NCBI GenBank assembly: GCA_002269645.1
Contig: NIVC01000858.1
Span: 1 to 64,000 of the forward strand
Origin: Macrostomum lignano
Taxonomy: Eukaryota
DNA: 64,000 nt
Direction: 5' to 3'
A model generated the notes under the pieces. That model made no database searches. It had not been told where the DNA came from and saw only the letters and a list, made by a program, of their open reading frames with translations. How positions within the stretch are numbered: the stretch's first letter is position 1; each line of letters begins with the position of its first letter. Below are positions 1 through 64,000 of the stretch, piece by piece. Position numbers and translations under genes: made by a program.

Positions 1-441
1 GAGGCTGCAGATGGCGGAGGACAGGGAGGCTGCAGATGGCGAGGACAAGGAGGCTGCAGATGGTGGAGGACAGGGAGGCTGCAGATGGCGGAGGACAGGG
101 AGGCTGCAGATGGCGGAGCACAGGGAGGCTGCAGATGGCGGAGGACAGGGAGGCTGCAGATGGCGGAGGACGGGGAGGCTGCAGATGGCGGAGGACAGGG
201 AGGCTGCAGATGGCGGAGGACAGGGAGGCTGCAGATGGCGGAGGACAGGGAGGCTGCAGATGGCGGAGGACAGGGAGGCTGCAGATGGCGGAGGACGGGG
301 AGGCTGCAGATGGCGGAGGACGGGGAGGCTGCAGATGGCGGAGGACAGGGAAGCTGCAGATGGCGGAGGACGAGGAGGCTGCAGATGGAGGACAGGGAGG
401 CTGCAGATGGCGGAGGACAGGGAGGCTGCAGATGGCGGAGG
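1..441. repeat. 26-bp GC-rich minisatellite (ggaggctgcagatggcggaggacagg)n
   Basis: Direct tandem periodicity. It explains the repetitive ORFs at 11-471 and probably lies in a CEP72 intron. Confidence 0.95.
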
Positions 442-496
442 ATGAATGCCTCTGATGAAAACATTCAGTAAAAACCAGAGAGCCTCGCAGACTCAC

Positions 497-3400
497 GGCT
501 GCCGTAGGTCTCCAAGTGGAACCGTCGGGGTGCCGTCGCTGATGTCTGCGACGCTGACTGCTGGTGCCGCTGCTGAGGCTGCGACGCTGACTGCTGGTGC
601 CGCTGCTGAGGCTGCGGCGTCGGCGCGTCAGCGGCCGTCCAGCGGGCCTGAGCCTGCACCTCGGACAGCCATTCGCTGTAGGCCTCGTCTCGACCTTGAC
701 GATTTGGAGACTCGAGTGGCTGCCAGGGGCGGGCTGCTGCGATCGAGACTGCGGCGGAGGCGGCGGCGGCGACGGCGACGACTGTGGCTGCCTCGGCGAG
801 GGTGCGGGCTCGCTGGCAGCTTCCTCCAAGTCGTCTTCGATGACGCTGCAGAGTCAGTTGAGATTGCAAGTACAGGGGCAAATAAAATAGAATTTGTGCA
901 CCATGCTGCTAGCTAGTAGTAATAGGACAGGGAGCTTTCCCAAGTGTCAGGAGCTCATAATTTGGAGCTTAGCTTACTTTTCACTAGGTTGAGAAAGCAC
1001 CCGGTTTGCCAATCCATTTGCCCCCAGTGTTCCCCACCCGGTTCCCTACAGGTTCCCCACCAAGCTCACAACCCGGTTCCCACCAAGCTCACAACCCAGT
1101 TCCCCACTAATCTCACAACCCAGTTCCCACACAATCTCACAACCCGGTTCCATACCAATCTCACAACCCGGTTCCACACCAATCTCACAACCCGGTTCCC
1201 CACCAATCTCACAACCCGGTTCCCACCAATCTTACAACCCGGTTCCCCACCAAGCTCACAATTCGGTTCCCCACCAATCTCACAACCCGGTTCCCCACCA
1301 AGCTCACAACCAGTTCCCCACTAATCTCACAACCAGTTTTCCACAAGTCGGTACCCCACCAGTTTCCCACAGTATTGGCCCCGCTCGCACCTGGGAGTCC
1401 GGGAATCTCTGCCAGGCCGAAGTCCCCGCAGGCCGGCCGCCTGCTCAGTTGTGAAGTGCAGCAACGCCGAGTTGCGCTCGGTCTCGGCCACGCTGCGATC
1501 GTCTGGAACGACGAAGGCGATGGCGAAACAGGCGCGCCTGCATTCACTTGGCCAGCTCTGGCTTATTTATTCGCGAGATTATCAAGGAAAGCTTTGGCTG
1601 GGGATAATATCAGGGTGCCGCTATCCGGGAGAGATTATCAAGGTACGAATAGACTATTAGTGAGATTCTTTGGTAGGATTATCGAACTGAGATTGTTGAG
1701 TAGGATTATCGAAGTGAGATTTTGTGTAGGATTATCAAGGTGAGATTTTGTGTAGGATTATCAAGGTGAGATTGTTAAGTAGGATTATCCAAGTGAGATT
1801 TTTGAGTAGAGGATTATCAAGGTGAGATTGTTAAGTAGGATTATCGAAGTGAGATTTTTGAGTAGAGGATTATCAAGGTGAGATTGTTGAGTAGGATTAT
1901 CGAAGTGAGATTGTTGAGTAGGATTATCGAAGTGAGATTGTTGAGTAGGATTTTCAAGAAGAGATTTTTGGGTAGGATTATCAAAGTGAGATTGTTGAGT
2001 AGGATTATCGAAGTGAGATTTTTGAGTAGAGGATTATCAAGGTGAGATTGTTGAGTAGGATTATCAAGAAGAGATTTTTGAGTAGGATTATCGAAGTGAG
2101 ATTTTTGAGTAGGATTATCGAAGTGAGATTGTTGAGTAGGATTATCGAAGTGAGATTGTTGAGTAGAGGATTATCAAGGTGAGATTGTTGAGTAGGATTA
2201 TCGAAGTGAGATTGTTGAGTAGGATTATCAAAGTGAGATTTTTGAGTAAGATTTTCAAGGTGAGATTGTTGAGTGAGATTATCCAAGTGAGATTGTTGAG
2301 TAGGAGTATCAAGGTGAGATCGTTAAGCAGGATTATCAAGGTGAGATTTTTGATTAGGATTATCAAGGTGAGATTGTTAAGTAGGATTATCAAGATGACA
2401 AGATTGTGAAGGTTTTCCCAGCTGAGATAAATAAAAATGTATTGAGGATAGGATTTTAAGAATGAGATTATCCTAAAGGATGAGATTCACTAAGTTTCTT
2501 AGATTGATATTTCTTTCATGGTATTCTCGCTCAAGTGAAACTCTGAAAACCTGCGAGCCCTACCGAGCCGCTTGAGGTCGGGCAGCATCTGGATGAGGTA
2601 CAGCCTGTAGTCTGGCTCGCTCCGTGACACTGGGTTGAGCCGCAGATCGAGCTGCTGCAGGCGGACATTCTTCCTCAGCTTGAGCAGTTCGGACATTGAG
2701 TCGATGCAGTTATAGTAGAGATTTAGCGACTCCAGCTGGGCCAGGCTATCCAGGCCCTGCTCCGGTGAGGATTTTGGCAGTGAAATTTTCTTGCACTTTC
2801 ACAGGTGGTCGCTGTATGCACTGCCTGATACACATGTACTGGCTTGGGCAGAGGTAACAGGTATGGCATGCAGCACAGCCTCAGTCATGACCCCGAAATC
2901 GGTTTAGGTCAATTTGCTAATGAGTCAAATTTGTTCAAGCCTATAACTGCGCTTAATTTTTCTTCCGAAGTCAGGAGCGGCGGTATTTGCTTTTACATAG
3001 TCAAACTTCTTTGACAGAATTCTCTTTACGTAAGCCATTTTTCAAGCTAATGCAAACAGAGCACAAAGCTAAGTACTGGGGGAATGGCGCTCGTGTTTGT
3101 GAAATCAGGTAGTCTGAGGTTTATCTCAGAAGCTTGTAATACTCGTAAATTGATTGCTGATGCACGGGCAAGCTAGGTCTAGCGCATTTTAGGTGGGAAA
3201 ACCGAGAAGAATGCAATTAGAATAAAATCTCAGAACACCTGCGGGGAACAGGCATTCACATGCCCAAGTTAGAGACTTTTATGAAAATAAAATTTTGTCA
3301 AAACTCACACTTAGCGAGCACAGCGCATTTCTTGAAAGGTCGAGATTTTTTAAACGGCTAAACATAACAAGTGATGAACCCAGGACAGAAATCTTCTCAT

Positions 3401-3917
3401 CGTACCGGCCGGGTAATGAAAGTGATTTGATATTATCTGAAAAGTATTAAATTATAAAGTTCGAAAGCATATGCCATAATTAAATATGGAAATCAAGTTT
3501 AGAATTGACAATTCAAAGTCAGAATTTTTTTATAGTTTTTTTGTTTCCACCTTTTATGTCTTTTAACAAAAAAACTTTATATTACGAGCGTAACTTCGCA
3601 AACTAATTGTTAAATCGTGAAATATTTCAGTAAGTGAAGGTCAATTTTTTTCCATATTCTGAAGAATCTTAAATGACAATAAAATGTCTCGGCAACTGCT
3701 ATTATTATATGAAACCTAAAGGAAAAGGATGATAATTTTTTTTACTCTTACAATAAATATTCATGGTCATTTTGGGAATTTAAAAGGAATTTATGCTACC
3801 AAGGCAAGGTTTCTTTTATACAAAGCTTCAAGCTATTAAAATGAAAATCTTACCAAGATTCTCTTCTTTTAACTCCAATTTTTCTATTATCCAATCCAAG
3901 GTCAAAGAGAGTGTCAT
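497..3917 (-). CDS. CEP72: CEP72-like leucine-rich-repeat centrosomal protein, 5' part (multi-exon, probably continues beyond the window start)
   Basis: GT-AG exons 3917-3854 (MTLSLTLDWIIEKLELKEENL), 3436-3309 (DNIKSLSLPGRYDEKISVLGSSLVMFSRLKNLDLSRNALCSLS), 2756-2564 (GLDSLAQLESLNLYYNCIDSMSELLKLRKNVRLQQLDLRLNPVSRSEPDYRLYLIQMLPDLKRL) and 1502-1391 (DDRSVAETERNSALLHF) join in compatible phases. From recall they match the CEP72 N-terminus (SLSIPGTYQEKI..LDLSRN..LESLNLYYNCI..DFRLNPV..EPDYRL..LDDR). Exon 5 is about 845-497, with an ambiguous reading frame. Confidence 0.88.
1040..1345. repeat. ~24-bp minisatellite (caccaatctcacaacccggttccc)n in CEP72 intron 4
   Basis: Tandem periodicity seen directly. 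Confidence 0.9.
1665..2400. repeat. ~27-30-bp minisatellite (gtaggattatcgaagtgagattgttga)n in CEP72 intron 3
   Basis: Tandem periodicity; accounts for the Leu/Ile-rich repetitive ORFs at 2005-2409. Confidence 0.92.
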
Positions 3918-4759
3918 ATTAAAGATTCAATCTGAAGCCTGGCGCCTTTTGTCTGGTTAGATAATTGCTTTTACACGAAAACGTTGACTGACATTAATGG
4001 ATCGATAGACAACGTTCGGAATGTCTATGTACATTAGTTTTACATTATGCACATACCTCACGAGTATATTTTATGAGCATATTTTTAATAAATATTATGC
4101 TTTATCCTTAAAGCATCCGAGCAGAAATTTTACAAAACCTTTTGCAAGAAAAAAATCTAAACGTTGTTTGGCTAGTATTAGTTTTCCGGTGTGCAGTTCG
4201 TCAATTGGACATTGGACACATCAGTCAAAGTTTTGACTTTCGAAAAAATAGAAAAAATAAAAACAGAAGCATTTTGTGGGACATTTATTCACATTCTTCA
4301 CAGCGATGAACCGTTTCCTGAAGTTAGTTTTATACTACCGTAGAAGGCTGCAGATTCAGTTTTTGCCGCAAGTTTTGATTCAAGGATGACGTACGTACTA
4401 AAAAAGGACACGACAATCGCATTTTCAGGAAGGGAGCCACTATTATAAGGCTGGTTTTCGATAAAAAAATACACTAGCAAGAATATAATGCTTGATTGAC
4501 AATTTGATGCAATTATCAGGAAAATATTTTATGATCATCACATGATTGCACACAGCTTTATCTTTTAATTTTGTAGTGGAGCCACAACATGTACAATCAT
4601 GTACAATGTAGTGGCTCCGCTTATTGTAACATGTACAATAAAAATTATTGACTAAAAGTCATCTTCGAAGCTTGCACAAGATGACTTTTAGTCAAATTTT
4701 AGTCGAAATTTTTTATTTGGGGTATTAGAACTACTGTTTGGTGTCTCACTAGTCAGCAG

Positions 4760-5830
4760 GTCCCGTGCCCTAGCTCTGAGCTGTCGCCAGCTGCCGCTGG
4801 TGCACAGCTCACCTTTTTTTGCTCTCTGTTCCTGTTCCCACCCTGTTTTCCCTGCATGTCCTCAGCTCTGAACCTGGCGGGTGCCCGCGCACGAAGAGGC
4901 GAAACGAGCTGCGGACCTTCTTCCTCTGGTATCGTCAACGTACCTCCGCGGCCGCAAAGGGACGATATGTCATTGCCCATGGAGAGGCTGCGCTGATATG
5001 CAGAGGACAGCTCTTTTAACACCAGCCCCATCACCATCGACGATCGGTGTTCCAACTTACAAAGAAGACGCCAGACAACAAGGCTACTGGGCCCGAAAAT
5101 GTGTTCGTCTAGGTGCTGCGCTTCCCGCAGAAGGTCGCGTTGGGAGTCACGCGATCGTGATGAACTGCGTGCTAGCTGGGAGCGGACTGCGCATATCGTC
5201 GGGATCCCAAAGAAACCAGGCTCCGTCAAGATCGAAGAGTATCTCAGGATCTCACTATAACTGATGTCCTGCACGGCTCACGCAAGTTGTTGAACAGGGT
5301 TCTGCTGTAGCGGCTGCAGCCGGTGCTGGACCCGCGGACCCGCTGGATCCACCAGTCGACCATCATCTGCATCTTTGTGGACTTCCTGTCGAAGGCCTTT
5401 GACTCAGTGTCGAGGAGGGGCGAATATCCTCCGCGTGTATCACGTACAGTGTACCTGAACATCTGGTGACGGCTGTGAGATGATCGCTCTGTACCAGGAT
5501 CGACTAAGGCGGCAGTTGGATGGCCTAATTCCGACTTTTTCGACACGTCTTTCAGCGCGTTATCCAAGGGGATACCTACTTGGCCCCATTCATTTCTGTT
5601 CGTCCTTGGTCCTGGGACTGGTACTGCACACTGGCCTCCCTGACAACTCCCAACGGATTTTTGCTCTGGACGTCGTAGAAAAATTGCAGACGACACCCCG
5701 AGAAGCGACTCTCCGTCCTAGCGTACGCGGACAAACCAAGCGCTGCACAAGCTGTCTAGCTCTCAGCTTAAGGAACTCAACGACTGCTAGACCTGGCTGC
5801 TTCTAAGAGACGCTGAGTTCTCTGACCCTC
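4760..5830 (+). mobile_element. Degenerate non-LTR retrotransposon (LINE) reverse-transcriptase remnant
   Basis: Broken RT motifs in order: FVDF(x)SKAFDSV ~5374-5410, QGDT(x)LAP ~5565, ADD ~5687. Multiple stops and frameshifts. Confidence 0.7.
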
Positions 5831-8139
5831 GCGGACTCGCTGTTCTTTTTGACAGCATCCTATATCAATTGGTTAGTCCATGTTGTTTTTGTTTTTAAGG
5901 GATTAACAATATTGCATAAGACCACAAAAAAGTTTGCCTGCGCGGTCACAGTGGCGGATCCAGAGGTGAGCAAAGAGAGCATTGCGGGCAATTTTTCGCT
6001 ACATCATTTTAGCATTTTAACAAAGAACTTTATTATTTAGTTGATACGAGCTATGATGATAAATATTTTTAGAGGGCGCTTAGTAATAGACACATGAAAT
6101 TCAATTTGTCTTAAGGTTGGCCAACCCGCAAAAATATTCAGGATCGTTCCACAAGGGCTATACTTAAGAAAAACCACTTAATAAACTATACTTAAGTCGT
6201 CCTATTCCGCACAGTGCAGTACGGATATACTCAGTCAGACTTATACTAATACGTTATCGTTAGGTGGACAACTCTTTTAGGATCGTTAACGGTAATGTGC
6301 CAATGTTATTAAAGTATAAAAAATAAAAAGTACTGATTTTAATATTTATAACCTATTACAAATATTGTATGGTGGCTGATTAATTCGCATTGTTAGTATA
6401 GTTTGTTTTAACGACAAAAATTTGTAGTGCTTGCTGTCCACTATTCACGAACTAATTCAATTGGTGTTTTTTATTTAGTTGTATCATTCTAGCTTACGCT
6501 ATAGGGTGACTACTCCCGCGTATTTTGTTGGATGGAAACTGGTTACGTCGTTCACTTACTCTAAAAATATATGTATCGATGTTTGAATGTTTGCGAAAAG
6601 TTACATCACTTTTGGATTTAATAGGCCTAATAAACTGATTTTGCAGAAAGCTATATTCAAACATTTGCAGTGACGTTTCTTTTTTGTAATGTAGGCCTAG
6701 GCCCTAAGTAATGATTCATTTGATCATAACTTATTAGTAGTAATTATTAATTTCATGTATAAGCACAGTATATAATTTTCATTATTTTAAAAGAAAGTAT
6801 TCTGTAACTCTGTACTATAAGGCAAGTGCAAAAGCAAATAATTGCAGTTGCAGGTCATTTTGCTTTTGGTAACAGGTTCTTCAGTAACAGATAACTAATG
6901 CAAGGGGAGCTCTTTAGTCCCTTAAAATTGAGCAATGCCTTATATATATTGTGTTGTTAGGATACTAGTGGCTAAATTTGGAATAATATAGCCCTAAGTT
7001 ATATGTATAGGTATAAAGGTGTAAATTTAATAATATTTTTATTATTATATTTCTTGTTTTAGTCTTGGTGTATAATAAGAGATAAGGTTTTAATATTACT
7101 AATATTCCTTATATCAAGTAACTATGTTATATTGAAAAAGCTATTAAATCATATGTATAACTTTAATAAAAATAAATGTTAAAAATTTATTAACAATTAA
7201 TTAAGATAATAATAATAATGAACTAATCAAAAGTGAACATTTTTGAAAAACAAATAAAAAATTAAATATAAACATGCATAAAAATTAAGGTTCTCTACTC
7301 TATTATAGCCAAGGTTAAAACTATGCCAGATACCCTTTTTTAAGTTTTTTCTTATGTAACACATTATTTATAAAAATATTAGATTGCTGATAACCAATTT
7401 GCAATTTTCATTAAACATAGTTTATAATAATGGCCATTGGCTATAATATAGTTTAGGTCTATAGGCTATAGTAGTAAAGCAGTAAATAAATTGAATATCT
7501 TTATAATAAAACTTTAAAATTCTATAATAGGCCTATATTATATAAAATAAAGTTAATATGAAAAGTCCTAAATTAAAATAATAGTCTAAATATATTAAAT
7601 ACTGTATTAAAGTTGTTTTTTGTCTATATTGGTAGATAGTTGGAACTGATAGTAGAAATATATATAGTAAAGTAATTCTAATTATGATTATATAATGATG
7701 TTATAAATATTGATTGTGTTATTAAAAATAAAATAAATTTCTTTGCTGTCTATTGATATCTCTATATTCATCACTATAATTATAATATAATATAATATAA
7801 CTTATAACATATAATATAATAAGCCCTATACTATATTAAAAGCAAGATAAATTAGATAACCACCAATTTTATTTTAGTTTTATTATAACTAACCTAGGCT
7901 TTTTCTAATGGCAAAGCAAACCAAGAACTATATACTTATATTGAAAAAAGTAAATCTAATAAAATAATAGGCCTAACAATTATTAGATAACTATTTGCTA
8001 GATTCTTTGTAATTGCAATCTTGAAATTTGAAATTTTTAAATGAAATAAAATGAAATAAATTTTGAATAAATCAAATTTGACTATATATTTTAAAAAAGC
8101 CAAATTAATTATCAAATATTTCAACTCTCCTAATACTAA

Positions 8140-9270
8140 AACTGACGCGATGTTTGTCTGTCTGTATGTATGTAGCAAGTGAACTCCTACAATTCTGCCA
8201 AGTCAGCATCAAAACTTATATGGGAAAACTGCAAATTTTCCGGAGCAGGCTTTAGGCTATTTTAATTTTTAATTTTCACATTTTAACATCCCTAAAAAAG
8301 CAGAAAACTGCTTTTTTTAACCCACAACAATCTTCTTTGGCCACTCTGACTAGGGCTGCAGCCAGTTTGTAAAAATAGCCACCCTAACCTCTGCCCGTGG
8401 GCTCCAAAGGATCCAAGGGACAGGGAGAGGCAGAGACTAAAGTTTGCCTGACATTCTATGCAGCACTCCAGCCAACAATACAAATGTTTGCCTCAAATCC
8501 TAATTTTACACGAATGTACTCTATTTTATGTTTAACTCTGTCCTAACTATAAACAAGTTTTTGTTTGAGTTTGACCTCAGATTTTAGAATACATGCAAAA
8601 AATAATTCTGGGGAATAGAGTTCCCCGGGTTCAAAATCAGCGGGTTTCAACAGCTTGTAAAAATATATATATTTTGGTTCATGAATTAAGTTATTTCTAT
8701 ATTTTTATATTCATAATTTATTATATTTGATACTTAGTATATAAGTTTTAAAAGTAAAAATATGTATATTTATATAATATTTTAAAGCTTTATACTGTTT
8801 ATCTTGAAGAAATGTTTTCAAAAAATAAGATAAACTCACCAAAGTTTTTCATTTCTCCCTACTCTAGACTTCCTTAGTCTAAATCCTATCCTATTCTAAA
8901 TTGTAAATATCTTAGTTGTTTTTTTAGTGTAGCTTAAAATGAAATTTAATAGCTAATACTTTTTTATTTTAGAGTTTAGGTTTATTATAACTTTTGTATT
9001 TATATTTACTTAAAGCGTAGTAAAAATGCAAGCATTAACATCTTCTAATAAGCAATATACTTTGCCTCATGTTAGGCATTTTTAGGCTCTCTTTAAAGAA
9101 TTAGAAATATATTAATCTATCTATACCTAAAAAAACTAAAAATCCATGTTTACTGTCTGTCTATCTATGTAGAAATTACTTTGCTATAGACTCTCAAACT
9201 GTTCAACCAAATTTTGTATCCATTCTAAATTCACCACAGAATGTGTTATAGGCTACCTTCATCATCATTC
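8140..9270. mobile_element. Possible decayed DINE-1/Helentron-associated (HINE)-like fragments at ~8140-8260 and ~9145-9270
   Basis: Short (GTCT)n/(GTAT)n microsatellites followed by related AT-rich blocks; similar (GTCT)n tracts at ~40795 and ~41200. The family assignment rests on resemblance only. Confidence 0.3.
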
Positions 9271-10544
9271 ATCAATATACTAAATCTCTAAGCTATGTCT
9301 GTCTGACTAGTATTTCAGTCTATAGCCTGAATGCCTAAACCAATTTTTTTAAACTTGCTTTATTTAATTGCAAATTCCTATGAAATTGTGTAGATCAAAT
9401 TGCATTGAAAAATCTAAATGGGAAGATGGTTAAATATTTGAAAAATGAATTTTCCCAATGCTTTCAATAGGCAGCTAGAAAAGGTCAAAATCTTGACTGA
9501 CTGAATTCAATCCCAATTGAGATTGTGCCATAACTTTTCTTTTTACTATGTAGTATAGGCCTCAAAACTAGCTGCCATGTGCAAGGGTAAATAATGCTCA
9601 GTGGCTGTGTGTATATTCTAACCCTGATTAATTGATGGACTACATTGATAATTCTTAGCTATTTATAGATTTCACGCAACTGTACATTGGCTCTGTTTGC
9701 ACACTGAACAGCCTATCACTGTTATGTATTTTATTGCAGTGCCAAAGCATATATGGCTGATTTTATCTCCTTCCCATCAATAGGCAGAGTAGCTGCACTA
9801 TAGGCATTAGGCTAAGCAAAATGTTCCAGGTTCAAGTCCTGACTCTAGTAGATAATTAAAATTGAATTTATTCATGCCTCAACCAACTGAAACATTTTTT
9901 GATTAATTAGCTAAGCAGAGTTTATGAATTATTTTGGCTAATTGCCACAAGTTGCTAAGCAAAATTATATTTGTAAAAAACTACCTTAATTATTACTGAT
10001 CACATCAATGGGTATTGCCTAGCTCTATGAAAGTATAAAATTGCTGCTAAACTGCTGAAGGCATTGCTAAATGCTATGTTATAGGAAATTGCTGCTAAGC
10101 AGATTGCTAAAAAGATAAATGAGACTACTTCCAGATTTATGAATATATTGCTACAAACTGCTAGAGGAAAGGTAACTGCAGACTACTTAAAGGATAATGG
10201 TAGACTTCTGTGGAGGATAAATAACTATAGAGTTTTGAAGGATTTTTTAACTATAGAGGATTAAATGCAAGTTAGGAGGATAACTGCCAACTACAAAACA
10301 AATTTTTTAGTTTGCTGTAGGAACAATTCTAGGCCACTAAGGGGATAAAGACTTAATGCTAATGAAAGTTGTAGACTAAAAAGAAGATGATTGCAGGCTT
10401 CTAAGAGTATGTTTATAGTCTATTATAGGGGATTAAAGGGGATAATTTTAGGCTGCAGTGGGGATAATTGCAAATTGAGGGTTGGTTAATTTCAACTTCT
10501 GAGGCAATAATAATAGCCTAATGGCAGTTTGGGAATAGAGCTAA

Positions 10545-10860
10545 TTTGAAAAAGTGGAGCTAATCTAAAGGAGTGGAGCTAATCTAAAGGAGTAGAGCTA
10601 ATCTAAAGGAGTGGAGCTAATCTAAAGGAGTGGAGCTAATCTAAAGGAGTGGAGCTAATCTGGGGGTGGAAATAATCTGAAGGGGTGGAACTAATATGAA
10701 AGAGTGGAACTAATCTAAAGGAATAGAGCTAATCCAAAAAAGTGGAGCTAATCTAGGGGAATAGAACTCATCTGAAGGAATGGAGCTAATCTAAAGGAGT
10801 AGAGCTTATCTGAAGGAGTGGTACTAATCAGGATAGCAGTGGTACTAAACTGGGGAGAGT
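10545..10860. repeat. ~19-bp minisatellite (gtggagctaatctaaagga)n
   Basis: Tandem periodicity, degenerating towards the 3' end. Confidence 0.88.
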
Positions 10861-12084
10861 AAAGCAACTCTAATAGTAATCCTTGTGCTAGGTTTATTGT
10901 CAATTATTGCAAAATGTAATATAATACATAAAACTAATAATTTAATACTAATAATAATACATAATTAGACTAACTTATACAAAGAATATCAATAACAATA
11001 AGACAACTATAAATTAATTTACATTTCAAAGTTATAAACATTGAAAATATACCTCTAAGATTTTTTTAGTCTCAGTATAAATTGCTTAAAGATTTGCTAT
11101 TGCAGAACTGCTTGGAGATTAGTGTCATTTGTTTAGCAACTATATAAAACTGCTTATAGACCAATGCTTAAATGCTAAAAAGCCACCTAGAAAGGGGCTA
11201 AATAGCTAGTAAAATTTCCTAAATTAAGTCTTCCTACCTAGTAGTGCAAAAACTTAGCTGTTTTTTGTTAGCAAAGCTACCATCCCAACCTTTGCCCACT
11301 TGCCTCTTTTCCAATCTAGGCCTAGGTGTATAAAAAAGGTTGTAAAATTGGCTAACTTTTGGCTGCTACAAGTTTGCTCCATATAAAAGAATAGACTTCA
11401 AACTTCACAATTTTTCATTGACATTCTTTGTCTAAATGTAAAGTTTCAACTTTGTAACTCAATCAGAATAGAAACTATAAGCATTTTAAGTTAGTCTGCT
11501 TTTTCTGTTGTTTGTGCCATCCACTTATTCCCCTAAAGCCAGACCAAGGGTTAGGCCATAGTGCTGAATATATATATCAAATGTAGAATGTTCTAGAATA
11601 ACTTTATTTATAGCCTATGCACCTCATGGAGAGGCTATTGAGCCATAATTATTTAGTGAGAAAAATCTAACCATTGCCTTCTATAGGTAAACTCCGCAGC
11701 AATTAAACTTTGCAAATCAAGGAAATTTAGCATGGTTTGTAAAAGCAAAATATTTATAAAAAGGCAATGCAATGCAATACCACCCTATTAAATTAGTCAT
11801 ACCATGGAAATTTTAAGTTTCTCTTAAAGGTACTTAAAAACTTGAATGGCCTCTTAAGAAATGTGCATTTCCTTGTTTGTTAGACTGATGCAGACTGCAG
11901 TGGAGCTGAAAATACACAAATTCCTTTCAAGGCAAGAAAAATTGGCAAGAAAGATGACATAATCAAAGTATGAAAACAACCATGAGAGTACTAGGTCCTA
12001 CAAACTGGCTTTCCAACCAGAGATAGGCAGACTTTTACCTCAAAGGCCAGTTAAAGAATCTAGCTCATGGCTAAAAAATAGATG

Positions 12085-12545
12085 AACAGAAAGAAAAAAG
12101 AATAGATGATTCAAAGAGAGAGAGAAGATAAGAGAAATAAGGGGGTGAGGACAATGAGAGAAAGGGAGGGAGAAGAAGGGGAGAGGAGAAGCAAGATGAG
12201 AGAGATGAGATAAGAGAAGAGATAAGGTAAGATACGAGAGGGAAGAGAGGAGAAAAGAGAAAAAAATGAGAATAGAGATAAAAGTGAAGGGAGATAAAGG
12301 AATATATATATATATAAGAAGAGGGAAGAAAAGAAAGAAGAAAAAGAGAGAAGAAAGGAGAGGGAAAAATGAGTAGATAGGAAAAGGCAAAGATGACCTC
12401 TTCTGAGATGAGATAAAAAAGGAAGGATAAGAGAGAAAAGAAGAAAGAAGAGAAAAAAGGCAACATGATAGATGAGATAAGAAAACAAAGGAGAGAGAAG
12501 AGAAGTTTCAAAGAACTAGATAGACAGAAAGAGTCAAAAGCCAGA
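12085..12545. repeat. GA-rich polypurine low-complexity tract
   Basis: Almost purely A/G on the + strand; produces spurious Phe/Leu/Ser ORFs on the minus strand. Confidence 0.9.
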
Positions 12546-13618
12546 GTTTGCCAACATTTGCTTTAGATAGACACATTTAGAGACTCATTCTATGTGGTAT
12601 CCCAGCTGATAAGATCAATGCTTGCCTAAAATTTTTATTTTAGCACAAATTCATTATTTTTTCAAACCTTATCCTAACTTTATTAATAAGTTTTTGTTTG
12701 AGTAAGACTTCAAATTTAAGAATGTATGCTAAAATACTTCCAGGGATTGGAATTCCACAAGTTCAAAATCTGTATGTCTTACAGCTTATTTATTTATAAA
12801 TTAAAGTTTGAAAAGTGACAATAAATTAATAGTCAATTGTATTGTCTTGTAGAGCACTATTGCAGCCAAGGTCTAAACTACATAAGCTACATAAATTCTA
12901 TAAAGCCAAGCTTCTAATAGTGTTTCAGATTGTCACAGCTAGTGGAACTCATTTCAGCAGCATTGCAGTGATTGGAAGCATTTATTAGACTTAAAAATAG
13001 TTTTGTTTGGAGAGATATGCTCTTCTAAATGAGACATCATTTGGTTATGTCTGTTTTACATGCAAAAATTGACAAGCCTTTATAATATGCCCAAATATGC
13101 ACAATCTAAGGGTTATAAAGCAAAAGCAAAAAGTAAAATGTACCTCTATATACTAAAAATCTATCTTCTAAAAATTAATGAATCTTGAAAAAATATACTT
13201 TAAGTTACAAAAGTGTATGATTGCTTTATAAAGTACATAGGGTTGAAATAACTTGCATTAATTCCCCAATCTCTTGTTAAAAGTGTAATCATTGGTGATG
13301 AAATTTCTTACTTTGAGAGGCTAAGATTGTAAGAGACCCGAATAGATGATTAAGCATATAGTTTTTTCTTTCAAATTTAGATTGCCTTCCTACAAAAAAC
13401 TGAAGCCTTCAACTTGAGATGCAGCAATAAATTTGGAAAGAAAGGGTGTAATTTTATAGTTAATTTTCTTTTGTTTTCATTGGCCAGGAAGTTAGTCTAT
13501 GAAATTTATTTGTATTCTATTGCAAGCATCATTGTAATCCATTAGGTCTGGAGTGGGTTTAAAATAATGTGTTAGTAGTTTAGTAAAGTAGTTTTTCCTT
13601 CTTGCTTTATTTCAGCCC

Positions 13619-15436
13619 ATGGCAGCGGACAATTCGACAAAAATCCCAACTCTTCTGAGCCAGGTTCTTGAGTGCATTAAGTCATCTAAGGGCGATGCCT
13701 TAGTTACAGGCTTAAAAGAAGTTAATCAGTTTTTTAGCACCGTGAATGAGTATGCCTTTAGACAGATGGGGGCTCAAATGGCCCAAGCTAGTAGTGAAGA
13801 CACCTCAGCGACAGCTGCTGAGAAGCCTGAAACCACCGCCCCTGACGCTAAGAGTCAATCACAGCAACAGTCATCTAGTGATTCGTCCTCTAAGCAGCCA
13901 GTAGCAAAGCAGGCCGAGCAAAGTTCATCCACCGCCCAGGGGACCCCAGCTTCGAAAGACGCAGCTAATGGCGTAAGCAAGTCTGGGGACTCTAGCGTTG
14001 AAGAGCTTGGTCTCCCGAAGCCCAGAGATGGTCACGTGGCTGTTTGCAGTACCTCCATCATGATAAAGCAGATACCAAAGTTTTGGAGCGAAAAGAAGGT
14101 GAAGGAGAGAGCAGAAGAATTTGGCACAGTGACCCGCATCGACTATAAGGCGTTCTTAAACACAGCAGCAGTAACATTTAAGAGCCGATCTGAAGCATTC
14201 AAGGCTATTTCTGGCGTTCCAAAAACTCGACCATTGTCAGTTTCTTGGGAACTGAATTCTGGCATTGCCAACTCTTACTTCAAAAAGTACTGGGATGCGA
14301 ACGATGGCGCCACTTTCATTCCTATCAGCATGTTCCCCTGGATGAAGCAGAAGGACTTGCTGCTTGGCGGGGCGCTGCTATTAGGCAAAGGGCAGCAACC
14401 TGCAGCTAGCAACGCAGCTAATGCTGACGCATCTAGCTCAGCAACGGCTGGCAGCAAAGCGGCCCAGTCTGGCTCTGCAGCCGCACCCAGCTCGGCTAGC
14501 AAAGCTAGTCCAGCAAACAAGAATGCCCCTGTCTCTAAGAGTGCTTCAACCACTCCTACGCAAAGGAATGTTGCTGGTAGTCCAGCCGGTAGTTTCTCCG
14601 GTAACAAGGCTTCTGGCAATGTGCAAAATTCCAAACAGAGCACTAGCTCATCTTTTGGATCGGGATCGAATCAGAAATCAGTTGGTCCGTCAGCAAGAGG
14701 CTCTGCTAGGCATGGAAATCGGTCGCAAGGAGACATTCCGAGCTTGTTTGCTAGCGACTTCACTAAACCGACTCAGCCTCAGTCAAGCACGCCTGCTCAG
14801 TCAGCTGGTCCTCGCTTTGCAACTCCCAGCAATCCTCCGCAGCAGTCCATGCCTCAAGCTGGCCAGCAGCAAAAGCAGGTTCGTCCATACGGTTCGACGC
14901 CATCCATTGGTATTGCTGGATCTGCTCAGCAGCTAAGCAACCCTTTTGCGTCACCAGCCTCAAGAGCGCCTGCTCCAGGTTTTTCAAATATTGGCCAGCA
15001 GCATTCAACTTTTCCGCGTCAGTCACGAAACGTACCTGACGTTCAACTACAGCAGCAGCAACAGCAGAACGCTGCTTTTGGGAAAAGGAATTCCTTAGAT
15101 TCGAACAGCGCCCATGGTGGCGAAATAAAACGACCGCGCATGGATGAACCCATGCAACCTGTGGGCCGCGGCTACGTTCCCGGGCGCAATGCTTCGTTTG
15201 AATCCGGCAGCGCTGATAGGTCCGACATGAGCAGAGGTCCGGAGTACTCACAGCAGACTGGCCGCTCTGCTCCCGGGCCGCAATTTGGCCAGCCCTACGC
15301 CAATCCAGCGCCAGCCGGCCCAGGCATCAGACCCTTTGGAACTCCTAGGCCTGTAAGCAACCAGGGCCTGCTGCAGCCTCCGGCGAATTCCAGATTTGGA
15401 CAGTCGGCACCTCCACCTCGTCCTTTTCGGTTTTAA
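13619..15436 (+). CDS. SCAF4/SCAF8-like RRM protein, 605 aa in one uninterrupted ORF; no CID domain in this ORF
   Basis: Long open frame. The segment VCSTSIMIKQIPK..EEFG..AFKAI..SWELNSGIANSYFKKYWDANDGATFIP resembles the SCAF4/8 RRM and its extension as recalled (VCSTTLWVGQV..EEFG..AWALNKG..FWDVDLGVTYIP). The rest is S/Q/P/G low-complexity. A pyrimidine tract and AG acceptor (tttatttcag|ccc) sit 3 nt before the ATG. Confidence 0.8.
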   Translation: MAADNSTKIPTLLSQVLECIKSSKGDALVTGLKEVNQFFSTVNEYAFRQMGAQMAQASSEDTSATAAEKPETTAPDAKSQSQQQSSSDSSSKQPVAKQAEQSSSTAQGTPASKDAANGVSKSGDSSVEELGLPKPRDGHVAVCSTSIMIKQIPKFWSEKKVKERAEEFGTVTRIDYKAFLNTAAVTFKSRSEAFKAISGVPKTRPLSVSWELNSGIANSYFKKYWDANDGATFIPISMFPWMKQKDLLLGGALLLGKGQQPAASNAANADASSSATAGSKAAQSGSAAAPSSASKASPANKNAPVSKSASTTPTQRNVAGSPAGSFSGNKASGNVQNSKQSTSSSFGSGSNQKSVGPSARGSARHGNRSQGDIPSLFASDFTKPTQPQSSTPAQSAGPRFATPSNPPQQSMPQAGQQQKQVRPYGSTPSIGIAGSAQQLSNPFASPASRAPAPGFSNIGQQHSTFPRQSRNVPDVQLQQQQQQNAAFGKRNSLDSNSAHGGEIKRPRMDEPMQPVGRGYVPGRNASFESGSADRSDMSRGPEYSQQTGRSAPGPQFGQPYANPAPAGPGIRPFGTPRPVSNQGLLQPPANSRFGQSAPPPRPFRF

Positions 15437-17574
15437 GGGGCAAGCGTACCGGTAGTTGTGACAGCTTTGTCTGCAAACTCGCATTATGAAATGCTATTTA
15501 TCATTTTCATGCAGCAAATATTCGCTTTTTAACTTATGCCCCCCATAAGCTCTTGTTAATTAGGTCCCATCAGTTAGGGTTAAACTCAGATTAAATTGTA
15601 AAAACGGATTGGTGTATGTCCTACAAGCAGGATTGTAGCTTTTTGGTTTGTCTTTTTAACTAACTATTAGATTCGGACGCAGTAGGCCATGAGGATCAAG
15701 TTATTATAATCTTTATAAAATTTTGCAATTAGTTTAATAGCTTTTAGATAATCTTTGCTTAATCTCCCCCTTTGCATACCAGTGATTTGAATTGAAATAC
15801 TGCCCATATATTACTCTAATTTCTATTGTTTGTTTCCTAAGCCTTCTGTCATCGCAGTCGTACAAATACTGTGTGCAAATTTAGTAACCCTTATTATTAG
15901 TTCAACGTCCCTGTTGCTTTTCTGTACTTATTGTTCAGTCGAATCCTTAATTTGTGAAATTAAATTTGCAGAAATGCTGCATGTTCGAACTGACTCACCT
16001 GTTTTTTGTTGGCTTTATGCTTATATCATACTGTTTCTACTCGTATATATAGTGTACTAATAATTATCGCCCTGGCCCATTAGTCCTGCCTAAATGTTCT
16101 GTTTTAAACTATTTGTCTTGAAAAGTTCAATAACTAATTTGTACTCGAAATACAAGCGACCCCAATGTTGTTAATAACGATTCTGGGCGATTTGAGCGAA
16201 CTCTGCGTTATTGATTGTCCTTTATCCATAAAGTTTAAGGTGCATAGTTGGCGGGTAAAACGATAATGCTGAGGATTCTCAAAGTTTATCCTTAGTTTTA
16301 TTTTTATTTGTCCTTAAAGTCCGATTTCATTCCTTACCACAGCGCAGCGCACATTATGCTGACGCATTTGGGCTTACTTACTGGGCTTCGACTGCTTAGT
16401 CGTTTGACTTTTTTAATGGTTTTGGGTCAAGGTCTGAGAATTTTATAGGCTCAGAGCTCGGGTTCTGTTGCTTTAGTAAAAAGGCTTGTCTAGAGCCAAT
16501 GCTTAAAGTTATTTTCTATTTCTATCACGGGTCCCTGTTTTGCTATTTAGATGACTTCGTATTAACACAAAGTGGCTGGCATCCTGATACTTGCATTATC
16601 CCTTATACTTTTGTAATCGCGGTGCCACTGAGGAGTGCAAAGCGGGCACCCCTGCCGCAGAGCAGTTATGTCTGGTGCCGTGCAGGGGCGCGCCTTAAAC
16701 TGGGTAAGGCAGGGAACTTGTACAGGGGGTCGCAGACCTAGAGAGAGCAAGAGTTTCAGAGGCTATTGGGTCTCTTCGTGATGACAAAAGACTTGAAAGT
16801 ATTCTTAAAGTCACCGTTTAGGTCCTAAATTGGCGTGCGTCCTTAACGAAGCACCCGAAGTGCTGAGGGAAATCAAAATATTGGGAACTTCTTTGCATTG
16901 ATAGTTATTGGAGGACTGTCCAACGGTCTCACAGTAAAAGACTGCTTCGGCAATACTTGTCTGCTGTAAGTTTTGATTCAGTGTATTTTTGTCCATTAGT
17001 ATCAGCCAGAGCGTAGCCACATGGGTCACTAGCGATGTGTAGCAAACGATCATCTCAGCCCTAATGTCATAAAAATTTAGAATGTAGGCAACCCTATGTA
17101 CAGTTTTGACTACCGCTCACTGTCGGCAAGTCTGGACCAACAGGCTTGATTCTGTCGCTATGCGCACAACGAATTTCAATCATGGCGAGCTGTCGGGTAA
17201 GAAAGTTTGATCAATGCTTTGCTGTGCTAGTTCACAGGAATGTCAGTTGACTTTGCTGTTACACGCTGTCAAAAATAAGCCTGGTAAATACTCTTGGTAT
17301 CAATTGATATAATTAAGGATATAATCTTGTGTTCTCGTGTGGATGATTGCATCTGCTTTTCCCCAGTTGTCAGATGTCGCAAAATTCCTCACCACCCCGG
17401 TGCTTTTAAACTGATTTTTGCCTTCTCAGTTAGTAGTTTTGACTTGGCTTAGTTAGCTTTGAACAAGCCGCTTGTTAAAGCCGTCCATCTGCAGCAGATA
17501 ATATTTTTTATGTGATCCGTCGCTGCATGTGTCACTTTACTCGGGATTAAAGTTGTCAATGTGTAAATTAGTGG

Positions 17575-18990
17575 ATTTCTCACTCGGCAATCCGTCATTT
17601 AGAAAAGCTGTCACTCTAATCAGCCCCTAAAGTTGTCACTCGGCAATACGTCACTTGGGAAAGCTGTCACTCTAATCAGCCCCTAAAGTTGTCACTCGGC
17701 AATCCGTCATTTAGAAAAGCTGTCACTCTAGTCAGCCCCTAAAGTTGTCACTCGGCAATACGTCACTTGGGAAAGCTGTCACTCTAATCAGCCCCTAAAG
17801 TTGTCACTCGGCAATCCGTCATTTAGGAAAGCTGTCACTCTAATCAGCCCCTAAAGTTGTCACTCGGCAATACGTCACTTGGGAAAGCTGTCACTCTAAT
17901 CAGCCCCTAAAGTTGTCACTCGGCAATCCGTCATTTAGGAAAGCTGTCACTCTAATCAGCCCCTAAAGTTGTCACTCGGCAATACGTCACTTGGGAAAGC
18001 TGTCACTCTAATCAGCCCCTAAAGTTGTCACTCGGCAATCCGTCATTTAGGAAAGCTGTCACTCCAATCAGCCCCTAAAGTTGTCACTCGGCAATCCGTC
18101 ATTTAGGAAAGCTGTCACTCTAGTCAGCCCCTAAAGTTGTCACTCGGCAATCCGTCATTTAGGAAAGCTGTCACTCTAGTCAGCCCCTAAAGTTGTCACT
18201 CGGCAATACGTCATTTGGGAAAGCTGTCACTCTAATCAGCCCCTAAAGTTGTCACTCGGCAATCCGTCACTTGGGAAAGCTGTCACTCTAATCAGCCCCT
18301 AAAGTTGTCACTCGGCAATACGTCACTTGGGAAAGCTGTCACTCTAATCAGCCCCTAAAGTTGTCACTCGGCAATCCGTCATTTAGAAAAGCTGTCACTC
18401 TAATCAGCCCCTAAAGTTGTCACTCGGCAATACGTCACTTGGGAAAGCTGTCACTCTAATCAGCCCCTAAAGTTGTCACTCGGCAATCCGTCATTTAGGA
18501 AAGCTGTCACTCCAATCAGCCCCTAAAGTTGTCACTCGGCAATCCGTCACTTGGGAAAGCTGTCACTCCAATCAGCCCCTAAAGTTGTCACTCGGCAATC
18601 CGTCACTTGGGAAAGCTGTCACTCTAGTCAGCCCCTAAAGTTGTCACTCGGCAATCCGTCATTTAGGAAAGCTGTCACTCTAATCAGCCCCTAAAGTTGT
18701 CACTCGGCAATCCGTCATTTAGGAAAGCTGTCACTCTAATCAGCCCCTAAAGTTGTCACCCGGCAATACGTCATTTGGGAAAGCTGTCACTCTAATCAGC
18801 CCCTAAAGTTGTCACTCGGCAATCCGTCATTTAGGAAAGCTGTCACTCTAGTCAGCCCCTAAAGTTGTCACTCGGCAATACGTCACTTGGGAAAGCTGTC
18901 ACTCTAATCAGCCCCTAAAGTTGTCACTCGGCAATCCGTCACTTAGGAAAGCTGTCACTCTAATCAGTCCCTAAAGTTGTCACCCAGCAA
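17575..18990. repeat. 56-bp tandem satellite, ~25 copies, two main variants
   Basis: Unit aaagctgtcactctaatcagcccctaaagttgtcactcggcaat[acgtcacttggg/ccgtcatttagg]; period 56 measured between 17604 and 17660. Confidence 0.96.
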
Positions 18991-19510
18991 GAAAGTTGTC
19001 AGCTACTAGTATGAAAGCTGTCACTCCGCAATCTGCTTTTTAAGTAGGTTGCCTTTCTGCCATCCGTCACTCACGGAAGTAACGGAGCCGTCATCAATAC
19101 AATTCATCGTGAAGAACTGCTAGCATGATGGCCATCTTATATAATCCATTGTGTTTAAGCTTTGGATCGACTCCCAAATTACATTGGCACTTATAAAGCG
19201 GAATCGAGAAGGGCGCTTCCCTCCCCTGCTTAGGGTTAAATGCACAATGCGGCCAAGTATCAAATAGTTTCATATCTGGATATCTCAGTACCACTACCCA
19301 ATTCTATGCTGTTGGTTAGACTACTATATAAATAGCTAAGTTGTCTCATGCTTAGCTAGTATTCAGCACCTTGTGTTTAGAGACTAGCCATCTAGTGAAG
19401 GCTTGAGCATGCACGGAGTTCAGTCACCAAGGCAGCCCCTTCCAAACCCACCGCCACGTTTGCAGTGCAGCCTCGCGGCCTCCGCCATCCAACCAGCCTA
19501 AATCTCCGTC

Positions 19511-22500
19511 ATGTCAATCGCTATGGGATTTCCGCCTACCCCGGCCGGCGGCCAGGGCGGCGGCAGCTTCTCTCCGCTGACCATGTTTGAGTGCACCATC
19601 AGCAGCGCCACCATGCTCATTGACAGCATGGCAGTGCGAGACCTGCTCATGGCGTTCAAGATTGTGGCCCAGCTGCACGGCCACCTGCTGGAGGTGCTGG
19701 ACCCCACTGTGCAGCGGCTGGCTACTGTGGCTGATGAGCACAGCCAGGTAAGCTCAATCCAGTGCAGTGTAGATCACCTGTAAACTGTGCCTTGACCACC
19801 GCCTCGGGATTGGCCCAAGATATACTGACCGTGATCCACCCCTATGGAATCACCCCTACACCACCCCTATGGAATCACCCCTGCACCACCCTTATGGAAT
19901 CGCCCCTGCACTATCCCTATGGAATCGCCCCTGCACCACCCTTATGGAATCGCCCCTGCACCACCCTTATGGAATCGCCCCTGCACCACCCTTATGGAAT
20001 CGCCCCTGCACCACCCCTATGGAATCGCCCCTTTGCTATCCCTATGGAATCGCCCCTGTACCACCCCTATGGAATCACCCCTGCGCCACCCCTTTGGAAT
20101 CGCCCAGGCCCAAACAGCAGGAAACCAGCCCATGGGTTCCCTCGCCATCCCTCGCAGTGCCCGCCGCCCGCCTCGCGATCAACAAGCGGCTCTGGCGGCC
20201 TGGCCGGTGTGGCCGCCGCTGCTGCCGCTGCCGCTGCCGCCGGAGCTCCGGGCACGTCGAAGCTGGGCAAGCCGGAGCCGTCCTTCTCCGGTGTCAAGTC
20301 GGAGCCGGGCGCCGATTCCGACGACGACTGCGTCCTGATGGAGGCGGATCTGGTGTACGACGGCTCCGGTGCTGGCGCCGCTGCCTTCGGCCAGAGCCCG
20401 CCCGCCAAGCTGCCCCGTCTCGGCCCAGGCGGCGGTGGCGGCGGCGGCGGCGGCTCCGACCTGTCCGACTCCGGCGAGCTGTCCAACGACTGGAAGGCCA
20501 CGCTGCGCAAGGCCTACCGAGTGCTGAAGGACGAGACTGGCACCAACGTGTTTGACTTCTCCCTGCCCTACTCCGCCCGCGTCAACGTCCTGGCCGCCAA
20601 CCGCGTGATCGACCGAGCGCTCAGCCTCAGCCAATACCAGCCCGCGAACCTGTCCGCCTGGAGAAGTGGGTCTTTCAAGTCATTTCCTGTCATATTCTGT
20701 GTAGGCTACTGCTAGTAGTACGCTTATATCTGGGAGCGGCGGGTTGGCACACTGTTGGCGGTATATTGCCACCATAAAGAGATTATCTAAATTTGGAATT
20801 AAAATCAAACTATTTGAATAATGCATACTGCAAAAATTAAATGCCTTTATTATTGCACTTGTGCCCAATGATCCATTGATCACTACCTTGGCCTGAAGTG
20901 TGCCTCCCCAGCGGTCTCATTGCATATTAGCATGTGATTGTCTGTGCATTATCGAATTTAATTTCACTATAAAACAGACTACAAAAAAGGGCGTTGCAGG
21001 GCCTGATGAGTTGTGCAAATATTTAAAGTTGGTCCGAAATAAAAAAATGCTGCGATATTGGCTGAGCCGTGCAGCTGCCGCGCTGTGGAGCTTTAAAATA
21101 TAACTATAGTAATAATAATAATCGGCCCCGTTGCAAATCGGGGGGTATCGGGGGCCGCCCCCGCTGCACCAATGCTCTCCTTGTATGACAACCTAATCAA
21201 CTAATTATCATAATTTATTAATGCCTATCCAGCGTCGCCGCTTCCCAAAAACCCTCCGCTAAGCAACGGGGGGATTCTCGCTCAGCTGGCAGGGGAATTC
21301 GCGCTTTGCTGGCAGGGGAATTCTCGCTCAGCTGGCAGGGGAATTCTCGCTTTGCTGGCAGGGGAATTCTCGCTCAGCTGGCAGGGGAATTCGCACTCAT
21401 CACCAGAGACTCGCAGCTGGCCATCCGGCGCTGTTTCAGGCGGCTGCAACCGGTACATGTCCGTGTACTTCGGCTGCACGCTGAAGCCCGGCGTCAAGAA
21501 GCTGCACATGGCCTCGCGCTGGAAGAGGCAATTCCTTTTCAGCTTGGTAAGACCTGCGGCCTGCCGACCTCGTCTCCTGTCCCCTGGCAACGCCCTTTGC
21601 ACCTCAGTCTAGGGTAGAAATTGTGTAGCAGCCCTGCAACACTTCGTGGGGTCGGGCTGCTTTGCAGGGCTCTGCTACAGCTACCTGAGCACCTATTTCT
21701 CTTGGACGCTGAAGCCATCGGCCAAGAAGCTCCTTGAGCAGGCGCAGCTGCAGCAGCGGATGGATCGCTTCAAATACCTGGGCTCAGTAAGGCTTAGCTT
21801 TTGGTGACCAGCACTTGCTCCCAGGCCTGGAATGCCCGCAGCGAATCCCCAGCAATTTCTGTGTCCGCTCCGCAATTCAATTGTTTTTGCACTTCCAGTT
21901 GTAGCCGAAAAATACTTTAAAGTGTACTTTAGCGCTGTGCTCAAACGAGATTATAAAGTGCAGCACCAGCAGCGCATCTGCGACAAAGTGTTCCACCGCG
22001 TCCTGGTAGGTGTGCGCAGCTGATCAGCGCCCAGCACCTGCCCGCTACATTAGCCCGATTGGCGAGTGTTTGAAGATGCACAATTCCATGCATATAATGT
22101 GTATTGTTGCAGAGCGGGCGCTGAGTTACTACTCGGGCTATTTCCGCTGCGTATTGCGGCGCGATTATAGGCAGGATTATCTAAAGAATAGCTTCCATCG
22201 AATCTGGGTACGTGTCTGCGCCCCGTGTAGCCAAACCCTACCGTGTCTGGCTCACAAGATGCATACTCAGCAACAGCTAACCACCCCCCCCCCACTCACG
22301 CTGCCACAAGGGCCAAAAGTTTTGCATTCCATCGGTGATTGAGAAAGTTGAGAAACACGAACCCCATCGAGCATGTCTGGCACTTCGTAAAGCGAAGAGT
22401 TCAGCAGCTGGTGTCTGGCAGAATGTGATAATAGTACATTTGATTCTAGACAGGGCAATAGGGGCTCGGAAAATTCGGCGGGTTTTGTGGATAGGAGGCG

Positions 22501-24620
22501 ATGATGAGAGTGGGGTAAGCAGCACGGGTCTGGAATGATAGGGTTTGAGGGGCGATCGATATCAACAATGTGCATAGCATATTGAGTGAAGCGGGGCATT
22601 GGCAGACCAGGCTGTGTCCCTCCATTCTGCCGCCGGCTCTCTGCAACGTCCCAGCCAATTTTTTGTTGCTCCATTGTTTGTTAGGGGGCTGACTGACCCT
22701 GAACTGCCTGTTGTTGCAGGAGGCTGCTCCGCCTACCTTAGCTCCTACTATCGCAGGTACCTAAAGTTTAAATATGTCAGCTCAGAGCGCAGCCAGCAGT
22801 GTCGGCACACGGTGCTCAGTCTTATAGTAAGTTGCGCCTCCCCTGCCAGTTGGGGCTCGGGCGCCTGCAATGCTTCCCCTTGCACTTGGTTGAGAAAATC
22901 ACTGCTAAGAAACTCCTTCCCCGCCCCTGCAGCCCAGTCGCTAAAGTACTTTGGCGGGCATTATCGCAAGAATCTGCAGTGCGCATTTAAGGTCAACAAG
23001 CGGCAGTCGGACACTCGAAGCATTGTTCGGATTAGCCTGGTCAGTTAGTGCGTTTCCTGATTTGTTTGTTAGAGCTGATCGGCCCAGCAACTCTCGGAAA
23101 GGGCAGCTCTCACTGCGCTTGTCTAGGCTAATTCTGTGTTAGCAATTCTTTATAGAGGCCGGATTCAAGTACCTTGGCAGCTGGTTTAATAAGAATCTCA
23201 AGCGGGATTTTAAACAGCAGCAGCAGCAGAGCAAGCTGAACTCAATCTTTCTTGTGCAAACTGTGAGTGCGGACTCGGCTTTGCGCTGTGTTGTGGTGAT
23301 GAATAGCAGTGAGCATTCGCACTGTCTGAGCAGGGGTGGGAGCCTGATTTGTCTGGTTCAGTTGTGTCTGCTGCTAAAGCTATTTTCCTTGTTTAAACTG
23401 CCGAGGGTAAGTCTATTGTGCGACTCTCCCGGCTGCTCTATCCGCGTTCTGCCGAGAACTCTTGGTAACTGGCTTCTAATTTAGTAAATCCCCATCCCAC
23501 CAGCCCGAGAATCCCATCCCATCTACCTGAGAATCCCATCCCATCTCATCTACCTGAGAATCCCCATCCCATCACCCCGAGAATCCCATCTCACCTACCT
23601 GAGAATCCCCATCCCATCAGCCCAGGAATCCCATCTCACCTACCTAAGAGTCCCCATCCCACCAGCCCGAGAATCCCATCCCATCTACCTGAGAATCCCC
23701 ATCCCATCACCCTGAGAATCCCATCTCACCTATTTGAGAAACTCTATCCCATCACCCCGAGAATCCCATCTCACCTACCTGAGAGTCCCCATCCCATCAG
23801 CCCCAGAATCCCATCTCATCCAGCCCCAGAATCCCATCTCATCCAGCCCCAGAATCCCATCTCATCCAGCCCCAGAATTCCATCTCACCTACCTGAGAAT
23901 CCCCATCCCATCAGCCCCAGAATCCCATCTCGTCCAGCCCGAGAATCCCATCTCATCCAGCCCCAGAATCCCATCTCATCCAGCCCCAGAATTCCATCTC
24001 ATCCGGCCCGAGAATCCCATCTCATCCAGCCCCAGAATCCCATCTCGTCCAGGCCGAGAATCCCATCTCATCCGCCCCGAGAATCCCATCTCATCCAGCC
24101 CGAGAATCCCATCTCATCCGCCCCCAGAATCCCATCTCATCCAGCCCCAGAATTCCATCTCATCCGGCCCGAGAATCCCATCTCATCCAGCCCCAGAATC
24201 CCATCTCATCCAGGCCGAGAATCCCATCCTGACCCGCCGGTCCCCCCGCAGAAGCTGAACCGGCGCCAGAAGAGCTACGAGGCCCTGAAGCCCAACCTCG
24301 ACCAGACCGCCCAGACAAAATACGAGAGCGTGCTCAACAGGGACTACACCAGCTCGGATGAAGAAGGCGGTGCCGACTTGGACTCTGAGATGAAGGTGCG
24401 CAGCCTCCCTTGGGAGAGCGCCGAGCTGCGCGAGATGAAGCGTCGATTAGACGAAGTTTTCCTCGAACGCCTCGCCGACGACAAGCAGCGTGCGGACGTT
24501 TTGCGGCTGCAGCGGGACCCAGCTGTGCTGTCCAGCCGCCCGCCTCCCGCCGACCAGCTCGACTGGGCGCGCGACCCAGCCTGGACGGCGTCTCATCCGC
24601 CTGGCGGCGCCACTCAATAA
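19511..24620 (+). CDS. Uncharacterised protein, paralogue 1 (~405 aa), with a seven-exon alternative cassette array
   Basis: Exon 1 19511-19747 (phase 0), exon 2 20158-20665 (ends WR, phase 1), one cassette exon, last exon 24252-24620 (KLNRRQKSYEAL..DYTSSDEE..VRSLPWESAEL..LD). Homologous throughout to the gene at 26248-28423. Confidence 0.85.
19835..20105. repeat. 25-bp minisatellite (caccacccttatggaatcgcccctg)n in intron 1 of paralogue 1
   Basis: Tandem periodicity between the donor at 19748 and the acceptor at 20157. Confidence 0.92.
21278..21395. repeat. Five 23-bp repeats with core ctggcaggggaattc, alternating ctcag/ctttg variants, immediately upstream of the cassette array
   Basis: Cores at 21286, 21309, 21332, 21355 and 21378. 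Confidence 0.92.
21440..21546 (+). CDS. Alternative cassette exon A (107 nt)
   Basis: tttcag|..|gtaaga; phase 1->0; (S)GCNRYMSVYFGCTLKPGVKKLHMASRWKRQFLFSL. Confidence 0.8.
21668..21786 (+). CDS. Alternative cassette exon B (119 nt)
   Basis: ttgcag|..|gtaagg; phase 1->0; (R)LCYSYLSTYFSWTLKPSAKKLLEQAQLQQRMDRFKYLGS. Confidence 0.8.
21899..22005 (+). CDS. Alternative cassette exon C (107 nt)
   Basis: ttccag|..|gtaggt; phase 1->0; (I)VAEKYFKVYFSAVLKRDYKVQHQQRICDKVFHRVL. Confidence 0.8.
22113..22207 (+). CDS. Alternative cassette exon D (95 nt)
   Basis: ttgcag|..|gtacgt; phase 1->0; (K)RALSYYSGYFRCVLRRDYRQDYLKNSFHRIW. Confidence 0.8.
22720..22826 (+). CDS. Alternative cassette exon E (107 nt)
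   Basis: ttgcag|..|gtaagt; phase 1->0; (R)GCSAYLSSYYRRYLKFKYVSSERSQQCRHTVLSLI. Confidence 0.78.
22933..23039 (+). CDS. Alternative cassette exon F (107 nt)
   Basis: ctgcag|..|gtcagt; phase 1->0; (T)QSLKYFGGHYRKNLQCAFKVNKRQSDTRSIVRISL. Confidence 0.78.
23156..23262 (+). CDS. Alternative cassette exon G (107 nt)
   Basis: ttatag|..|gtgagt; phase 1->0; (K)AGFKYLGSWFNKNLKRDFKQQQQQSKLNSIFLVQT. Confidence 0.8.
23488..24232. repeat. ~23-bp minisatellite (agaatcccatctcatccagcccc)n in the last intron of paralogue 1
   Basis: Tandem periodicity; ends ~19 nt before the acceptor at 24251. Confidence 0.93.
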
Positions 24621-25717
24621 CTGAGACGGCGCCAAGGACTGCGGAGAACTGACTTGACTCCTTCCCTACCCCTCCGTATTTTCCCACCTTCCCTATCTCC
24701 TCATTTCCCCATCTTATTTCCCTATCCCCTTATTTCCCCATCTCATTTCCCATCCTTCTTTTTCTCCATCCCCTCATCCCCCATCTTTTCATTTCCCCAT
24801 CCCCTTATTTCCCCATCGCTCTTCATTTCCCCATCCCTTTTTCCTTATCCCCTCATTTGCTCATCTCTCTTCACTTCCCCAACCCCTCATTCCCCTTCTA
24901 ATGTCCTCATCATATTCTCATTTTCTGGCTACTGAAGATGGGGCGCTGCTCCCCCAGCTCATACAAATTCCATTGGCGGCTCTCCCCATTAAAATGCGCT
25001 GGCAGGATTGAGAAAATCGGTTGACTGGTCTGGATGTTTGTCCAGAGGACTTATTCCTAGCCAAGCTTGACTGTTTCCTTTGGCAAACTGATTTAACGAG
25101 ACCAACTCAAAATTGAGAGTGCAGCGCCCTTCACTGCAGTAGAACCGGACCCCTCACACCCCGTATGGTCGAATCCCTATTCGCGAGTTGAGTATTGTAT
25201 AATGTCAAGTCGCTCATTGCTGTGAACTGACTGCTTTTTAACACTGCCACAAGCCCCCTAATTGTTTGCATTTTCCTCCCATTGTTCAACTGTAATTCTC
25301 CCCCAATGGTTGTCCGGCACATCCGCAACCTTTGGGTTCCGCTTGATCGCCCGGAGTCCGGGCGCATTTTCGCTTCTGTAATTCGCTTCCGCCCTGCCTG
25401 GCGGCTGATGTTCGTCTTTGCTTATTATAAATGATTACTGCTATGTATTTCATTACTGTCACTTTTCTGCTATTGACTATGCTGTGCTGTTGTGTTCTCA
25501 ATCAGTTCTCAAATATACGGCCAGTCTATCATCTTAGCACCTGTATTTACTCACCCGGTCACACTGCTCTGCTCTGTGACCACCGACTTGACAGTAAAGC
25601 AAGGATATGAATTTGTTGCAGAATTCCTCAGCAGTAAGTAGGCTTAATACTACTTATTAATCCCTAGATAGCAGTCAGAGTCCAGAACCGATTCATGGCC
25701 AGTTTAAGCAACGCAAA

Positions 25718-26087
25718 ACTGCTCAGTCACTGAAGTTCGTTGGTTTTGTCTATGACCAACTGCTCAGTCACTGAAGTTCGTTGGTTTTGTCTATGACCAA
25801 CTGCTCAGTCACTGAAGTTCGTTGGTTTTGTCTATGACCAACTGCTCAGTCACTGAAGTTCGTTGGTTTTGTCTATGACCAACTGCTCAGTCACTGAAGT
25901 TCGTTGGTTTTGTCTATGACCAACTGCTCAGTCACTGAAGTTCGTTGGTTTTGTCTATGACCAACTGCTCAGTCACTGAAGTTCGTTGGTTTTGTCTATA
26001 ACCAACTGCTCAGTCACTGAGGTTCGTTGGTTTAGTCTATGACCAACTGCTCAGTCACTGAGGTTCGTTGGTTTTGTCTATGACCAA
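25718..26087. repeat. 41-bp tandem repeat, ~9 copies
   Basis: Unit ctgctcagtcactgaagttcgttggttttgtctatgaccaa; copies near-identical. Confidence 0.95.
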
Positions 26088-26247
26088 ATCTGACTCGTCT
26101 TAGCAAATTCCGCCAGTAATTCGCACTCAATATGCCCATGAGTAAAAGTCGGCCAGTAGAACTAGATGCATTTTTGCATTGCGTGGATTTGTAGTCACAG
26201 CTGTGTTGAAAACCATTTTTCATGCAGACCGACTAGTTTGCCCAGCA

Positions 26248-28423
26248 ATGGCCGCCGCCGTCCTTCAGCACCAGCAGCAGCAGCAGCCGGCTTTCTCTAC
26301 GCTGACCCTGTTCGAGTCCACCCTGATGAACGCGGGCATGCTGCTGGACAGCATGACTCTGGACGACCTGTGCGCCGCGCTGCGCCTCATCAACAACCTG
26401 CACCTGCAGCTGGTGGACATCATGCAGCCCTCGGCCGCCGATGTGCAGCTCCGGCTCGTCCGCGCGAGCACCGACTGGCCGAGGCGGCGCCGCTGCCGCT
26501 GCCTGTGCAGCAGCCGTCTGCGCAGGAGTCGGAGCCGCAGATCCCAGCAGATCGGAAGCGGCCTCTGCAACATTCTGCTGAGGAATTCCGCGAGTCCAAG
26601 GTTCGTTTGGCTGATACTAACGGCGAGGCTGGCGGCGGCGGCTGCGGCATTCTCGTCCACCAAGTCAACTCCGCCGACAACTTCAACGAGGCAGCCGACG
26701 ACGAAGCGGCGCTCGTTGACGATTCGGAGTCTGCCGCGCAACTAACTGCCGGCTGTCCATCAATCTTGAGCTGCAGCGGCGGAGAATTTTCCAGCTCTGC
26801 CAACAACTGCTGGAGCGGCAACGTTCGGGTGAGCCTGCTGGCCTGGCTAGTCTGAGCACTCTGGTCTGTGCCTGGGCACTCGTTAGTGTCTGAGCACTCT
26901 AGTCTGTGTCTGGGCACTCGTTAGTGTCTGAGCACTCTAGTCATTGTCTGGGCACTCGTTAGTGTCTGAGCACTCTAGTATGTGCCTGGGCACTCAGTGT
27001 CTGAGCACTGTAGTCTGTCTGGGCACTCGTTAGTGTCTGAGCACTCTAGTCTGTGCCTGGGCACTCGTTAGTGTCTGAGCACTCTAGTCTGTGCCTGGGC
27101 ACTCAGTGTCTGAGCACTGTAGTCTGTCTGGGCACTCGTTAGTGTCTGAGCACTCTAGTCATTGTCTGGGCACTCGTTAGTGTCTGAGCACTGTAGTCTG
27201 TGTCTGGGCACTCGTTAGTGTCTGAGCACTCTAGTCTGTGTCTGGGCACTTGTTAGTGTCTGAGCACTCTAGTCTGTGTCTGTGCACTCGTTAGTCTGTG
27301 CACTCATTAGTGTCTGAGCACTCTAGTCTGTGTCTGGGCACTCTAGTTTGAGAGTTTCAGTTGAATGAAATCAAGCAGAAGCAGAAATTTGCCCACAGAA
27401 CATACTGCAAGATGCTTACAAGAAGCTCCGAGGCAGCGGTCCTCACTTGTTCGACTTCTCCAAGAGGTAGGGTGCGCGCCTAGTTGGCTACTCAATCAGT
27501 GCTCACTCAGCCACCTCCCCAAGCCCTGCAAGCCGCTTTCCCTTGCCGCCCTCAGCTGGGAGCACTCGATCAATCAGGACGCGGCTCGCAGCGTCTTGGA
27601 CTTGGTGAGGGATGAATCTGGCATCGAGGCCGACGAGGACACCTGGAAAAGTGAGTCTTTAGCCAGTCTTTATTGCTGCATTGCTTGCGCGACTCTCGAG
27701 TCAGTCATAGTCAAACCGGAATGCCGCCCGCAGAGCTGTACCAGTACTACCTGCGGGAGAGCAAGCGGGTCCAGTGCAACAGGCGGACTGCTGCCCGCTG
27801 CAACCGGATGAAGGCGGTGAGGCTTTTTGGAATACAGATTCTCATTTGTGTCCTTAACCGTGGTGCTAGCCAGAATTAGCCCCCATTAACTGAGTAAAAA
27901 TCGCCCCCCCCCCCTACACCAATTGAGAATCGCCCGTGCACCTAGCAAGAATCGCCCCGTACACCTAGTGAAAATCGCCCCGTACACCTAGCGAGAATCG
28001 CCCCGTACACCTAGTGAGAATCGCCCCGTACACCTAGTGAGAATCACCCCGTACACCTAGTGAGAATCGCCAATCCCCATCGCATCGCAGAAGCTCGGCC
28101 GGCGCCAGAAGGCATTCGAGTCTCTGCTGCCGCACCTGTCCCCAGACGAGCTCAACCAGTTCCGCGCCGTGCTGTCCCGGGATTTCACCTCCTCAGACGA
28201 GGAAGACGAGACCGCCTCAGGCAGCGGTGAGGCCGAGGACGAGCAGGCGAATCTGCGGGTGCGCAGCCTGGTGTGGGAATCCGCCGCCGTCGCCGACATC
28301 AAGCGCCGCCTGGATGACACCTTCTATGCCCGCTTCGCCACCGTCAAGCAGCGCGCCCAGCTCGCCCGCTGCCAGCGTTTCGACGGCGCTGAAAGCAACG
28401 GGGGCAGCCCCGGGAGCTCCTGA
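26248..28423 (+). CDS. Uncharacterised protein, paralogue 2 (single exon at the cassette position); apparent 1-nt frameshift in exon 1
   Basis: Exons 26248-26828, 27399-27466 (NILQDAYKKLRGSGPHLFDFSK), 27556-27650 (SWEHSINQ..DEDTWK, phase 1), 27734-27816 (LYQYYLRESKRVQCNRRTAARCNRMKA, phase 1->0) and 28091-28423 (KLGRRQKAF..DFTSSDEE..VRSLVWESAAV..LD). The N-terminal FSTLTLFESTL..MLLDSM matches FSPLTMFECTI..MLIDSM of paralogue 1. Confidence 0.8.
26848..27348. repeat. ~38-bp minisatellite in intron 1 of paralogue 2
   Basis: Unit ctagtctgtgtctgggcactcgttagtgtctgagcact. Confidence 0.92.
27898..28075. repeat. 23-bp minisatellite (cgccccgtacacctagtgagaat)n in the last intron of paralogue 2
   Basis: Tandem periodicity; ends just before the acceptor at 28090. 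Confidence 0.88.
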
Positions 28424-28459
28424 CTGGGCCGTCCGCTCCGACCCCACCAGCTCCGCGTT

Positions 28460-29790
28460 TTGAGTCTCCCCCTCCATCTGAGTCTCCCCTCATTTGAGTC
28501 TCCCCCTCCCATCTGAGTCTCCCCTCCCATCTGAGTCTCCCCTCATCTGAGTCTCCCCCTCCCGTCTGAGTCTCCCCCCTCCCATCTGAGTCTCCCCCTC
28601 CAGTCTGAGTCTCCCCCTCCCATCTGAGTCTCCCCCTCCCGTCTGAGTCTCCCCTCCAGTCTGAGTCTCCCCCTCCAGTCTGAGTCTCCCCTCCCATCTG
28701 AGTCTCCCCCTCCCATCTGAGTCTCCCCCTCCAGTCTGAGTCTCCCCCCTCCCATCTGAGTCTCCCCCTCCCGTCTGAGTCTCCGGTGTCTCCCCCTCCC
28801 ATCTGAGTCTCCCCCTCCCGTCTGAGTCTCCTCCCTCCCATCTGAGTCTCCCCCTCCCATCTGAGTCTCCCCTCATCTGAGTCTCCCCCCTCCCATCTGA
28901 GTCTCCCCCTCCCATCTGAGTCTCCCCCTCCCATCTGAGTCTCCCCCTCCAGTCTGAGTCTCCCCCTCCAGTCTGAGTCTCCCCCTCCCATCTGAGTCTC
29001 CCCCTCCCATCTGAGTCTCCCCTCCAGTCTGAGTCTCCCCCTCCCATCTGAGTCTCCCCCTCCCGTCTGAGTCTCCGGTGTCTCCCCTCCCATCTGAGTC
29101 TCCCCCTCCCGTCTGAGTCTCCTCCCTCCCATCTGAGTCTCCCCCTCCCATCTGAGTCTCCCCTCATCTGAGTCTCCCCCCTCCCATCTGAGTCTCCCCC
29201 TCCCATCTGAGTCTCCCCTCATCTGAGTCTCCCCCCTCCCATCTGAGTCTCCCCCTCCAGTCTGAGTTTCCCCCTCCAGTCTGAGTCTCCCCCCTCCCAT
29301 CTGAGTCTCCCCTCCAGTCTGAGTTTCCCCCTCCAGTCTGAGTCTCCCCCTCCCATCTGAGTCTCCCCCTCCCATCTGAGTCTCCCCCTCCCATCTGAGT
29401 CTCCCCCTCCCATCTGAGTCTCCCCCTCCCGTCTGAGTCTCCCCCCTCCCATCTGAGTCTCCCCCTCCCATCTGAGTCTCCCCTCCCATCTGAGTCTCCC
29501 CTCCAGTCTGAGTCTCCCCCTCCCATCTGAGTCTCCGCCTCCCATCTGAGTCTCCCCCCTCCCATCTGAGTCTCCCCCTCCCGTCTGAGTCTCCCTATCC
29601 GAGTCTCCCCTTCCCGTCTGAATCTCTCCCCCCTGCAGTCTGAGTCTCCCCCTCCCATCTGAGTCTCCCCTCCCATCTGAGTCTCCCCCCTCCCATCCGA
29701 GTCTCATCCCCCTACGTCTGAGTCTCCGCCTCCCATCTGAGTCTCCCCCCTCCCGTCTGAGTCTCCCCCCGTCTGAATCTCTCCCCATTC
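28460..29790. repeat. 19-20-bp C-rich minisatellite (ctcccatctgagtctccccc)n
   Basis: Tandem periodicity; gives the GGDSDGRGRLRWEGETQ-type spurious ORFs. Confidence 0.96.
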
Positions 29791-30144
29791 CCCTACGTAT
29801 GTGGCAGCTATCGCCGGGATTCGAGCCCGGGTCACCCCGCATTCGTGCCCCATCATCGACCTGAATCTGTCACAATTCACGCCGGCAGTCAGTGTCCATG
29901 TGATTCGCTAACTGATTTTTTTAACTGTTTTCTCGCTTCCTCCCTGACTGGTCCCCTGTTCGCTTTGCGCTCAAGTTTGATTGTATTTGTAAATAAATCA
30001 TTGGCTGTTCTAGTCATATTAATGTCGGCTACCGTACTGAGCGGCTGTGCTGCAAACTCATGTCAGCATTGTGTTGCTCCTGTTGCTGTTTATTTAAATT
30101 CTGAGCGAGGCAGCATGCACCTGCTTGCTCTGTGCTAAGTTTGC

Positions 30145-31358
30145 GTGTGACTCTGTAGCCTTCACATGCCTGTGCTGTGTGATTCTGTAGCTTTCACATG
30201 CCTGTGCTGTGTGATTCTGTAGCTTTCACATGCCTGTGCTGTGTGATTCTGTAGCCTTCACATCCCTGTGCTGTGTGAACTGCGTGTGATTCTGTAGCCT
30301 TCACATGCCTGTGCTGTGTGATTCTGTAGCCTTCACATCCCTGTGCTGTGTGAACTGCGTGTGATTCTGTAGCCTTCACATGCCTGTGCTGTGTGATTCT
30401 GTAGCCTTCACATCCCTGTGCTGTGTGAACTGCGTGTGATTCTGTAGCCTTCACATGCCTGTGCTGTGTGATTCTGTAGCTTTCACATGCTTTTGCTGTG
30501 TGAACTACGTGTGATTCTGTAGCTTTCACATGCCTGTGCTGTGTGATTCTGTAGCTTTCACATGCCTGTGCTGTGTGAACTGCGTGTGATTCTGTAGCTT
30601 TCACATGCCTGTGCTGTGTGAACTACGTGTGATTCTGTAGCTTTCACATGCCTGTGCTGTGTGATTCTGTAGCTTTCACATGCCTGTGCTGTGTGAACTG
30701 CGTGTGATTCTGTAGCCTTCACATGCCTGTGCTGTGTGATTCTGTAGCCTTCACATCCCTGTGCTGTGTGAACTGCGTGTGATTCTGTAGCCTTCACATG
30801 CCTGTGCTGTGTGATTCTGTAGCTTTCACATGCCTGTGCTGTGTGATTCTGTAGCTTTCACATGCCTGTTCTGTGTGATTCTGTAGCTTTCACATGCCTG
30901 TGCTGTGTGATTCTGTAGCCTTTACATCCCTGTGCTGTGTGAACTGCGTGTGATTCTGTAGCCTTCACATGCCTGTGCTGTGTGAACTGCGGTTGATTCT
31001 GTAGCTTTCACATGCTTGTGCTGTGTGAACCGTGTGATTCTGTAGCTTTCACATGCCTGTGCTGTGTGAACCGCGTGTGATTCTGTAGCTTTCACATGCC
31101 TGTGCTGTGTGAACTGCGGTTGATTCTGTAGCTTTCACATGCCTGTGCTGTGTGAACTGCGTGTGATTCTGTAGCTTTCACATGCTTGTGCTGTGTGAAC
31201 TGCGGTTGATTCTGTAGCTTTCACATGCCTGTGCTGTGTGAACTGCGGTTGATTCTGTAGCTTTCACATGCCTGTGCTGTGTGAACTGCGGTTGATTCTG
31301 TAGCTTTCACATGCCTGTGCTGTGTGAACTGCGGTTGATTCTGTAGCTTTCACATGCC
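30145..31358. repeat. Minisatellite with interleaved 30-bp and 43-bp units (gtgattctgtagctttcacatgcctgtgctgt[gtgaactgcgt])
   Basis: Tandem periodicity with two unit lengths. Confidence 0.95.
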
Positions 31359-32063
31359 TCCGGGTCGCTGGTGTGCCGCTATTTGAAGATGCGGCTCGTG
31401 CAGGACTGCAGGTGACTCCAGCATTTGTTCCCGCACTGACTGTCAGAGTTCGTCTGCTGATAAGCAGACAGCGCGGAGTTCATGCGAGGGCGCGAATGCA
31501 TAAAGCATGTACTCGTAGTTTTGTTCAGCCTGGCTAATTGGTGGAGCCTTGGCCAGGCCAGCTGAGGAAAATCGATGGGGAAAGAAACTGGCAAGTATGG
31601 CCAGGGTTCGAGTCCACTTTCAGCTAAGCTTACACTGATTGATAACTCTGCTGTAAGAAAGGTATTAGTGAGATGGGCATATTTCAGCTCAAGCCTTAAG
31701 CTGCTAATTTCACCTGAGCTGCCGAGTTGCAGATCAAATAAAGATAATTTAAACCTGTGCTCTCTACGAGGGGTGTCCCTCAGAGTTATGGCGAAAAATG
31801 CAACAGATAAGAATAGTTGAAATTTAACTGTGCTTAGGTAGCGGTCTTTTACTTTGTTAAAGAAACTTGACTATTTTCATATCTAAAAAAATTGAAAGAA
31901 GCCATGCTTCTCGCCTTTGCATTTTGCAACTGGAAAGATCTGCGAGTATGGCGTCTTTGTGCTTCGGTTTTATACTGTATGCATTAAAGTTATCTGCCTT
32001 TGTAATATTGTGTAAACTTGAAACAACATTAATTTCTATTGCCCTGCCATTCTGTATGCGTAA

Positions 32064-33310
32064 TACCACCAAATCGAGGCGAAAGTCCATCAAATCTAAG
32101 CACAACCACCAAATCGAGGCAAAAGTCCATCAAATCTAAGCACAACCACCAAATCGAGGCAAAAGTCCATCAAATCTAAGCGCAATACCACCAAATCGAG
32201 GCAAAAGTCCATCAAATCTAAGCACAACCACCAAATCGAGGCAAAAGTCCATCAAATCTAAGCGCAATACCACCAAATCGAGGCAAAAGTCCATCAAATC
32301 TAAGCGCAATACCACCAAATCGAGGCAAAAGTCCATCAAATCTAAGCGCAATACCACCAAATCGAGGCAAAAGTCCATCAAATCTAAGCACAACCACCAA
32401 ATCGAGGCAAAAGTCCATCAAATCTAAGCGCAATACCACCAAATCGAGGCGAAGGTCCATCAAATCTAAGCGCAATACCACCAAATCGAGGCGAAGGTCC
32501 ATCAAATCTAAGCGCAATACCACCAAATCGAGGCAAAAGTCCACAAGATCTAAGCGCAATACTACCAAATCGAGGCAAAAGTCCACAAGATCTAAGCGCA
32601 ATACACCAAATCGAGGCAAAAGTCCACAAGATCTAAGCGCAATACCACCAAATCGAGGCAAAAGTCCACAAGATCTAAGTGCAATACCACCAAATCGAGG
32701 CAAAAGTCCACAAGATCTAAGCGCAATACCACCAAATCGAGGCAAAAGTCCACAAGATCTAAGCACAATACCACCAAATCGAGGCAAAAGTCCACAAGAT
32801 CTAAGCGCAATACCACCAAATCGAGGCAAAAGTCCACAAGATCTAAGCGCAATACCACCAAATCGAGGCAAAAGTCCACAAGATCTAAGCGCAATACTAC
32901 CAAATCGAGGCAAAAGTCCACAAGATCTAAGCGCAATACCACCAAATCGAGGCAAAAGTCCACAAGATCTAAGCGCAATACCACCAAATCGAGGCAAAAG
33001 TCCACAAGATCTAAGCACAATACCACCAAATCGAGGCAAAAGTCAACTAAATCTAAGTGCGAGTCCACCAACTCTAAGCGCAATTCCACCAGTAAGCGCA
33101 ATTCCACCCAGTAAGCGCAATTCCACCCAGTGTAAGCGCAATTCCACCCAGTGTAAGCGCAATTCCACCTAGTATAAGCGCAATTCCACCCAGTAAGCGC
33201 AATTCCACCCAGTGTAAGCGCAATTCCACCTAGTATAAGCGCAATTCCACCCATTAAGCGCAATTCCACCCAGTGTAAGCGCAATTCACCAAATCTAAGC
33301 ACAATTCCAC
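32064..33310. repeat. 42-bp minisatellite (ccaccaaatcgaggcaaaagtccatcaaatctaagcgcaata)n, grading into ~21-23-bp subunits at 33065-33310
   Basis: Tandem periodicity. The unit is a multiple of 3, hence the long periodic ORFs. Confidence 0.95.
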
Positions 33311-33489
33311 CATACCACACAGACAAATTTAGTAGGTAATACGCTCGTAGAATCACAGTGCTCCATGTTTCATAACGTTGCTTAGTTATCAACGGCCTTC
33401 TGAAAAACGTTGCCAATTCTGGCTGGCACTGCACAGCTTCGGGTTAGCGGTCAAAGACTTCATCCAGAATGCTTACTTCAAGTATTTTT

Positions 33490-33860
33490 CGGTCGGCATG
33501 GCAACCTAGCAGCACTAAATGATTGCAAATGATTGCTTTGGGAATGGCGCGATGGACCTTTGATCCGAGGGTGGCCGTGCTTGGAGAGTGGCGCCTGCGG
33601 CAGCAGCAGCAGCAGATCTCCAAGTGCTCATTGTGTGCCATGCCGAGCTGCTCAGTGCATGCTCGGTTACCGCTGCGCTATCTTAGAGATAAGTTTGGCT
33701 CAGGCGTTGCTGGGGAAAATCTCGCACCCAGGTTGGACTTCGCCTCTGGAGCTGCCTATAATTGCAGCTCAGGTGCATTGCAGAGCGGCGCACGGTTTAA
33801 AGCAGACTGCGGTCAGATCTGTGAGATTGCCTGAGCTCAAGTGCCCGCGGGAGTTTTGGA
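33490..33860 (+). repeat. Dispersed ~370-bp repeat, with a diverged second copy at ~37240-37520
   Basis: Shared blocks ggcatggcaac, gatggacctttga, gcttggaga and cgctgcgctatcttagagataa in the same order and orientation. Confidence 0.65.
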
Positions 33861-33904
33861 TTGCACAGTGAGTTCAATGCATGTTTCATTTTTTGTAGCT
33901 CACA

Positions 33905-34150
33905 GTTTGAGCTTGTGAAGTTCGAGCTTGTGAAGGTTGAGCTGTGTGAAGGTTGAGCTAGTGAAGGTTGAGCTAGTGAAGGTTGAGCTAGTGAAGGTTG
34001 AGCTAGTGAAGGTTGAGCTAGTGAAGGTTGAGCTAGTGAAGGTTGAGCTAGTGAAGGTTGAGCTAGTGAAGGTTGAGCTAGTGAAGGTTGAGCTAGTGAA
34101 GGTTGAGCTAGTGAAGGTTGAGCTTGTAAAGGTTGAGCTTGTGAATTTCG
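33905..34150. repeat. 15-bp tandem repeat (gtgaaggttgagcta)n
   Basis: Near-perfect periodicity. Confidence 0.95.
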
Positions 34151-34236
34151 AGTTTGTGAGGTGTCGAGCCCATAGAACATTCCCATCCCAATCGATTCAA
34201 AACGATTGCCAACTCGCCGCCCCTGTCAACCCGCAG

Positions 34237-37200
34237 GCATGTCGAACTCGGGAGAGGCAGCTCGGATCTCTGCGCTGGCCGCAGACTTCATCCGCCTTTA
34301 CGGTCGCTCCGGCATCGCCTACGGCCGCAATGTCACCGACTTCTTGGCCGGCATCAGCATGAGCCCCGGCCTGCTGAGTAAGGCGGCTGCGGCCGGCGCC
34401 CAGCTGGAGGTGAGCAAATCATAACTATAGAGTGGTTGTCCACGTACGTGGACTGCCTGCTGTGCGACGCTGGGGCGCCCGACACTGCCAACGGAGCGAC
34501 TTCGTTTGCTCCCAGGCTCTGCGGCGCGCCATCTGACGCGCCTTGCTTTAACTGACTTTGCTTGCGGGGTCGCGTGTTTTGTGGTTGTTTGTAGAGTGGT
34601 TGCTATGCAGCTCAGCTACCCAATTCATCCCCATAGAGTGGTTGCTATGCAGCTCAACTACCCAATTCAGCCTCATTTGCCATGCAGCTCAGCCACTCAA
34701 TTCAGTCCCATAAGTGGTTGCCATGCAGCTCAGCTACCCAATCCAGTCCCATAGAGTGGTTGCCATGCAGCTCAGCTACCCAATTCAGTCTCATAGAGTT
34801 GTTGCCATGCAGCTCAGCTACCCAATCCAGTCCCATAGAGTGGTTGCCATGCAGCTCAGCTACCCAATTCTGTCTCATAGAGTTGTTGCCATGCAGCTCA
34901 GCTACCCAATTCAGCCTCATTTGCCATGCAGCTCAGCCACCCAATTCAGTCCCATAGAGTGGTTGCCATGCAGCTCAGCTACCCAATTCAGCCCCATAGA
35001 GTGGTTGCCATGCAGCTCAGACACTGAATTCAGCCTCATAGACGCCAGCCCAACCCGCAACCCCTCGCAGTGCCCCAGCCAGCCATCCAGCCTGATGCCC
35101 CTGGCTTGGACTCCGCGCAATGCCAGCCACCTGGTCGCCACCCTGCTGGCGGGAATTCAAACCCCGGCCTGCTACGACGGGCGCCTGCCGACTTCAGGAC
35201 TCAGCGCGGGTGCGCCGCTTCCTGGCTTTGAATTGGGCAACGGGTTTGGAGGCGGTCACGGAGGCGGTCACGGAGACGGGCACAGTCACGGTGCTCCAAG
35301 TCCAGCTCAAGGTGAGAAACGTGACGCTGTTAATATTTGAGTCTCCAGTTGGGGCTGCTCAACCGGGCTTGTTCAGCAGGATTGGCGACCCCTCCCCCTG
35401 CCCGCAGTGTGGGGCTTCGGCCTGCTGTTCGTCACCCTCATCAACCTGTGCGCCCTGGTGGGCATCAGCTTCCTGCCGTGCATCGGCCGCCGGCTGTTCA
35501 ACCTGCTGATGGCCTTCATGACGGCCCTGGCCGTGAGCTCGCTGACTGCCACCGCCTTGCTGGTCCTGCTGCCTGAGGTACGTCAGGGGGGCTCCAGCCT
35601 TGGGGTCCCTGTAGTGCCATGCCATCAGTTTGAGTGCCATGCCATCAGTTTGAGTGTCATGCCATCAGTTTGAGTGCAATGCCATCAGTTTGAGTGCTAT
35701 GCCATCAGTTTGAGTGCCATGCCATCAGTTTGAGTGCAATGCCATCATTTTGAGTGCCATGCCATCAGTTTGAGTGCAATGCCATCAGTTTGAGTGTCAT
35801 GCCATCATTTTGAGTGCCATGCCATCAGTTTGAGTGCCATGCCATTAGTTTGAGTGCCATGCCATCATTTTGAGTGCCATGCCATCATTTTGAATGCAAT
35901 GCCATCATTTTGAGCGCCATGCCATCAGTTTGAGTGCAATGCCATCAGTTTGAGTGTCATGCCATCATTTTGAGTGCCATGCCATCATTTTGAGTGCCAT
36001 GCCATCAGTTTGAGTGCAATGCCATCAGTTTGAGTGCCATGCCATCAGTTTGAGTGCCATGCCATCAGTTTGAGTGCAATGCCATCAGTTTGAGTGCAAT
36101 GCCATCATTTTGAGTGCCATGCCATCAGTTTGAGTGCAATGCCATCATTTTGAGTGCCATGCCATCAGTTTGAGTGCAATGCCATCAGTTTGAGTGTCAT
36201 GCCATCATTTTGAGTGCCATGCCATCAGTTTGAGTGCCATGCCATTAGTTTGAGTGCCATGCCATCATTTTGAGTGCCATGCCATCATTTTGAGTGCCAT
36301 GCCATCAGTTTGAGTGCCATGCCATCAGTTTGAGTGTCATGCCATTAGTTTGAGTGTCACGCCATCAGTTTGAGTGCCATGCTATCATTTTGAGTGCCAT
36401 GCCATCAGTTTGAGTGCCATGCCATCATTTTGAGCGCCATGCCATCAGTTTGAGTGTCATGCCATCAGTTTGAGTGCCATGCCGTCAGTTTGAGCGCCAT
36501 GTTATCAGTTTGAGTGCCATGCCATCAGTTTGAGTGCCATGCCATTAGTTTGAGTGCCATGCCATCAGTTTGAGCGCCATGCCATCAGTTTGAGTGCCAT
36601 GCCATCAGTTTGAGTGCCATGCCATCAGTTTGAGTGCCATGCCATCAGTTTGAGTGTCATGCCATCAGTTTGAGTGCCATGCCATCAGTTTGAGTGCCAT
36701 GCCATCAGTTTGAGTGCCATGCCATCAGTTTGAGTGCCATGCCATTAGTTTGAGTGCCATGCCATCAGTTTGAGTGCCATGCCATCAGTTTGAGTGCCAT
36801 GCCATCAGTTTGAGTGCCATGCCATCAGTTTGAGCGCCATGCCATCAGTTTGAGTGTCATGCCATCAGTTTGAGTGCCATGCCATCAGTTTGAGTGCCAT
36901 GCCATCAGTTTGAGTGCCATGCCATCATTTTGAGCGCCATGCCATCATTTTGAGTGCCATGCCATCATTTTGAGTGCCATGCCATCATTTTGAGCGCCAT
37001 GCCATCAGTTTGCCATGTATGCCATCAGCTTCAACCCGATGAAACTGCAATGCCACCCAATCTAAGCGCAGGGCCATCCATGCCAGCAAAGCGCTAGAAA
37101 TCATAGAAATACTGGGTGCCCCGTTTACCTGCAGCGAGCGCAAGTCGACTTTTATCAGGAGTCTTCTAAAACTGTTATTTTAGTCAGTTCTCATTTCAAA

Positions 37201-40200
37201 AGAATCCAGTCAACAGTCAGACCAGTTTTGTGCTCATTTTCCTGTTGGCATGGCAACTCAGCAGCGGCGATAGCGCACGGTTTGCAATGGCCTGATGGAC
37301 CTTTGAGCTCAGCGAGGCCGCGCTTGGAGAATGTCGCCTGCGTCACCAGGGACACCGGCAGAAACCAATGCCCATTGCGCCAATTGCGTTCCCACCGCTG
37401 CGCTATCTTAGAGATAACAGGGCTGTGCGGGCTCGCTAGATTGGGGCCGAGAATCTTTATTGCACAGCTGTGCGTTGCAGACTTTATTGGGCTTTGCTCG
37501 CTAGGTAACTGGGTATTGATAACAGTTACTGTCCTGCAGTCTGAGTCCACCATCTCAGTCTCAGTGGATCAATATCAGTGCAGTCTGTGGTCAGCCTAGA
37601 TTGATCAGTGCAGTCTGTGGTCAGCATAGATTGATCAGTGCAGTCTGTGGTCAGCCTAGATTGATCAGTGCAGTCTGTGGTCAGCCTAGATTGATCAGTG
37701 CAGTCTGTGGTCAGCCTAGATTGATCAGTGCAGTCTGTGGTCAGCCTAGATTGATCAGTGCAGTCTGTGGTCAGCCTAGATTGATCAGTGCAGTCTGTGG
37801 TCAGCCTAGATTGATCAGTGCAGTCTGTGGTCAGCCTAGATTGATCAGTGCAGTCTGTGGTCAGCCTAGATTGATCAGTGCAGTCTGTGGTCAGCCTAGA
37901 TTGATCAGTGCAGTCTGTGGTCAGCCTAGATTGATCAGTGCAGTCTGTGGTCAGCCTAGATTGATCAGTGCAGTCTGTGGTCAGCCTAGATTGATCAGTG
38001 CAGTCTGTGGTCAGCCTAGATTGATCAGTGCAGTCTGTGGTCAGCCTAGATTGATCAGTGCAGTCTGTGGTCAGCCTAGATTGATCAGTGCAGTCTGTGG
38101 TCAGCCTAGATTGATCAGTGCAGTCTGTGGTCAGCCTAGATTGATCAGTGCAGTCTGTGGTCAGCCTAGATTGATCAGTGCAGTCTGTGGTCAGCCTAGA
38201 TTGATCAGTGCAGTCTGTGGTCAGCCTAGATTGATCAGTGCAGTCTGTGGTCAGCCTAGATTTTAAACATTAAAGTCCATGTTTTTCTCCGCAGTGCTTG
38301 CAGCTGGAATTCATACACGAGGAGGTGAACAAGGAGAACTCCAGCCTCATCCATCACCATCACGACCATGACCACCATGATCACCATGATCACCACGCGT
38401 TCCATGGCTCTGCCCACACCAGCTGGGAGGACTTTCTCTCCGAGCACCCGTGGTACCTGTGGCGCTGCTGCACCGTGTTCGGGGGCATCTACCTGTTCTT
38501 CCTTATCGAACGCCTGCTCAAAGAGCTCATCCGGATGAAGGCAAGTCCAATTCAAGAGCACCTGAAAAGCTGCCGATATGTAGCGATAATAACTTTTCAA
38601 CTTCAGCCAATCAGAAGTTGAATCTGCTGGTGGGGTTCTGAGAACAGCATTGTTGGATATTGTAAAGGAGTTCGGCTTTTAAAACCCATTTTCCAAGACA
38701 TCGCTGGGCTGCTCTGATTGGCTGACGCAACCAAATTCCCCACAGGGAGGCGGCAGCTTCGGCCACGGTCACTCGCACGCGCTGCCGGAGCCGCAGCTGC
38801 AGCAGGAGGACTCGTCTACCGCCCTGGCCAGCTACAAGTCCGCCCGCGTCTCCCCGGCCCCGCCAGTCGATGCGGAGTCGCCGCGTCAAAAAGAGGCTCC
38901 GCCGTCCGGGGAGCCGGCGGCGTACGGGGCGGCCACCGTCCTGCCGGTGGAGGTCGCGGAGGACGGCGCCGCCTGCTGTAGCGACGGCGCGGCTGCTGGC
39001 AGCGGCAGCGGCGGCAACGCGGGCTCCGTGTCCACCCGCCTGGTGAAGGTGCAGCCGGTGGCCTGGATGATTTTGCTGGGCGACGCGCTGCACAACTTCG
39101 TCGACGGCCTGAGCATCGGGGTGGCCTTCAGCCGCTCCACCCTCAGCGGCGTCAGCATCTCCTTGGCGGTGCTGTGCGAGGAGCTGCCGCACGAGCTCGG
39201 CGACTTCGCCATCCTGCTGTCGGCCGGGATGTCCATGCCGATGGCGCTGCTGTGCAACTTCCTGTCCGCCTGCACCTGCTACCTTGGCTTCGCGCTGGGC
39301 GTCGCACTGGGCGAAACCGACGCCAGCGTGTGGATCTTCGCCATCGCCAGCGGCATGTTCTTGTACATCGGCCTGGTGGACATGGTGAGCTTGGGGCTGG
39401 CATCCTGTGTCCGATGAGGTCCGGGGTGTCCGATGGGATCCGGGGTGTCCGATGAGGTCCGGGGTGTCTGGTGGTGTCCGGGGTGTCTGGTGGGTCCGGG
39501 GGTGTCCGATGGGATCCGGGGTGTCCGATGAGGTCCGGGGTGTCTGGTGGTGTCCGGGGTGTCTGGTGGGTCCGGGGGTGTCCGATGGGATCCGGGGTGT
39601 CCGATGAGGTCCGGGGTGTCCGATGGGATCCGGGGTGTCCGATGAGGTCCGGGGTGTCCAATGGGCTCCGGGGCGTCTGCTGGGATCCGAGGTGTCCGAT
39701 GAGGTCCCGGGTGTCCGATGAGGTCCGGGGTGTCCGATGGGGTCCGGGGTGTCCGATGGGGTCCGGGGTGTCCGATGAGATCCGGGTGTCCGATGGGGTC
39801 CGGAGTCCGATGAGGTCCGGGGTGTCCGATGGGGTCCGGGGTGTCTGATGAGATCCGGGGTGTCCGATGGGGTCTGGGGTGTCCGATGGGGTCCGGGGTG
39901 TCCGATGGGGTCCGGGGTGTCCGATGAGATCCGGGTGTCCGATGGGGTCCGGGGTGTCCGATGGGGTCCGGGGTGTCCGATGGGGTCCGGGGTGTCCGAT
40001 GAGGTCCAGGGTGTCCGATGGGGTCCGGGGTGTCCGATGAGGTCCGGGGTGTCCGATGGGGTCCGGGGTGTCCGATGGGGTCCGGGGTGCGGGGTGTCTG
40101 GTGGGTCCGGGATGGCCATCTTAAATCTGCTGGTGGGGTTCTGAGAACAGCACTGTTGGATATTATAAAGGAGTTGCTGAGACAGTGTGGAACAGTGAAG

Positions 40201-40372
40201 CCTCCTCCGCCGTTTCCAGCTGCCCGCGGTGAGCAGCTCGCTGGAGCAGCCGGAGGCCCGGCAGTCCGGCAGGGCGAAGCTGTTCGCCCTGCAGAACCTC
40301 GGCCTGTTGGTCGGATTCGTCGCCATCCTGATGCTGGCCGTCTACGGCGGCAACATCTCGCTGGGAGAGTGA
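34237..40372 (+). CDS. SLC39A: ZIP family (SLC39A, LIV-1 subfamily; ZIP8/ZIP14-type motif) divalent metal transporter
   Basis: Exons 34237-34409 (ATG at 34239 or a further upstream exon), 35071-35311, 35408-35577 (TM1-2, [26 protein letters not shown]), 38295-38540 (His-rich loop, TM3), 38746-39384 ([31 protein letters not shown]) and 40220-40372 (QNLGLLVGF..). Phases are compatible; one GC donor. Confidence 0.93.
34590..35040. repeat. ~42-bp minisatellite in a ZIP intron
   Basis: Unit gttgccatgcagctcagctacccaatccagtcccatagagtg. Confidence 0.92.
35615..37030. repeat. 20-bp minisatellite (gccatcagtttgagtgccat)n, ~70 copies, in a ZIP intron
   Basis: Exact 20-bp register visible line after line. 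Confidence 0.97.
37560..38262. repeat. Near-perfect 30-bp tandem repeat (ttgatcagtgcagtctgtggtcagcctaga)n, ~23 copies, in a ZIP intron
   Basis: Copies are identical apart from the first ones; source of the spurious [13 protein letters not shown]. Confidence 0.97.
39405..40110. repeat. 19-20-bp G-rich minisatellite (ggggtgtccgatggggtcc)n in the last ZIP intron
   Basis: Tandem periodicity. Confidence 0.95.
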
Positions 40373-40451
40373 CGGCGGGCTCGGGCTGCGCGGTCTTGAT
40401 TGAGGAGCTCCGAGCTGCCGTCGCGCTAAAGTCTGACACTGAGACTGTGGT

Positions 40452-40580
40452 CTATTAAAGTACAAATAGTTTACATGGGTTCTGTGATTTATTAAAGTAC
40501 AAAGTGTTCACACGGGTTCTGTGATATATTAAAGTACAATGTGTTTGCACGGGTTCTGTGATTTATTAAAGTACAATGTG
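40452..40580. repeat. ~38-bp repeat x4 downstream of the ZIP stop codon
   Basis: Unit tattaaagtacaa..gttt(a/g)cacgggttctgtga. Confidence 0.8.
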
Positions 40581-41358
40581 AATTCAGTAGAGGCAAGGTC
40601 TGTCTGCAGTGGTGCATATAATTTTGTCCTGATTATTTTCTTTGAAATTCCTAAATCAAATTATTCGGTATACGTTCTGTAGTCTGAGTAAATAAAAGCA
40701 TAAGTTTACTACTCTACTGTCAGTAGTGCAACTACGTCTGCTTATTGGAATTTATTCAAGAGGTGAATGCGAAACCAACTAAATATAATCCAAGTCTGTC
40801 TGTCTGTTTGTCTGTCTGTCGGTCAGGAAAGGAAATGAAAACCAGAAATCGAACTCAAAGTTGAGGATTTTTCGGGTTTACGAGTATTTTGTCTAATAGG
40901 CAGTCATAGTATAGTGGAAGACAGCTTTTAGCATGCACATGTATTCCAATAAATTATACGGACGAAATTGTTTTCATTGAATTACAAGTCAAATTGGCAG
41001 GGGGACAAAGCACTGGTAGAGAGTTTGGAGGCGATTGAAAAGAATTTATTAGAACTCGAAGCAGAATTCCAAGCGTAAATTTGGGCCTATTTCCAGTTTT
41101 GGGTTCTTAGGTACCAGCGTACATGATCATGAAATCATGTAAAAAAATTTTGGCAATGGAAGTAGAGTTCAGTGTCTTATGAAATGAAGCTTAGTACATA
41201 CATACAGACAGACAGACATACAAACAAGGATAAGACATTTAGTGTAGTTGGATGTTCAGAAAACTTATTATAAAGAGCTACGAATACTAAAAAAGTAATT
41301 TTTTAGAACTTCTAGTAACAAAATCGCGATCCTCCTGTGCAGATTGGCGAAGTTCTTC

Positions 41359-42285
41359 CTAGTGCAGGCCTTGCCGCCTCACCTTCTCCTCCAGCTCAGC
41401 GATCCGGGCATCCTTGGCACTGCTCTCCATCTGCAGCTCAGCGATCCGGTCATCCTTCTCCAGGTCCCGCTTCAAAAACTCCAGCGCCGTTTTCAGGGCC
41501 TCCTCGGTCTCCCCGTTCAGCTGGATGGCTCCGGCTATGTCGACGCTGCTCTTCAGATCAGAGGCGATGGCGTGCAGCTTGCCGGAGTTGAGTTTGATGT
41601 CAGCGGCCAGCTGTCGCATCTCTTTCACATTGAGCACCGTATGGGCGGCCAACGCCCCAGCTCCAGCGCTACAGACGGCACCAGCAGTGATGGCGCCAGC
41701 AGCAGCCCAGGTGGCTCCCCCGGTGAAGAAGCCGAAAGCCAAAGCGCCAGCTCCAAGAGCCGCCAGGCCGACTGTTCCAGCGGCTCCCCAGTTCCTGGAG
41801 CGGCTGGCTGCCCTGTCCGTCTCCTCAGACTGCTGCTTCAGCTTCTCCGCCAGCCGCACCGCGAGCTGCTGCGACTTACTGAGGTGGCCCACGAAGCTGT
41901 CGAAAGCACCGAAGAAGTCTTTGGCCATTCTATGGGCCTTGTCCAGTTCGTCGCTAAACTCTTCAATATTCGCAGGTGGAATGTTGAAGCGACCCAAGAT
42001 TTTCGAACGAAGACAGTCCTCAAAATCCTTGATTTTCTCAGGGAATTTCTTAAGCCAAACCTCAAGCTTTTCCTCGGATTCAAGAACCATCTGCAACTCC
42101 TGCTTCAGCTTCTCCATCAGCGGCTCATGTGGAAGGTTGATTTTTTCAACTTGTCTGGCATTGTCCCTCGTGCTTTCAGCAATAATTTCCAGCTCGGAAT
42201 TTTTTTTTTTAAGCAGCTTCATGGTCTTGACTGCGTCACCAAGGCCAGCCAGCACCTTGCCGATATTGCTCAGGTTCTCTGACAT
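41359..42285 (-). CDS. Intronless 308-aa coiled-coil protein with a central Gly/Ala-rich hydrophobic hairpin (ApoL/ClyA-like architecture), copy 1
   Basis: Open frame. Heptad-rich helices flank WGAAGTVGLAALGAGALAFGFFTGGATWAAAGAITAGAVCSAGAGALAAH; clearly paralogous to the next two ORFs. Confidence 0.85.
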   Translation of the reverse strand: MSENLSNIGKVLAGLGDAVKTMKLLKKKNSELEIIAESTRDNARQVEKINLPHEPLMEKLKQELQMVLESEEKLEVWLKKFPEKIKDFEDCLRSKILGRFNIPPANIEEFSDELDKAHRMAKDFFGAFDSFVGHLSKSQQLAVRLAEKLKQQSEETDRAASRSRNWGAAGTVGLAALGAGALAFGFFTGGATWAAAGAITAGAVCSAGAGALAAHTVLNVKEMRQLAADIKLNSGKLHAIASDLKSSVDIAGAIQLNGETEEALKTALEFLKRDLEKDDRIAELQMESSAKDARIAELEEKVRRQGLH

Positions 42286-43535
42286 GATTCAATTAGTTAA
42301 ACAGGAAACTTTCACTTTCACTTTTGATTTTACTTGTTTAGCCTTCTTATAACATTAATTTCTTTCTTTTAAAATCATGTATATGTATCTCAGAGTCTCA
42401 TACTGCTGAACTACGAGTACACTTGGGGACGGCGATGTCGCGCAAATAAAAAAGCGACTGTCGCACTCTGCACGATGCCTGCACCAGCCAACCAATGACT
42501 GCATAGCAAAACTTGTTTTGACTCAACTCAGAGCCTTTGTTTAGGGTCTGTAACAACTGCTTTTTCGGCAGGGCTCACTTTGCCTTGCAGCTGCCACACA
42601 GGGTCACAGAGTGCTGTGTACGCTGGGCAAAAACTGAAGTTCCCTTTCTTACGGCGTACATTGTTACGGAGAGCATTTCCATGAACTTAATAATGCCGCA
42701 TTCAAATGAGCCAACTTGCTCTGAGCAGGAGTTCTGACTCTCTCTCAATGCAATGAAGCGCGCCGTTTTAGCTCGTACGTTCGGAGCGGCTCGAAATGGC
42801 TCACTGTGCCCGCCGTTCGAGAGTTCTGAATCTGAGTAGAATTGGCGCATGGCAAACCATGTTTTTAAAGCACAGTTGATGAAGCTTTTTTCACAAGAGC
42901 TACAAAGATACACAAACTCCAGCCAGGAAAATGCATCGAAAATTAAATAAAAAACAAAAAAATTATGCATTAAGAAAATAAATAGTAGTGGAAAATGCAA
43001 ATCCAGGCCAAGAAAATCCAGTTGTCCTCGGCCTCTCTAACTCCTATGCGAAATTATTAAACTGGGCATACGCTGGCAGTGCATTAGAAACTATCAATGT
43101 CTATCCCTGAATGCGACTCCAGGAAATTCGCAGCTCAGCGAGAAACTAACACTACATATAAGTTTTGATGAAAAACTTCATTTTATGTCTGCAATGCTCG
43201 CGATGCAATCTAGGAGCAGAAATTTGCCTTCGATTATTAAGGGTTTTGTGGGGACATTACAAAATGATGCTTATTACATATCGGAGGCAAAAGTTGTGTA
43301 ACAAAAGGGATAATTTTGTACTGCAAGCAATATAGATACCAGGTGGAACAAAAAGTACTCGGCCTCACCTAGGAATGCGTGTCTACAATGAAAAAGCTCG
43401 AAAAAAGAATTAAAAATTTAAAAGATTTATAATTTTTTTTCCTTATTGTTTTAACTTCTCCGCCACACAATTCATTCATTTTGTTGTGCTATCTCTTGTT
43501 GCTGACCAGTGCTCCCTAAGGAACTAAGGAACTCC

Positions 43536-44282
43536 TTAGTTCTCAGTCCTTACTAAGGAACTCAAGCACACTTCCCTTTCACATTCACGCGCCTTGTAAA
43601 CACATGATTCCAGCTCCTTAGCAATCACGTGCAACTTGCTAGACTTCTCTTCGATGTCAGCGGCCATGCTTTGCGTCTTTTTCACGCTGAGCACCGTGTG
43701 GGTGGCCATGCACTGCTCCAGTTCGGAACCATATGCGGAACCAGCGAAAGCGCCAGCAGCAACCCAGGTGGCTCCGCCGGTAAAGAAGTCTTCAAGAACA
43801 GCCAGGCCGACGGTGCCAGCGGCTCCCCAGTTCCTGGAGCGGCTGGCTGCCCTGTCCATCTCCTCAGACTGCTGCTTCAGCTTCTCCTCCAGCTGCACCG
43901 CGAGCTGCTGCGACGTACTGAGGTGGCCCACGAAGCTGTCGAAAGCGTCGTAGATGCTTTCAGTCATGTTGTGGGTCTTGTCCAGTTTTTCGCTAAACTC
44001 TCTAACAGGAATGTTTCTTGCTGCACGAAGCAAGTCCTCGAACTTCTTGATTTTCACAAGAAATGCCTTGAGCCCGACCTCAAGCTTTGCCCCGGACTCC
44101 CGAACCCTATGCAATTCCTGCTTCAGCCTCTCCAGCAGCGACTCCTGTGGCAGGTTGATTGCTTCAACTTTGCTGGCATTGTCCTTCGTGCTTTCAATAA
44201 TGTTGCACAGCTCGGAACTGTTCCTTTGAAGCAGCTTCATGGTCTTGGCTGCTTGACCAATGTTTATCAGCACCTCGTCCAT
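43536..44282 (-). CDS. Intronless paralogue, copy 2 (~248 aa; shortened hairpin with charged residues, short C-terminus)
   Basis: ATG at 44282. Shares INLP.E.LL..LKQEL, FVGHLS.SQQLAV.L.EKLKQQSEE.DRAASRSRNWGAAG and FFTGGATW with copy 1. Confidence 0.78.
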   Translation of the reverse strand: MDEVLINIGQAAKTMKLLQRNSSELCNIIESTKDNASKVEAINLPQESLLERLKQELHRVRESGAKLEVGLKAFLVKIKKFEDLLRAARNIPVREFSEKLDKTHNMTESIYDAFDSFVGHLSTSQQLAVQLEEKLKQQSEEMDRAASRSRNWGAAGTVGLAVLEDFFTGGATWVAAGAFAGSAYGSELEQCMATHTVLSVKKTQSMAADIEEKSSKLHVIAKELESCVYKARECEREVCLSSLVRTEN

Positions 44283-45472
44283 CACGACCAGCCTCTCCGA
44301 TCCGATTAGACGTTAAACAGCAAAGTTTCACTATTTATTCTTGCCTTAAAAATATGCAGAGAAGTCTTTTGGGGGTCTTAAATAGTGCATAAGCCGTGTA
44401 GATTGAAATAAACGGAAGTTCCCTTTCTATTTTGAGTAACTTGTGTTTCAGAGTACACCCAGTACACTTTAAAGTCCGAGAGCGCACGAGTGAAAGGCAG
44501 TGTTGCTTTTCTGTTAAATCCGAGCCGACTGCCCCAAGTAACCAACAGTTCCCTTTTTATAGCGTACATTGGCGTTTCCTTAGGGTTTCATTAACCGCAC
44601 CCAGTGCCTGCGAATGAATAATTGCTATGAATAGAATAAAATGAAAAATAACTTTTCTCAAAACGTTCTGACGCACCCTCAGTTCAATGAAGAGTTCGGT
44701 TAAGAGCGGGTCGGCTGCGCGATTCAAGGATTTTGTACAGAAATGCGTCATAATAGGCGTCAATATTAGAGTCATAAGCTACTTACATGCGAAGTTAAAC
44801 CATCCAAAAGCAGTGCATGCCTTTTTCACGCAGACAAAGCAGCACTGAGTGCTTAAGAACTGTGTGGAACTGCCTGTCTCTCTCGTAATTCTTAAAAAAA
44901 TTCTGTACGACAAATATTTCACAAAAGATAAAACAAAGAGTAATTTGCTGTTTAAAACTGTTTAATTGTAAAAACGTGAAAGCAAACAAATAGGACAGAT
45001 AAGTCTGCACCCCCACAGCCTTTCGGTAAAAAACCTTCATGTCAAGTCTTCACTGCTCGCGATGCAGTCTAGGAGAAGAAATTTGCCTTCGATATTTAAC
45101 GATTTTGATGGGACATTGTGGAATGACGATTAGAGCTGAAGAAAAATTTTGTGACAAGTTATTACTTTCTACTTTAAGTATATAGACAATATAGACAGAA
45201 TGTGTGTCTAACACTGAAAGAGTAAGATCGAAAAGAGTAAAACTTTTAAAAGAAGTTTATCAACTGCCGTAACTACACGTACACGGTTTCTATTAAGTTC
45301 GGGAGTGGAGAAAAACCTGTTATGAGTTGCGTGAGGCGTGTCCGAGAGAACTTTCAGTTGTGCACTCCTGCACTTCAGTAAAAAATCAAATTTTGCCGTG
45401 CTGCCTTAACTGCTTATTCAGCCGCGCAATCATTTCATCCTTGGCGGCAAGCTCCTTTTGTTGCTGGGCAAT

Positions 45473-46306
45473 CTACTCTTGCTGCTGGGCAATGAGTTCG
45501 TCCTTACTAAAGAACTCAAGCACACATTGCAGGTCCAGAGTGGCTTCCCCATTCATGCGGATTGCCTTGCCGACATCATCTTCCAGCTCCTTAGCGATCA
45601 CGTGCAACTTGTTGGACTTCTCTCTGATGTCAGCAGCCATGCGTCGCATCTCTTTCACGCTGCGCGACGTATATTTGGCCACCGCCCCAGCTCCAGCGCC
45701 ACAGGCGGTACCAGCGATGGCGCCAGCGGCAACCCAGGTGGCTCCGCCGGTGAAGAAGCCGAGAGCCACAGCACCAGCCGCCAAGACGACGGCGCCAGCG
45801 GCTCCCCAGTTCCTGGAGCTGCTGGCTTTCTTGTCCATATCCTCAGACTGCTGCTTCAGCTTCTCCTCCAGCTTTTGTGCGAGCAGCTGTGAATCGCTGA
45901 AGCAGCCGATGAAGTTGGTCAAGTTCGTTAAAGAAACATTGGAAGTGTTGTAAGTTGCTATCAGTTTCTGGCAGAGCTCTTGAATATTATTTAAAGGAAT
46001 TTCTCTCCTTCCTGAGAACTTTGAGTGCACGAAATCCTCCAAAACAGTGAGCTTCTGACCGAAGGTATCGAGTTGTCTTTTAAGAATCGATCCGAACTCC
46101 TGCAGCTTTCTCAGCTCTTCTTTCAAATCATCCAGAAGTGGCTCACCGGGCAGGTTTATTTTTGTCAAATCAGCCGCATAGCAACCAGAGGCGTCAATGA
46201 CTTCGGACAGCTTGTTAATTTTGGGTCGAAGCGATTTCACATTCTTGACAACTTCTGCAGTTCTCTTAATATCCTTTTCCAGTCTGTCCAGTGGGTCATC
46301 TGCCAT
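45473..46306 (-). CDS. Intronless paralogue, copy 3 (277 aa; frame stays open to 45386 after a TAG)
   Basis: ATG at 46306, preceded by ctgtttag|tc. Same motifs as copies 1-2 (KINLPGEPLL, SQLLAQKLEEKLKQQSE, RNWGAAG, FFTGGATW). Confidence 0.8.
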   Translation of the reverse strand: MADDPLDRLEKDIKRTAEVVKNVKSLRPKINKLSEVIDASGCYAADLTKINLPGEPLLDDLKEELRKLQEFGSILKRQLDTFGQKLTVLEDFVHSKFSGRREIPLNNIQELCQKLIATYNTSNVSLTNLTNFIGCFSDSQLLAQKLEEKLKQQSEDMDKKASSSRNWGAAGAVVLAAGAVALGFFTGGATWVAAGAIAGTACGAGAGAVAKYTSRSVKEMRRMAADIREKSNKLHVIAKELEDDVGKAIRMNGEATLDLQCVLEFFSKDELIAQQQE

Positions 46307-46781
46307 GACTAAACAGAATTTCACTGCCTACCCAGTCAGCAGTAACTCCGGCTGGAGATGTCAAAAAAAATTTTGTGCCTTGCGTTGAGAAACTTTATAC
46401 AGAGTTGGCTGCTGGGTCGGTTGCGCACATTGGTACAAATAATGTCTCAACGATGCGCACTGCAGCTGTCACATCGAGTCACAGAGTGCTGTGTGCGCTG
46501 GACAAAAACTGAAGTTCCCTTTTTTCACAGCATACATTGTCACTGAGAGCATTGCCATGAACTTAATTCCCGCAAATCATTTCTCTACCTTATGTAGTCA
46601 GAGCAAGATGCAAATGAGCCAACTTGCTCTGAGCAGGAGTTCTGACTCTCTCTCAGCACAATGATCAAGCCGTTTAAGTTCGGAATGGCTCACTGTGCCC
46701 GCCGCTCGAGAGTTCTGAATCTGAGTTGGGGTGGCGCACGGCAAACCATGTTTTTAAAGCACAATTGCTAAGACTCTTTTT

Positions 46782-47452
46782 TGTTAGATAAGCTTTGCGT
46801 CAAAAGAAGCTGAGGTAGGAAGACGGCAGGAGTAGTCTCCTAACACTAACACTTGAGCCCAAAGTGCGTCTTATGAAGCAAGATTAAAGTGCTGAGGAGG
46901 CTCTGGAAGATTTTAGGAGCGCAAAAGTTAGTAGTGACCGAGCTGTGACTCTAAGAATGAACTCTGAGAGTCAGGAGTGAGTTGGACGGCATCAAGAGTA
47001 GCTCTGCGAGTCAGGAGGGGTGGGTTTCACAAACGCGAAATTTCACAACCGCTAAAATTTTTGCACTTACTTTCATATACAACACTCTTTTTAGCGGTTG
47101 TGAAGTTTTGCGTTTGTGAAGTTTAGTGCTTATGAAAGTAGGTGATTTAGCGGTTGTGAAGTTTCGCGTTTGTGAAGTTTAGTGCTTATGAAAGTAGGTG
47201 ATTTAGCGGTTGTGAAGTTTCGCGTTTGTGAAGTTTAGTGCTTTTGAAAGTAGGTGATTTAGCGGTTGTGAAGTTTCGCGCTTATGAAAGTGACTGCAAT
47301 TTTTTAGCGGTTATGAAGTTTCGCGGTTGTGAAAGTAGGTGATTTAGCGGTTGTGAAATTCGCGTTTGTGAAAGCAACCCGTCAGGAGTGAGTTGGACAG
47401 CATCAAGAGAAACTCTGACAGTGTCTTTCACAGAAATAAATCTAGGACTACA
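46782..47452 (+). mobile_element. Candidate LTR (TG...CA), interrupted by a MITE; second copy 55245-55915
   Basis: Starts tgttag, ends ctaca, with AATAAA near the 3' end. It begins where homology to the paralogous intergenic block (42870) stops and lies upstream of BEL gag. No PBS or matching 3' LTR found. Confidence 0.45.
47018..47380. mobile_element. Non-autonomous DNA transposon (MITE) with ~40-bp imperfect TIRs, internal tandem repeats and 8-bp TSD; second copy 55481-55843
   Basis: Left gggtgggtttcacaaacgcgaaatttcacaaccgctaaa versus the reverse complement of the right end gggttgctttcacaaacgcgaatttcacaaccgctaaa. TSD gtcaggag at 47010-47017 and 47381-47388. Confidence 0.8.
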
Positions 47453-47764
47453 TAGAAGAAAGCCGCCGCAGCCGCAGTCTTCCCCGAGGAGGTCTGCTCG
47501 AAGATGACTCTGCACAGTCCGCCACAGAAGCCTTCCACGCCGTCCGTGGGAACAGCAATCAGCGCGGCCGGGACGGAAATCAGCAACCGCCTTTCGACCT
47601 CAGTGGCTCGTTGCCAGCTGCTTCATCCAGAGCAATGGCTCCTCCTGCTGCTCAGGCCGCTGCACCGATCTCTGCCGCCTCTCCTGCTACACCTGACGTT
47701 GAAGTCAACGCCCTTCTCGCCTCCATGACCGCGATGATGCAGCAGAACCAGCAACTCATGCAAC

Positions 47765-50041
47765 GGGCCCCAAGAGGGGCGTCTCCGGATCCCGTCCGGG
47801 GACGGGCATTGGGTCCGCGTTCTCGCCGCGCCCCCGAACGCTCTCTGAGTGACGAAGTGACCCACCCTACCCAGATCCCGCGGAGCAGTGATCAACCCTA
47901 CGGCGTCCCGGCCTCGGCCATGGACTCCACCGTTTCTCCCGAGGAGGACAACCTCCATCAGATCCTCTTGTCCTCCTCGACTTCAAGAGGGCGTACAACC
48001 GCGTCTGGATCAGAGCCTTGTGCATCAAAATGAGGGACCTGGGGGTCCCCCACGTTTCGTGCTCTGGATCCACCGCTTCCTGAGCGACCGCCGCGCCGAG
48101 GTCAAATGGGTCAACAGGACCAGCCGTGAACGGGTTTTCGAGGACGGCCTCCCGCAGGGCAGTGTCCTGGCCCCCTCCTCTGGCTCATCTTCGCTAACGA
48201 CCTCCCGGCTGCCATCAGGGCCGTTAGCCCAGAATGCGGCATCAATCTGTATGCAGACGACAGCAGCCTCCTCGCCACCAACCGCCGCCTATCCGCGTGT
48301 GCTCGCATCATCCAACCAGCCCTCGATGCCACAGCGGCCTGGTGCGCCCGCTGGAAAGTCCTCCTCAGTTATGACAAATGCGAGTATTCGACCTTCACCC
48401 TTTGCCCGTACGAAACGAACGGCAAGGTCCGCCTCCGGCTCGAAATTAACGGCCACGATATCGCCTTCAACCAATACCCTCGCCTGCCCGGCGTCACCAT
48501 TGACGGCCAGCTCAACTTCGCCAAACAGGGCTCGGAGGTCCGCCGGAGGATGGCTCAACGCCGCAGCGCCCTCAACGCCCTTGCCCATCGCAGCACGGGC
48601 GCTGACGCCAGAGTCCTGCGAACTGCCTACATTGCCACCATCCGGGCCTGTGCCGACTACGGCAGTGCTATTTGGTTTAACGTGGCTGCGCCGAGCACCC
48701 GTCGCGGCATTGCGAGTCAGCAGGCGATCTGTGCGCGGCTGATCACTGGTTGCTGCAGCACGACGCCTAATCACCTGTCTCTCCGCCTTGCGAATCTCCC
48801 CCCGATAGCTTCCGTTGCCGTGGAACGCGCCGCCAATCTCTTCGAGCGCATCGTCAGGCTTTCCCCTGAGTGCCCGGCTCACGGCACTGCGATGCGCACG
48901 ACCCGTCCACGCCTCAAAAATAGGAGTTTCGAAGAAGCCCCTGCGCCCGACGACACCCACCTCGAGCTCGACCGAGCAAGACCCTTCCGCGGCTGCTGGC
49001 GCCGCGCCACTTCGGAGCTCCCGGTCTGCGCCTTCACGCTCAGAGAATCTGACCGCGAGACCCCGCCTCGCCTCGCTCCCTGGCTCGACTTCTGCCAGAC
49101 CCGCGTCAGCTTCGACCTCCAGGCCTGTAGTGTCCGCAGGGACGCCCCCGCCGAGGTTCGGGCAGCCGCCGCCGAGGCCGGCATCGCGCGAGCCCGCGAG
49201 TGCTCTGTCATCGCCTGGACGGACGGCTCCGCTGAGAAGGGTACCAGCAACGGGGCGGCGCCGCCGTCATCGAGTTCAGGGACGGTCGCCCCGCGTCACC
49301 GTCCGCGCCGCGGCCGGTGCCCTGTGCAGCAGCTTTCAGGCCGAACTCGTCGCGATCCAGACCGCCCTGTCCTACTGCCTCCGTGAGGGGCCGGCCCCGC
49401 CCCCCAGCATGGCGGTTCTCACTGACAGCCTCAGCGCTCTGACCGCCCTGGAGCAGGGGCCCGCCCGCCAGTCCACCGCTACCGGAGCGACCTGCTGGCA
49501 GCTCATCGCCGGCTCCTCCGGCCGCACTGATTTCCGTTTCTGTTGGGTCCCCGGACACGCCGGCATCGACGGCAACACCGCCGCGGACCTTGCGGCCGCC
49601 GAAGCCGCCACTCTCGCGCAAGCGCACGTGCCTATCAGCACTACCTCGGCCCGCGCCGCCATCCGCCGCGATCGCCGCGTCCTCGACGCCCGTATTCTCG
49701 GCCTTCCTATTCACCATACCCATTCCTTCCGCAATCGCCGGGAGTTTGTCACTTTCAACCAACTCCGGGCCGATGTCAGCACCCTGTGCGGTTCCACCTG
49801 ACACCGCCTCGGCATGCAAGACGACGAGGCCTGCCCGGACTGTGGCGCCCCGGACACGGTGGACCACGTCCTCCGCCGCTGCCCCCGCGGAGATGCGCCG
49901 CGGCTCCGCATCTTCGGCGGCGACGACGCCCTGGACGGCCCCGCCGGAAGGTTATTCGCGTTGCTCCGCGGGATGGGGCGATGGCCCCCGCCTATATTAG
50001 CGCCGCAGCGCTAACGGCGCGCTGGGAATAAGAAAGAAAGA
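47765..50041 (+). mobile_element. Ingi/I-group-like non-LTR retrotransposon (RT + RNase H + Cys knuckle), internally deleted; second copy ~56228-58504
   Basis: LDFKRAYNRVW, GLPQGSVLAP, LYADD, GVTIDGQLNF; RNase H WTDGS..AELVAI..TDSLS..WVPGHAGIDGNTAAD; CPDCGAPDTVDHVLRRCP; (GAAA)n tail; 12-bp TSD aactcatgcaac at 47753-47764 and 50042-50053. Confidence 0.9.
47774..47864 (+). ncRNA. HDV-like (CPEB3-type) self-cleaving ribozyme at the 5' end of the LINE; second copy ~56237-56326
   Basis: Hand fold: P1 ggggc/gcccc, P2 tgggtc/gaccca, P3 gcg/cgc, L3 ttctcgc, P4 cgctc/gagtg, J4/2 acgaa. The core GCG-UUCUCGC-CGC-GCCCC...CGAA closely mirrors the CPEB3 ribozyme core as recalled. The outer end of P1 is imperfect. 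Confidence 0.65.
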
Positions 50042-53000
50042 AACTCATGCAACAGCTCGCCACCACCGTCCGTCCAGCCTCGAAACCAGCTGTCTCAATG
50101 CCCGCATCAGATGCTCACCATCCGGCTGGGCTCATCCGCTCCACCATTCTCAAGAAAGTGCATCTCCCAACCTTCGACCGTATGGACCCTGCTGCATTTC
50201 CGGGCTTCTGGGACGCCTTCGTCTACAGCGTCGGCCGCTCCAGCCTCAACGACGTCGACAAACTCGAGGCACTCCGCGGTCTGCTCTCCGGCTCCGCTCT
50301 CAAGAAGCTCGGTGCTCTCGACGCCTGCCAGCCGAACGCCTACGCTGAGGCCTGTCGTGTCCTTCAGGCCAACTACGCCGACACACAGGAGGAAAAGAAC
50401 GCCTCCTTCCAGCGTCTCCTCGCCCTTCACTGCAGCTCTGCCTCCGACCTGGGTGAGCTCGAGGAATTCACGGACGCCCTCCGTCTGGCCACCGGCCAGC
50501 TTCTCCGACTTGGCGAGCTTGTCTGCACCCTCGACAGCTACGTCTACGCGCTCTGGAGCTGCGCTCTGAATTCCAGAGCGAGATCCGCAATCTTCGCGCT
50601 TCTAACAGGCAGCCTCTCGTGTCCACCATGGCAGAGCTCCAGGACCATCTCGACTGCAAGCTCAAGACCCTCAGAGCCGCCTCAGCCACAGTGCCAGCTG
50701 CGCCATTCGCCTCCGCCAGTCTTCTGGGCAACGCTGCGTCCCGGCCGCAATCCACTCGCAGTCAATGCGGCCACCGACCGCCAGCAGCTCCTCGCGCCGG
50801 ACCTGCTCCTCGCACCGATGCTGCGCCTTGCGCATCTGCGTCACTCGCCCCTTTTGTCAGCCAGCAACAGAAGCCCAGGCGCAGCTGTATCTACTGCGAC
50901 AGCTCCGACCACATCGCCATGTTCTGCAGCGAGGTGCCGAAGCCCGATGACCGCCTCAAGATCGTCCGAGAGAAAAATCTCTGCCGCAACTGCCTCCCCA
51001 GCCACCACACCCGGGACTGCCGTGACACCCGACGATGCCGCGAGTGCGACGGGCCGCATCACACTACTCTCCACGGGGCCACCTTCACGAGTTCTAGTCA
51101 ACGATCGGCAAATACTCGTTCAAACGCCAACCTTAACGCTGCCGTTGAAGATGCGACCTCCAAGGAGACAGTCAACTCACTCGTCTCTGCCTCAGCAGAC
51201 GGAGGCCTCGCTCCGACCATCATGGCGACCCTTCGTGCAACTGCCGTCAACCCAAAGGACGGCCGCATCGTCAATTTCAACATCCTTCTCGACTCAGGGT
51301 GCTCCTACTCTCACCTCGACGGCGCCGTCGCTCGCAAGCTTGGACTCAAGGCTGCCAGGAAGCTTACGATTGCCACCTCTACTTTTCATGCAGAGTCCAG
51401 GCGCCCCGTCACCGCAGATCTTGTAAGCTTTGACCTCCAGGCTCCGGATGGCCGCCGCTGGCCGATCACCGCCCTCGCATCTGAACAGCTGGCAGCTCCG
51501 ATCTACATGCCTGCCGTCGATCTTCCAAAAGACGTCCTCAACACCCTCAAGAGCGTCCCGAACGGCGTCTGCAACATTCCACCTGCCCGTGACAAGGAAA
51601 TCTCTCTCGATCTCATCCTCGGCGGTGAGGTCAACCAGCTCCTGATCGGCCCCGCTGTTCCTGCCCTGGCTCTGCGACCAACCCTCAACGTCTCCCTCGA
51701 CGGCATGAACACCCGTCGCATCAACGGCTTCCTCGGCTCCTCCCAGGTTCTCGTCGCCAATGTCTACCTCGGAGACGGTGGAATTCGCCTTGAAAAGCTT
51801 CTCGACCGCATGTCCAATCTCGAGGTTCTGGGCATCGATAAGGGCGCGGGAAAGCCATGCCTGCAGGACGACGGACCAACTCAGCGCCTCCTCGCCTCTG
51901 CCACCCGCGGCCCTGACGGTCGCATCTCCGTCGACCTGCCATTCAACCCTGGTGCCGAGCTCCCACCTTCCAACTTTGGCCAGGCCTTTGGTCGTGCTCA
52001 AGCCGCCCACCGCCGCCTCAGCCTTCCCGAGCGCGAGACCTACTACGCCGAGTCCGAAAACCGCAAGCAAGAAGTTGTCCTGGAACGAGTCAACCCTAGC
52101 CAGACAGCTGGTCAAGTTATCCAGATTCTGCCGCACTTCCCAGTCATCAAGGAGAGCTCCAACACGACAAAGATCCGTTCCGTCGTCGACGCTTCTGCCA
52201 AGACCTCGCTCGCTGGCGCCACACTCAACGACCTCCTAGAGCCTGGGCCCAACCTGCTGACCTCAATGCTTCAAGTCCTTCTAGTATACCGTGCTCACCG
52301 CTTCAGCATCTCATCTGACCTCAAGGCCGCCTTCTACCGGGTAGGCGTTGATGAGCCTCACCGCGACGCCCTCGTCCTCCTGAAGGACATCACCAAGCCG
52401 CTGGTGCAGGACAACTTCGAGCTCTGGCGCTTCACTCGCATAGTCATCGGCGCTGACACCAAGGATGATGCTGCCCATCTCGTCTCCGGCCTCCGCGAGC
52501 TCTTCCACCGAGCCTGCTTCCATCTCCTAGAGTTTGCCATCAACCTTCCTGACTGCCTCGCCGACCTTCCGCAAGAAGATCGCCTCGCCGACAATCCAGT
52601 CGGCCTCCTGAAACTCAGCTGGGACACGTCAAATTCCGTCAAGATTGAGGCCATTCTCAGCTGCCGGCTGACCACCGTCTCAAACGACCCTGCCGGTCCG
52701 TCGCTTCTGACTCCGGCTCACCTCCTCAGGGTTGGCCCTCATCTGCTATTTCCGGTCCACGATGACACCTTCCTGCCTGCCGGTAGTTTCAATGCTGACT
52801 GCCTCCCAGCTCTTCATCGACGCCGAGACGCAATCCTTCGTACTGCTTCGTACTGCTTCCGGCCACGAGGTCCGCCGGTCCGTTGCCCACCTCGTCCCTC
52901 TCGAGTGCGAAGGCCGGCACTGAGCAGCCCACCGCTCTGACCGCGGGTCCACCTGCTGACACGTCTGCCGGCACCACTGGTCAGCCTCCTGCCACCGCCG

Positions 53001-53477
53001 GCCAGCCGGCTGCCACCGCCGGCCCGTCTGCCGGCCAGTCCGCTGGCACCTCTGGCCTGTCTGCCTGTGTCCGCCGTGCGCTCCACCGCCAGAAGATTCG
53101 TGACCTTATCTTTGAGTCTTGACTAACACTTCTCACTCTCCCCTTTCTGGCCGCCGCCCCATCCTGTCAGATTTATCCACATGAACTGACAATTAATCAT
53201 ATCATTTCCATTCTTCTCTGTGCAATTTGCGTTTGGTGTGGCTCCCAATTGGGCCGTTTTACTTTGTGCTTGTTGTGTGCGTATTTAGAACGGCTCGTAC
53301 AGTATAATACTCGTATTTGCACGATCGATAATTTAGGCCTCTCCGTGCGCTTGGCGCACGAAGAGGTCCAGTTTTATTACGTTTGAATATAGCCTGATCT
53401 CTCTCTTCCGACTTTTTGCGATTGTTTAAAACTTTCACTGCCCGCCTGTTGCTACGCTCGTAAATATAGCTTCGTAA

Positions 53478-54017
53478 GTGTTAGTCATTCCGTCTCCGTT
53501 ATTTGTCCCACCAGCAATTGGACACGCGTATATCGGCGGCTGGCTGCTCTCTCGTCTGCTGCAAAGCGGCTCTTGTGCAACATGCACGGCTGAGCTCTTG
53601 GAAACTCAAAATGCAAGTCCAGGAATGCTCTTTCTAGAACTAAAAAACATCAGTATTTCTGGTGGCGGTCTTCGCTTTCCCAGCTTAATACTCGTACAAG
53701 CAGTACTACGGATGGAACAAGCCCTTAGCAATTGCTGCATTGTACAGGACAGAATCAGAGCGAGGCATGGAATAGCTATCAGCTCTTGCGTGCAGCCAGT
53801 CGTTAAAGCGGCAGCTGCCTCAGTTCTGAAATTACACAGTGATGAGCACACTGAGGAATGGCTGACCCGCCTATCGCTCTTATTCACACGCATGAGAGTG
53901 CACCACTGGCGCAAGGCGCAGCAGACGATCTTGCGCTCCTCCAAAAAGCGGAGCGCTTCCGGTTTTTGCTCAGCTTCTGGCGACCAGCGCAAGCTGCGTC
54001 GTCTAAGTGCAACCTGA
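53478..54017 (+). mobile_element. P-element/THAP9-like transposase C-terminal remnant; second copy 61940-62479
   Basis: AYIGGWLL..CATC..L..LELK..GGLRFPS..RMRVHH resembles the C-terminal region of P-superfamily transposases. No catalytic N-terminal part or TIRs seen. Confidence 0.55.
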
Positions 54018-57000
54018 TCAGAATCGGAACTTGAGTGCACCTTCTTAACTCATATAGCCTAATCACTCGTTTAATGTTTAGTGTTTAGCATTCGATGTTC
54101 AGTTTTAGTCTTAAATTTAGGTGGATTAATATATGGATTTACTTCAATCCAGCTAAAATAAATGTATATACTCGTACAAGTAACTTTATCATTATGTAGT
54201 TTTGAGCAAAATTCAAATGCTATTAGAACTTCAGCACTAAGTAATGAAGATGGGCGGAATAATTTATATTACTTTTTTATTCTTCACCTCAGAAGTAATA
54301 TCTATGGCTTTTTATTTCGACTTAAGATAAGCCAACTGATTGGGCATTCTGTTGTATTCTGTGGCTGCGCATGTCTGACGGTGAGCGTCGATCTTCTTCA
54401 TTGAAGTTATAGGCGAATATTCTTCCACGGCGTATCGCTCAGGTACTCGACAGACTTGCACAGGCTGGTTGCCTCCATAACACCTCGAATCTCTTTCCAT
54501 GCCTTCTGCTCTGCTTGATATTCGCTTCGGAGTTTGGCTTGCGATGAGCGAAGGGAAGGAAGATCGCTGGAGCACCAAAAATCAGGCCTCACTGTTTTGT
54601 CTATGGCACAACCTCCTGCTAGCTTAGCAACTCATTTAGCAGTTCACTCATGAAACCAAACTTCAGAAACAGCTCAACAGCAGCTGCTAAGCGATCATGA
54701 AATCGGTCCCAGGGTTCGATTCCTAGCTCCAAGCTCAAGGGCCAGTTGACACTCCTAAATCAGTCAAGAGCTGCTTTTTGGAATAATTTGTGTCTGGAAG
54801 ACATCTCATCACAAACGGCAGGGAGTATTAGTACATTTCGAGTTTATTAAGGTACAGAGATGGCCAAAATTGACTGTTCGACATTGACAATGCCTTAGCA
54901 AAAATAATGGCTCAGCAGATCTATTGGCATTTTTATAAGCTTATTGACAGTGACTCCGAGTGGTTCGAGCCCTGAGTTCCAGTCATTGCACAGCATACAT
55001 TGTCACTGAGAGCATTGCCATGAACTTAATTCCCGCAAATCATTTCTCTACCTTATGTAGTCAGAGCAAGATGCAAATGAGCCAACTTGCTCTGAGCAGG
55101 AGTTCTGACTCTCTCTCAGCACAATGATCAAGCCGTTTAAGTTCGGAATGGCTCACTGTGCCCGCCGCTCGAGAGTTCTGAATCTGAGTTGGGGTGGCGC
55201 ACGGCAAACCATGTTTTTAAAGCACAATTGCTAAGACTCTTTTTTGTTAGATAAGCTTTGCGTCAAAAGAAGCTGAGGTAGGAAGACGGCAGGAGTAGTC
55301 TCCTAACACTAACACTTGAGCCCAAAGTGCGTCTTATGAAGCAAGATTAAAGTGCTGAGGAGGCTCTGGAAGATTTTAGGAGCGCAAAAGTTAGTAGTGA
55401 CCGAGCTGTGACTCTAAGAATGAACTCTGAGAGTCAGGAGTGAGTTGGACGGCATCAAGAGTAGCTCTGCGAGTCAGGAGGGGTGGGTTTCACAAACGCG
55501 AAATTTCACAACCGCTAAAATTTTTGCACTTACTTTCATATACAACACTCTTTTTAGCGGTTGTGAAGTTTTGCGTTTGTGAAGTTTAGTGCTTATGAAA
55601 GTAGGTGATTTAGCGGTTGTGAAGTTTCGCGTTTGTGAAGTTTAGTGCTTATGAAAGTAGGTGATTTAGCGGTTGTGAAGTTTCGCGTTTGTGAAGTTTA
55701 GTGCTTTTGAAAGTAGGTGATTTAGCGGTTGTGAAGTTTCGCGCTTATGAAAGTGACTGCAATTTTTTAGCGGTTATGAAGTTTCGCGGTTGTGAAAGTA
55801 GGTGATTTAGCGGTTGTGAAATTCGCGTTTGTGAAAGCAACCCGTCAGGAGTGAGTTGGACAGCATCAAGAGAAACTCTGACAGTGTCTTTCACAGAAAT
55901 AAATCTAGGACTACATAGAAGAAAGCCGCCGCAGCCGCAGTCTTCCCCGAGGAGGTCTGCTCGAAGATGACTCTGCACAGTCCGCCACAGAAGCCTTCCA
56001 CGCCGTCCGTGGGAACAGCAATCAGCGCGGCCGGGACGGAAATCAGCAACCGCCTTTCGACCTCAGTGGCTCGTTGCCAGCTGCTTCATCCAGAGCAATG
56101 GCTCCTCCTGCTGCTCAGGCCGCTGCACCGATCTCTGCCGCCTCTCCTGCTACACCTGACGTTGAAGTCAACGCCCTTCTCGCCTCCATGACCGCGATGA
56201 TGCAGCAGAACCAGCAACTCATGCAACGGGCCCCAAGAGGGGCGTCTCCGGATCCCGTCCGGGGACGGGCATTGGGTCCGCGTTCTCGCCGCGCCCCGAA
56301 CGCTCTCTGAGTGACGAAGTGACCCACCCTACCCAGATCCCGCGGAGCAGTGATCAACCCTACGGCGTCCCGGCCTCGGCCATGGACTCCACCGTTTCTC
56401 CCGAGGAGGACAACCTCCATCAGATCCTCTTGTCCTCCTCGACTTCAAGAGGGCGTACAACCGCGTCTGGATCAGAGCCTTGTGCATCAAAATGAGGGAC
56501 CTGGGGGTCCCCCACGTTTCGTGCTCTGGATCCACCGCTTCCTGAGCGACCGCCGCGCCGAGGTCAAATGGGTCAACAGGACCAGCCGTGAACGGGTTTT
56601 CGAGGACGGCCTCCCGCAGGGCAGTGTCCTGGCCCCCTCCTCTGGCTCATCTTCGCTAACGACCTCCCGGCTGCCATCAGGGCCGTTAGCCCAGAATGCG
56701 GCATCAATCTGTATGCAGACGACAGCAGCCTCCTCGCCACCAACCGCCGCCTATCCGCGTGTGCTCGCATCATCCAACCAGCCCTCGATGCCACAGCGGC
56801 CTGGTGCGCCCGCTGGAAAGTCCTCCTCAGTTATGACAAATGCGAGTATTCGACCTTCACCCTTTGCCCGTACGAAACGAACGGCAAGGTCCGCCTCCGG
56901 CTCGAAATTAACGGCCACGATATCGCCTTCAACCAATACCCTCGCCTGCCCGGCGTCACCATTGACGGCCAGCTCAACTTCGCCAAACAGGGCTCGGAGG

Positions 57001-60000
57001 TCCGCCGGAGGATGGCTCAACGCCGCAGCGCCCTCAACGCCCTTGCCCATCGCAGCACGGGCGCTGACGCCAGAGTCCTGCGAACTGCCTACATTGCCAC
57101 CATCCGGGCCTGTGCCGACTACGGCAGTGCTATTTGGTTTAACGTGGCTGCGCCGAGCACCCGTCGCGGCATTGCGAGTCAGCAGGCGATCTGTGCGCGG
57201 CTGATCACTGGTTGCTGCAGCACGACGCCTAATCACCTGTCTCTCCGCCTTGCGAATCTCCCCCCGATAGCTTCCGTTGCCGTGGAACGCGCCGCCAATC
57301 TCTTCGAGCGCATCGTCAGGCTTTCCCCTGAGTGCCCGGCTCACGGCACTGCGATGCGCACGACCCGTCCACGCCTCAAAAATAGGAGTTTCGAAGAAGC
57401 CCCTGCGCCCGACGACACCCACCTCGAGCTCGACCGAGCAAGACCCTTCCGCGGCTGCTGGCGCCGCGCCACTTCGGAGCTCCCGGTCTGCGCCTTCACG
57501 CTCAGAGAATCTGACCGCGAGACCCCGCCTCGCCTCGCTCCCTGGCTCGACTTCTGCCAGACCCGCGTCAGCTTCGACCTCCAGGCCTGTAGTGTCCGCA
57601 GGGACGCCCCCGCCGAGGTTCGGGCAGCCGCCGCCGAGGCCGGCATCGCGCGAGCCCGCGAGTGCTCTGTCATCGCCTGGACGGACGGCTCCGCTGAGAA
57701 GGGTACCAGCAACGGGGCGGCGCCGCCGTCATCGAGTTCAGGGACGGTCGCCCCGCGGTCACCGTCCGCGCCGCGGCCGGTGCCCTGTGCAGCAGCTTTC
57801 AGGCCGAACTCGTCGCGATCCAGACCGCCCTGTCCTACTGCCTCCGTGAGGGGCCGGCCCCGCCCCCCAGCATGGCGGTTCTCACTGACAGCCTCAGCGC
57901 TCTGACCGCCCTGGAGCAGGGGCCCGCCCGCCAGTCCACCGCTACCGGAGCGACCTGCTGGCAGCTCATCGCCGGCTCCTCCGGCCGCACTGATTTCCGT
58001 TTCTGTTGGGTCCCCGGACACGCCGGCATCGACGGCAACACCGCCGCGGACCTTGCGGCCGCCGAAGCCGCCACTCTCGCGCAAGCGCACGTGCCTATCA
58101 GCACTACCTCGGCCCGCGCCGCCATCCGCCGCGATCGCCGCGTCCTCGACGCCCGTATTCTCGGCCTTCCTATTCACCATACCCATTCCTTCCGCAATCG
58201 CCGGGAGTTTGTCACTTTCAACCAACTCCGGGCCGATGTCAGCACCCTGTGCGGTTCCACCTGACACCGCCTCGGCATGCAAGACGACGAGGCCTGCCCG
58301 GACTGTGGCGCCCCGGACACGGTGGACCACGTCCTCCGCCGCTGCCCCCGCGGAGATGCGCCGCGGCTCCGCATCTTCGGCGGCGACGACGCCCTGGACG
58401 GCCCCGCCGGAAGGTTATTCGCGTTGCTCCGCGGGATGGGGCGATGGCCCCCGCCTATATTAGCGCCGCAGCGCTAACGGCGCGCTGGGAATAAGAAAGA
58501 AAGAAACTCATGCAACAGCTCGCCACCACCGTCCGTCCAGCCTCGAAACCAGCTGTCTCAATGCCCGCATCAGATGCTCACCATCCGGCTGGGCTCATCC
58601 GCTCCACCATTCTCAAGAAAGTGCATCTCCCAACCTTCGACCGTATGGACCCTGCTGCATTTCCGGGCTTCTGGGACGCCTTCGTCTACAGCGTCGGCCG
58701 CTCCAGCCTCAACGACGTCGACAAACTCGAGGCACTCCGCGGTCTGCTCTCCGGCTCCGCTCTCAAGAAGCTCGGTGCTCTCGACGCCTGCCAGCCGAAC
58801 GCCTACGCTGAGGCCTGTCGTGTCCTTCAGGCCAACTACGCCGACACACAGGAGGAAAAGAACGCCTCCTTCCAGCGTCTCCTCGCCCTTCACTGCAGCT
58901 CTGCCTCCGACCTGGGTGAGCTCGAGGAATTCACGGACGCCCTCCGTCTGGCCACCGGCCAGCTTCTCCGACTTGGCGAGCTTGTCTGCACCCTCGACAG
59001 CTACGTCTACGCGCTCTGGAGCTGCGCTCTGAATTCCAGAGCGAGATCCGCAATCTTCGCGCTTCTAACAGGCAGCCTCTCGTGTCCACCATGGCAGAGC
59101 TCCAGGACCATCTCGACTGCAAGCTCAAGACCCTCAGAGCCGCCTCAGCCACAGTGCCAGCTGCGCCATTCGCCTCCGCCAGTCTTCTGGGCAACGCTGC
59201 GTCCCGGCCGCAATCCACTCGCAGTCAATGCGGCCACCGACCGCCAGCAGCTCCTCGCGCCGGACCTGCTCCTCGCACCGATGCTGCGCCTTGCGCATCT
59301 GCGTCACTCGCCCCTTTTGTCAGCCAGCAACAGAAGCCCAGGCGCAGCTGTATCTACTGCGACAGCTCCGACCACATCGCCATGTTCTGCAGCGAGGTGC
59401 CGAAGCCCGATGACCGCCTCAAGATCGTCCGAGAGAAAAATCTCTGCCGCAACTGCCTCCCCAGCCACCACACCCGGGACTGCCGTGACACCCGACGATG
59501 CCGCGAGTGCGACGGGCCGCATCACACTACTCTCCACGGGGCCACCTTCACGAGTTCTAGTCAACGATCGGCAAATACTCGTTCAAACGCCAACCTTAAC
59601 GCTGCCGTTGAAGATGCGACCTCCAAGGAGACAGTCAACTCACTCGTCTCTGCCTCAGCAGACGGAGGCCTCGCTCCGACCATCATGGCGACCCTTCGTG
59701 CAACTGCCGTCAACCCAAAGGACGGCCGCATCGTCAATTTCAACATCCTTCTCGACTCAGGGTGCTCCTACTCTCACCTCGACGGCGCCGTCGCTCGCAA
59801 GCTTGGACTCAAGGCTGCCAGGAAGCTTACGATTGCCACCTCTACTTTTCATGCAGAGTCCAGGCGCCCCGTCACCGCAGATCTTGTAAGCTTTGACCTC
59901 CAGGCTCCGGATGGCCGCCGCTGGCCGATCACCGCCCTCGCATCTGAACAGCTGGCAGCTCCGATCTACATGCCTGCCGTCGATCTTCCAAAAGACGTCC

Positions 60001-63000
60001 TCAACACCCTCAAGAGCGTCCCGAACGGCGTCTGCAACATTCCACCTGCCCGTGACAAGGAAATCTCTCTCGATCTCATCCTCGGCGGTGAGGTCAACCA
60101 GCTCCTGATCGGCCCCGCTGTTCCTGCCCTGGCTCTGCGACCAACCCTCAACGTCTCCCTCGACGGCATGAACACCCGTCGCATCAACGGCTTCCTCGGC
60201 TCCTCCAGGTTCTCGTCGCCAATGTCTACCTCGGAGACGGTGGAATTCGCCTTGAAAAGCTTCTCGACCGCATGTCCAATCTCGAGGTTCTGGGCATCGA
60301 TAAGGGCGCGGGAAAGCCATGCCTGCAGGACGACGGACCAACTCAGCGCCTCCTCGCCTCTGCCACCCGCGGCCCTGACGGTCGCATCTCCGTCGACCTG
60401 CCATTCAACCCTGGTGCCGAGCTCCCACCTTCCAACTTTGGCCAGGCCTTTGGTCGTGCTCAAGCCGCCCACCGCCGCCTCAGCCTTCCCGAGCGCGAGA
60501 CCTACTACGCCGAGTCCGAAAACCGCAAGCAAGAAGTTGTCCTGGAACGAGTCAACCCTAGCCAGACAGCTGGTCAAGTTATCCAGATTCTGCCGCACTT
60601 CCCAGTCATCAAGGAGAGCTCCAACACGACAAAGATCCGTTCCGTCGTCGACGCTTCTGCCAAGACCTCGCTCGCTGGCGCCACACTCAACGACCTCCTA
60701 GAGCCTGGGCCCAACCTGCTGACCTCAATGCTTCAAGTCCTTCTAGTATACCGTGCTCACCGCTTCAGCATCTCATCTGACCTCAAGGCCGCCTTCTACC
60801 GGGTAGGCGTTCATGAGCCTCACCGCGACGCCCTCGTCCTCCTGAAGGACATCACCAAGCCGCTGGTGCAGGACAACTTCGAGCTCTGGCGCTTCACTCG
60901 CATAGTCATCGGCGCTGACACCAAGGATGATGCTGCCCATCTCGTCTCCGGCCTCCGCGAGCTCTTCCACCGAGCCTGCTTCCATCTCCTAGAGTTTGCC
61001 ATCAACCTTCCTGACTGCCTCGCCGACCTTCCGCAAGAAGATCGCCTCGCCGACAATCCAGTCGGCCTCCTGAAACTCAGCTGGGACACGTCAAATTCCG
61101 TCAAGATTGAGGCCATTCTCAGCTGCCGGCTGACCACCGTCTCAAACGACCCTGCCGGTCCGTCGCTTCTGACTCCGGCTCACCTCCTCAGGGTTGGCCC
61201 TCATCTGCTATTTCCGGTCCACGATGACACCTTCCTGCCTGCCGGTAGTTTCAATGCTGACTGCCTCCCAGCTCTTCATCGACGCCGAGACGCAATCCTT
61301 CGTACTGCTTCGTACTGCTTCCGGCCACGAGGTCCGCCGGTCCGTTGCCCACCTCGTCCCTCTCGAGTGCGAAGGCCGGCACTGAGCAGCCCACCGCTCT
61401 GACCGCGGGTCCACCTGCTGACACGTCTGCCGGCACCACTGGTCAGCCTCCTGCCACCGCCGGCCAGCCGGCTGCCACCGCCGGCCCGTCTGCCGGCCAG
61501 TCCGCTGGCACCTCTGGCCTGTCTGCCTGTGTCCGCCGTGCGCTCCACCGCCAGAAGATTCGTGACCTTATCTTTGAGTCTTGACTAACACTTCTCACTC
61601 TCCCCTTTCTGGCCGCCGCCCCATCCTGTCAGATTTATCCACATGAACTGACAATTAATCATATCATTTCCATTCTTCTCTGTGCAATTTGCGTTTGGTG
61701 TGGCTCCCAATTGGGCCGTTTTACTTTGTGCTTGTTGTGTGCGTATTTAGAACGGCTCGTACAGTATAATACTCGTATTTGCACGATCGATAATTTAGGC
61801 CTCTCCGTGCGCTTGGCGCACGAAGAGGTCCAGTTTTATTACGTTTGAATATAGCCTGATCTCTCTCTTCCGACTTTTTGCGATTGTTTAAAACTTTCAC
61901 TGCCCGCCTGTTGCTACGCTCGTAAATATAGCTTCGTAAGTGTTAGTCATTCCGTCTCCGTTATTTGTCCCACCAGCAATTGGACACGCGTATATCGGCG
62001 GCTGGCTGCTCTCTCGTCTGCTGCAAAGCGGCTCTTGTGCAACATGCACGGCTGAGCTCTTGGAAACTCAAAATGCAAGTCCAGGAATGCTCTTTCTAGA
62101 ACTAAAAAACATCAGTATTTCTGGTGGCGGTCTTCGCTTTCCCAGCTTAATACTCGTACAAGCAGTACTACGGATGGAACAAGCCCTTAGCAATTGCTGC
62201 ATTGTACAGGACAGAATCAGAGCGAGGCATGGAATAGCTATCAGCTCTTGCGTGCAGCCAGTCGTTAAAGCGGCAGCTGCCTCAGTTCTGAAATTACACA
62301 GTGATGAGCACACTGAGGAATGGCTGACCCGCCTATCGCTCTTATTCACACGCATGAGAGTGCACCACTGGCGCAAGGCGCAGCAGACGATCTTGCGCTC
62401 CTCCAAAAAGCGGAGCGCTTCCGGTTTTTGCTCAGCTTCTGGCGACCAGCGCAAGCTGCGTCGTCTAAGTGCAACCTGATCAGAATCGGAACTTGAGTGC
62501 ACCTTCTTAACTCATATAGCCTAATCACTCGTTTAATGTTTAGTGTTTAGCATTCGATGTTCAGTTTTAGTCTTAAATTTAGGTGGATTAATATATGGAT
62601 TTACTTCAATCCAGCTAAAATAAATGTATATACTCGTACAAGTAACTTTATCATTATGTAGTTTTGAGCAAAATTCAAATGCTATTAGAACTTCAGCACT
62701 AAGTAATGAAGATGGGCGGAATAATTTATATTACTTTTTTATTCTTCACCTCAGAAGTAATATCTATGGCTTTTTATTTCGACTTAAGATAAGCCAACTG
62801 ATTGGGCATTCTGTTGTATTCTGTGGCTGCGCATGTCTGACGGTGAGCGTCGATCTTCTTCATTGAAGTTATAGGCGAATATTCTTCCACGGCGTATCGC
62901 TCAGGTACTCGACAGACTTGCACAGGCTGGTTGCCTCCATAACACCTCGAATCTCTTTCCATGCCTTCTGCTCTGCTTGATATTCGCTTCGGAGTTTGGC

Positions 63001-63451
63001 TTGCGATGAGCGAAGGGAAGGAAGATCGCTGGAGCACCAAAAATCAGGCCTCACTGTTTTGTCTATGGCACAACCTCCTGCTAGCTTAGCAACTCATTTA
63101 GCAGTTCACTCATGAAACCAAACTTCAGAAACAGCTCAACAGCAGCTGCTAAGCGATCATGAAATCGGTCCCAGGGTTCGATTCCTAGCTCCAAGCTCAA
63201 GGGCCAGTTGACACTCCTAAATCAGTCAAGAGCTGCTTTTTGGAATAATTTGTGTCTGGAAGACATCTCATCACAAACGGCAGGGAGTATTAGTACATTT
63301 CGAGTTTATTAAGGTACAGAGATGGCCAAAATTGACTGTTCGACATTGACAATGCCTTAGCAAAAATAATGGCTCAGCAGATCTATTGGCATTTTTATAA
63401 GCTTATTGACAGTGACTCCGAGTGGTTCGAGCCCTGAGTTCCAGTCATTGC

Positions 63452-63572
63452 ACGCTGTCACATCAGCAGTAAATGTGCTCTCGGCCGCCGCCACAGCTCC
63501 AAAGCCCAAGGTGTCACCATCCAGGTGGCTCCGTCATTGAAGAAAGAAGCCGAGAGCCAAAAAGCTGTCGGC
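63452..63572 (-). pseudogene. Degenerate fragment of a fourth hairpin/coiled-coil paralogue
   Basis: ggccgccgccacagctcca, ccaggtggctccg and gaagccgagagcca match the hairpin-coding region of copy 3 (45655-45770), with indels. Confidence 0.6.
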
Positions 63573-63659
63573 TGTCTCCTTTATTCTCATCATTCATCTC
63601 CTGCGCCTTTCTCAGAAAAGCAAAAAAATCGTTGAAATGCTAGAGGCAACGCTTGGTGT

Positions 63660-63965
63660 CTTGATTTGCTTGGCAGAGTTCGCGCCAGAACTCCTGAATT
63701 CGTCGTTGGCGAACACCTCAACAGTCAAGGCGGCGTGATTCACTCGCCACCTAATTCCACGTCACCCAGCAGCAAATGGGGAGGTGGAAAGGTTCAATGA
63801 GACATCGCAGTAATCAGAAGGTCCAGAATTCTGGACGGATTCAGTTTCGAAGAGGAGTTGCAAATTTTGCTGCACGCCTACCGAACAACACCGATGAGAG
63901 CAGCAGGCGTAGCGCCAGCAAGCCTATTCTTTCGGTGGAGCGCGGACAAAACCGCTGTGTTGTGA
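63660..63965 (+). mobile_element. Ty3/Gypsy-type integrase remnant
   Basis: HPAANGEVERFNET and FEEELQILLHAYRTTP..PASL in broken frames. Confidence 0.7.
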
Positions 63966-64000
63966 ATTGACGGGTTAACTTAATGACAGTTTTGTTCCGC

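What the first reader, a model, noticed from the sequence alone, without database searches (positions are those of the whole stretch)
21440..23262. The swapped exon encodes one amphipathic helix plus a basic tail: a possible specificity switch for DNA or partner binding
Seen: the constant exons give ..LRKAYRVLK..VFDFS..N..VID..W(R/K) before the cassette and KLNRRQK..SSDEE..VRSLPWES..LD after it. The cassette supplies YxxxYFxxxLK(R) followed by a K/R/Q-rich stretch that runs into the basic KLxRR. Conserved positions are hydrophobic (core-facing) while the intervening, probably exposed positions vary freely. Inference: this is the pattern expected if a recognition helix of a small helical nucleic-acid-binding domain (Myb/SANT- or BEN-like) is exchanged. 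The conserved N-terminal helical block shared with paralogue 2 could be a dimerisation module, allowing isoform combinations.
Basis: inference. Interest (0 to 1): 0.72.

Follow-up and report, generated by a model that had tools for sequence, protein, structure and literature searches.

The report
Seven swappable exons in a basic helix
A flatworm (Macrostomum lignano) gene carries seven interchangeable exons that each encode the middle of one long, positively charged helix in a conserved animal protein of unknown function, so the exon swap is real but the proposed Myb/SANT- or BEN-like DNA-reading fold is not supported.

Summary
Window 21440-23262 (+) contains seven tandem exons of 95-119 nt. 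All have AG/GT splice sites and all are 2 mod 3 in length. Each encodes xxxxKYΦxx(Y/W)(F/Y)xxxLK(R), then a basic, sequence-variable stretch of net charge +5 to +7. Only single inclusion keeps the reading frame. The gene is Macrostomum lignano BOX15_Mlig034464g3.

The protein is not lineage-specific. A profile search finds 364 representatives in cnidarians, spiralians, echinoderms, hemichordates and amphioxus. All are "uncharacterized" and none has a Pfam match. In Lingula and Patiria the same segment is a single exon with identical phases, so Macrostomum duplicated an ancient exon. Three paralogous loci also carry arrays, with cassette types shared across loci.

AlphaFold2 (pLDDT 92.7, pTM 0.79) places the whole cassette inside one 56-residue helix. 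Its first third is amphipathic. The rest is basic and has no hydrophobic face. Foldseek against PDB and BFVD, and Pfam scans of 49 members, give no Myb/SANT/MADF/BEN or any other known fold.

Verdict: a genuine mutually exclusive exon array that swaps the probably exposed basic part of a spine helix. It plausibly acts as a specificity switch, but the binding partner is unknown.

The parts
19511..19747 (+). Exon 1 (ATG to CAG|gtaagc). It encodes the N-terminal block FSPLTMFECTISSATMLIDSMAVRDLLMAFKIVAQLHGHLLEVLDP, which is shared by all Macrostomum paralogues.
   Evidence: 100% tblastn match to P0001 residues 1-79. Block conserved in alignment A2. The equivalent block of P0004 is predicted as a helix-turn-long-helix (H32-49, H52-88, pLDDT 83-91).
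20158..20665 (+). Exon 2. A low-complexity linker, then the start of the conserved domain (ELSNDWKATLRKAYRVLKDETGTNVFDFSLPYSARVNVLAANRVID..SAWR). The donor is in phase 1.
   Evidence: Helices 1 and 2 of the AF2 model.
21440..21546 (+). Cassette 1 (107 nt; SGCNRYMSVYFGCTLKPGVKKLHMASRWKRQFLFSL; 'LKP' type).
   Evidence: AG/GT sites, length 2 mod 3, in frame with both constant exons. Used in UniRef model P0002.
21668..21786 (+). Cassette 2 (119 nt; 40 aa; 'LKP' type).
   Evidence: Reciprocal best match to cassette L002:8841 of a paralogous gene (normalised score 0.35).
21899..22005 (+). Cassette 3 (107 nt).
22113..22207 (+). Cassette 4 (95 nt; 32 aa, the shortest).
22720..22826 (+). Cassette 5 (107 nt).
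22933..23039 (+). Cassette 6 (107 nt).
   Evidence: Reciprocal best match to L003:9790 (normalised score 0.59).
23156..23262 (+). Cassette 7 (107 nt). This is the one used in the NCBI gene model P0001.
   Evidence: Reciprocal best match to L002:10396 (0.48).
24252..24620 (+). Last exon (phase 0): KLNRRQK..SSDEE..VRSLPWES..LD..SSRPPP..DWA, ending in stop TAA.
   Evidence: Contains the family-wide invariant or near-invariant residues S134, S135, W154, S194, R196, P199 and W205.
27734..27816 (+). The single cassette-equivalent exon of paralogue 2 (83 nt, 2 mod 3; KLYQYYLRESKRVQCNRRTAARCNRMKA). The gene spans about 26227-28460 and corresponds to P0021.

Best explanation
The region is a tandem array of seven mutually exclusive exons in a Macrostomum lignano gene.

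Shown:
- The gene belongs to an uncharacterised family found across eumetazoans.
- The array arose by repeated tandem duplication of one ancient exon. That exon is single, with the same phases, in a brachiopod and a starfish.
- Every cassette is 2 mod 3 and sits between a phase-1 donor and a phase-0 acceptor. Only transcripts with exactly one cassette encode the full protein. Skipping all cassettes, or including two, shifts the frame.

Predicted with high confidence:
- The cassette supplies the middle 32-40 residues of one 56-60-residue alpha-helix, which is the spine of a roughly 215-residue alpha/beta domain.

Inferred:
- The first third or so of the cassette (K-Y-Φ-x-x-Y/W-F/Y-x-x-x-L-K/R) is an amphipathic anchor. 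It keeps the helix packed against helices 1-2 in every isoform.
- The remaining two thirds or so is solvent-exposed. It stays strongly basic (+5 to +7) but differs in sequence, in length (±4 residues, about one turn) and in the presence of a proline.
- Exon choice therefore keeps the scaffold and changes one charged surface, and possibly the spacing or rotation between the two lobes. That would alter which polyanionic ligand (nucleic acid) or protein partner is bound.
- The N-terminal helical hairpin shared by the paralogues may mediate oligomerisation.
For: - Gene model and frames.
- Identity with BOX15_Mlig034464g3 using cassette 7; paralogue model pairs that share their constant parts but carry a different cassette: P0004 vs P0008 (both spliced on to the KLNRRQK exon) and P0003 vs P0010 (P0010 runs off after its cassette).
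- Arrays in the paralogous loci (L001 at least 8 cassettes, L002 3, L003 at least 3).
- Cassette types are more similar across loci than within an array (0.35-0.59 against at most 0.28), so the array predates the gene duplications and each type has been conserved.
- Family breadth and absence of annotation.
- Same exon boundaries and phases in Lingula and Patiria.
- AF2 model (pLDDT 92.7, pTM 0.79) with the cassette (residues 65-100) inside helix 60-115.
- A second model, of a paralogue with a 40-aa LKP-type cassette, gives a 60-residue helix.
- Hydrophobic periodicity is significant for residues 60-78 and 98-128 and absent for 76-100, where 38-44% of residues are K/R/H.
- Net charge is +5 to +8 in all 21 cassettes examined (+5 to +7 in the seven of this gene).
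- Outside flatworms this exon is highly conserved (Y70, F71, R80, H88, R93, R94, R97).
Against: - No binding assay or ligand is known for any family member.
- No known nucleic-acid-binding fold or Pfam domain is detected.
- Model coordinates could not be inspected, so exposure of residues 76-100 is inferred from sequence periodicity only.
- Several Macrostomum cassettes have a hydrophobic cluster at their 3' end (IFLV, IVRISL, VLSLI) that might be buried.
- The basic residues are not confined to one helical face (p = 0.17-0.47). That also fits a plain charged spacer or a nuclear localisation signal.
- Direct transcript evidence was seen here only for cassettes 7 and 1 of this gene. Spliced isoforms 2-6 are absent from the protein databases searched.
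Confidence: 0.55

Rival explanations
1. The cassette is the recognition helix of a small Myb/SANT-, MADF- or BEN-like helical DNA-binding domain, and swapping it changes the DNA sequence that is read.
For: - The family consensus A.K.YF.SLRD..RR superficially resembles the KW.NLRD.Y.R third helix of MADF/Myb-SANT-like domains. This resemblance is recalled from memory and is a lead only.
- The segment is basic.
Against: - No Myb, SANT, MADF or BEN Pfam hit in the query or in 49 plus 10 family members, even at E<=10.
- Foldseek of two confident models finds no PDB or BFVD hit at E<1.
- The cassette is the middle of a 56-60-residue helix, not a 10-15-residue recognition helix in a three-helix bundle.
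Confidence: 0.07
2. The cassette is a structural spacer or localisation module with no ligand specificity. Isoforms would differ only in helix length or kink (32, 36 or 40 residues; proline in the LKP types) or in nuclear-localisation strength. That would tune geometry or compartment rather than what is bound.
For: - Lengths differ by exactly four residues, and the predicted helix grows from 56 to 60 residues with the longer cassette.
- A conserved LKP subtype occurs across loci.
- Net charge is held constant while sequence drifts, and basic residues are spread all round the helix.
Against: - Cassette types are conserved between paralogues at many non-basic, non-anchor positions. Examples are YFGGHY..KNL..DT..IVR.SL in type 6, and W7 against L2c. 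That argues for constraint on specific side chains.
- Outside flatworms the segment has invariant H88 and fixed arginines.
Confidence: 0.25
3. Most of the cassettes are unused duplicates (pseudo-exons). The gene makes essentially one protein, and the array is a neutral relic of tandem duplication.
For: - Only cassette 7 (P0001) and cassette 1 (P0002, a read-through model) appear in database proteins for this gene.
- The locus is rich in tandem repeats and transposon debris.
Against: - All seven keep open frames, AG/GT sites, the same phase and the anchor motif.
- Arrays persist in three other paralogous loci, with orthologous cassette types as conserved as the constant domain (about 47-59% identity by manual count, against about 54%).
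- Independent gene models of paralogues use different cassettes.
Confidence: 0.1

Closest known systems
Tandem mutually exclusive exon clusters produced by exon duplication (for example the Drosophila clusters catalogued by Hatje & Kollmar, Kassiopeia, PMC3923563).
   Same: The exons are neighbouring, of similar length, homologous, with conserved splice sites and the same reading frame. Those are the four stated prediction criteria, and all are met. One-of-N choice is enforced by frame.
   Different: The host is a flatworm gene of an unannotated protein family. No convincing docking-site/selector RNA pairing was found. Six of the eight introns of the array (five of the six between cassettes) are short (106-121 nt).
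TCF3/E2A E12 and E47 isoforms (mutually exclusive exons giving different DNA-binding and dimerisation domains; PMC6795145).
   Same: It works alike in principle. A mutually exclusive exon replaces a basic helical segment of an otherwise constant protein. In TCF3 this changes DNA binding and dimerisation.
   Different: TCF3 has two exons and a defined bHLH fold with known DNA targets. Here there are seven exons, no bHLH or bZIP signature and no known ligand.
The uncharacterised eumetazoan protein family to which this gene belongs. Examples are Lingula LOC106158935, Patiria LOC119721312, Acanthaster LOC110985748, Branchiostoma Hypp8856, Ptychodera, Owenia, Gigantopelta and Actinia LOC116294229.
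   Same: The roughly 215-residue domain is the same: ECxxxVRxxYxxL..F.F..N..V; A.K.YF.SLRD..R...H..RR..R; KL.RR; YMSSDE; LPWES..K..LD; S.RP.P...P.WA. Intron positions and phases around the cassette-equivalent exon are also the same.
   Different: In the two non-flatworm genes examined (Lingula, Patiria) this exon is single, and across the non-flatworm members the segment is highly conserved. Macrostomum array genes have 3 to at least 8 diversified copies. Macrostomum proteins also have their own N-terminal helical block, where other members have unrelated N-terminal regions that look coiled-coil-like (a Pfam leucine-zipper hit in one, P0053).
Myb/SANT/MADF and BEN DNA-binding domains.
   Same: Only a loose motif resemblance (aromatic-x-S/N-L-R-D followed by basic residues) and a helical character.
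   Different: No sequence-profile or structural match. The helix length and the domain architecture are different.

Membership tests
Mutually exclusive exon cluster (criteria in PMC3923563) | Neighbouring exons of similar length | tested here: met
   Lengths are 107, 119, 107, 95, 107, 107 and 107 nt within 1.8 kb.
Mutually exclusive exon cluster (criteria in PMC3923563) | Sequence homology between the exons | tested here: met
   Shared KY..(Y/W)(F/Y)...LK motif; 17-33% pairwise identity to cassette 1. The regex hits all seven and only one other site in six frames of 64 kb.
Mutually exclusive exon cluster (criteria in PMC3923563) | Conserved splice sites and the same reading frame | tested here: met
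   All cassettes are AG...GT and all are 2 mod 3. Single inclusion gives 402-410 aa ORFs. Skipping, or double or triple inclusion, gives premature stops.
Mutually exclusive exon cluster (criteria in PMC3923563) | Transcripts contain exactly one exon of the cluster | tested here: inconclusive
   P0001 uses cassette 7. Paralogue models P0004 and P0008 each use one, different, cassette and splice on to the KLNRRQK exon; P0003 and P0010 also carry different cassettes, but P0010 ends after its cassette. P0002 is a read-through model and P0006 looks like a skip-all model. No RNA-seq data were available.
Docking-site/selector RNA pairing type of MXE control (Dscam-like) | One docking sequence complementary to a selector next to each variable exon | tested here: inconclusive
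   Inverted 23-nt tandem repeats flank the array at 70-76% complementarity. In the duplex-energy test only intron 5-6 exceeded shuffles (z = -3.2) and the others did not.
Myb/SANT/MADF DNA-binding domain | Significant match to the family's sequence profiles | tested here: not met
   No such Pfam family for the query or for 49 plus 10 relatives at E up to 10 or 0.1.
Myb/SANT/MADF DNA-binding domain | Compact three-helix bundle with a short recognition helix | tested here: not met
   In the AF2 model the cassette lies within a 56-60-residue helix. Foldseek against PDB gives no hit at E<1.
BEN domain | Match to the BEN profile or fold | tested here: not met
   No Pfam BEN hit and no structural hit.
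bZIP/bHLH basic-helix transcription factors | Basic region contiguous with a leucine zipper or HLH, recognised by profiles | tested here: not met
   No bZIP or HLH Pfam hit. One distant relative (P0053) has an N-terminal leucine-zipper-like HALZ hit at threshold, separate from the basic helix.
Uncharacterised eumetazoan family (no Pfam entry) | Full-length match to the roughly 215-residue domain profile with its invariant N38, S134-S135, W154, S194, R196, P199 and W205 | tested here: met
   The profile search returns 364 representatives at E<=1e-3 and 26 at E<=1e-30. Invariant columns are listed. The query is the first row of the alignment.
Any nucleic-acid-binding protein | Demonstrated binding to DNA or RNA | not testable with these tools
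   Needs EMSA, SELEX or CLIP. Only the basic composition (38-44% K/R/H in residues 76-108) argues for it.

The most novel reading that the evidence does not exclude
The domain may be a previously unrecognised eumetazoan nucleic-acid- or polyanion-binding fold whose ligand-contacting element is the exposed basic spine helix. On this reading Macrostomum has turned that element into a combinatorial recognition system. There would be 3 to at least 8 alternative helices per gene across several paralogous genes, each paired in tandem with a single-cassette partner gene. The products would assemble through the shared N-terminal helical hairpin into many homo- and heterodimers with distinct specificities.
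Probability: 0.2. Interest if true: 0.75.

Novelty: new member of a known kind. Interest (0 to 1): 0.5.

Why it matters
Clusters of seven mutually exclusive exons are rare outside arthropods, and none appears to be described for this flatworm model.

The array also highlights a protein family present from sea anemones to amphioxus. That family has a very confident predicted fold, no Pfam entry, no detectable PDB relative and no known function.

The array acts as a natural mutagenesis experiment. It marks which residues of the spine helix must stay fixed (the aromatic anchor and the net positive charge) and which can vary. That makes the function of the whole family directly testable by comparing isoforms in a tractable laboratory animal.

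Tried and rejected
1. Pfam scans of the full isoform, of Macrostomum paralogues, of 10 distant relatives and of all 49 aligned members gave only scattered sub-threshold hits with no recurring family.

2. PDB sequence-profile searches with A3 and A4 returned only noise: NusA at E = 0.12 and designed helical repeats at E about 0.03.

3. Foldseek of both models against PDB, and of the domain model against BFVD, gave nothing at E<1.

4. A second word-indexed homologue search with the broad alignment added little.

I used the paralogue isoform P0004, which has the same LKP / 40-aa cassette type.

6. A Dscam-like docking/selector hypothesis for the inverted 23-nt repeats flanking the array was tested. 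The first script timed out. The rerun showed only one intron above shuffles, so I do not claim it.

7. A one-sided basic stripe on the helix was rejected, because the basic residues are not significantly periodic.

8. A transposon origin for the family was considered. The Lingula and Patiria genes are multi-exon and sit among ordinary genes, so I set it aside.

9. Literature searches for the locus tags and for flatworm mutually exclusive exons found nothing relevant.

10. The UniRef names attached to Macrostomum hits (Exo70, DUF4211, Ras-GEF, PPPDE, BACK) disagree with one another and have no Pfam support. I treated them as uninformative.
Full report
**What is there**

The window is Macrostomum lignano genomic DNA. 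A spliced model built from the + strand is 100% identical to NCBI protein BOX15_Mlig034464g3 (P0001, 406 aa) when cassette 7 is used. The model consists of:
- exon 1, 19511-19747;
- exon 2, 20158-20665;
- one cassette;
- the last exon, 24252-24620.

Between exon 2 and the last exon lie seven exons at 21440-21546, 21668-21786, 21899-22005, 22113-22207, 22720-22826, 22933-23039 and 23156-23262. Each has an AG acceptor with a pyrimidine-rich run and a GT donor. Lengths are 107, 119, 107, 95, 107, 107 and 107 nt, all 2 mod 3.

Exon 2 ends in phase 1 and the last exon starts in phase 0, so any single cassette restores the frame and gives ORFs of 402-410 aa. Skipping all cassettes gives a stop 37 codons into the last exon. 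Every pairwise or triple combination gives a stop within 36-68 codons.

The four published prediction criteria for mutually exclusive exons are therefore all met (PMC3923563). They are similar length, homology, conserved splice sites and the same frame.

The motif is not chance. A regex for it hits the seven cassettes and only one other place in the six-frame translation of 64 kb.

**The cassette pattern**

Aligned with five cassettes from paralogues, Y6 is invariant, L15 is nearly invariant and positions 10/11 are aromatic. All 21 cassettes examined carry net charge +5 to +8, with 6-9 K+R and 0-3 D+E. Otherwise they vary freely.

**The array is old and maintained**

Three other Macrostomum loci encoding paralogues that are 44-55% identical also carry arrays:
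- L001 has at least 8 cassette-like exons.
- L002 has 3.
- L003 has at least 3.

Cassette types are more alike across loci than within an array:

| Comparison | Normalised score |
|---|---|
| W6 vs L003:9790 | 0.59 |
| W7 vs L002:10396 | 0.48 |
| W2 vs L002:8841 | 0.35 |
| Best pair within an array | at most 0.28 |

Diversification therefore preceded the gene duplications, and each type has since been conserved about as well as the constant domain.

Independent gene models of the same paralogue use different cassettes: P0004 vs P0008, and P0003 vs P0010.

The second paralogue in the window (about 26227-28460, P0021) has a single cassette-equivalent exon at 27734-27816. In all four loci the array gene is followed on the same strand by such a single-cassette paralogue.

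**The family is not flatworm-specific**

A profile of the C-terminal 220 residues, searched against 1.84 billion representatives, returned 364 proteins at E<=1e-3. Named members come from:
- Lingula, Owenia, Gigantopelta, Potamilus and Mizuhopecten;
- Patiria, Acanthaster and Apostichopus;
- Ptychodera and Glandiceps;
- three Branchiostoma taxa;
- the sea anemone Actinia.

All are called 'uncharacterized' or 'hypothetical'. None has a Pfam domain.

The shared domain reads ECxxxVRxxYxxL..F.F..N..V...W/I..A.K.YF.SLRD..R...H..RR..R | KL.RR..AL...VL..YMSSDE(acidic)..V..LPWES..K..LD...S.RP.P...P.WA.

In Lingula and Patiria the segment A.K.YF...R is a separate single exon. It has the same boundaries and phases as the Macrostomum cassettes: a phase-1 upstream donor, a phase-0 downstream acceptor, and 110 nt in Lingula. 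Those genes are multi-exon and sit among ordinary genes.

Outside flatworms this exon is among the best-conserved parts of the protein (Y70, F71, R80, H88, R93, R94, R97). Within Macrostomum it is the most variable part.

**Structure**

AlphaFold2 on a 49-sequence alignment, with the cassette-7 isoform as target, gave mean pLDDT 92.7 and pTM 0.79. All five models scored 90.8 or higher. The predicted elements are:
- helices 5-22, 36-52, 60-115 and 118-127;
- a strand at 147-151;
- helices 157-174 and 177-184;
- a strand at 186-193;
- a short C-terminal helix.

The cassette is residues 65-100, entirely inside the 56-residue helix, where block-mean pLDDT is 92-97.

The window's own isoform 2 could not be submitted. 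I therefore modelled paralogue isoform P0004, which carries a 40-residue LKP-type cassette. The domain was reproduced (pLDDT 87-98) with a 60-residue helix that DSSP does not break at the proline. The model also shows the N-terminal block as a helix-turn-long-helix (residues 32-49 and 52-88, pLDDT 83-91), followed by an 80-residue disordered linker.

Hydrophobic residues show significant alpha-helical periodicity in residues 60-78 (p 0.001-0.005) and in 98-128 (p about 0.01), with phases about 90° apart. In residues 76-100 hydrophobic content is low (0.14-0.25) and aperiodic. In residues 76-108, 38-44% of residues are K/R/H, spread around the helix rather than on one face.

I therefore read the cassette in two parts. 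Its first third or so is a buried anchor. The remaining two thirds or so is an exposed basic rod joining two lobes that pack on different faces. Exposure is an inference, because I could not inspect the coordinates.

No support was found for any known fold:
- Foldseek of the domain model against 350,542 PDB chains gave a best E of 2.9.
- Against BFVD the best E was 1.8.
- The full-length paralogue model against PDB gave a best E of 1.9.
- PDB sequence profiles gave only noise.
- No Myb, SANT, MADF, BEN, bZIP or HLH family appears among Pfam hits for 49 members, even at E<=10.

The Myb/SANT/BEN recognition-helix idea is not supported. A loose resemblance of YF.SLRD..RR to the third helix of MADF domains is only a recollection, and it failed both tests.

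**How it most likely works**

Shown:
- One-of-seven exon choice is enforced by reading frame.
- The exon is ancient, and both the array and its cassette types are conserved.

Predicted:
- The cassette forms the middle of a spine helix.

Inferred:
- Exon choice keeps the hydrophobic anchor and the positive charge.
- It changes the exposed side chains, the helix length (32, 36 or 40 residues, about one turn per step, roughly 6 Å and 40° between the lobes) and a possible proline kink.
- This would alter which polyanion or protein is bound, or the geometry of binding.

The invariant SS(D/E)E acidic loop that follows is less confidently modelled (pLDDT about 75). It could fold back on the basic rod, and CK2-type phosphorylation is a guess from the motif alone.

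TCF3 E12/E47 is the closest functional analogue. There, mutually exclusive exons give different DNA-binding and dimerisation domains (PMC6795145). The resemblance concerns how it works, not membership.

The rivals are a pure spacer or localisation role, and unused pseudo-exons. The decisive tests are RNA-seq junction counts and per-isoform binding assays.

**Novelty and score**

The splicing architecture is a new member of a known kind. The protein family is unannotated and its predicted fold has no detectable relative. I found no literature on either.

The functional claim that motivated the finding remains an inference, and its specific fold assignment fails. I score interest at 0.5.

Noticed in passing
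window 22208-22719 (about 22357-22404): The intron between cassettes 4 and 5 is 512 nt, against 106-121 nt for the other introns between cassettes. It contains a Tc1/mariner transposase fragment (NPIEHVWHFVKRRVQQ).
   Followed up: partly
window 21269-21399 and 23491-24228; also 19836-20105 and 27910-28071: Related 23-25-nt tandem repeats lie in introns of both paralogues. The copy just upstream of cassette 1 is inverted relative to the 32-copy array downstream of cassette 7, at 70-76% complementarity, so the two could pair in the pre-mRNA and loop out the whole cluster. Duplex energies were not clearly better than shuffles, except for a 14-nt match in intron 5-6 (22839-22852).
   Followed up: partly
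window 46523-54991 and 54986-63453: An 8,470-bp tandem duplication at 99.94% identity. It carries long ORFs with a reverse-transcriptase-like motif (LYADDSS), so it is probably a retroelement.
   Followed up: no
window 19511-28460; L001, L002, L003: In all four Macrostomum loci the array-bearing gene is followed on the same strand by a single-cassette paralogue: P0001->P0021, P0003->P0030, P0004->P0023 and P0005->P0020. This is a conserved tandem gene pair sharing the N-terminal block.
   Followed up: partly
P0006 (BOX15_Mlig023559g2), compared with window 20665|24252: This annotated paralogue protein ends ..AWRKAEPSPEKLRGNQGQPG. That is the frame-shifted reading of the KLNRRQK exon, so it is a model that skips every cassette. 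It may reflect a real truncated product or an annotation artefact.
   Followed up: no
window 18000-18990, 25717-26087, 26850-27347, 28461-29769: Further satellites surround the two genes: 56 nt x17.7 copies, 41 nt x9, 38 nt x13 (inside an intron of paralogue 2) and 19 nt x68.
   Followed up: no
window 4084-4137 (+): An isolated cassette-like ORF (FNKYYALSLKHPSRNFTK; tblastn E = 0.003 to a paralogue cassette), with no other family motifs nearby.
   Followed up: no
L004 14101-14210 (Lingula); L005 16370-16486 (Patiria): The cassette-equivalent exon is single in both genes but has the same phase-1/phase-0 boundaries as in Macrostomum. The intron positions are therefore at least as old as the protostome-deuterostome ancestor.
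   Followed up: yes

What the first reader, a model, noticed from the sequence alone, without database searches (positions are those of the whole stretch)
20665..24252. Seven-way mutually exclusive exon array (Dscam-like) in an uncharacterised gene
Seen: seven segments (21440-21546, 21668-21786, 21899-22005, 22113-22207, 22720-22826, 22933-23039, 23156-23262) lie between a phase-1 donor at 20665 and a phase-0 acceptor at 24252. Each has a YAG acceptor, a GT donor, an open frame and phase 1->0; lengths are 107/119/107/95/107/107/107 nt. Counting from the junction codon, all seven have Tyr at 6, an aromatic or His at 10, Phe/Tyr at 11, Leu at 15 and mostly Lys/Arg at 16, yet they are otherwise very divergent. 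Exactly one exon restores the frame; zero or two break it. Inference: an old exon-duplication array kept under selection and giving seven isoforms. The ORF track does not reveal it, and I do not recognise it as a described cluster. The introns between cassettes (106-121 nt, one of 512 nt) look long enough to splice, so steric exclusion is unlikely to be the mechanism.
Basis: partly seen in the sequence, partly recalled or inferred. Interest (0 to 1): 0.93.

Follow-up and report, generated by a model that had tools for sequence, protein, structure and literature searches.

The report
Flatworm seven-choice alternative exon array
An uncharacterised gene of the flatworm Macrostomum lignano carries seven interchangeable versions of one exon, only one of which can be used per mRNA, and its introns hold the same kind of RNA "docking site plus selectors" device that insects use to pick one exon in Dscam.

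Summary
Seven homologous cassettes with AG/GT borders, open in phase 1->0 (107/119/107/95/107/107/107 nt), lie between the donor at 20665 and the acceptor at 24252 of M. lignano gene BOX15_Mlig034464g3. The array is old and under selection. Four ancient paralogous genes carry collinear arrays, giving 26 cassettes in all, every one intact. Synonymous sites between them are saturated, yet cassette types are retained.

New here is a likely mechanism. A 28-nt docking site (20986-21013, core CGTTGCAGGGC) sits in the intron after the constant exon. It is complementary to a selector 50-68 nt upstream of cassettes 2-7 (-27.6 to -35.2 kcal/mol; 0 of 300-400 shuffles reach this). Unbiased scans of the four paralogs each pick the same conserved core, and docks fit their own selectors best (1 of 120 permutations). 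This is the architecture of Dscam exon 6.

Frame adds a second safeguard: any two cassettes put a stop codon in the second one.

Transcript-based models show single inclusion of first, middle or last cassettes across the family. Only cassette 7 here has a transcript-derived model; cassette 1 appears only in a second, irregular model of unverified basis. The protein family is conserved in metazoans but unnamed. The cassette forms the middle of a long predicted helix.

The parts
19511..19747 (+). Exon 1 of the gene (ATG at 19511; ends ...ADEHSQ, donor gtaagc)
   Evidence: Located by translation against P0001. The gene span equals L001 10001-15420.
20158..20665 (+). Exon 2, the constant exon before the array. 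It ends in phase 1 (spare A), donor GTGGGT.
   Evidence: The same phase-1 'A|gt' end is found in all four paralogs.
20986..21013 (+). Docking site AAAGGGCGTTGCAGGGCCTGATGAGTTG (conserved core CGTTGCAGGGC at 20992-21002), about 320 nt into the intron after exon 2
   Evidence: Best of all 24-nt windows of that intron for pairing with the regions upstream of the cassettes; 0 of 400 shuffles reach it. It is the longest conserved block of this intron between paralogs. The core occurs exactly once per locus, on the + strand.
21183..21212 (+). Second conserved intronic element TTGTATGA..AATCAACTAATTA, between the dock and cassette 1; role unknown
   Evidence: Short conserved blocks and the sequences read in all five loci.
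21269..21399 (+). 23-nt minisatellite (5.7 copies) just upstream of cassette 1; copy number differs between assemblies
21394..21437 (+). Possible weak, split selector for cassette 1 (ACTCATCA plus the acceptor-proximal part); uncertain
   Evidence: Duplex of -28.3 kcal/mol with a 16-nt bulge; only an 8-nt exact match. First cassettes of most paralogs also lack a clear selector.
21440..21546 (+). Cassette 1 (107 nt) SGCNRYMSVYFGCTLKPGVKKLHMASRWKRQFLFSL
   Evidence: Used in model P0002.
21564..21599 (+). Selector 2 (core CCCTGGCAACGCCCTTT at 21582-21598), 68 nt before the acceptor of cassette 2
   Evidence: -35.2 kcal/mol with the dock; 16 matched positions.
21668..21786 (+). Cassette 2 (119 nt) RLCYSYLSTYFSWTLKPSAKKLLEQAQLQQRMDRFKYLGS
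   Evidence: Its counterpart in L002 is also 119 nt.
21816..21838 (+). Selector 3, 60 nt before the acceptor of cassette 3
   Evidence: -31.7 kcal/mol
21899..22005 (+). Cassette 3 (107 nt) IVAEKYFKVYFSAVLKRDYKVQHQQRICDKVFHRVL
22014..22044 (+). Selector 4 (GCGCAGCTGATCAGCGCCCAGCACCTGCCC), 68 nt before the acceptor of cassette 4 and 8-10 nt after the donor of cassette 3
   Evidence: -35.0 kcal/mol; 23 matched positions.
22113..22207 (+). Cassette 4 (95 nt) KRALSYYSGYFRCVLRRDYRQDYLKNSFHRIW
22600..22652 (+). Selector 5 (split; core CTGCAACGTCC at 22641-22651), 67 nt before the acceptor of cassette 5
   Evidence: -27.6 kcal/mol, the weakest of selectors 2-7
22720..22826 (+). Cassette 5 (107 nt) RGCSAYLSSYYRRYLKFKYVSSERSQQCRHTVLSLI; the most divergent
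22856..22882 (+). Selector 6 (TCGGGCGCCTGCAATGC...), 50 nt before the acceptor of cassette 6
   Evidence: -31.7 kcal/mol
22933..23039 (+). Cassette 6 (107 nt) TQSLKYFGGHYRKNLQCAFKVNKRQSDTRSIVRISL
   Evidence: 56% identical to cassette 2 of L004.
23072..23096 (+). Selector 7 (CTGATCGGCCCAGCAAC...), 59 nt before the acceptor of cassette 7
   Evidence: -30.6 kcal/mol
23156..23262 (+). Cassette 7 (107 nt) KAGFKYLGSWFNKNLKRDFKQQQQQSKLNSIFLVQT
   Evidence: It is the cassette in the RNA-seq-derived GenBank model P0001.
23491..24228 (+). 23-nt minisatellite (about 32 copies) filling most of the last intron; length differs between assemblies
   Evidence: No docking-like complementarity was found in this intron.
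24252..24620 (+). Last coding exon (KLNRRQKSYEAL ... GGATQ, stop), phase 0 acceptor

Best explanation
This is a genuine cluster of seven mutually exclusive exons in Macrostomum lignano gene BOX15_Mlig034464g3. Each cassette encodes an alternative version of about 36 residues in the middle of one long helix. The protein belongs to a conserved but unnamed metazoan family.

The choice of one cassette most likely works as in Dscam exon 6. A single docking site in the intron after the constant exon (20986-21013) can pair with only one selector at a time. The selectors lie 50-68 nt upstream of cassettes 2-7. The duplex loops out the cassettes in between and brings the chosen acceptor next to the donor of exon 2.

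A second safeguard is the reading frame. All cassettes are 3n+2 nt, so any mRNA with two or more cassettes has a stop codon in the second one, which makes it a likely target of nonsense-mediated decay. Skipping truncates the protein.

Shown here: the array, its age and conservation, the complementarity, its conservation and co-variation in paralogs, and the frame consequences. Inferred: that the RNA duplexes form and direct splicing, that unselected cassettes are kept silent, that NMD removes errors, and that all seven are expressed.
For: ANATOMY AND HOMOLOGY.

AGE AND SELECTION
- Four paralogous genes (L002-L005) have arrays of 3-7 cassettes, all AG..GT, open, and 2 mod 3 in length.
- Cassette types match across loci in the same order. 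Examples: window 6 with L004 cassette 2 at 56%; window 7 with the last cassettes of L002 and L005 at 44-47%; window 2 with L002 cassette 2, both 119 nt.
- dS is saturated while dN is 0.37-0.9; the recent pair in L005 has dN/dS 0.09.
- There are no differences in cassettes between two assemblies, against 14-16 events in about 1,970 nt of unique intron.

DOCKING AND SELECTORS
- The best window of 24 nt sums to -208.6 kcal/mol against a shuffled mean of -170.0 (sd 7.4); 0 of 400 shuffles reach it.
- The pairings with each selector are explicit.
- The 32-nt dock averages -33.6 kcal/mol against -25.3 (sd 1.3) for shuffled docks and -25.2 for shuffled introns; 0 of 300 each.
- An unbiased scan of each paralog returns the same core: CGTTGCAGGGC, or CATTGCAAGGC in L002. 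z scores are -2.8 to -4.6 (shuffled dock) and -2.7 to -6.2 (shuffled introns).
- The core is the top conserved intron block and is unique per locus.
- It is absent from the single-cassette paralogs.
- Selectors pair with locus-specific flanks of the dock. The cognate dock/selector assignment is the best of 120 permutations.
- Matches are orientation-specific, antisense over sense (Wilcoxon 1e-4).

FRAME.

TRANSCRIPTS
- GenBank models derive from RNA-seq (PMC5730564). They include exactly one cassette: cassette 7 here (P0001), cassette 1 of L002 (P0004) and cassette 5 of 7 in L003 (P0003).
- The L004 model (P0006) carries cassette 3 followed by apparent read-through into the downstream intron.
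- The L005 model (P0007) is skipped and frameshifted.
- P0004 and P0005 are the same gene with different cassettes.
Against: - There is no direct RNA evidence for cassettes 2-6 of this gene; database searches for such isoforms found none.
- Cassette 1 has no convincing selector, and the same holds for the first cassettes of most paralogs.
- Selector 5 is weak and split.
- L002 and L004 have few selectors, and their statistics are modest (3 and 4 of 300 shuffled docks reach the observed value).
- G.U-type mismatches do not significantly outnumber A.C-type ones over all loci (22 v 13, p 0.18; 6 v 0 in the window).
- Duplex energies come from a thermodynamic model of naked RNA. No experiment supports the pairing.
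- How the cassettes downstream of the chosen one are skipped is unknown, as it also is for Dscam exon 6 (PMC6071210).
Confidence: 0.7

Rival explanations
1. The array is a real mutually exclusive cluster, but exclusivity comes only from the reading frame, NMD and competition between splice sites. The dock/selector complementarity is then an unused relic of duplicating one arm of an ancestral intronic hairpin together with the exon.
For: Duplication of a hairpin arm along with an exon is an expected by-product of tandem exon duplication (PMC6071210). The frame alone makes every multi-cassette mRNA nonsense. Cassette 1 lacks a clear selector.
Against: A relic should have decayed. The inter-cassette introns are otherwise unalignable and synonymous sites between paralogs are saturated. 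Yet the docking core is retained in five genes, and selectors track the locus-specific flanks of their own dock.
Confidence: 0.14
2. Only one or two cassettes (7, perhaps 1) are functional exons. The others are unused exon duplicates that happen still to be open.
For: Only cassettes 7 and 1 appear in deposited protein models of this gene.
Against: All seven keep AG, GT, frame and the core residues. Cassette types 2, 3 and 6 have intact counterparts in paralogs that diverged long enough to saturate dS. Paralog transcripts use first, middle and last cassettes. There is no polymorphism in any cassette. The annotation pipeline kept only isoforms at 75% or more of the major one (isoform-frac 0.75), so the absence of minor isoforms is expected.
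Confidence: 0.06
3. The shared motif is a binding site for a protein, either on DNA (orientation-free) or on RNA, rather than one partner of an RNA-RNA duplex.
For: The G.U versus A.C asymmetry is not significant over all loci. The conserved core is short (11 nt).
Against: The arrangement is strictly one sense copy plus antisense copies at a fixed distance upstream of acceptors. An RNA-binding protein would not recognise both a sequence and its complement. Pairing extends into flanks that differ between loci, and the selectors follow those flanks. In the window all six transition mismatches are G.U-compatible.
Confidence: 0.06

Closest known systems
Dscam1 exon 6 cluster of insects and crustaceans (docking site / selector sequences; Graveley model as summarised in PMC6071210)
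   Same: Tandem homologous variable exons whose length is not a multiple of three. One conserved docking site in the intron just after the upstream constant exon. One selector upstream of each variable exon, each complementary to overlapping parts of the same dock, so that only one duplex can form. The dock is the most conserved intronic element.
   Different: The gene and protein are unrelated: no Ig or FN3 domains, and no Pfam hit at all. The phylum is different (Platyhelminthes). There are 7 variants instead of 48. The system is repeated in at least five paralogous genes. The first cassette lacks a clear selector. There is no experimental support, and no known repressor equivalent to the one postulated for Dscam.
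Insect 14-3-3zeta, Mhc and MRP1 clusters and Dscam exons 4 and 9 (docking site downstream of the cluster; PMC6071210)
   Same: Competing intronic RNA pairings select one exon from a tandem array.
   Different: In those genes the dock lies in the intron after the cluster and the selectors lie downstream of each variant. Here no docking-like site exists in the last intron; the dock lies before the cluster.
Two-exon mutually exclusive pairs controlled by competing RNA structures in mammals (e.g. ATE1 exons 7a/7b, PMC7797038, listed)
   Same: Intronic elements compete for one partner.
   Different: Those have two exons only. Here there are seven, with a single shared dock.
Frame/NMD-policed mutually exclusive exons
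   Same: Cassette lengths are 3n+2, so zero or two cassettes break the frame.
   Different: [quoted passage not shown] Here 4 or 7 cassettes add up in frame, but every such product still has a stop in the second cassette, so frame policing covers all combinations.
Partial hairpin duplication model for the origin of selectors (Ivanov and Pervouchine 2018, PMC6071210)
   Same: The duplicated unit would be 'selector plus cassette', leaving the single dock outside. This matches the layout seen here and in the paralogs.
   Different: No ancestral dock-plus-one-selector hairpin was found in the single-cassette relatives examined.

Membership tests
Cluster of mutually exclusive, tandemly duplicated exons | Tandem exons that are homologous and of similar length | tested here: met
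   Seven cassettes of 95-119 nt. A profile built from other loci finds them as the top seven hits in the window.
Cluster of mutually exclusive, tandemly duplicated exons | Same splice phase at both ends and intact splice sites in every variant | tested here: met
   All are AG..GT, phase 1->0 and open. The same holds for the 19 paralog cassettes.
Cluster of mutually exclusive, tandemly duplicated exons | Mature mRNAs contain exactly one variant, and each variant is used | tested here: inconclusive
   RNA-seq-derived models contain one cassette each: this gene cassette 7; paralogs a first, a middle and a last cassette. One model is skipped. No read-level data exist for cassettes 2-6.
Docking-site/selector competing RNA structures (Dscam exon 6 type) | One docking site in the intron flanking the cluster, conserved between homologous genes | tested here: met
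   20986-21013. The same core is found at the equivalent place in four paralogs, is unique per locus, and is the top conserved intron block.
Docking-site/selector competing RNA structures (Dscam exon 6 type) | A selector next to every variable exon, complementary to the dock beyond chance | tested here: met
   Met for cassettes 2-7 (-27.6 to -35.2 kcal/mol; 0 of 300-400 shuffles). Cassette 1 is doubtful.
Docking-site/selector competing RNA structures (Dscam exon 6 type) | Selectors overlap on the dock, so that pairings exclude one another | tested here: met
   All predicted duplexes use dock positions 20985-21013, including the core.
Docking-site/selector competing RNA structures (Dscam exon 6 type) | Co-variation of dock and selectors in evolution | tested here: met
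   The cognate assignment is the best of 120 permutations; for the 3' flank alone, 4 of 120 are as good or better. The L002 dock variant CATTGCAAGGC is matched by the selector GGCCATGCAATGC. Only five loci were available, so the smallest possible p is 0.008.
Docking-site/selector competing RNA structures (Dscam exon 6 type) | Disrupting and then restoring the pairing changes and then restores exon choice | not testable with these tools
   Needs minigenes or transgenic worms.
Dscam gene family | Ig and fibronectin III domain cell-surface protein | tested here: not met
   No Pfam domain. The predicted structure is helical. All relatives are 'uncharacterized protein'.
Steric or spliceosome-incompatibility exclusion | The intron between variants is too short to splice, or the splice sites are mixed U2/U12 | tested here: not met
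   Introns are 106-512 nt. All donors are GT of the U2 type (gtaaga, gtaagg, gtaggt, gtacgt, gtaagt, gtcagt, gtgagt) and all acceptors are AG.
NMD-policed exclusivity | Multiple inclusion creates a premature stop upstream of the last exon junction | tested here: met
   All 21 pairs, all 35 quadruples and all seven together stop inside the second cassette. Whether NMD acts on them was not testable.

The most novel reading that the evidence does not exclude
A docking-site/selector splicing switch of the Dscam exon 6 type arose independently in flatworms. It is maintained in a whole gene family (at least five genes and 26 cassettes in M. lignano), where it swaps the middle of one helix of a conserved, functionally unknown metazoan protein. 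As far as the searched literature shows, this would be the first multi-exon docking/selector system outside arthropods, and a natural replicate for testing how such systems originate.
Probability: 0.6. Interest if true: 0.85.

Novelty: new member of a known kind. Interest (0 to 1): 0.78.

Why it matters
Large clusters of mutually exclusive exons governed by one docking site and many selectors are known mainly from Dscam1 and a few other insect genes. Whether the design is an arthropod peculiarity or a general outcome of tandem exon duplication is still open.

This case is an independent example in another phylum. It is replicated in five paralogs that have diverged past synonymous saturation, so it offers natural co-variation data. 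M. lignano is also transgenesis-capable, so the model can be tested by mutation.

It also shows that frame policing can cover every combination in a seven-exon cluster. Finally, it marks the one segment that evolution chose to diversify in an unstudied protein family that is conserved across several metazoan phyla.

Tried and rejected
- **Searches for other isoforms.** Two protein-database searches looked for deposited isoforms with cassettes 2-6. One used a full-length isoform alignment and one used 100-residue junction constructs. Neither found any. One search did not even return P0001, so it is uninformative.
- **Protein identity.** Pfam on the protein and on 20 family members gave no family. 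A PDB sequence profile gave nothing. Foldseek against the PDB had no match at E <= 0.001; the Zeste/Myb-like hit has probability 0.14 and is not usable.
- **Rfam** on 19000-25500: no match.
- **A dock in the last intron**, or selectors downstream of the cassettes: the sums are far weaker (-146 v -208 kcal/mol). Rejected.
- **MAFFT of the inter-cassette introns:** essentially unalignable, so it cannot show selector conservation.
- **Ungapped pattern search for the dock:** insensitive to bulged and G.U pairings. It is useful only to show that the dock is unique in the window.
- **dN/dS between paralogous cassettes:** dS is saturated, so no ratios except for two pairs.
- **Dispersed-repeat origin of dock and selectors:** rejected, because the core occurs once per locus.
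- **An ancestral dock in single-cassette relatives:** not found.
- **Literature.** Searches for mutually exclusive exons in Macrostomum or flatworms found nothing relevant.
Full report
**1. What is there**

The window is Macrostomum lignano DNA: every protein hit is from that species. The locus matches GenBank NIVC01000020.1, gene BOX15_Mlig034464g3.

The gene has four kinds of coding parts:
- exon 1 (19511-19747);
- exon 2 (20158-20665, ending in phase 1);
- the seven cassettes;
- a last coding exon (24252-24620).

The resemblance is not chance. A profile built only from cassettes of other loci ranks these seven as the best seven of 2,874 six-frame segments in the window (E 8e-13 to 0.096; the next segment has E 1.5). 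Leave-one-out recovers six of seven; cassette 5 is the most divergent.

**2. The array is old and under selection**

The gene belongs to a family with several M. lignano paralogs. I fetched four paralogous loci (L002-L005). Each has an array at the same place, between a phase-1 'A|gt' donor and an 'ag|AAGCT(G/C)AAC' acceptor. The arrays hold 3, 7, 3 and 6 cassettes. All 19 are bounded by AG and GT, open, and 2 mod 3 in length.

Cassette types are shared across loci and keep their order:
- 'TLKP' types come first.
- A 119-nt type is present in the window (cassette 2) and in L002.
- A 'GGHY..KNL' type links window cassette 6 to L004 cassette 2 (56% identical).
- An 'SW(F/Y)..LKRDF..VQT' type comes last.

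So the array predates the paralogs. Between paralogs the synonymous sites are saturated while dN is 0.37-0.9. The single young duplicate pair (L005 cassettes 5 and 6) has dN/dS 0.09.

The window and the GenBank assembly differ at 14-16 places in about 1,970 nt of unique intron sequence. They differ nowhere in the 749 nt of cassettes. At the intron rate about 5-6 differences would be expected (my arithmetic; Poisson P about 0.002-0.005).

**3. A docking site and selectors**

I scanned every 24-nt window of the intron after exon 2 for pairing with the sequence upstream of each cassette. One site stands out: 20988-21011, inside AAAGGGCGTTGCAGGGCCTGATGAGTTG (20986-21013). Its summed energy is -208.6 kcal/mol, against -170.0 (sd 7.4) for dinucleotide shuffles of the site; none of 400 shuffles reaches it.

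The partners are discrete segments 50-68 nt upstream of the acceptors of cassettes 2-7, at -27.6 to -35.2 kcal/mol. All overlap the same core of the dock, so only one can pair at a time. With a 32-nt dock the mean over cassettes 2-7 is -33.6. Shuffled docks give -25.3 (sd 1.3) and shuffled introns give -25.2; 0 of 300 shuffles reach the observed value in either control. No comparable site exists in the last intron.

Cassette 1 has only a weak, split candidate selector.

**4. Independent replication in the paralogs**

The same unbiased scan was run separately in each paralog. In every one the top window contains the same core:
- L003: ..GGACGTTGCAGGGCTC..
- L004: ..GGGCGTTGCAGGGCCG..
- L005: ..GGGCGTTGCAGGGCCA..
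- L002: the variant ..GCGCATTGCAAGGCC..

Supporting points:
- These are the longest conserved blocks of introns that are otherwise unrelated (19 nt exact between L005 and the window).
- The exact core occurs once per locus, on the + strand.
- It occurs once in the 64-kb window.
- It is missing from the single-cassette relatives of the family.
- Shuffle tests are significant in each paralog. Against shuffled docks, z is -4.6, -4.2, -3.5 and -2.8 for L003, L005, L002 and L004. Against shuffled introns, z runs from -2.7 to -6.2.

Beyond the core, the dock flanks differ between loci, and the selectors follow their own flank. The window flank is CTGATGAGTTG, the L005 flank is CATCGCAAAGAT and the L003 flank is TCTCTCATTGA.

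After removing row and column effects, the cognate dock/selector assignment is the best of all 120 permutations. For the 3' flank alone, 4 of 120 permutations are as good or better. Complementary-strand matches beat same-strand matches in 19 of 26 introns (Wilcoxon 1e-4). All six transition mismatches in the window are G.U-compatible. Over all loci the excess is not significant (22 v 13).

**5. Frame as a second safeguard**

Each single cassette restores the frame. Skipping gives a stop 107 nt into the last exon. All 21 pairs stop inside the second cassette. None of the 35 quadruples, nor all seven together, reads through. Such mRNAs would carry a stop upstream of an exon junction, which is the usual trigger of NMD (established knowledge; not tested here).

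**6. Transcript evidence**

GenBank models of this assembly derive from RNA-seq through StringTie and TACO, with an isoform-fraction filter of 0.75. That filter keeps little beyond the major isoform (PMC5730564).

| Model | Locus | Cassette content |
|---|---|---|
| P0001 | this gene | cassette 7 only |
| P0004 | L002 | its first cassette |
| P0005 | L002, a second annotation | its last cassette; otherwise identical to P0004 over the residues they share (P0005 lacks the N-terminal part) |
| P0003 | L003 | cassette 5 of 7, joined to a last exon 12.6 kb away |
| P0006 | L004 | cassette 3, followed by apparent read-through into the downstream intron |
| P0007 | L005 | none; skipped and frameshifted (…AWRKAEPSPEK…) |

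Single inclusion of first, middle and last cassettes is therefore documented across the family. Cassettes 2-6 of this gene are not documented, and searches for them failed. P0002 contains cassette 1 followed by odd read-through. I treat it as a gene prediction, which is my assumption.

**7. The protein**

There is no Pfam, PDB-sequence or PDB-fold match. A profile search finds 280 relatives. Those looked up are 'uncharacterized' proteins of a sea star, an acorn worm, amphioxus, a mussel and a snail. In these relatives the cassette-equivalent segment is a single 'A..(R/K)Y(F/W)..' stretch followed by basic residues.

AlphaFold2 gives pLDDT mostly above 90 for residues 185-406. It places the cassette (residues 248-283 of P0001) in the middle of one 56-residue helix, H244-299. 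The spacing of the invariant residues (6, 10, 11, 15) would put them on one face of that helix. My inference is that this face packs against the domain while the rest of the surface varies. What the helix binds is unknown.

**8. Comparison with known systems**

The layout has three features: the dock lies just after the upstream constant exon, a selector lies upstream of each variant, and the pairings are mutually exclusive. That is the layout of Dscam exon 6. It is not the downstream-dock layout of 14-3-3zeta, Mhc, MRP1 or Dscam exons 4 and 9 (PMC6071210).

The layout also fits that paper's model in which an exon is duplicated together with one arm of an intronic hairpin. The protein is unrelated to Dscam. 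I found no report of such a cluster in flatworms. The library searched is incomplete.

**9. Caveats**

- The RNA pairing is computed, not observed.
- Cassette 1 and most first cassettes lack a clear selector.
- Selector 5 is weak.
- With five loci the co-variation test cannot go below p = 0.008.
- How the cassettes downstream of the chosen one are silenced is unknown.
- A second conserved intron element (21183-21212) and the two minisatellites that flank the array are unexplained.

Noticed in passing
window 21183-21212 (counterparts start near L002 12339, L003 11664, L004 12246, L005 11690): A second conserved intronic element, TTGTATGA..AAT(C/T)AACTAATTA, lies 100-190 nt downstream of the docking site in all five array-bearing genes. 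It resembles a branch-point or STAR-protein motif (CTAAT) and a homeodomain site (TAATTA). Its role is unknown.
   Followed up: partly
window ~26179-28378 (+): A tandem paralog of the same family (gene B) lies just downstream of the array gene. The cassette profile finds no cassette there, and no docking-like core was found in the one intron searched (27646-28095, or over the whole gene in L001). The same gene order (array gene, then gene B) is seen in L002-L005; L004 and L005 also have a third family member upstream.
   Followed up: partly
window 21269-21399 and 23491-24228: Two 23-nt minisatellites flank the array. One is just before cassette 1 and the other fills the last intron. Both differ in copy number between the window and the GenBank assembly (one extra unit; several hundred nt).
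   Followed up: partly
window 19836-20105: A 25-nt minisatellite in the intron between exons 1 and 2 carries GCCCCTGCACCACC, which is complementary to the dock with 3 mismatches in four of its copies. This is probably chance in a GC-rich repeat.
   Followed up: no
window 47.6-54.0 kb and 56.1-62.5 kb: A tandem duplicate about 8.46 kb long, with identical long ORFs at 47888-48742/56350-57204, 50047-51426/58510-59889 and 53478-54017/61940-62479. The second copy has a frameshift in the 773-aa ORF, splitting it into 539 and 376 aa. From the layout of long, partly overlapping ORFs it may be a retroelement; this was not tested.
   Followed up: no
window 41359-42285, 43536-44285, 45473-46324 (- strand): Three tandem paralogous ORFs (249-308 aa) that share a glycine-rich hydrophobic stretch (NWGAAGTVGLA...FFTGGATW.AAGA). 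The first has only a weak SLATT_1 hit (E 0.002, below the Pfam cutoff).
   Followed up: no
window 38947-39417 (+) amid proline-rich repeats at 38.6-40.4 kb: A ZIP metal-transporter-like ORF fragment (HELGDF motif). The GenBank gene at the matching place in L001 has a Pfam Zip hit.
   Followed up: no
window 13619-15436 (+): An intronless 605-aa ORF, low-complexity and Ser/Gln-rich, with a sub-threshold RRM hit (E 0.0015). It is annotated as a 606-aa gene in GenBank.
   Followed up: no
L003 14181-25527: In paralog Mlig012439 the last intron of the array is about 11 kb long. The annotated transcript joins cassette 5 to the last exon across cassettes 6 and 7 and this intron.
   Followed up: partly
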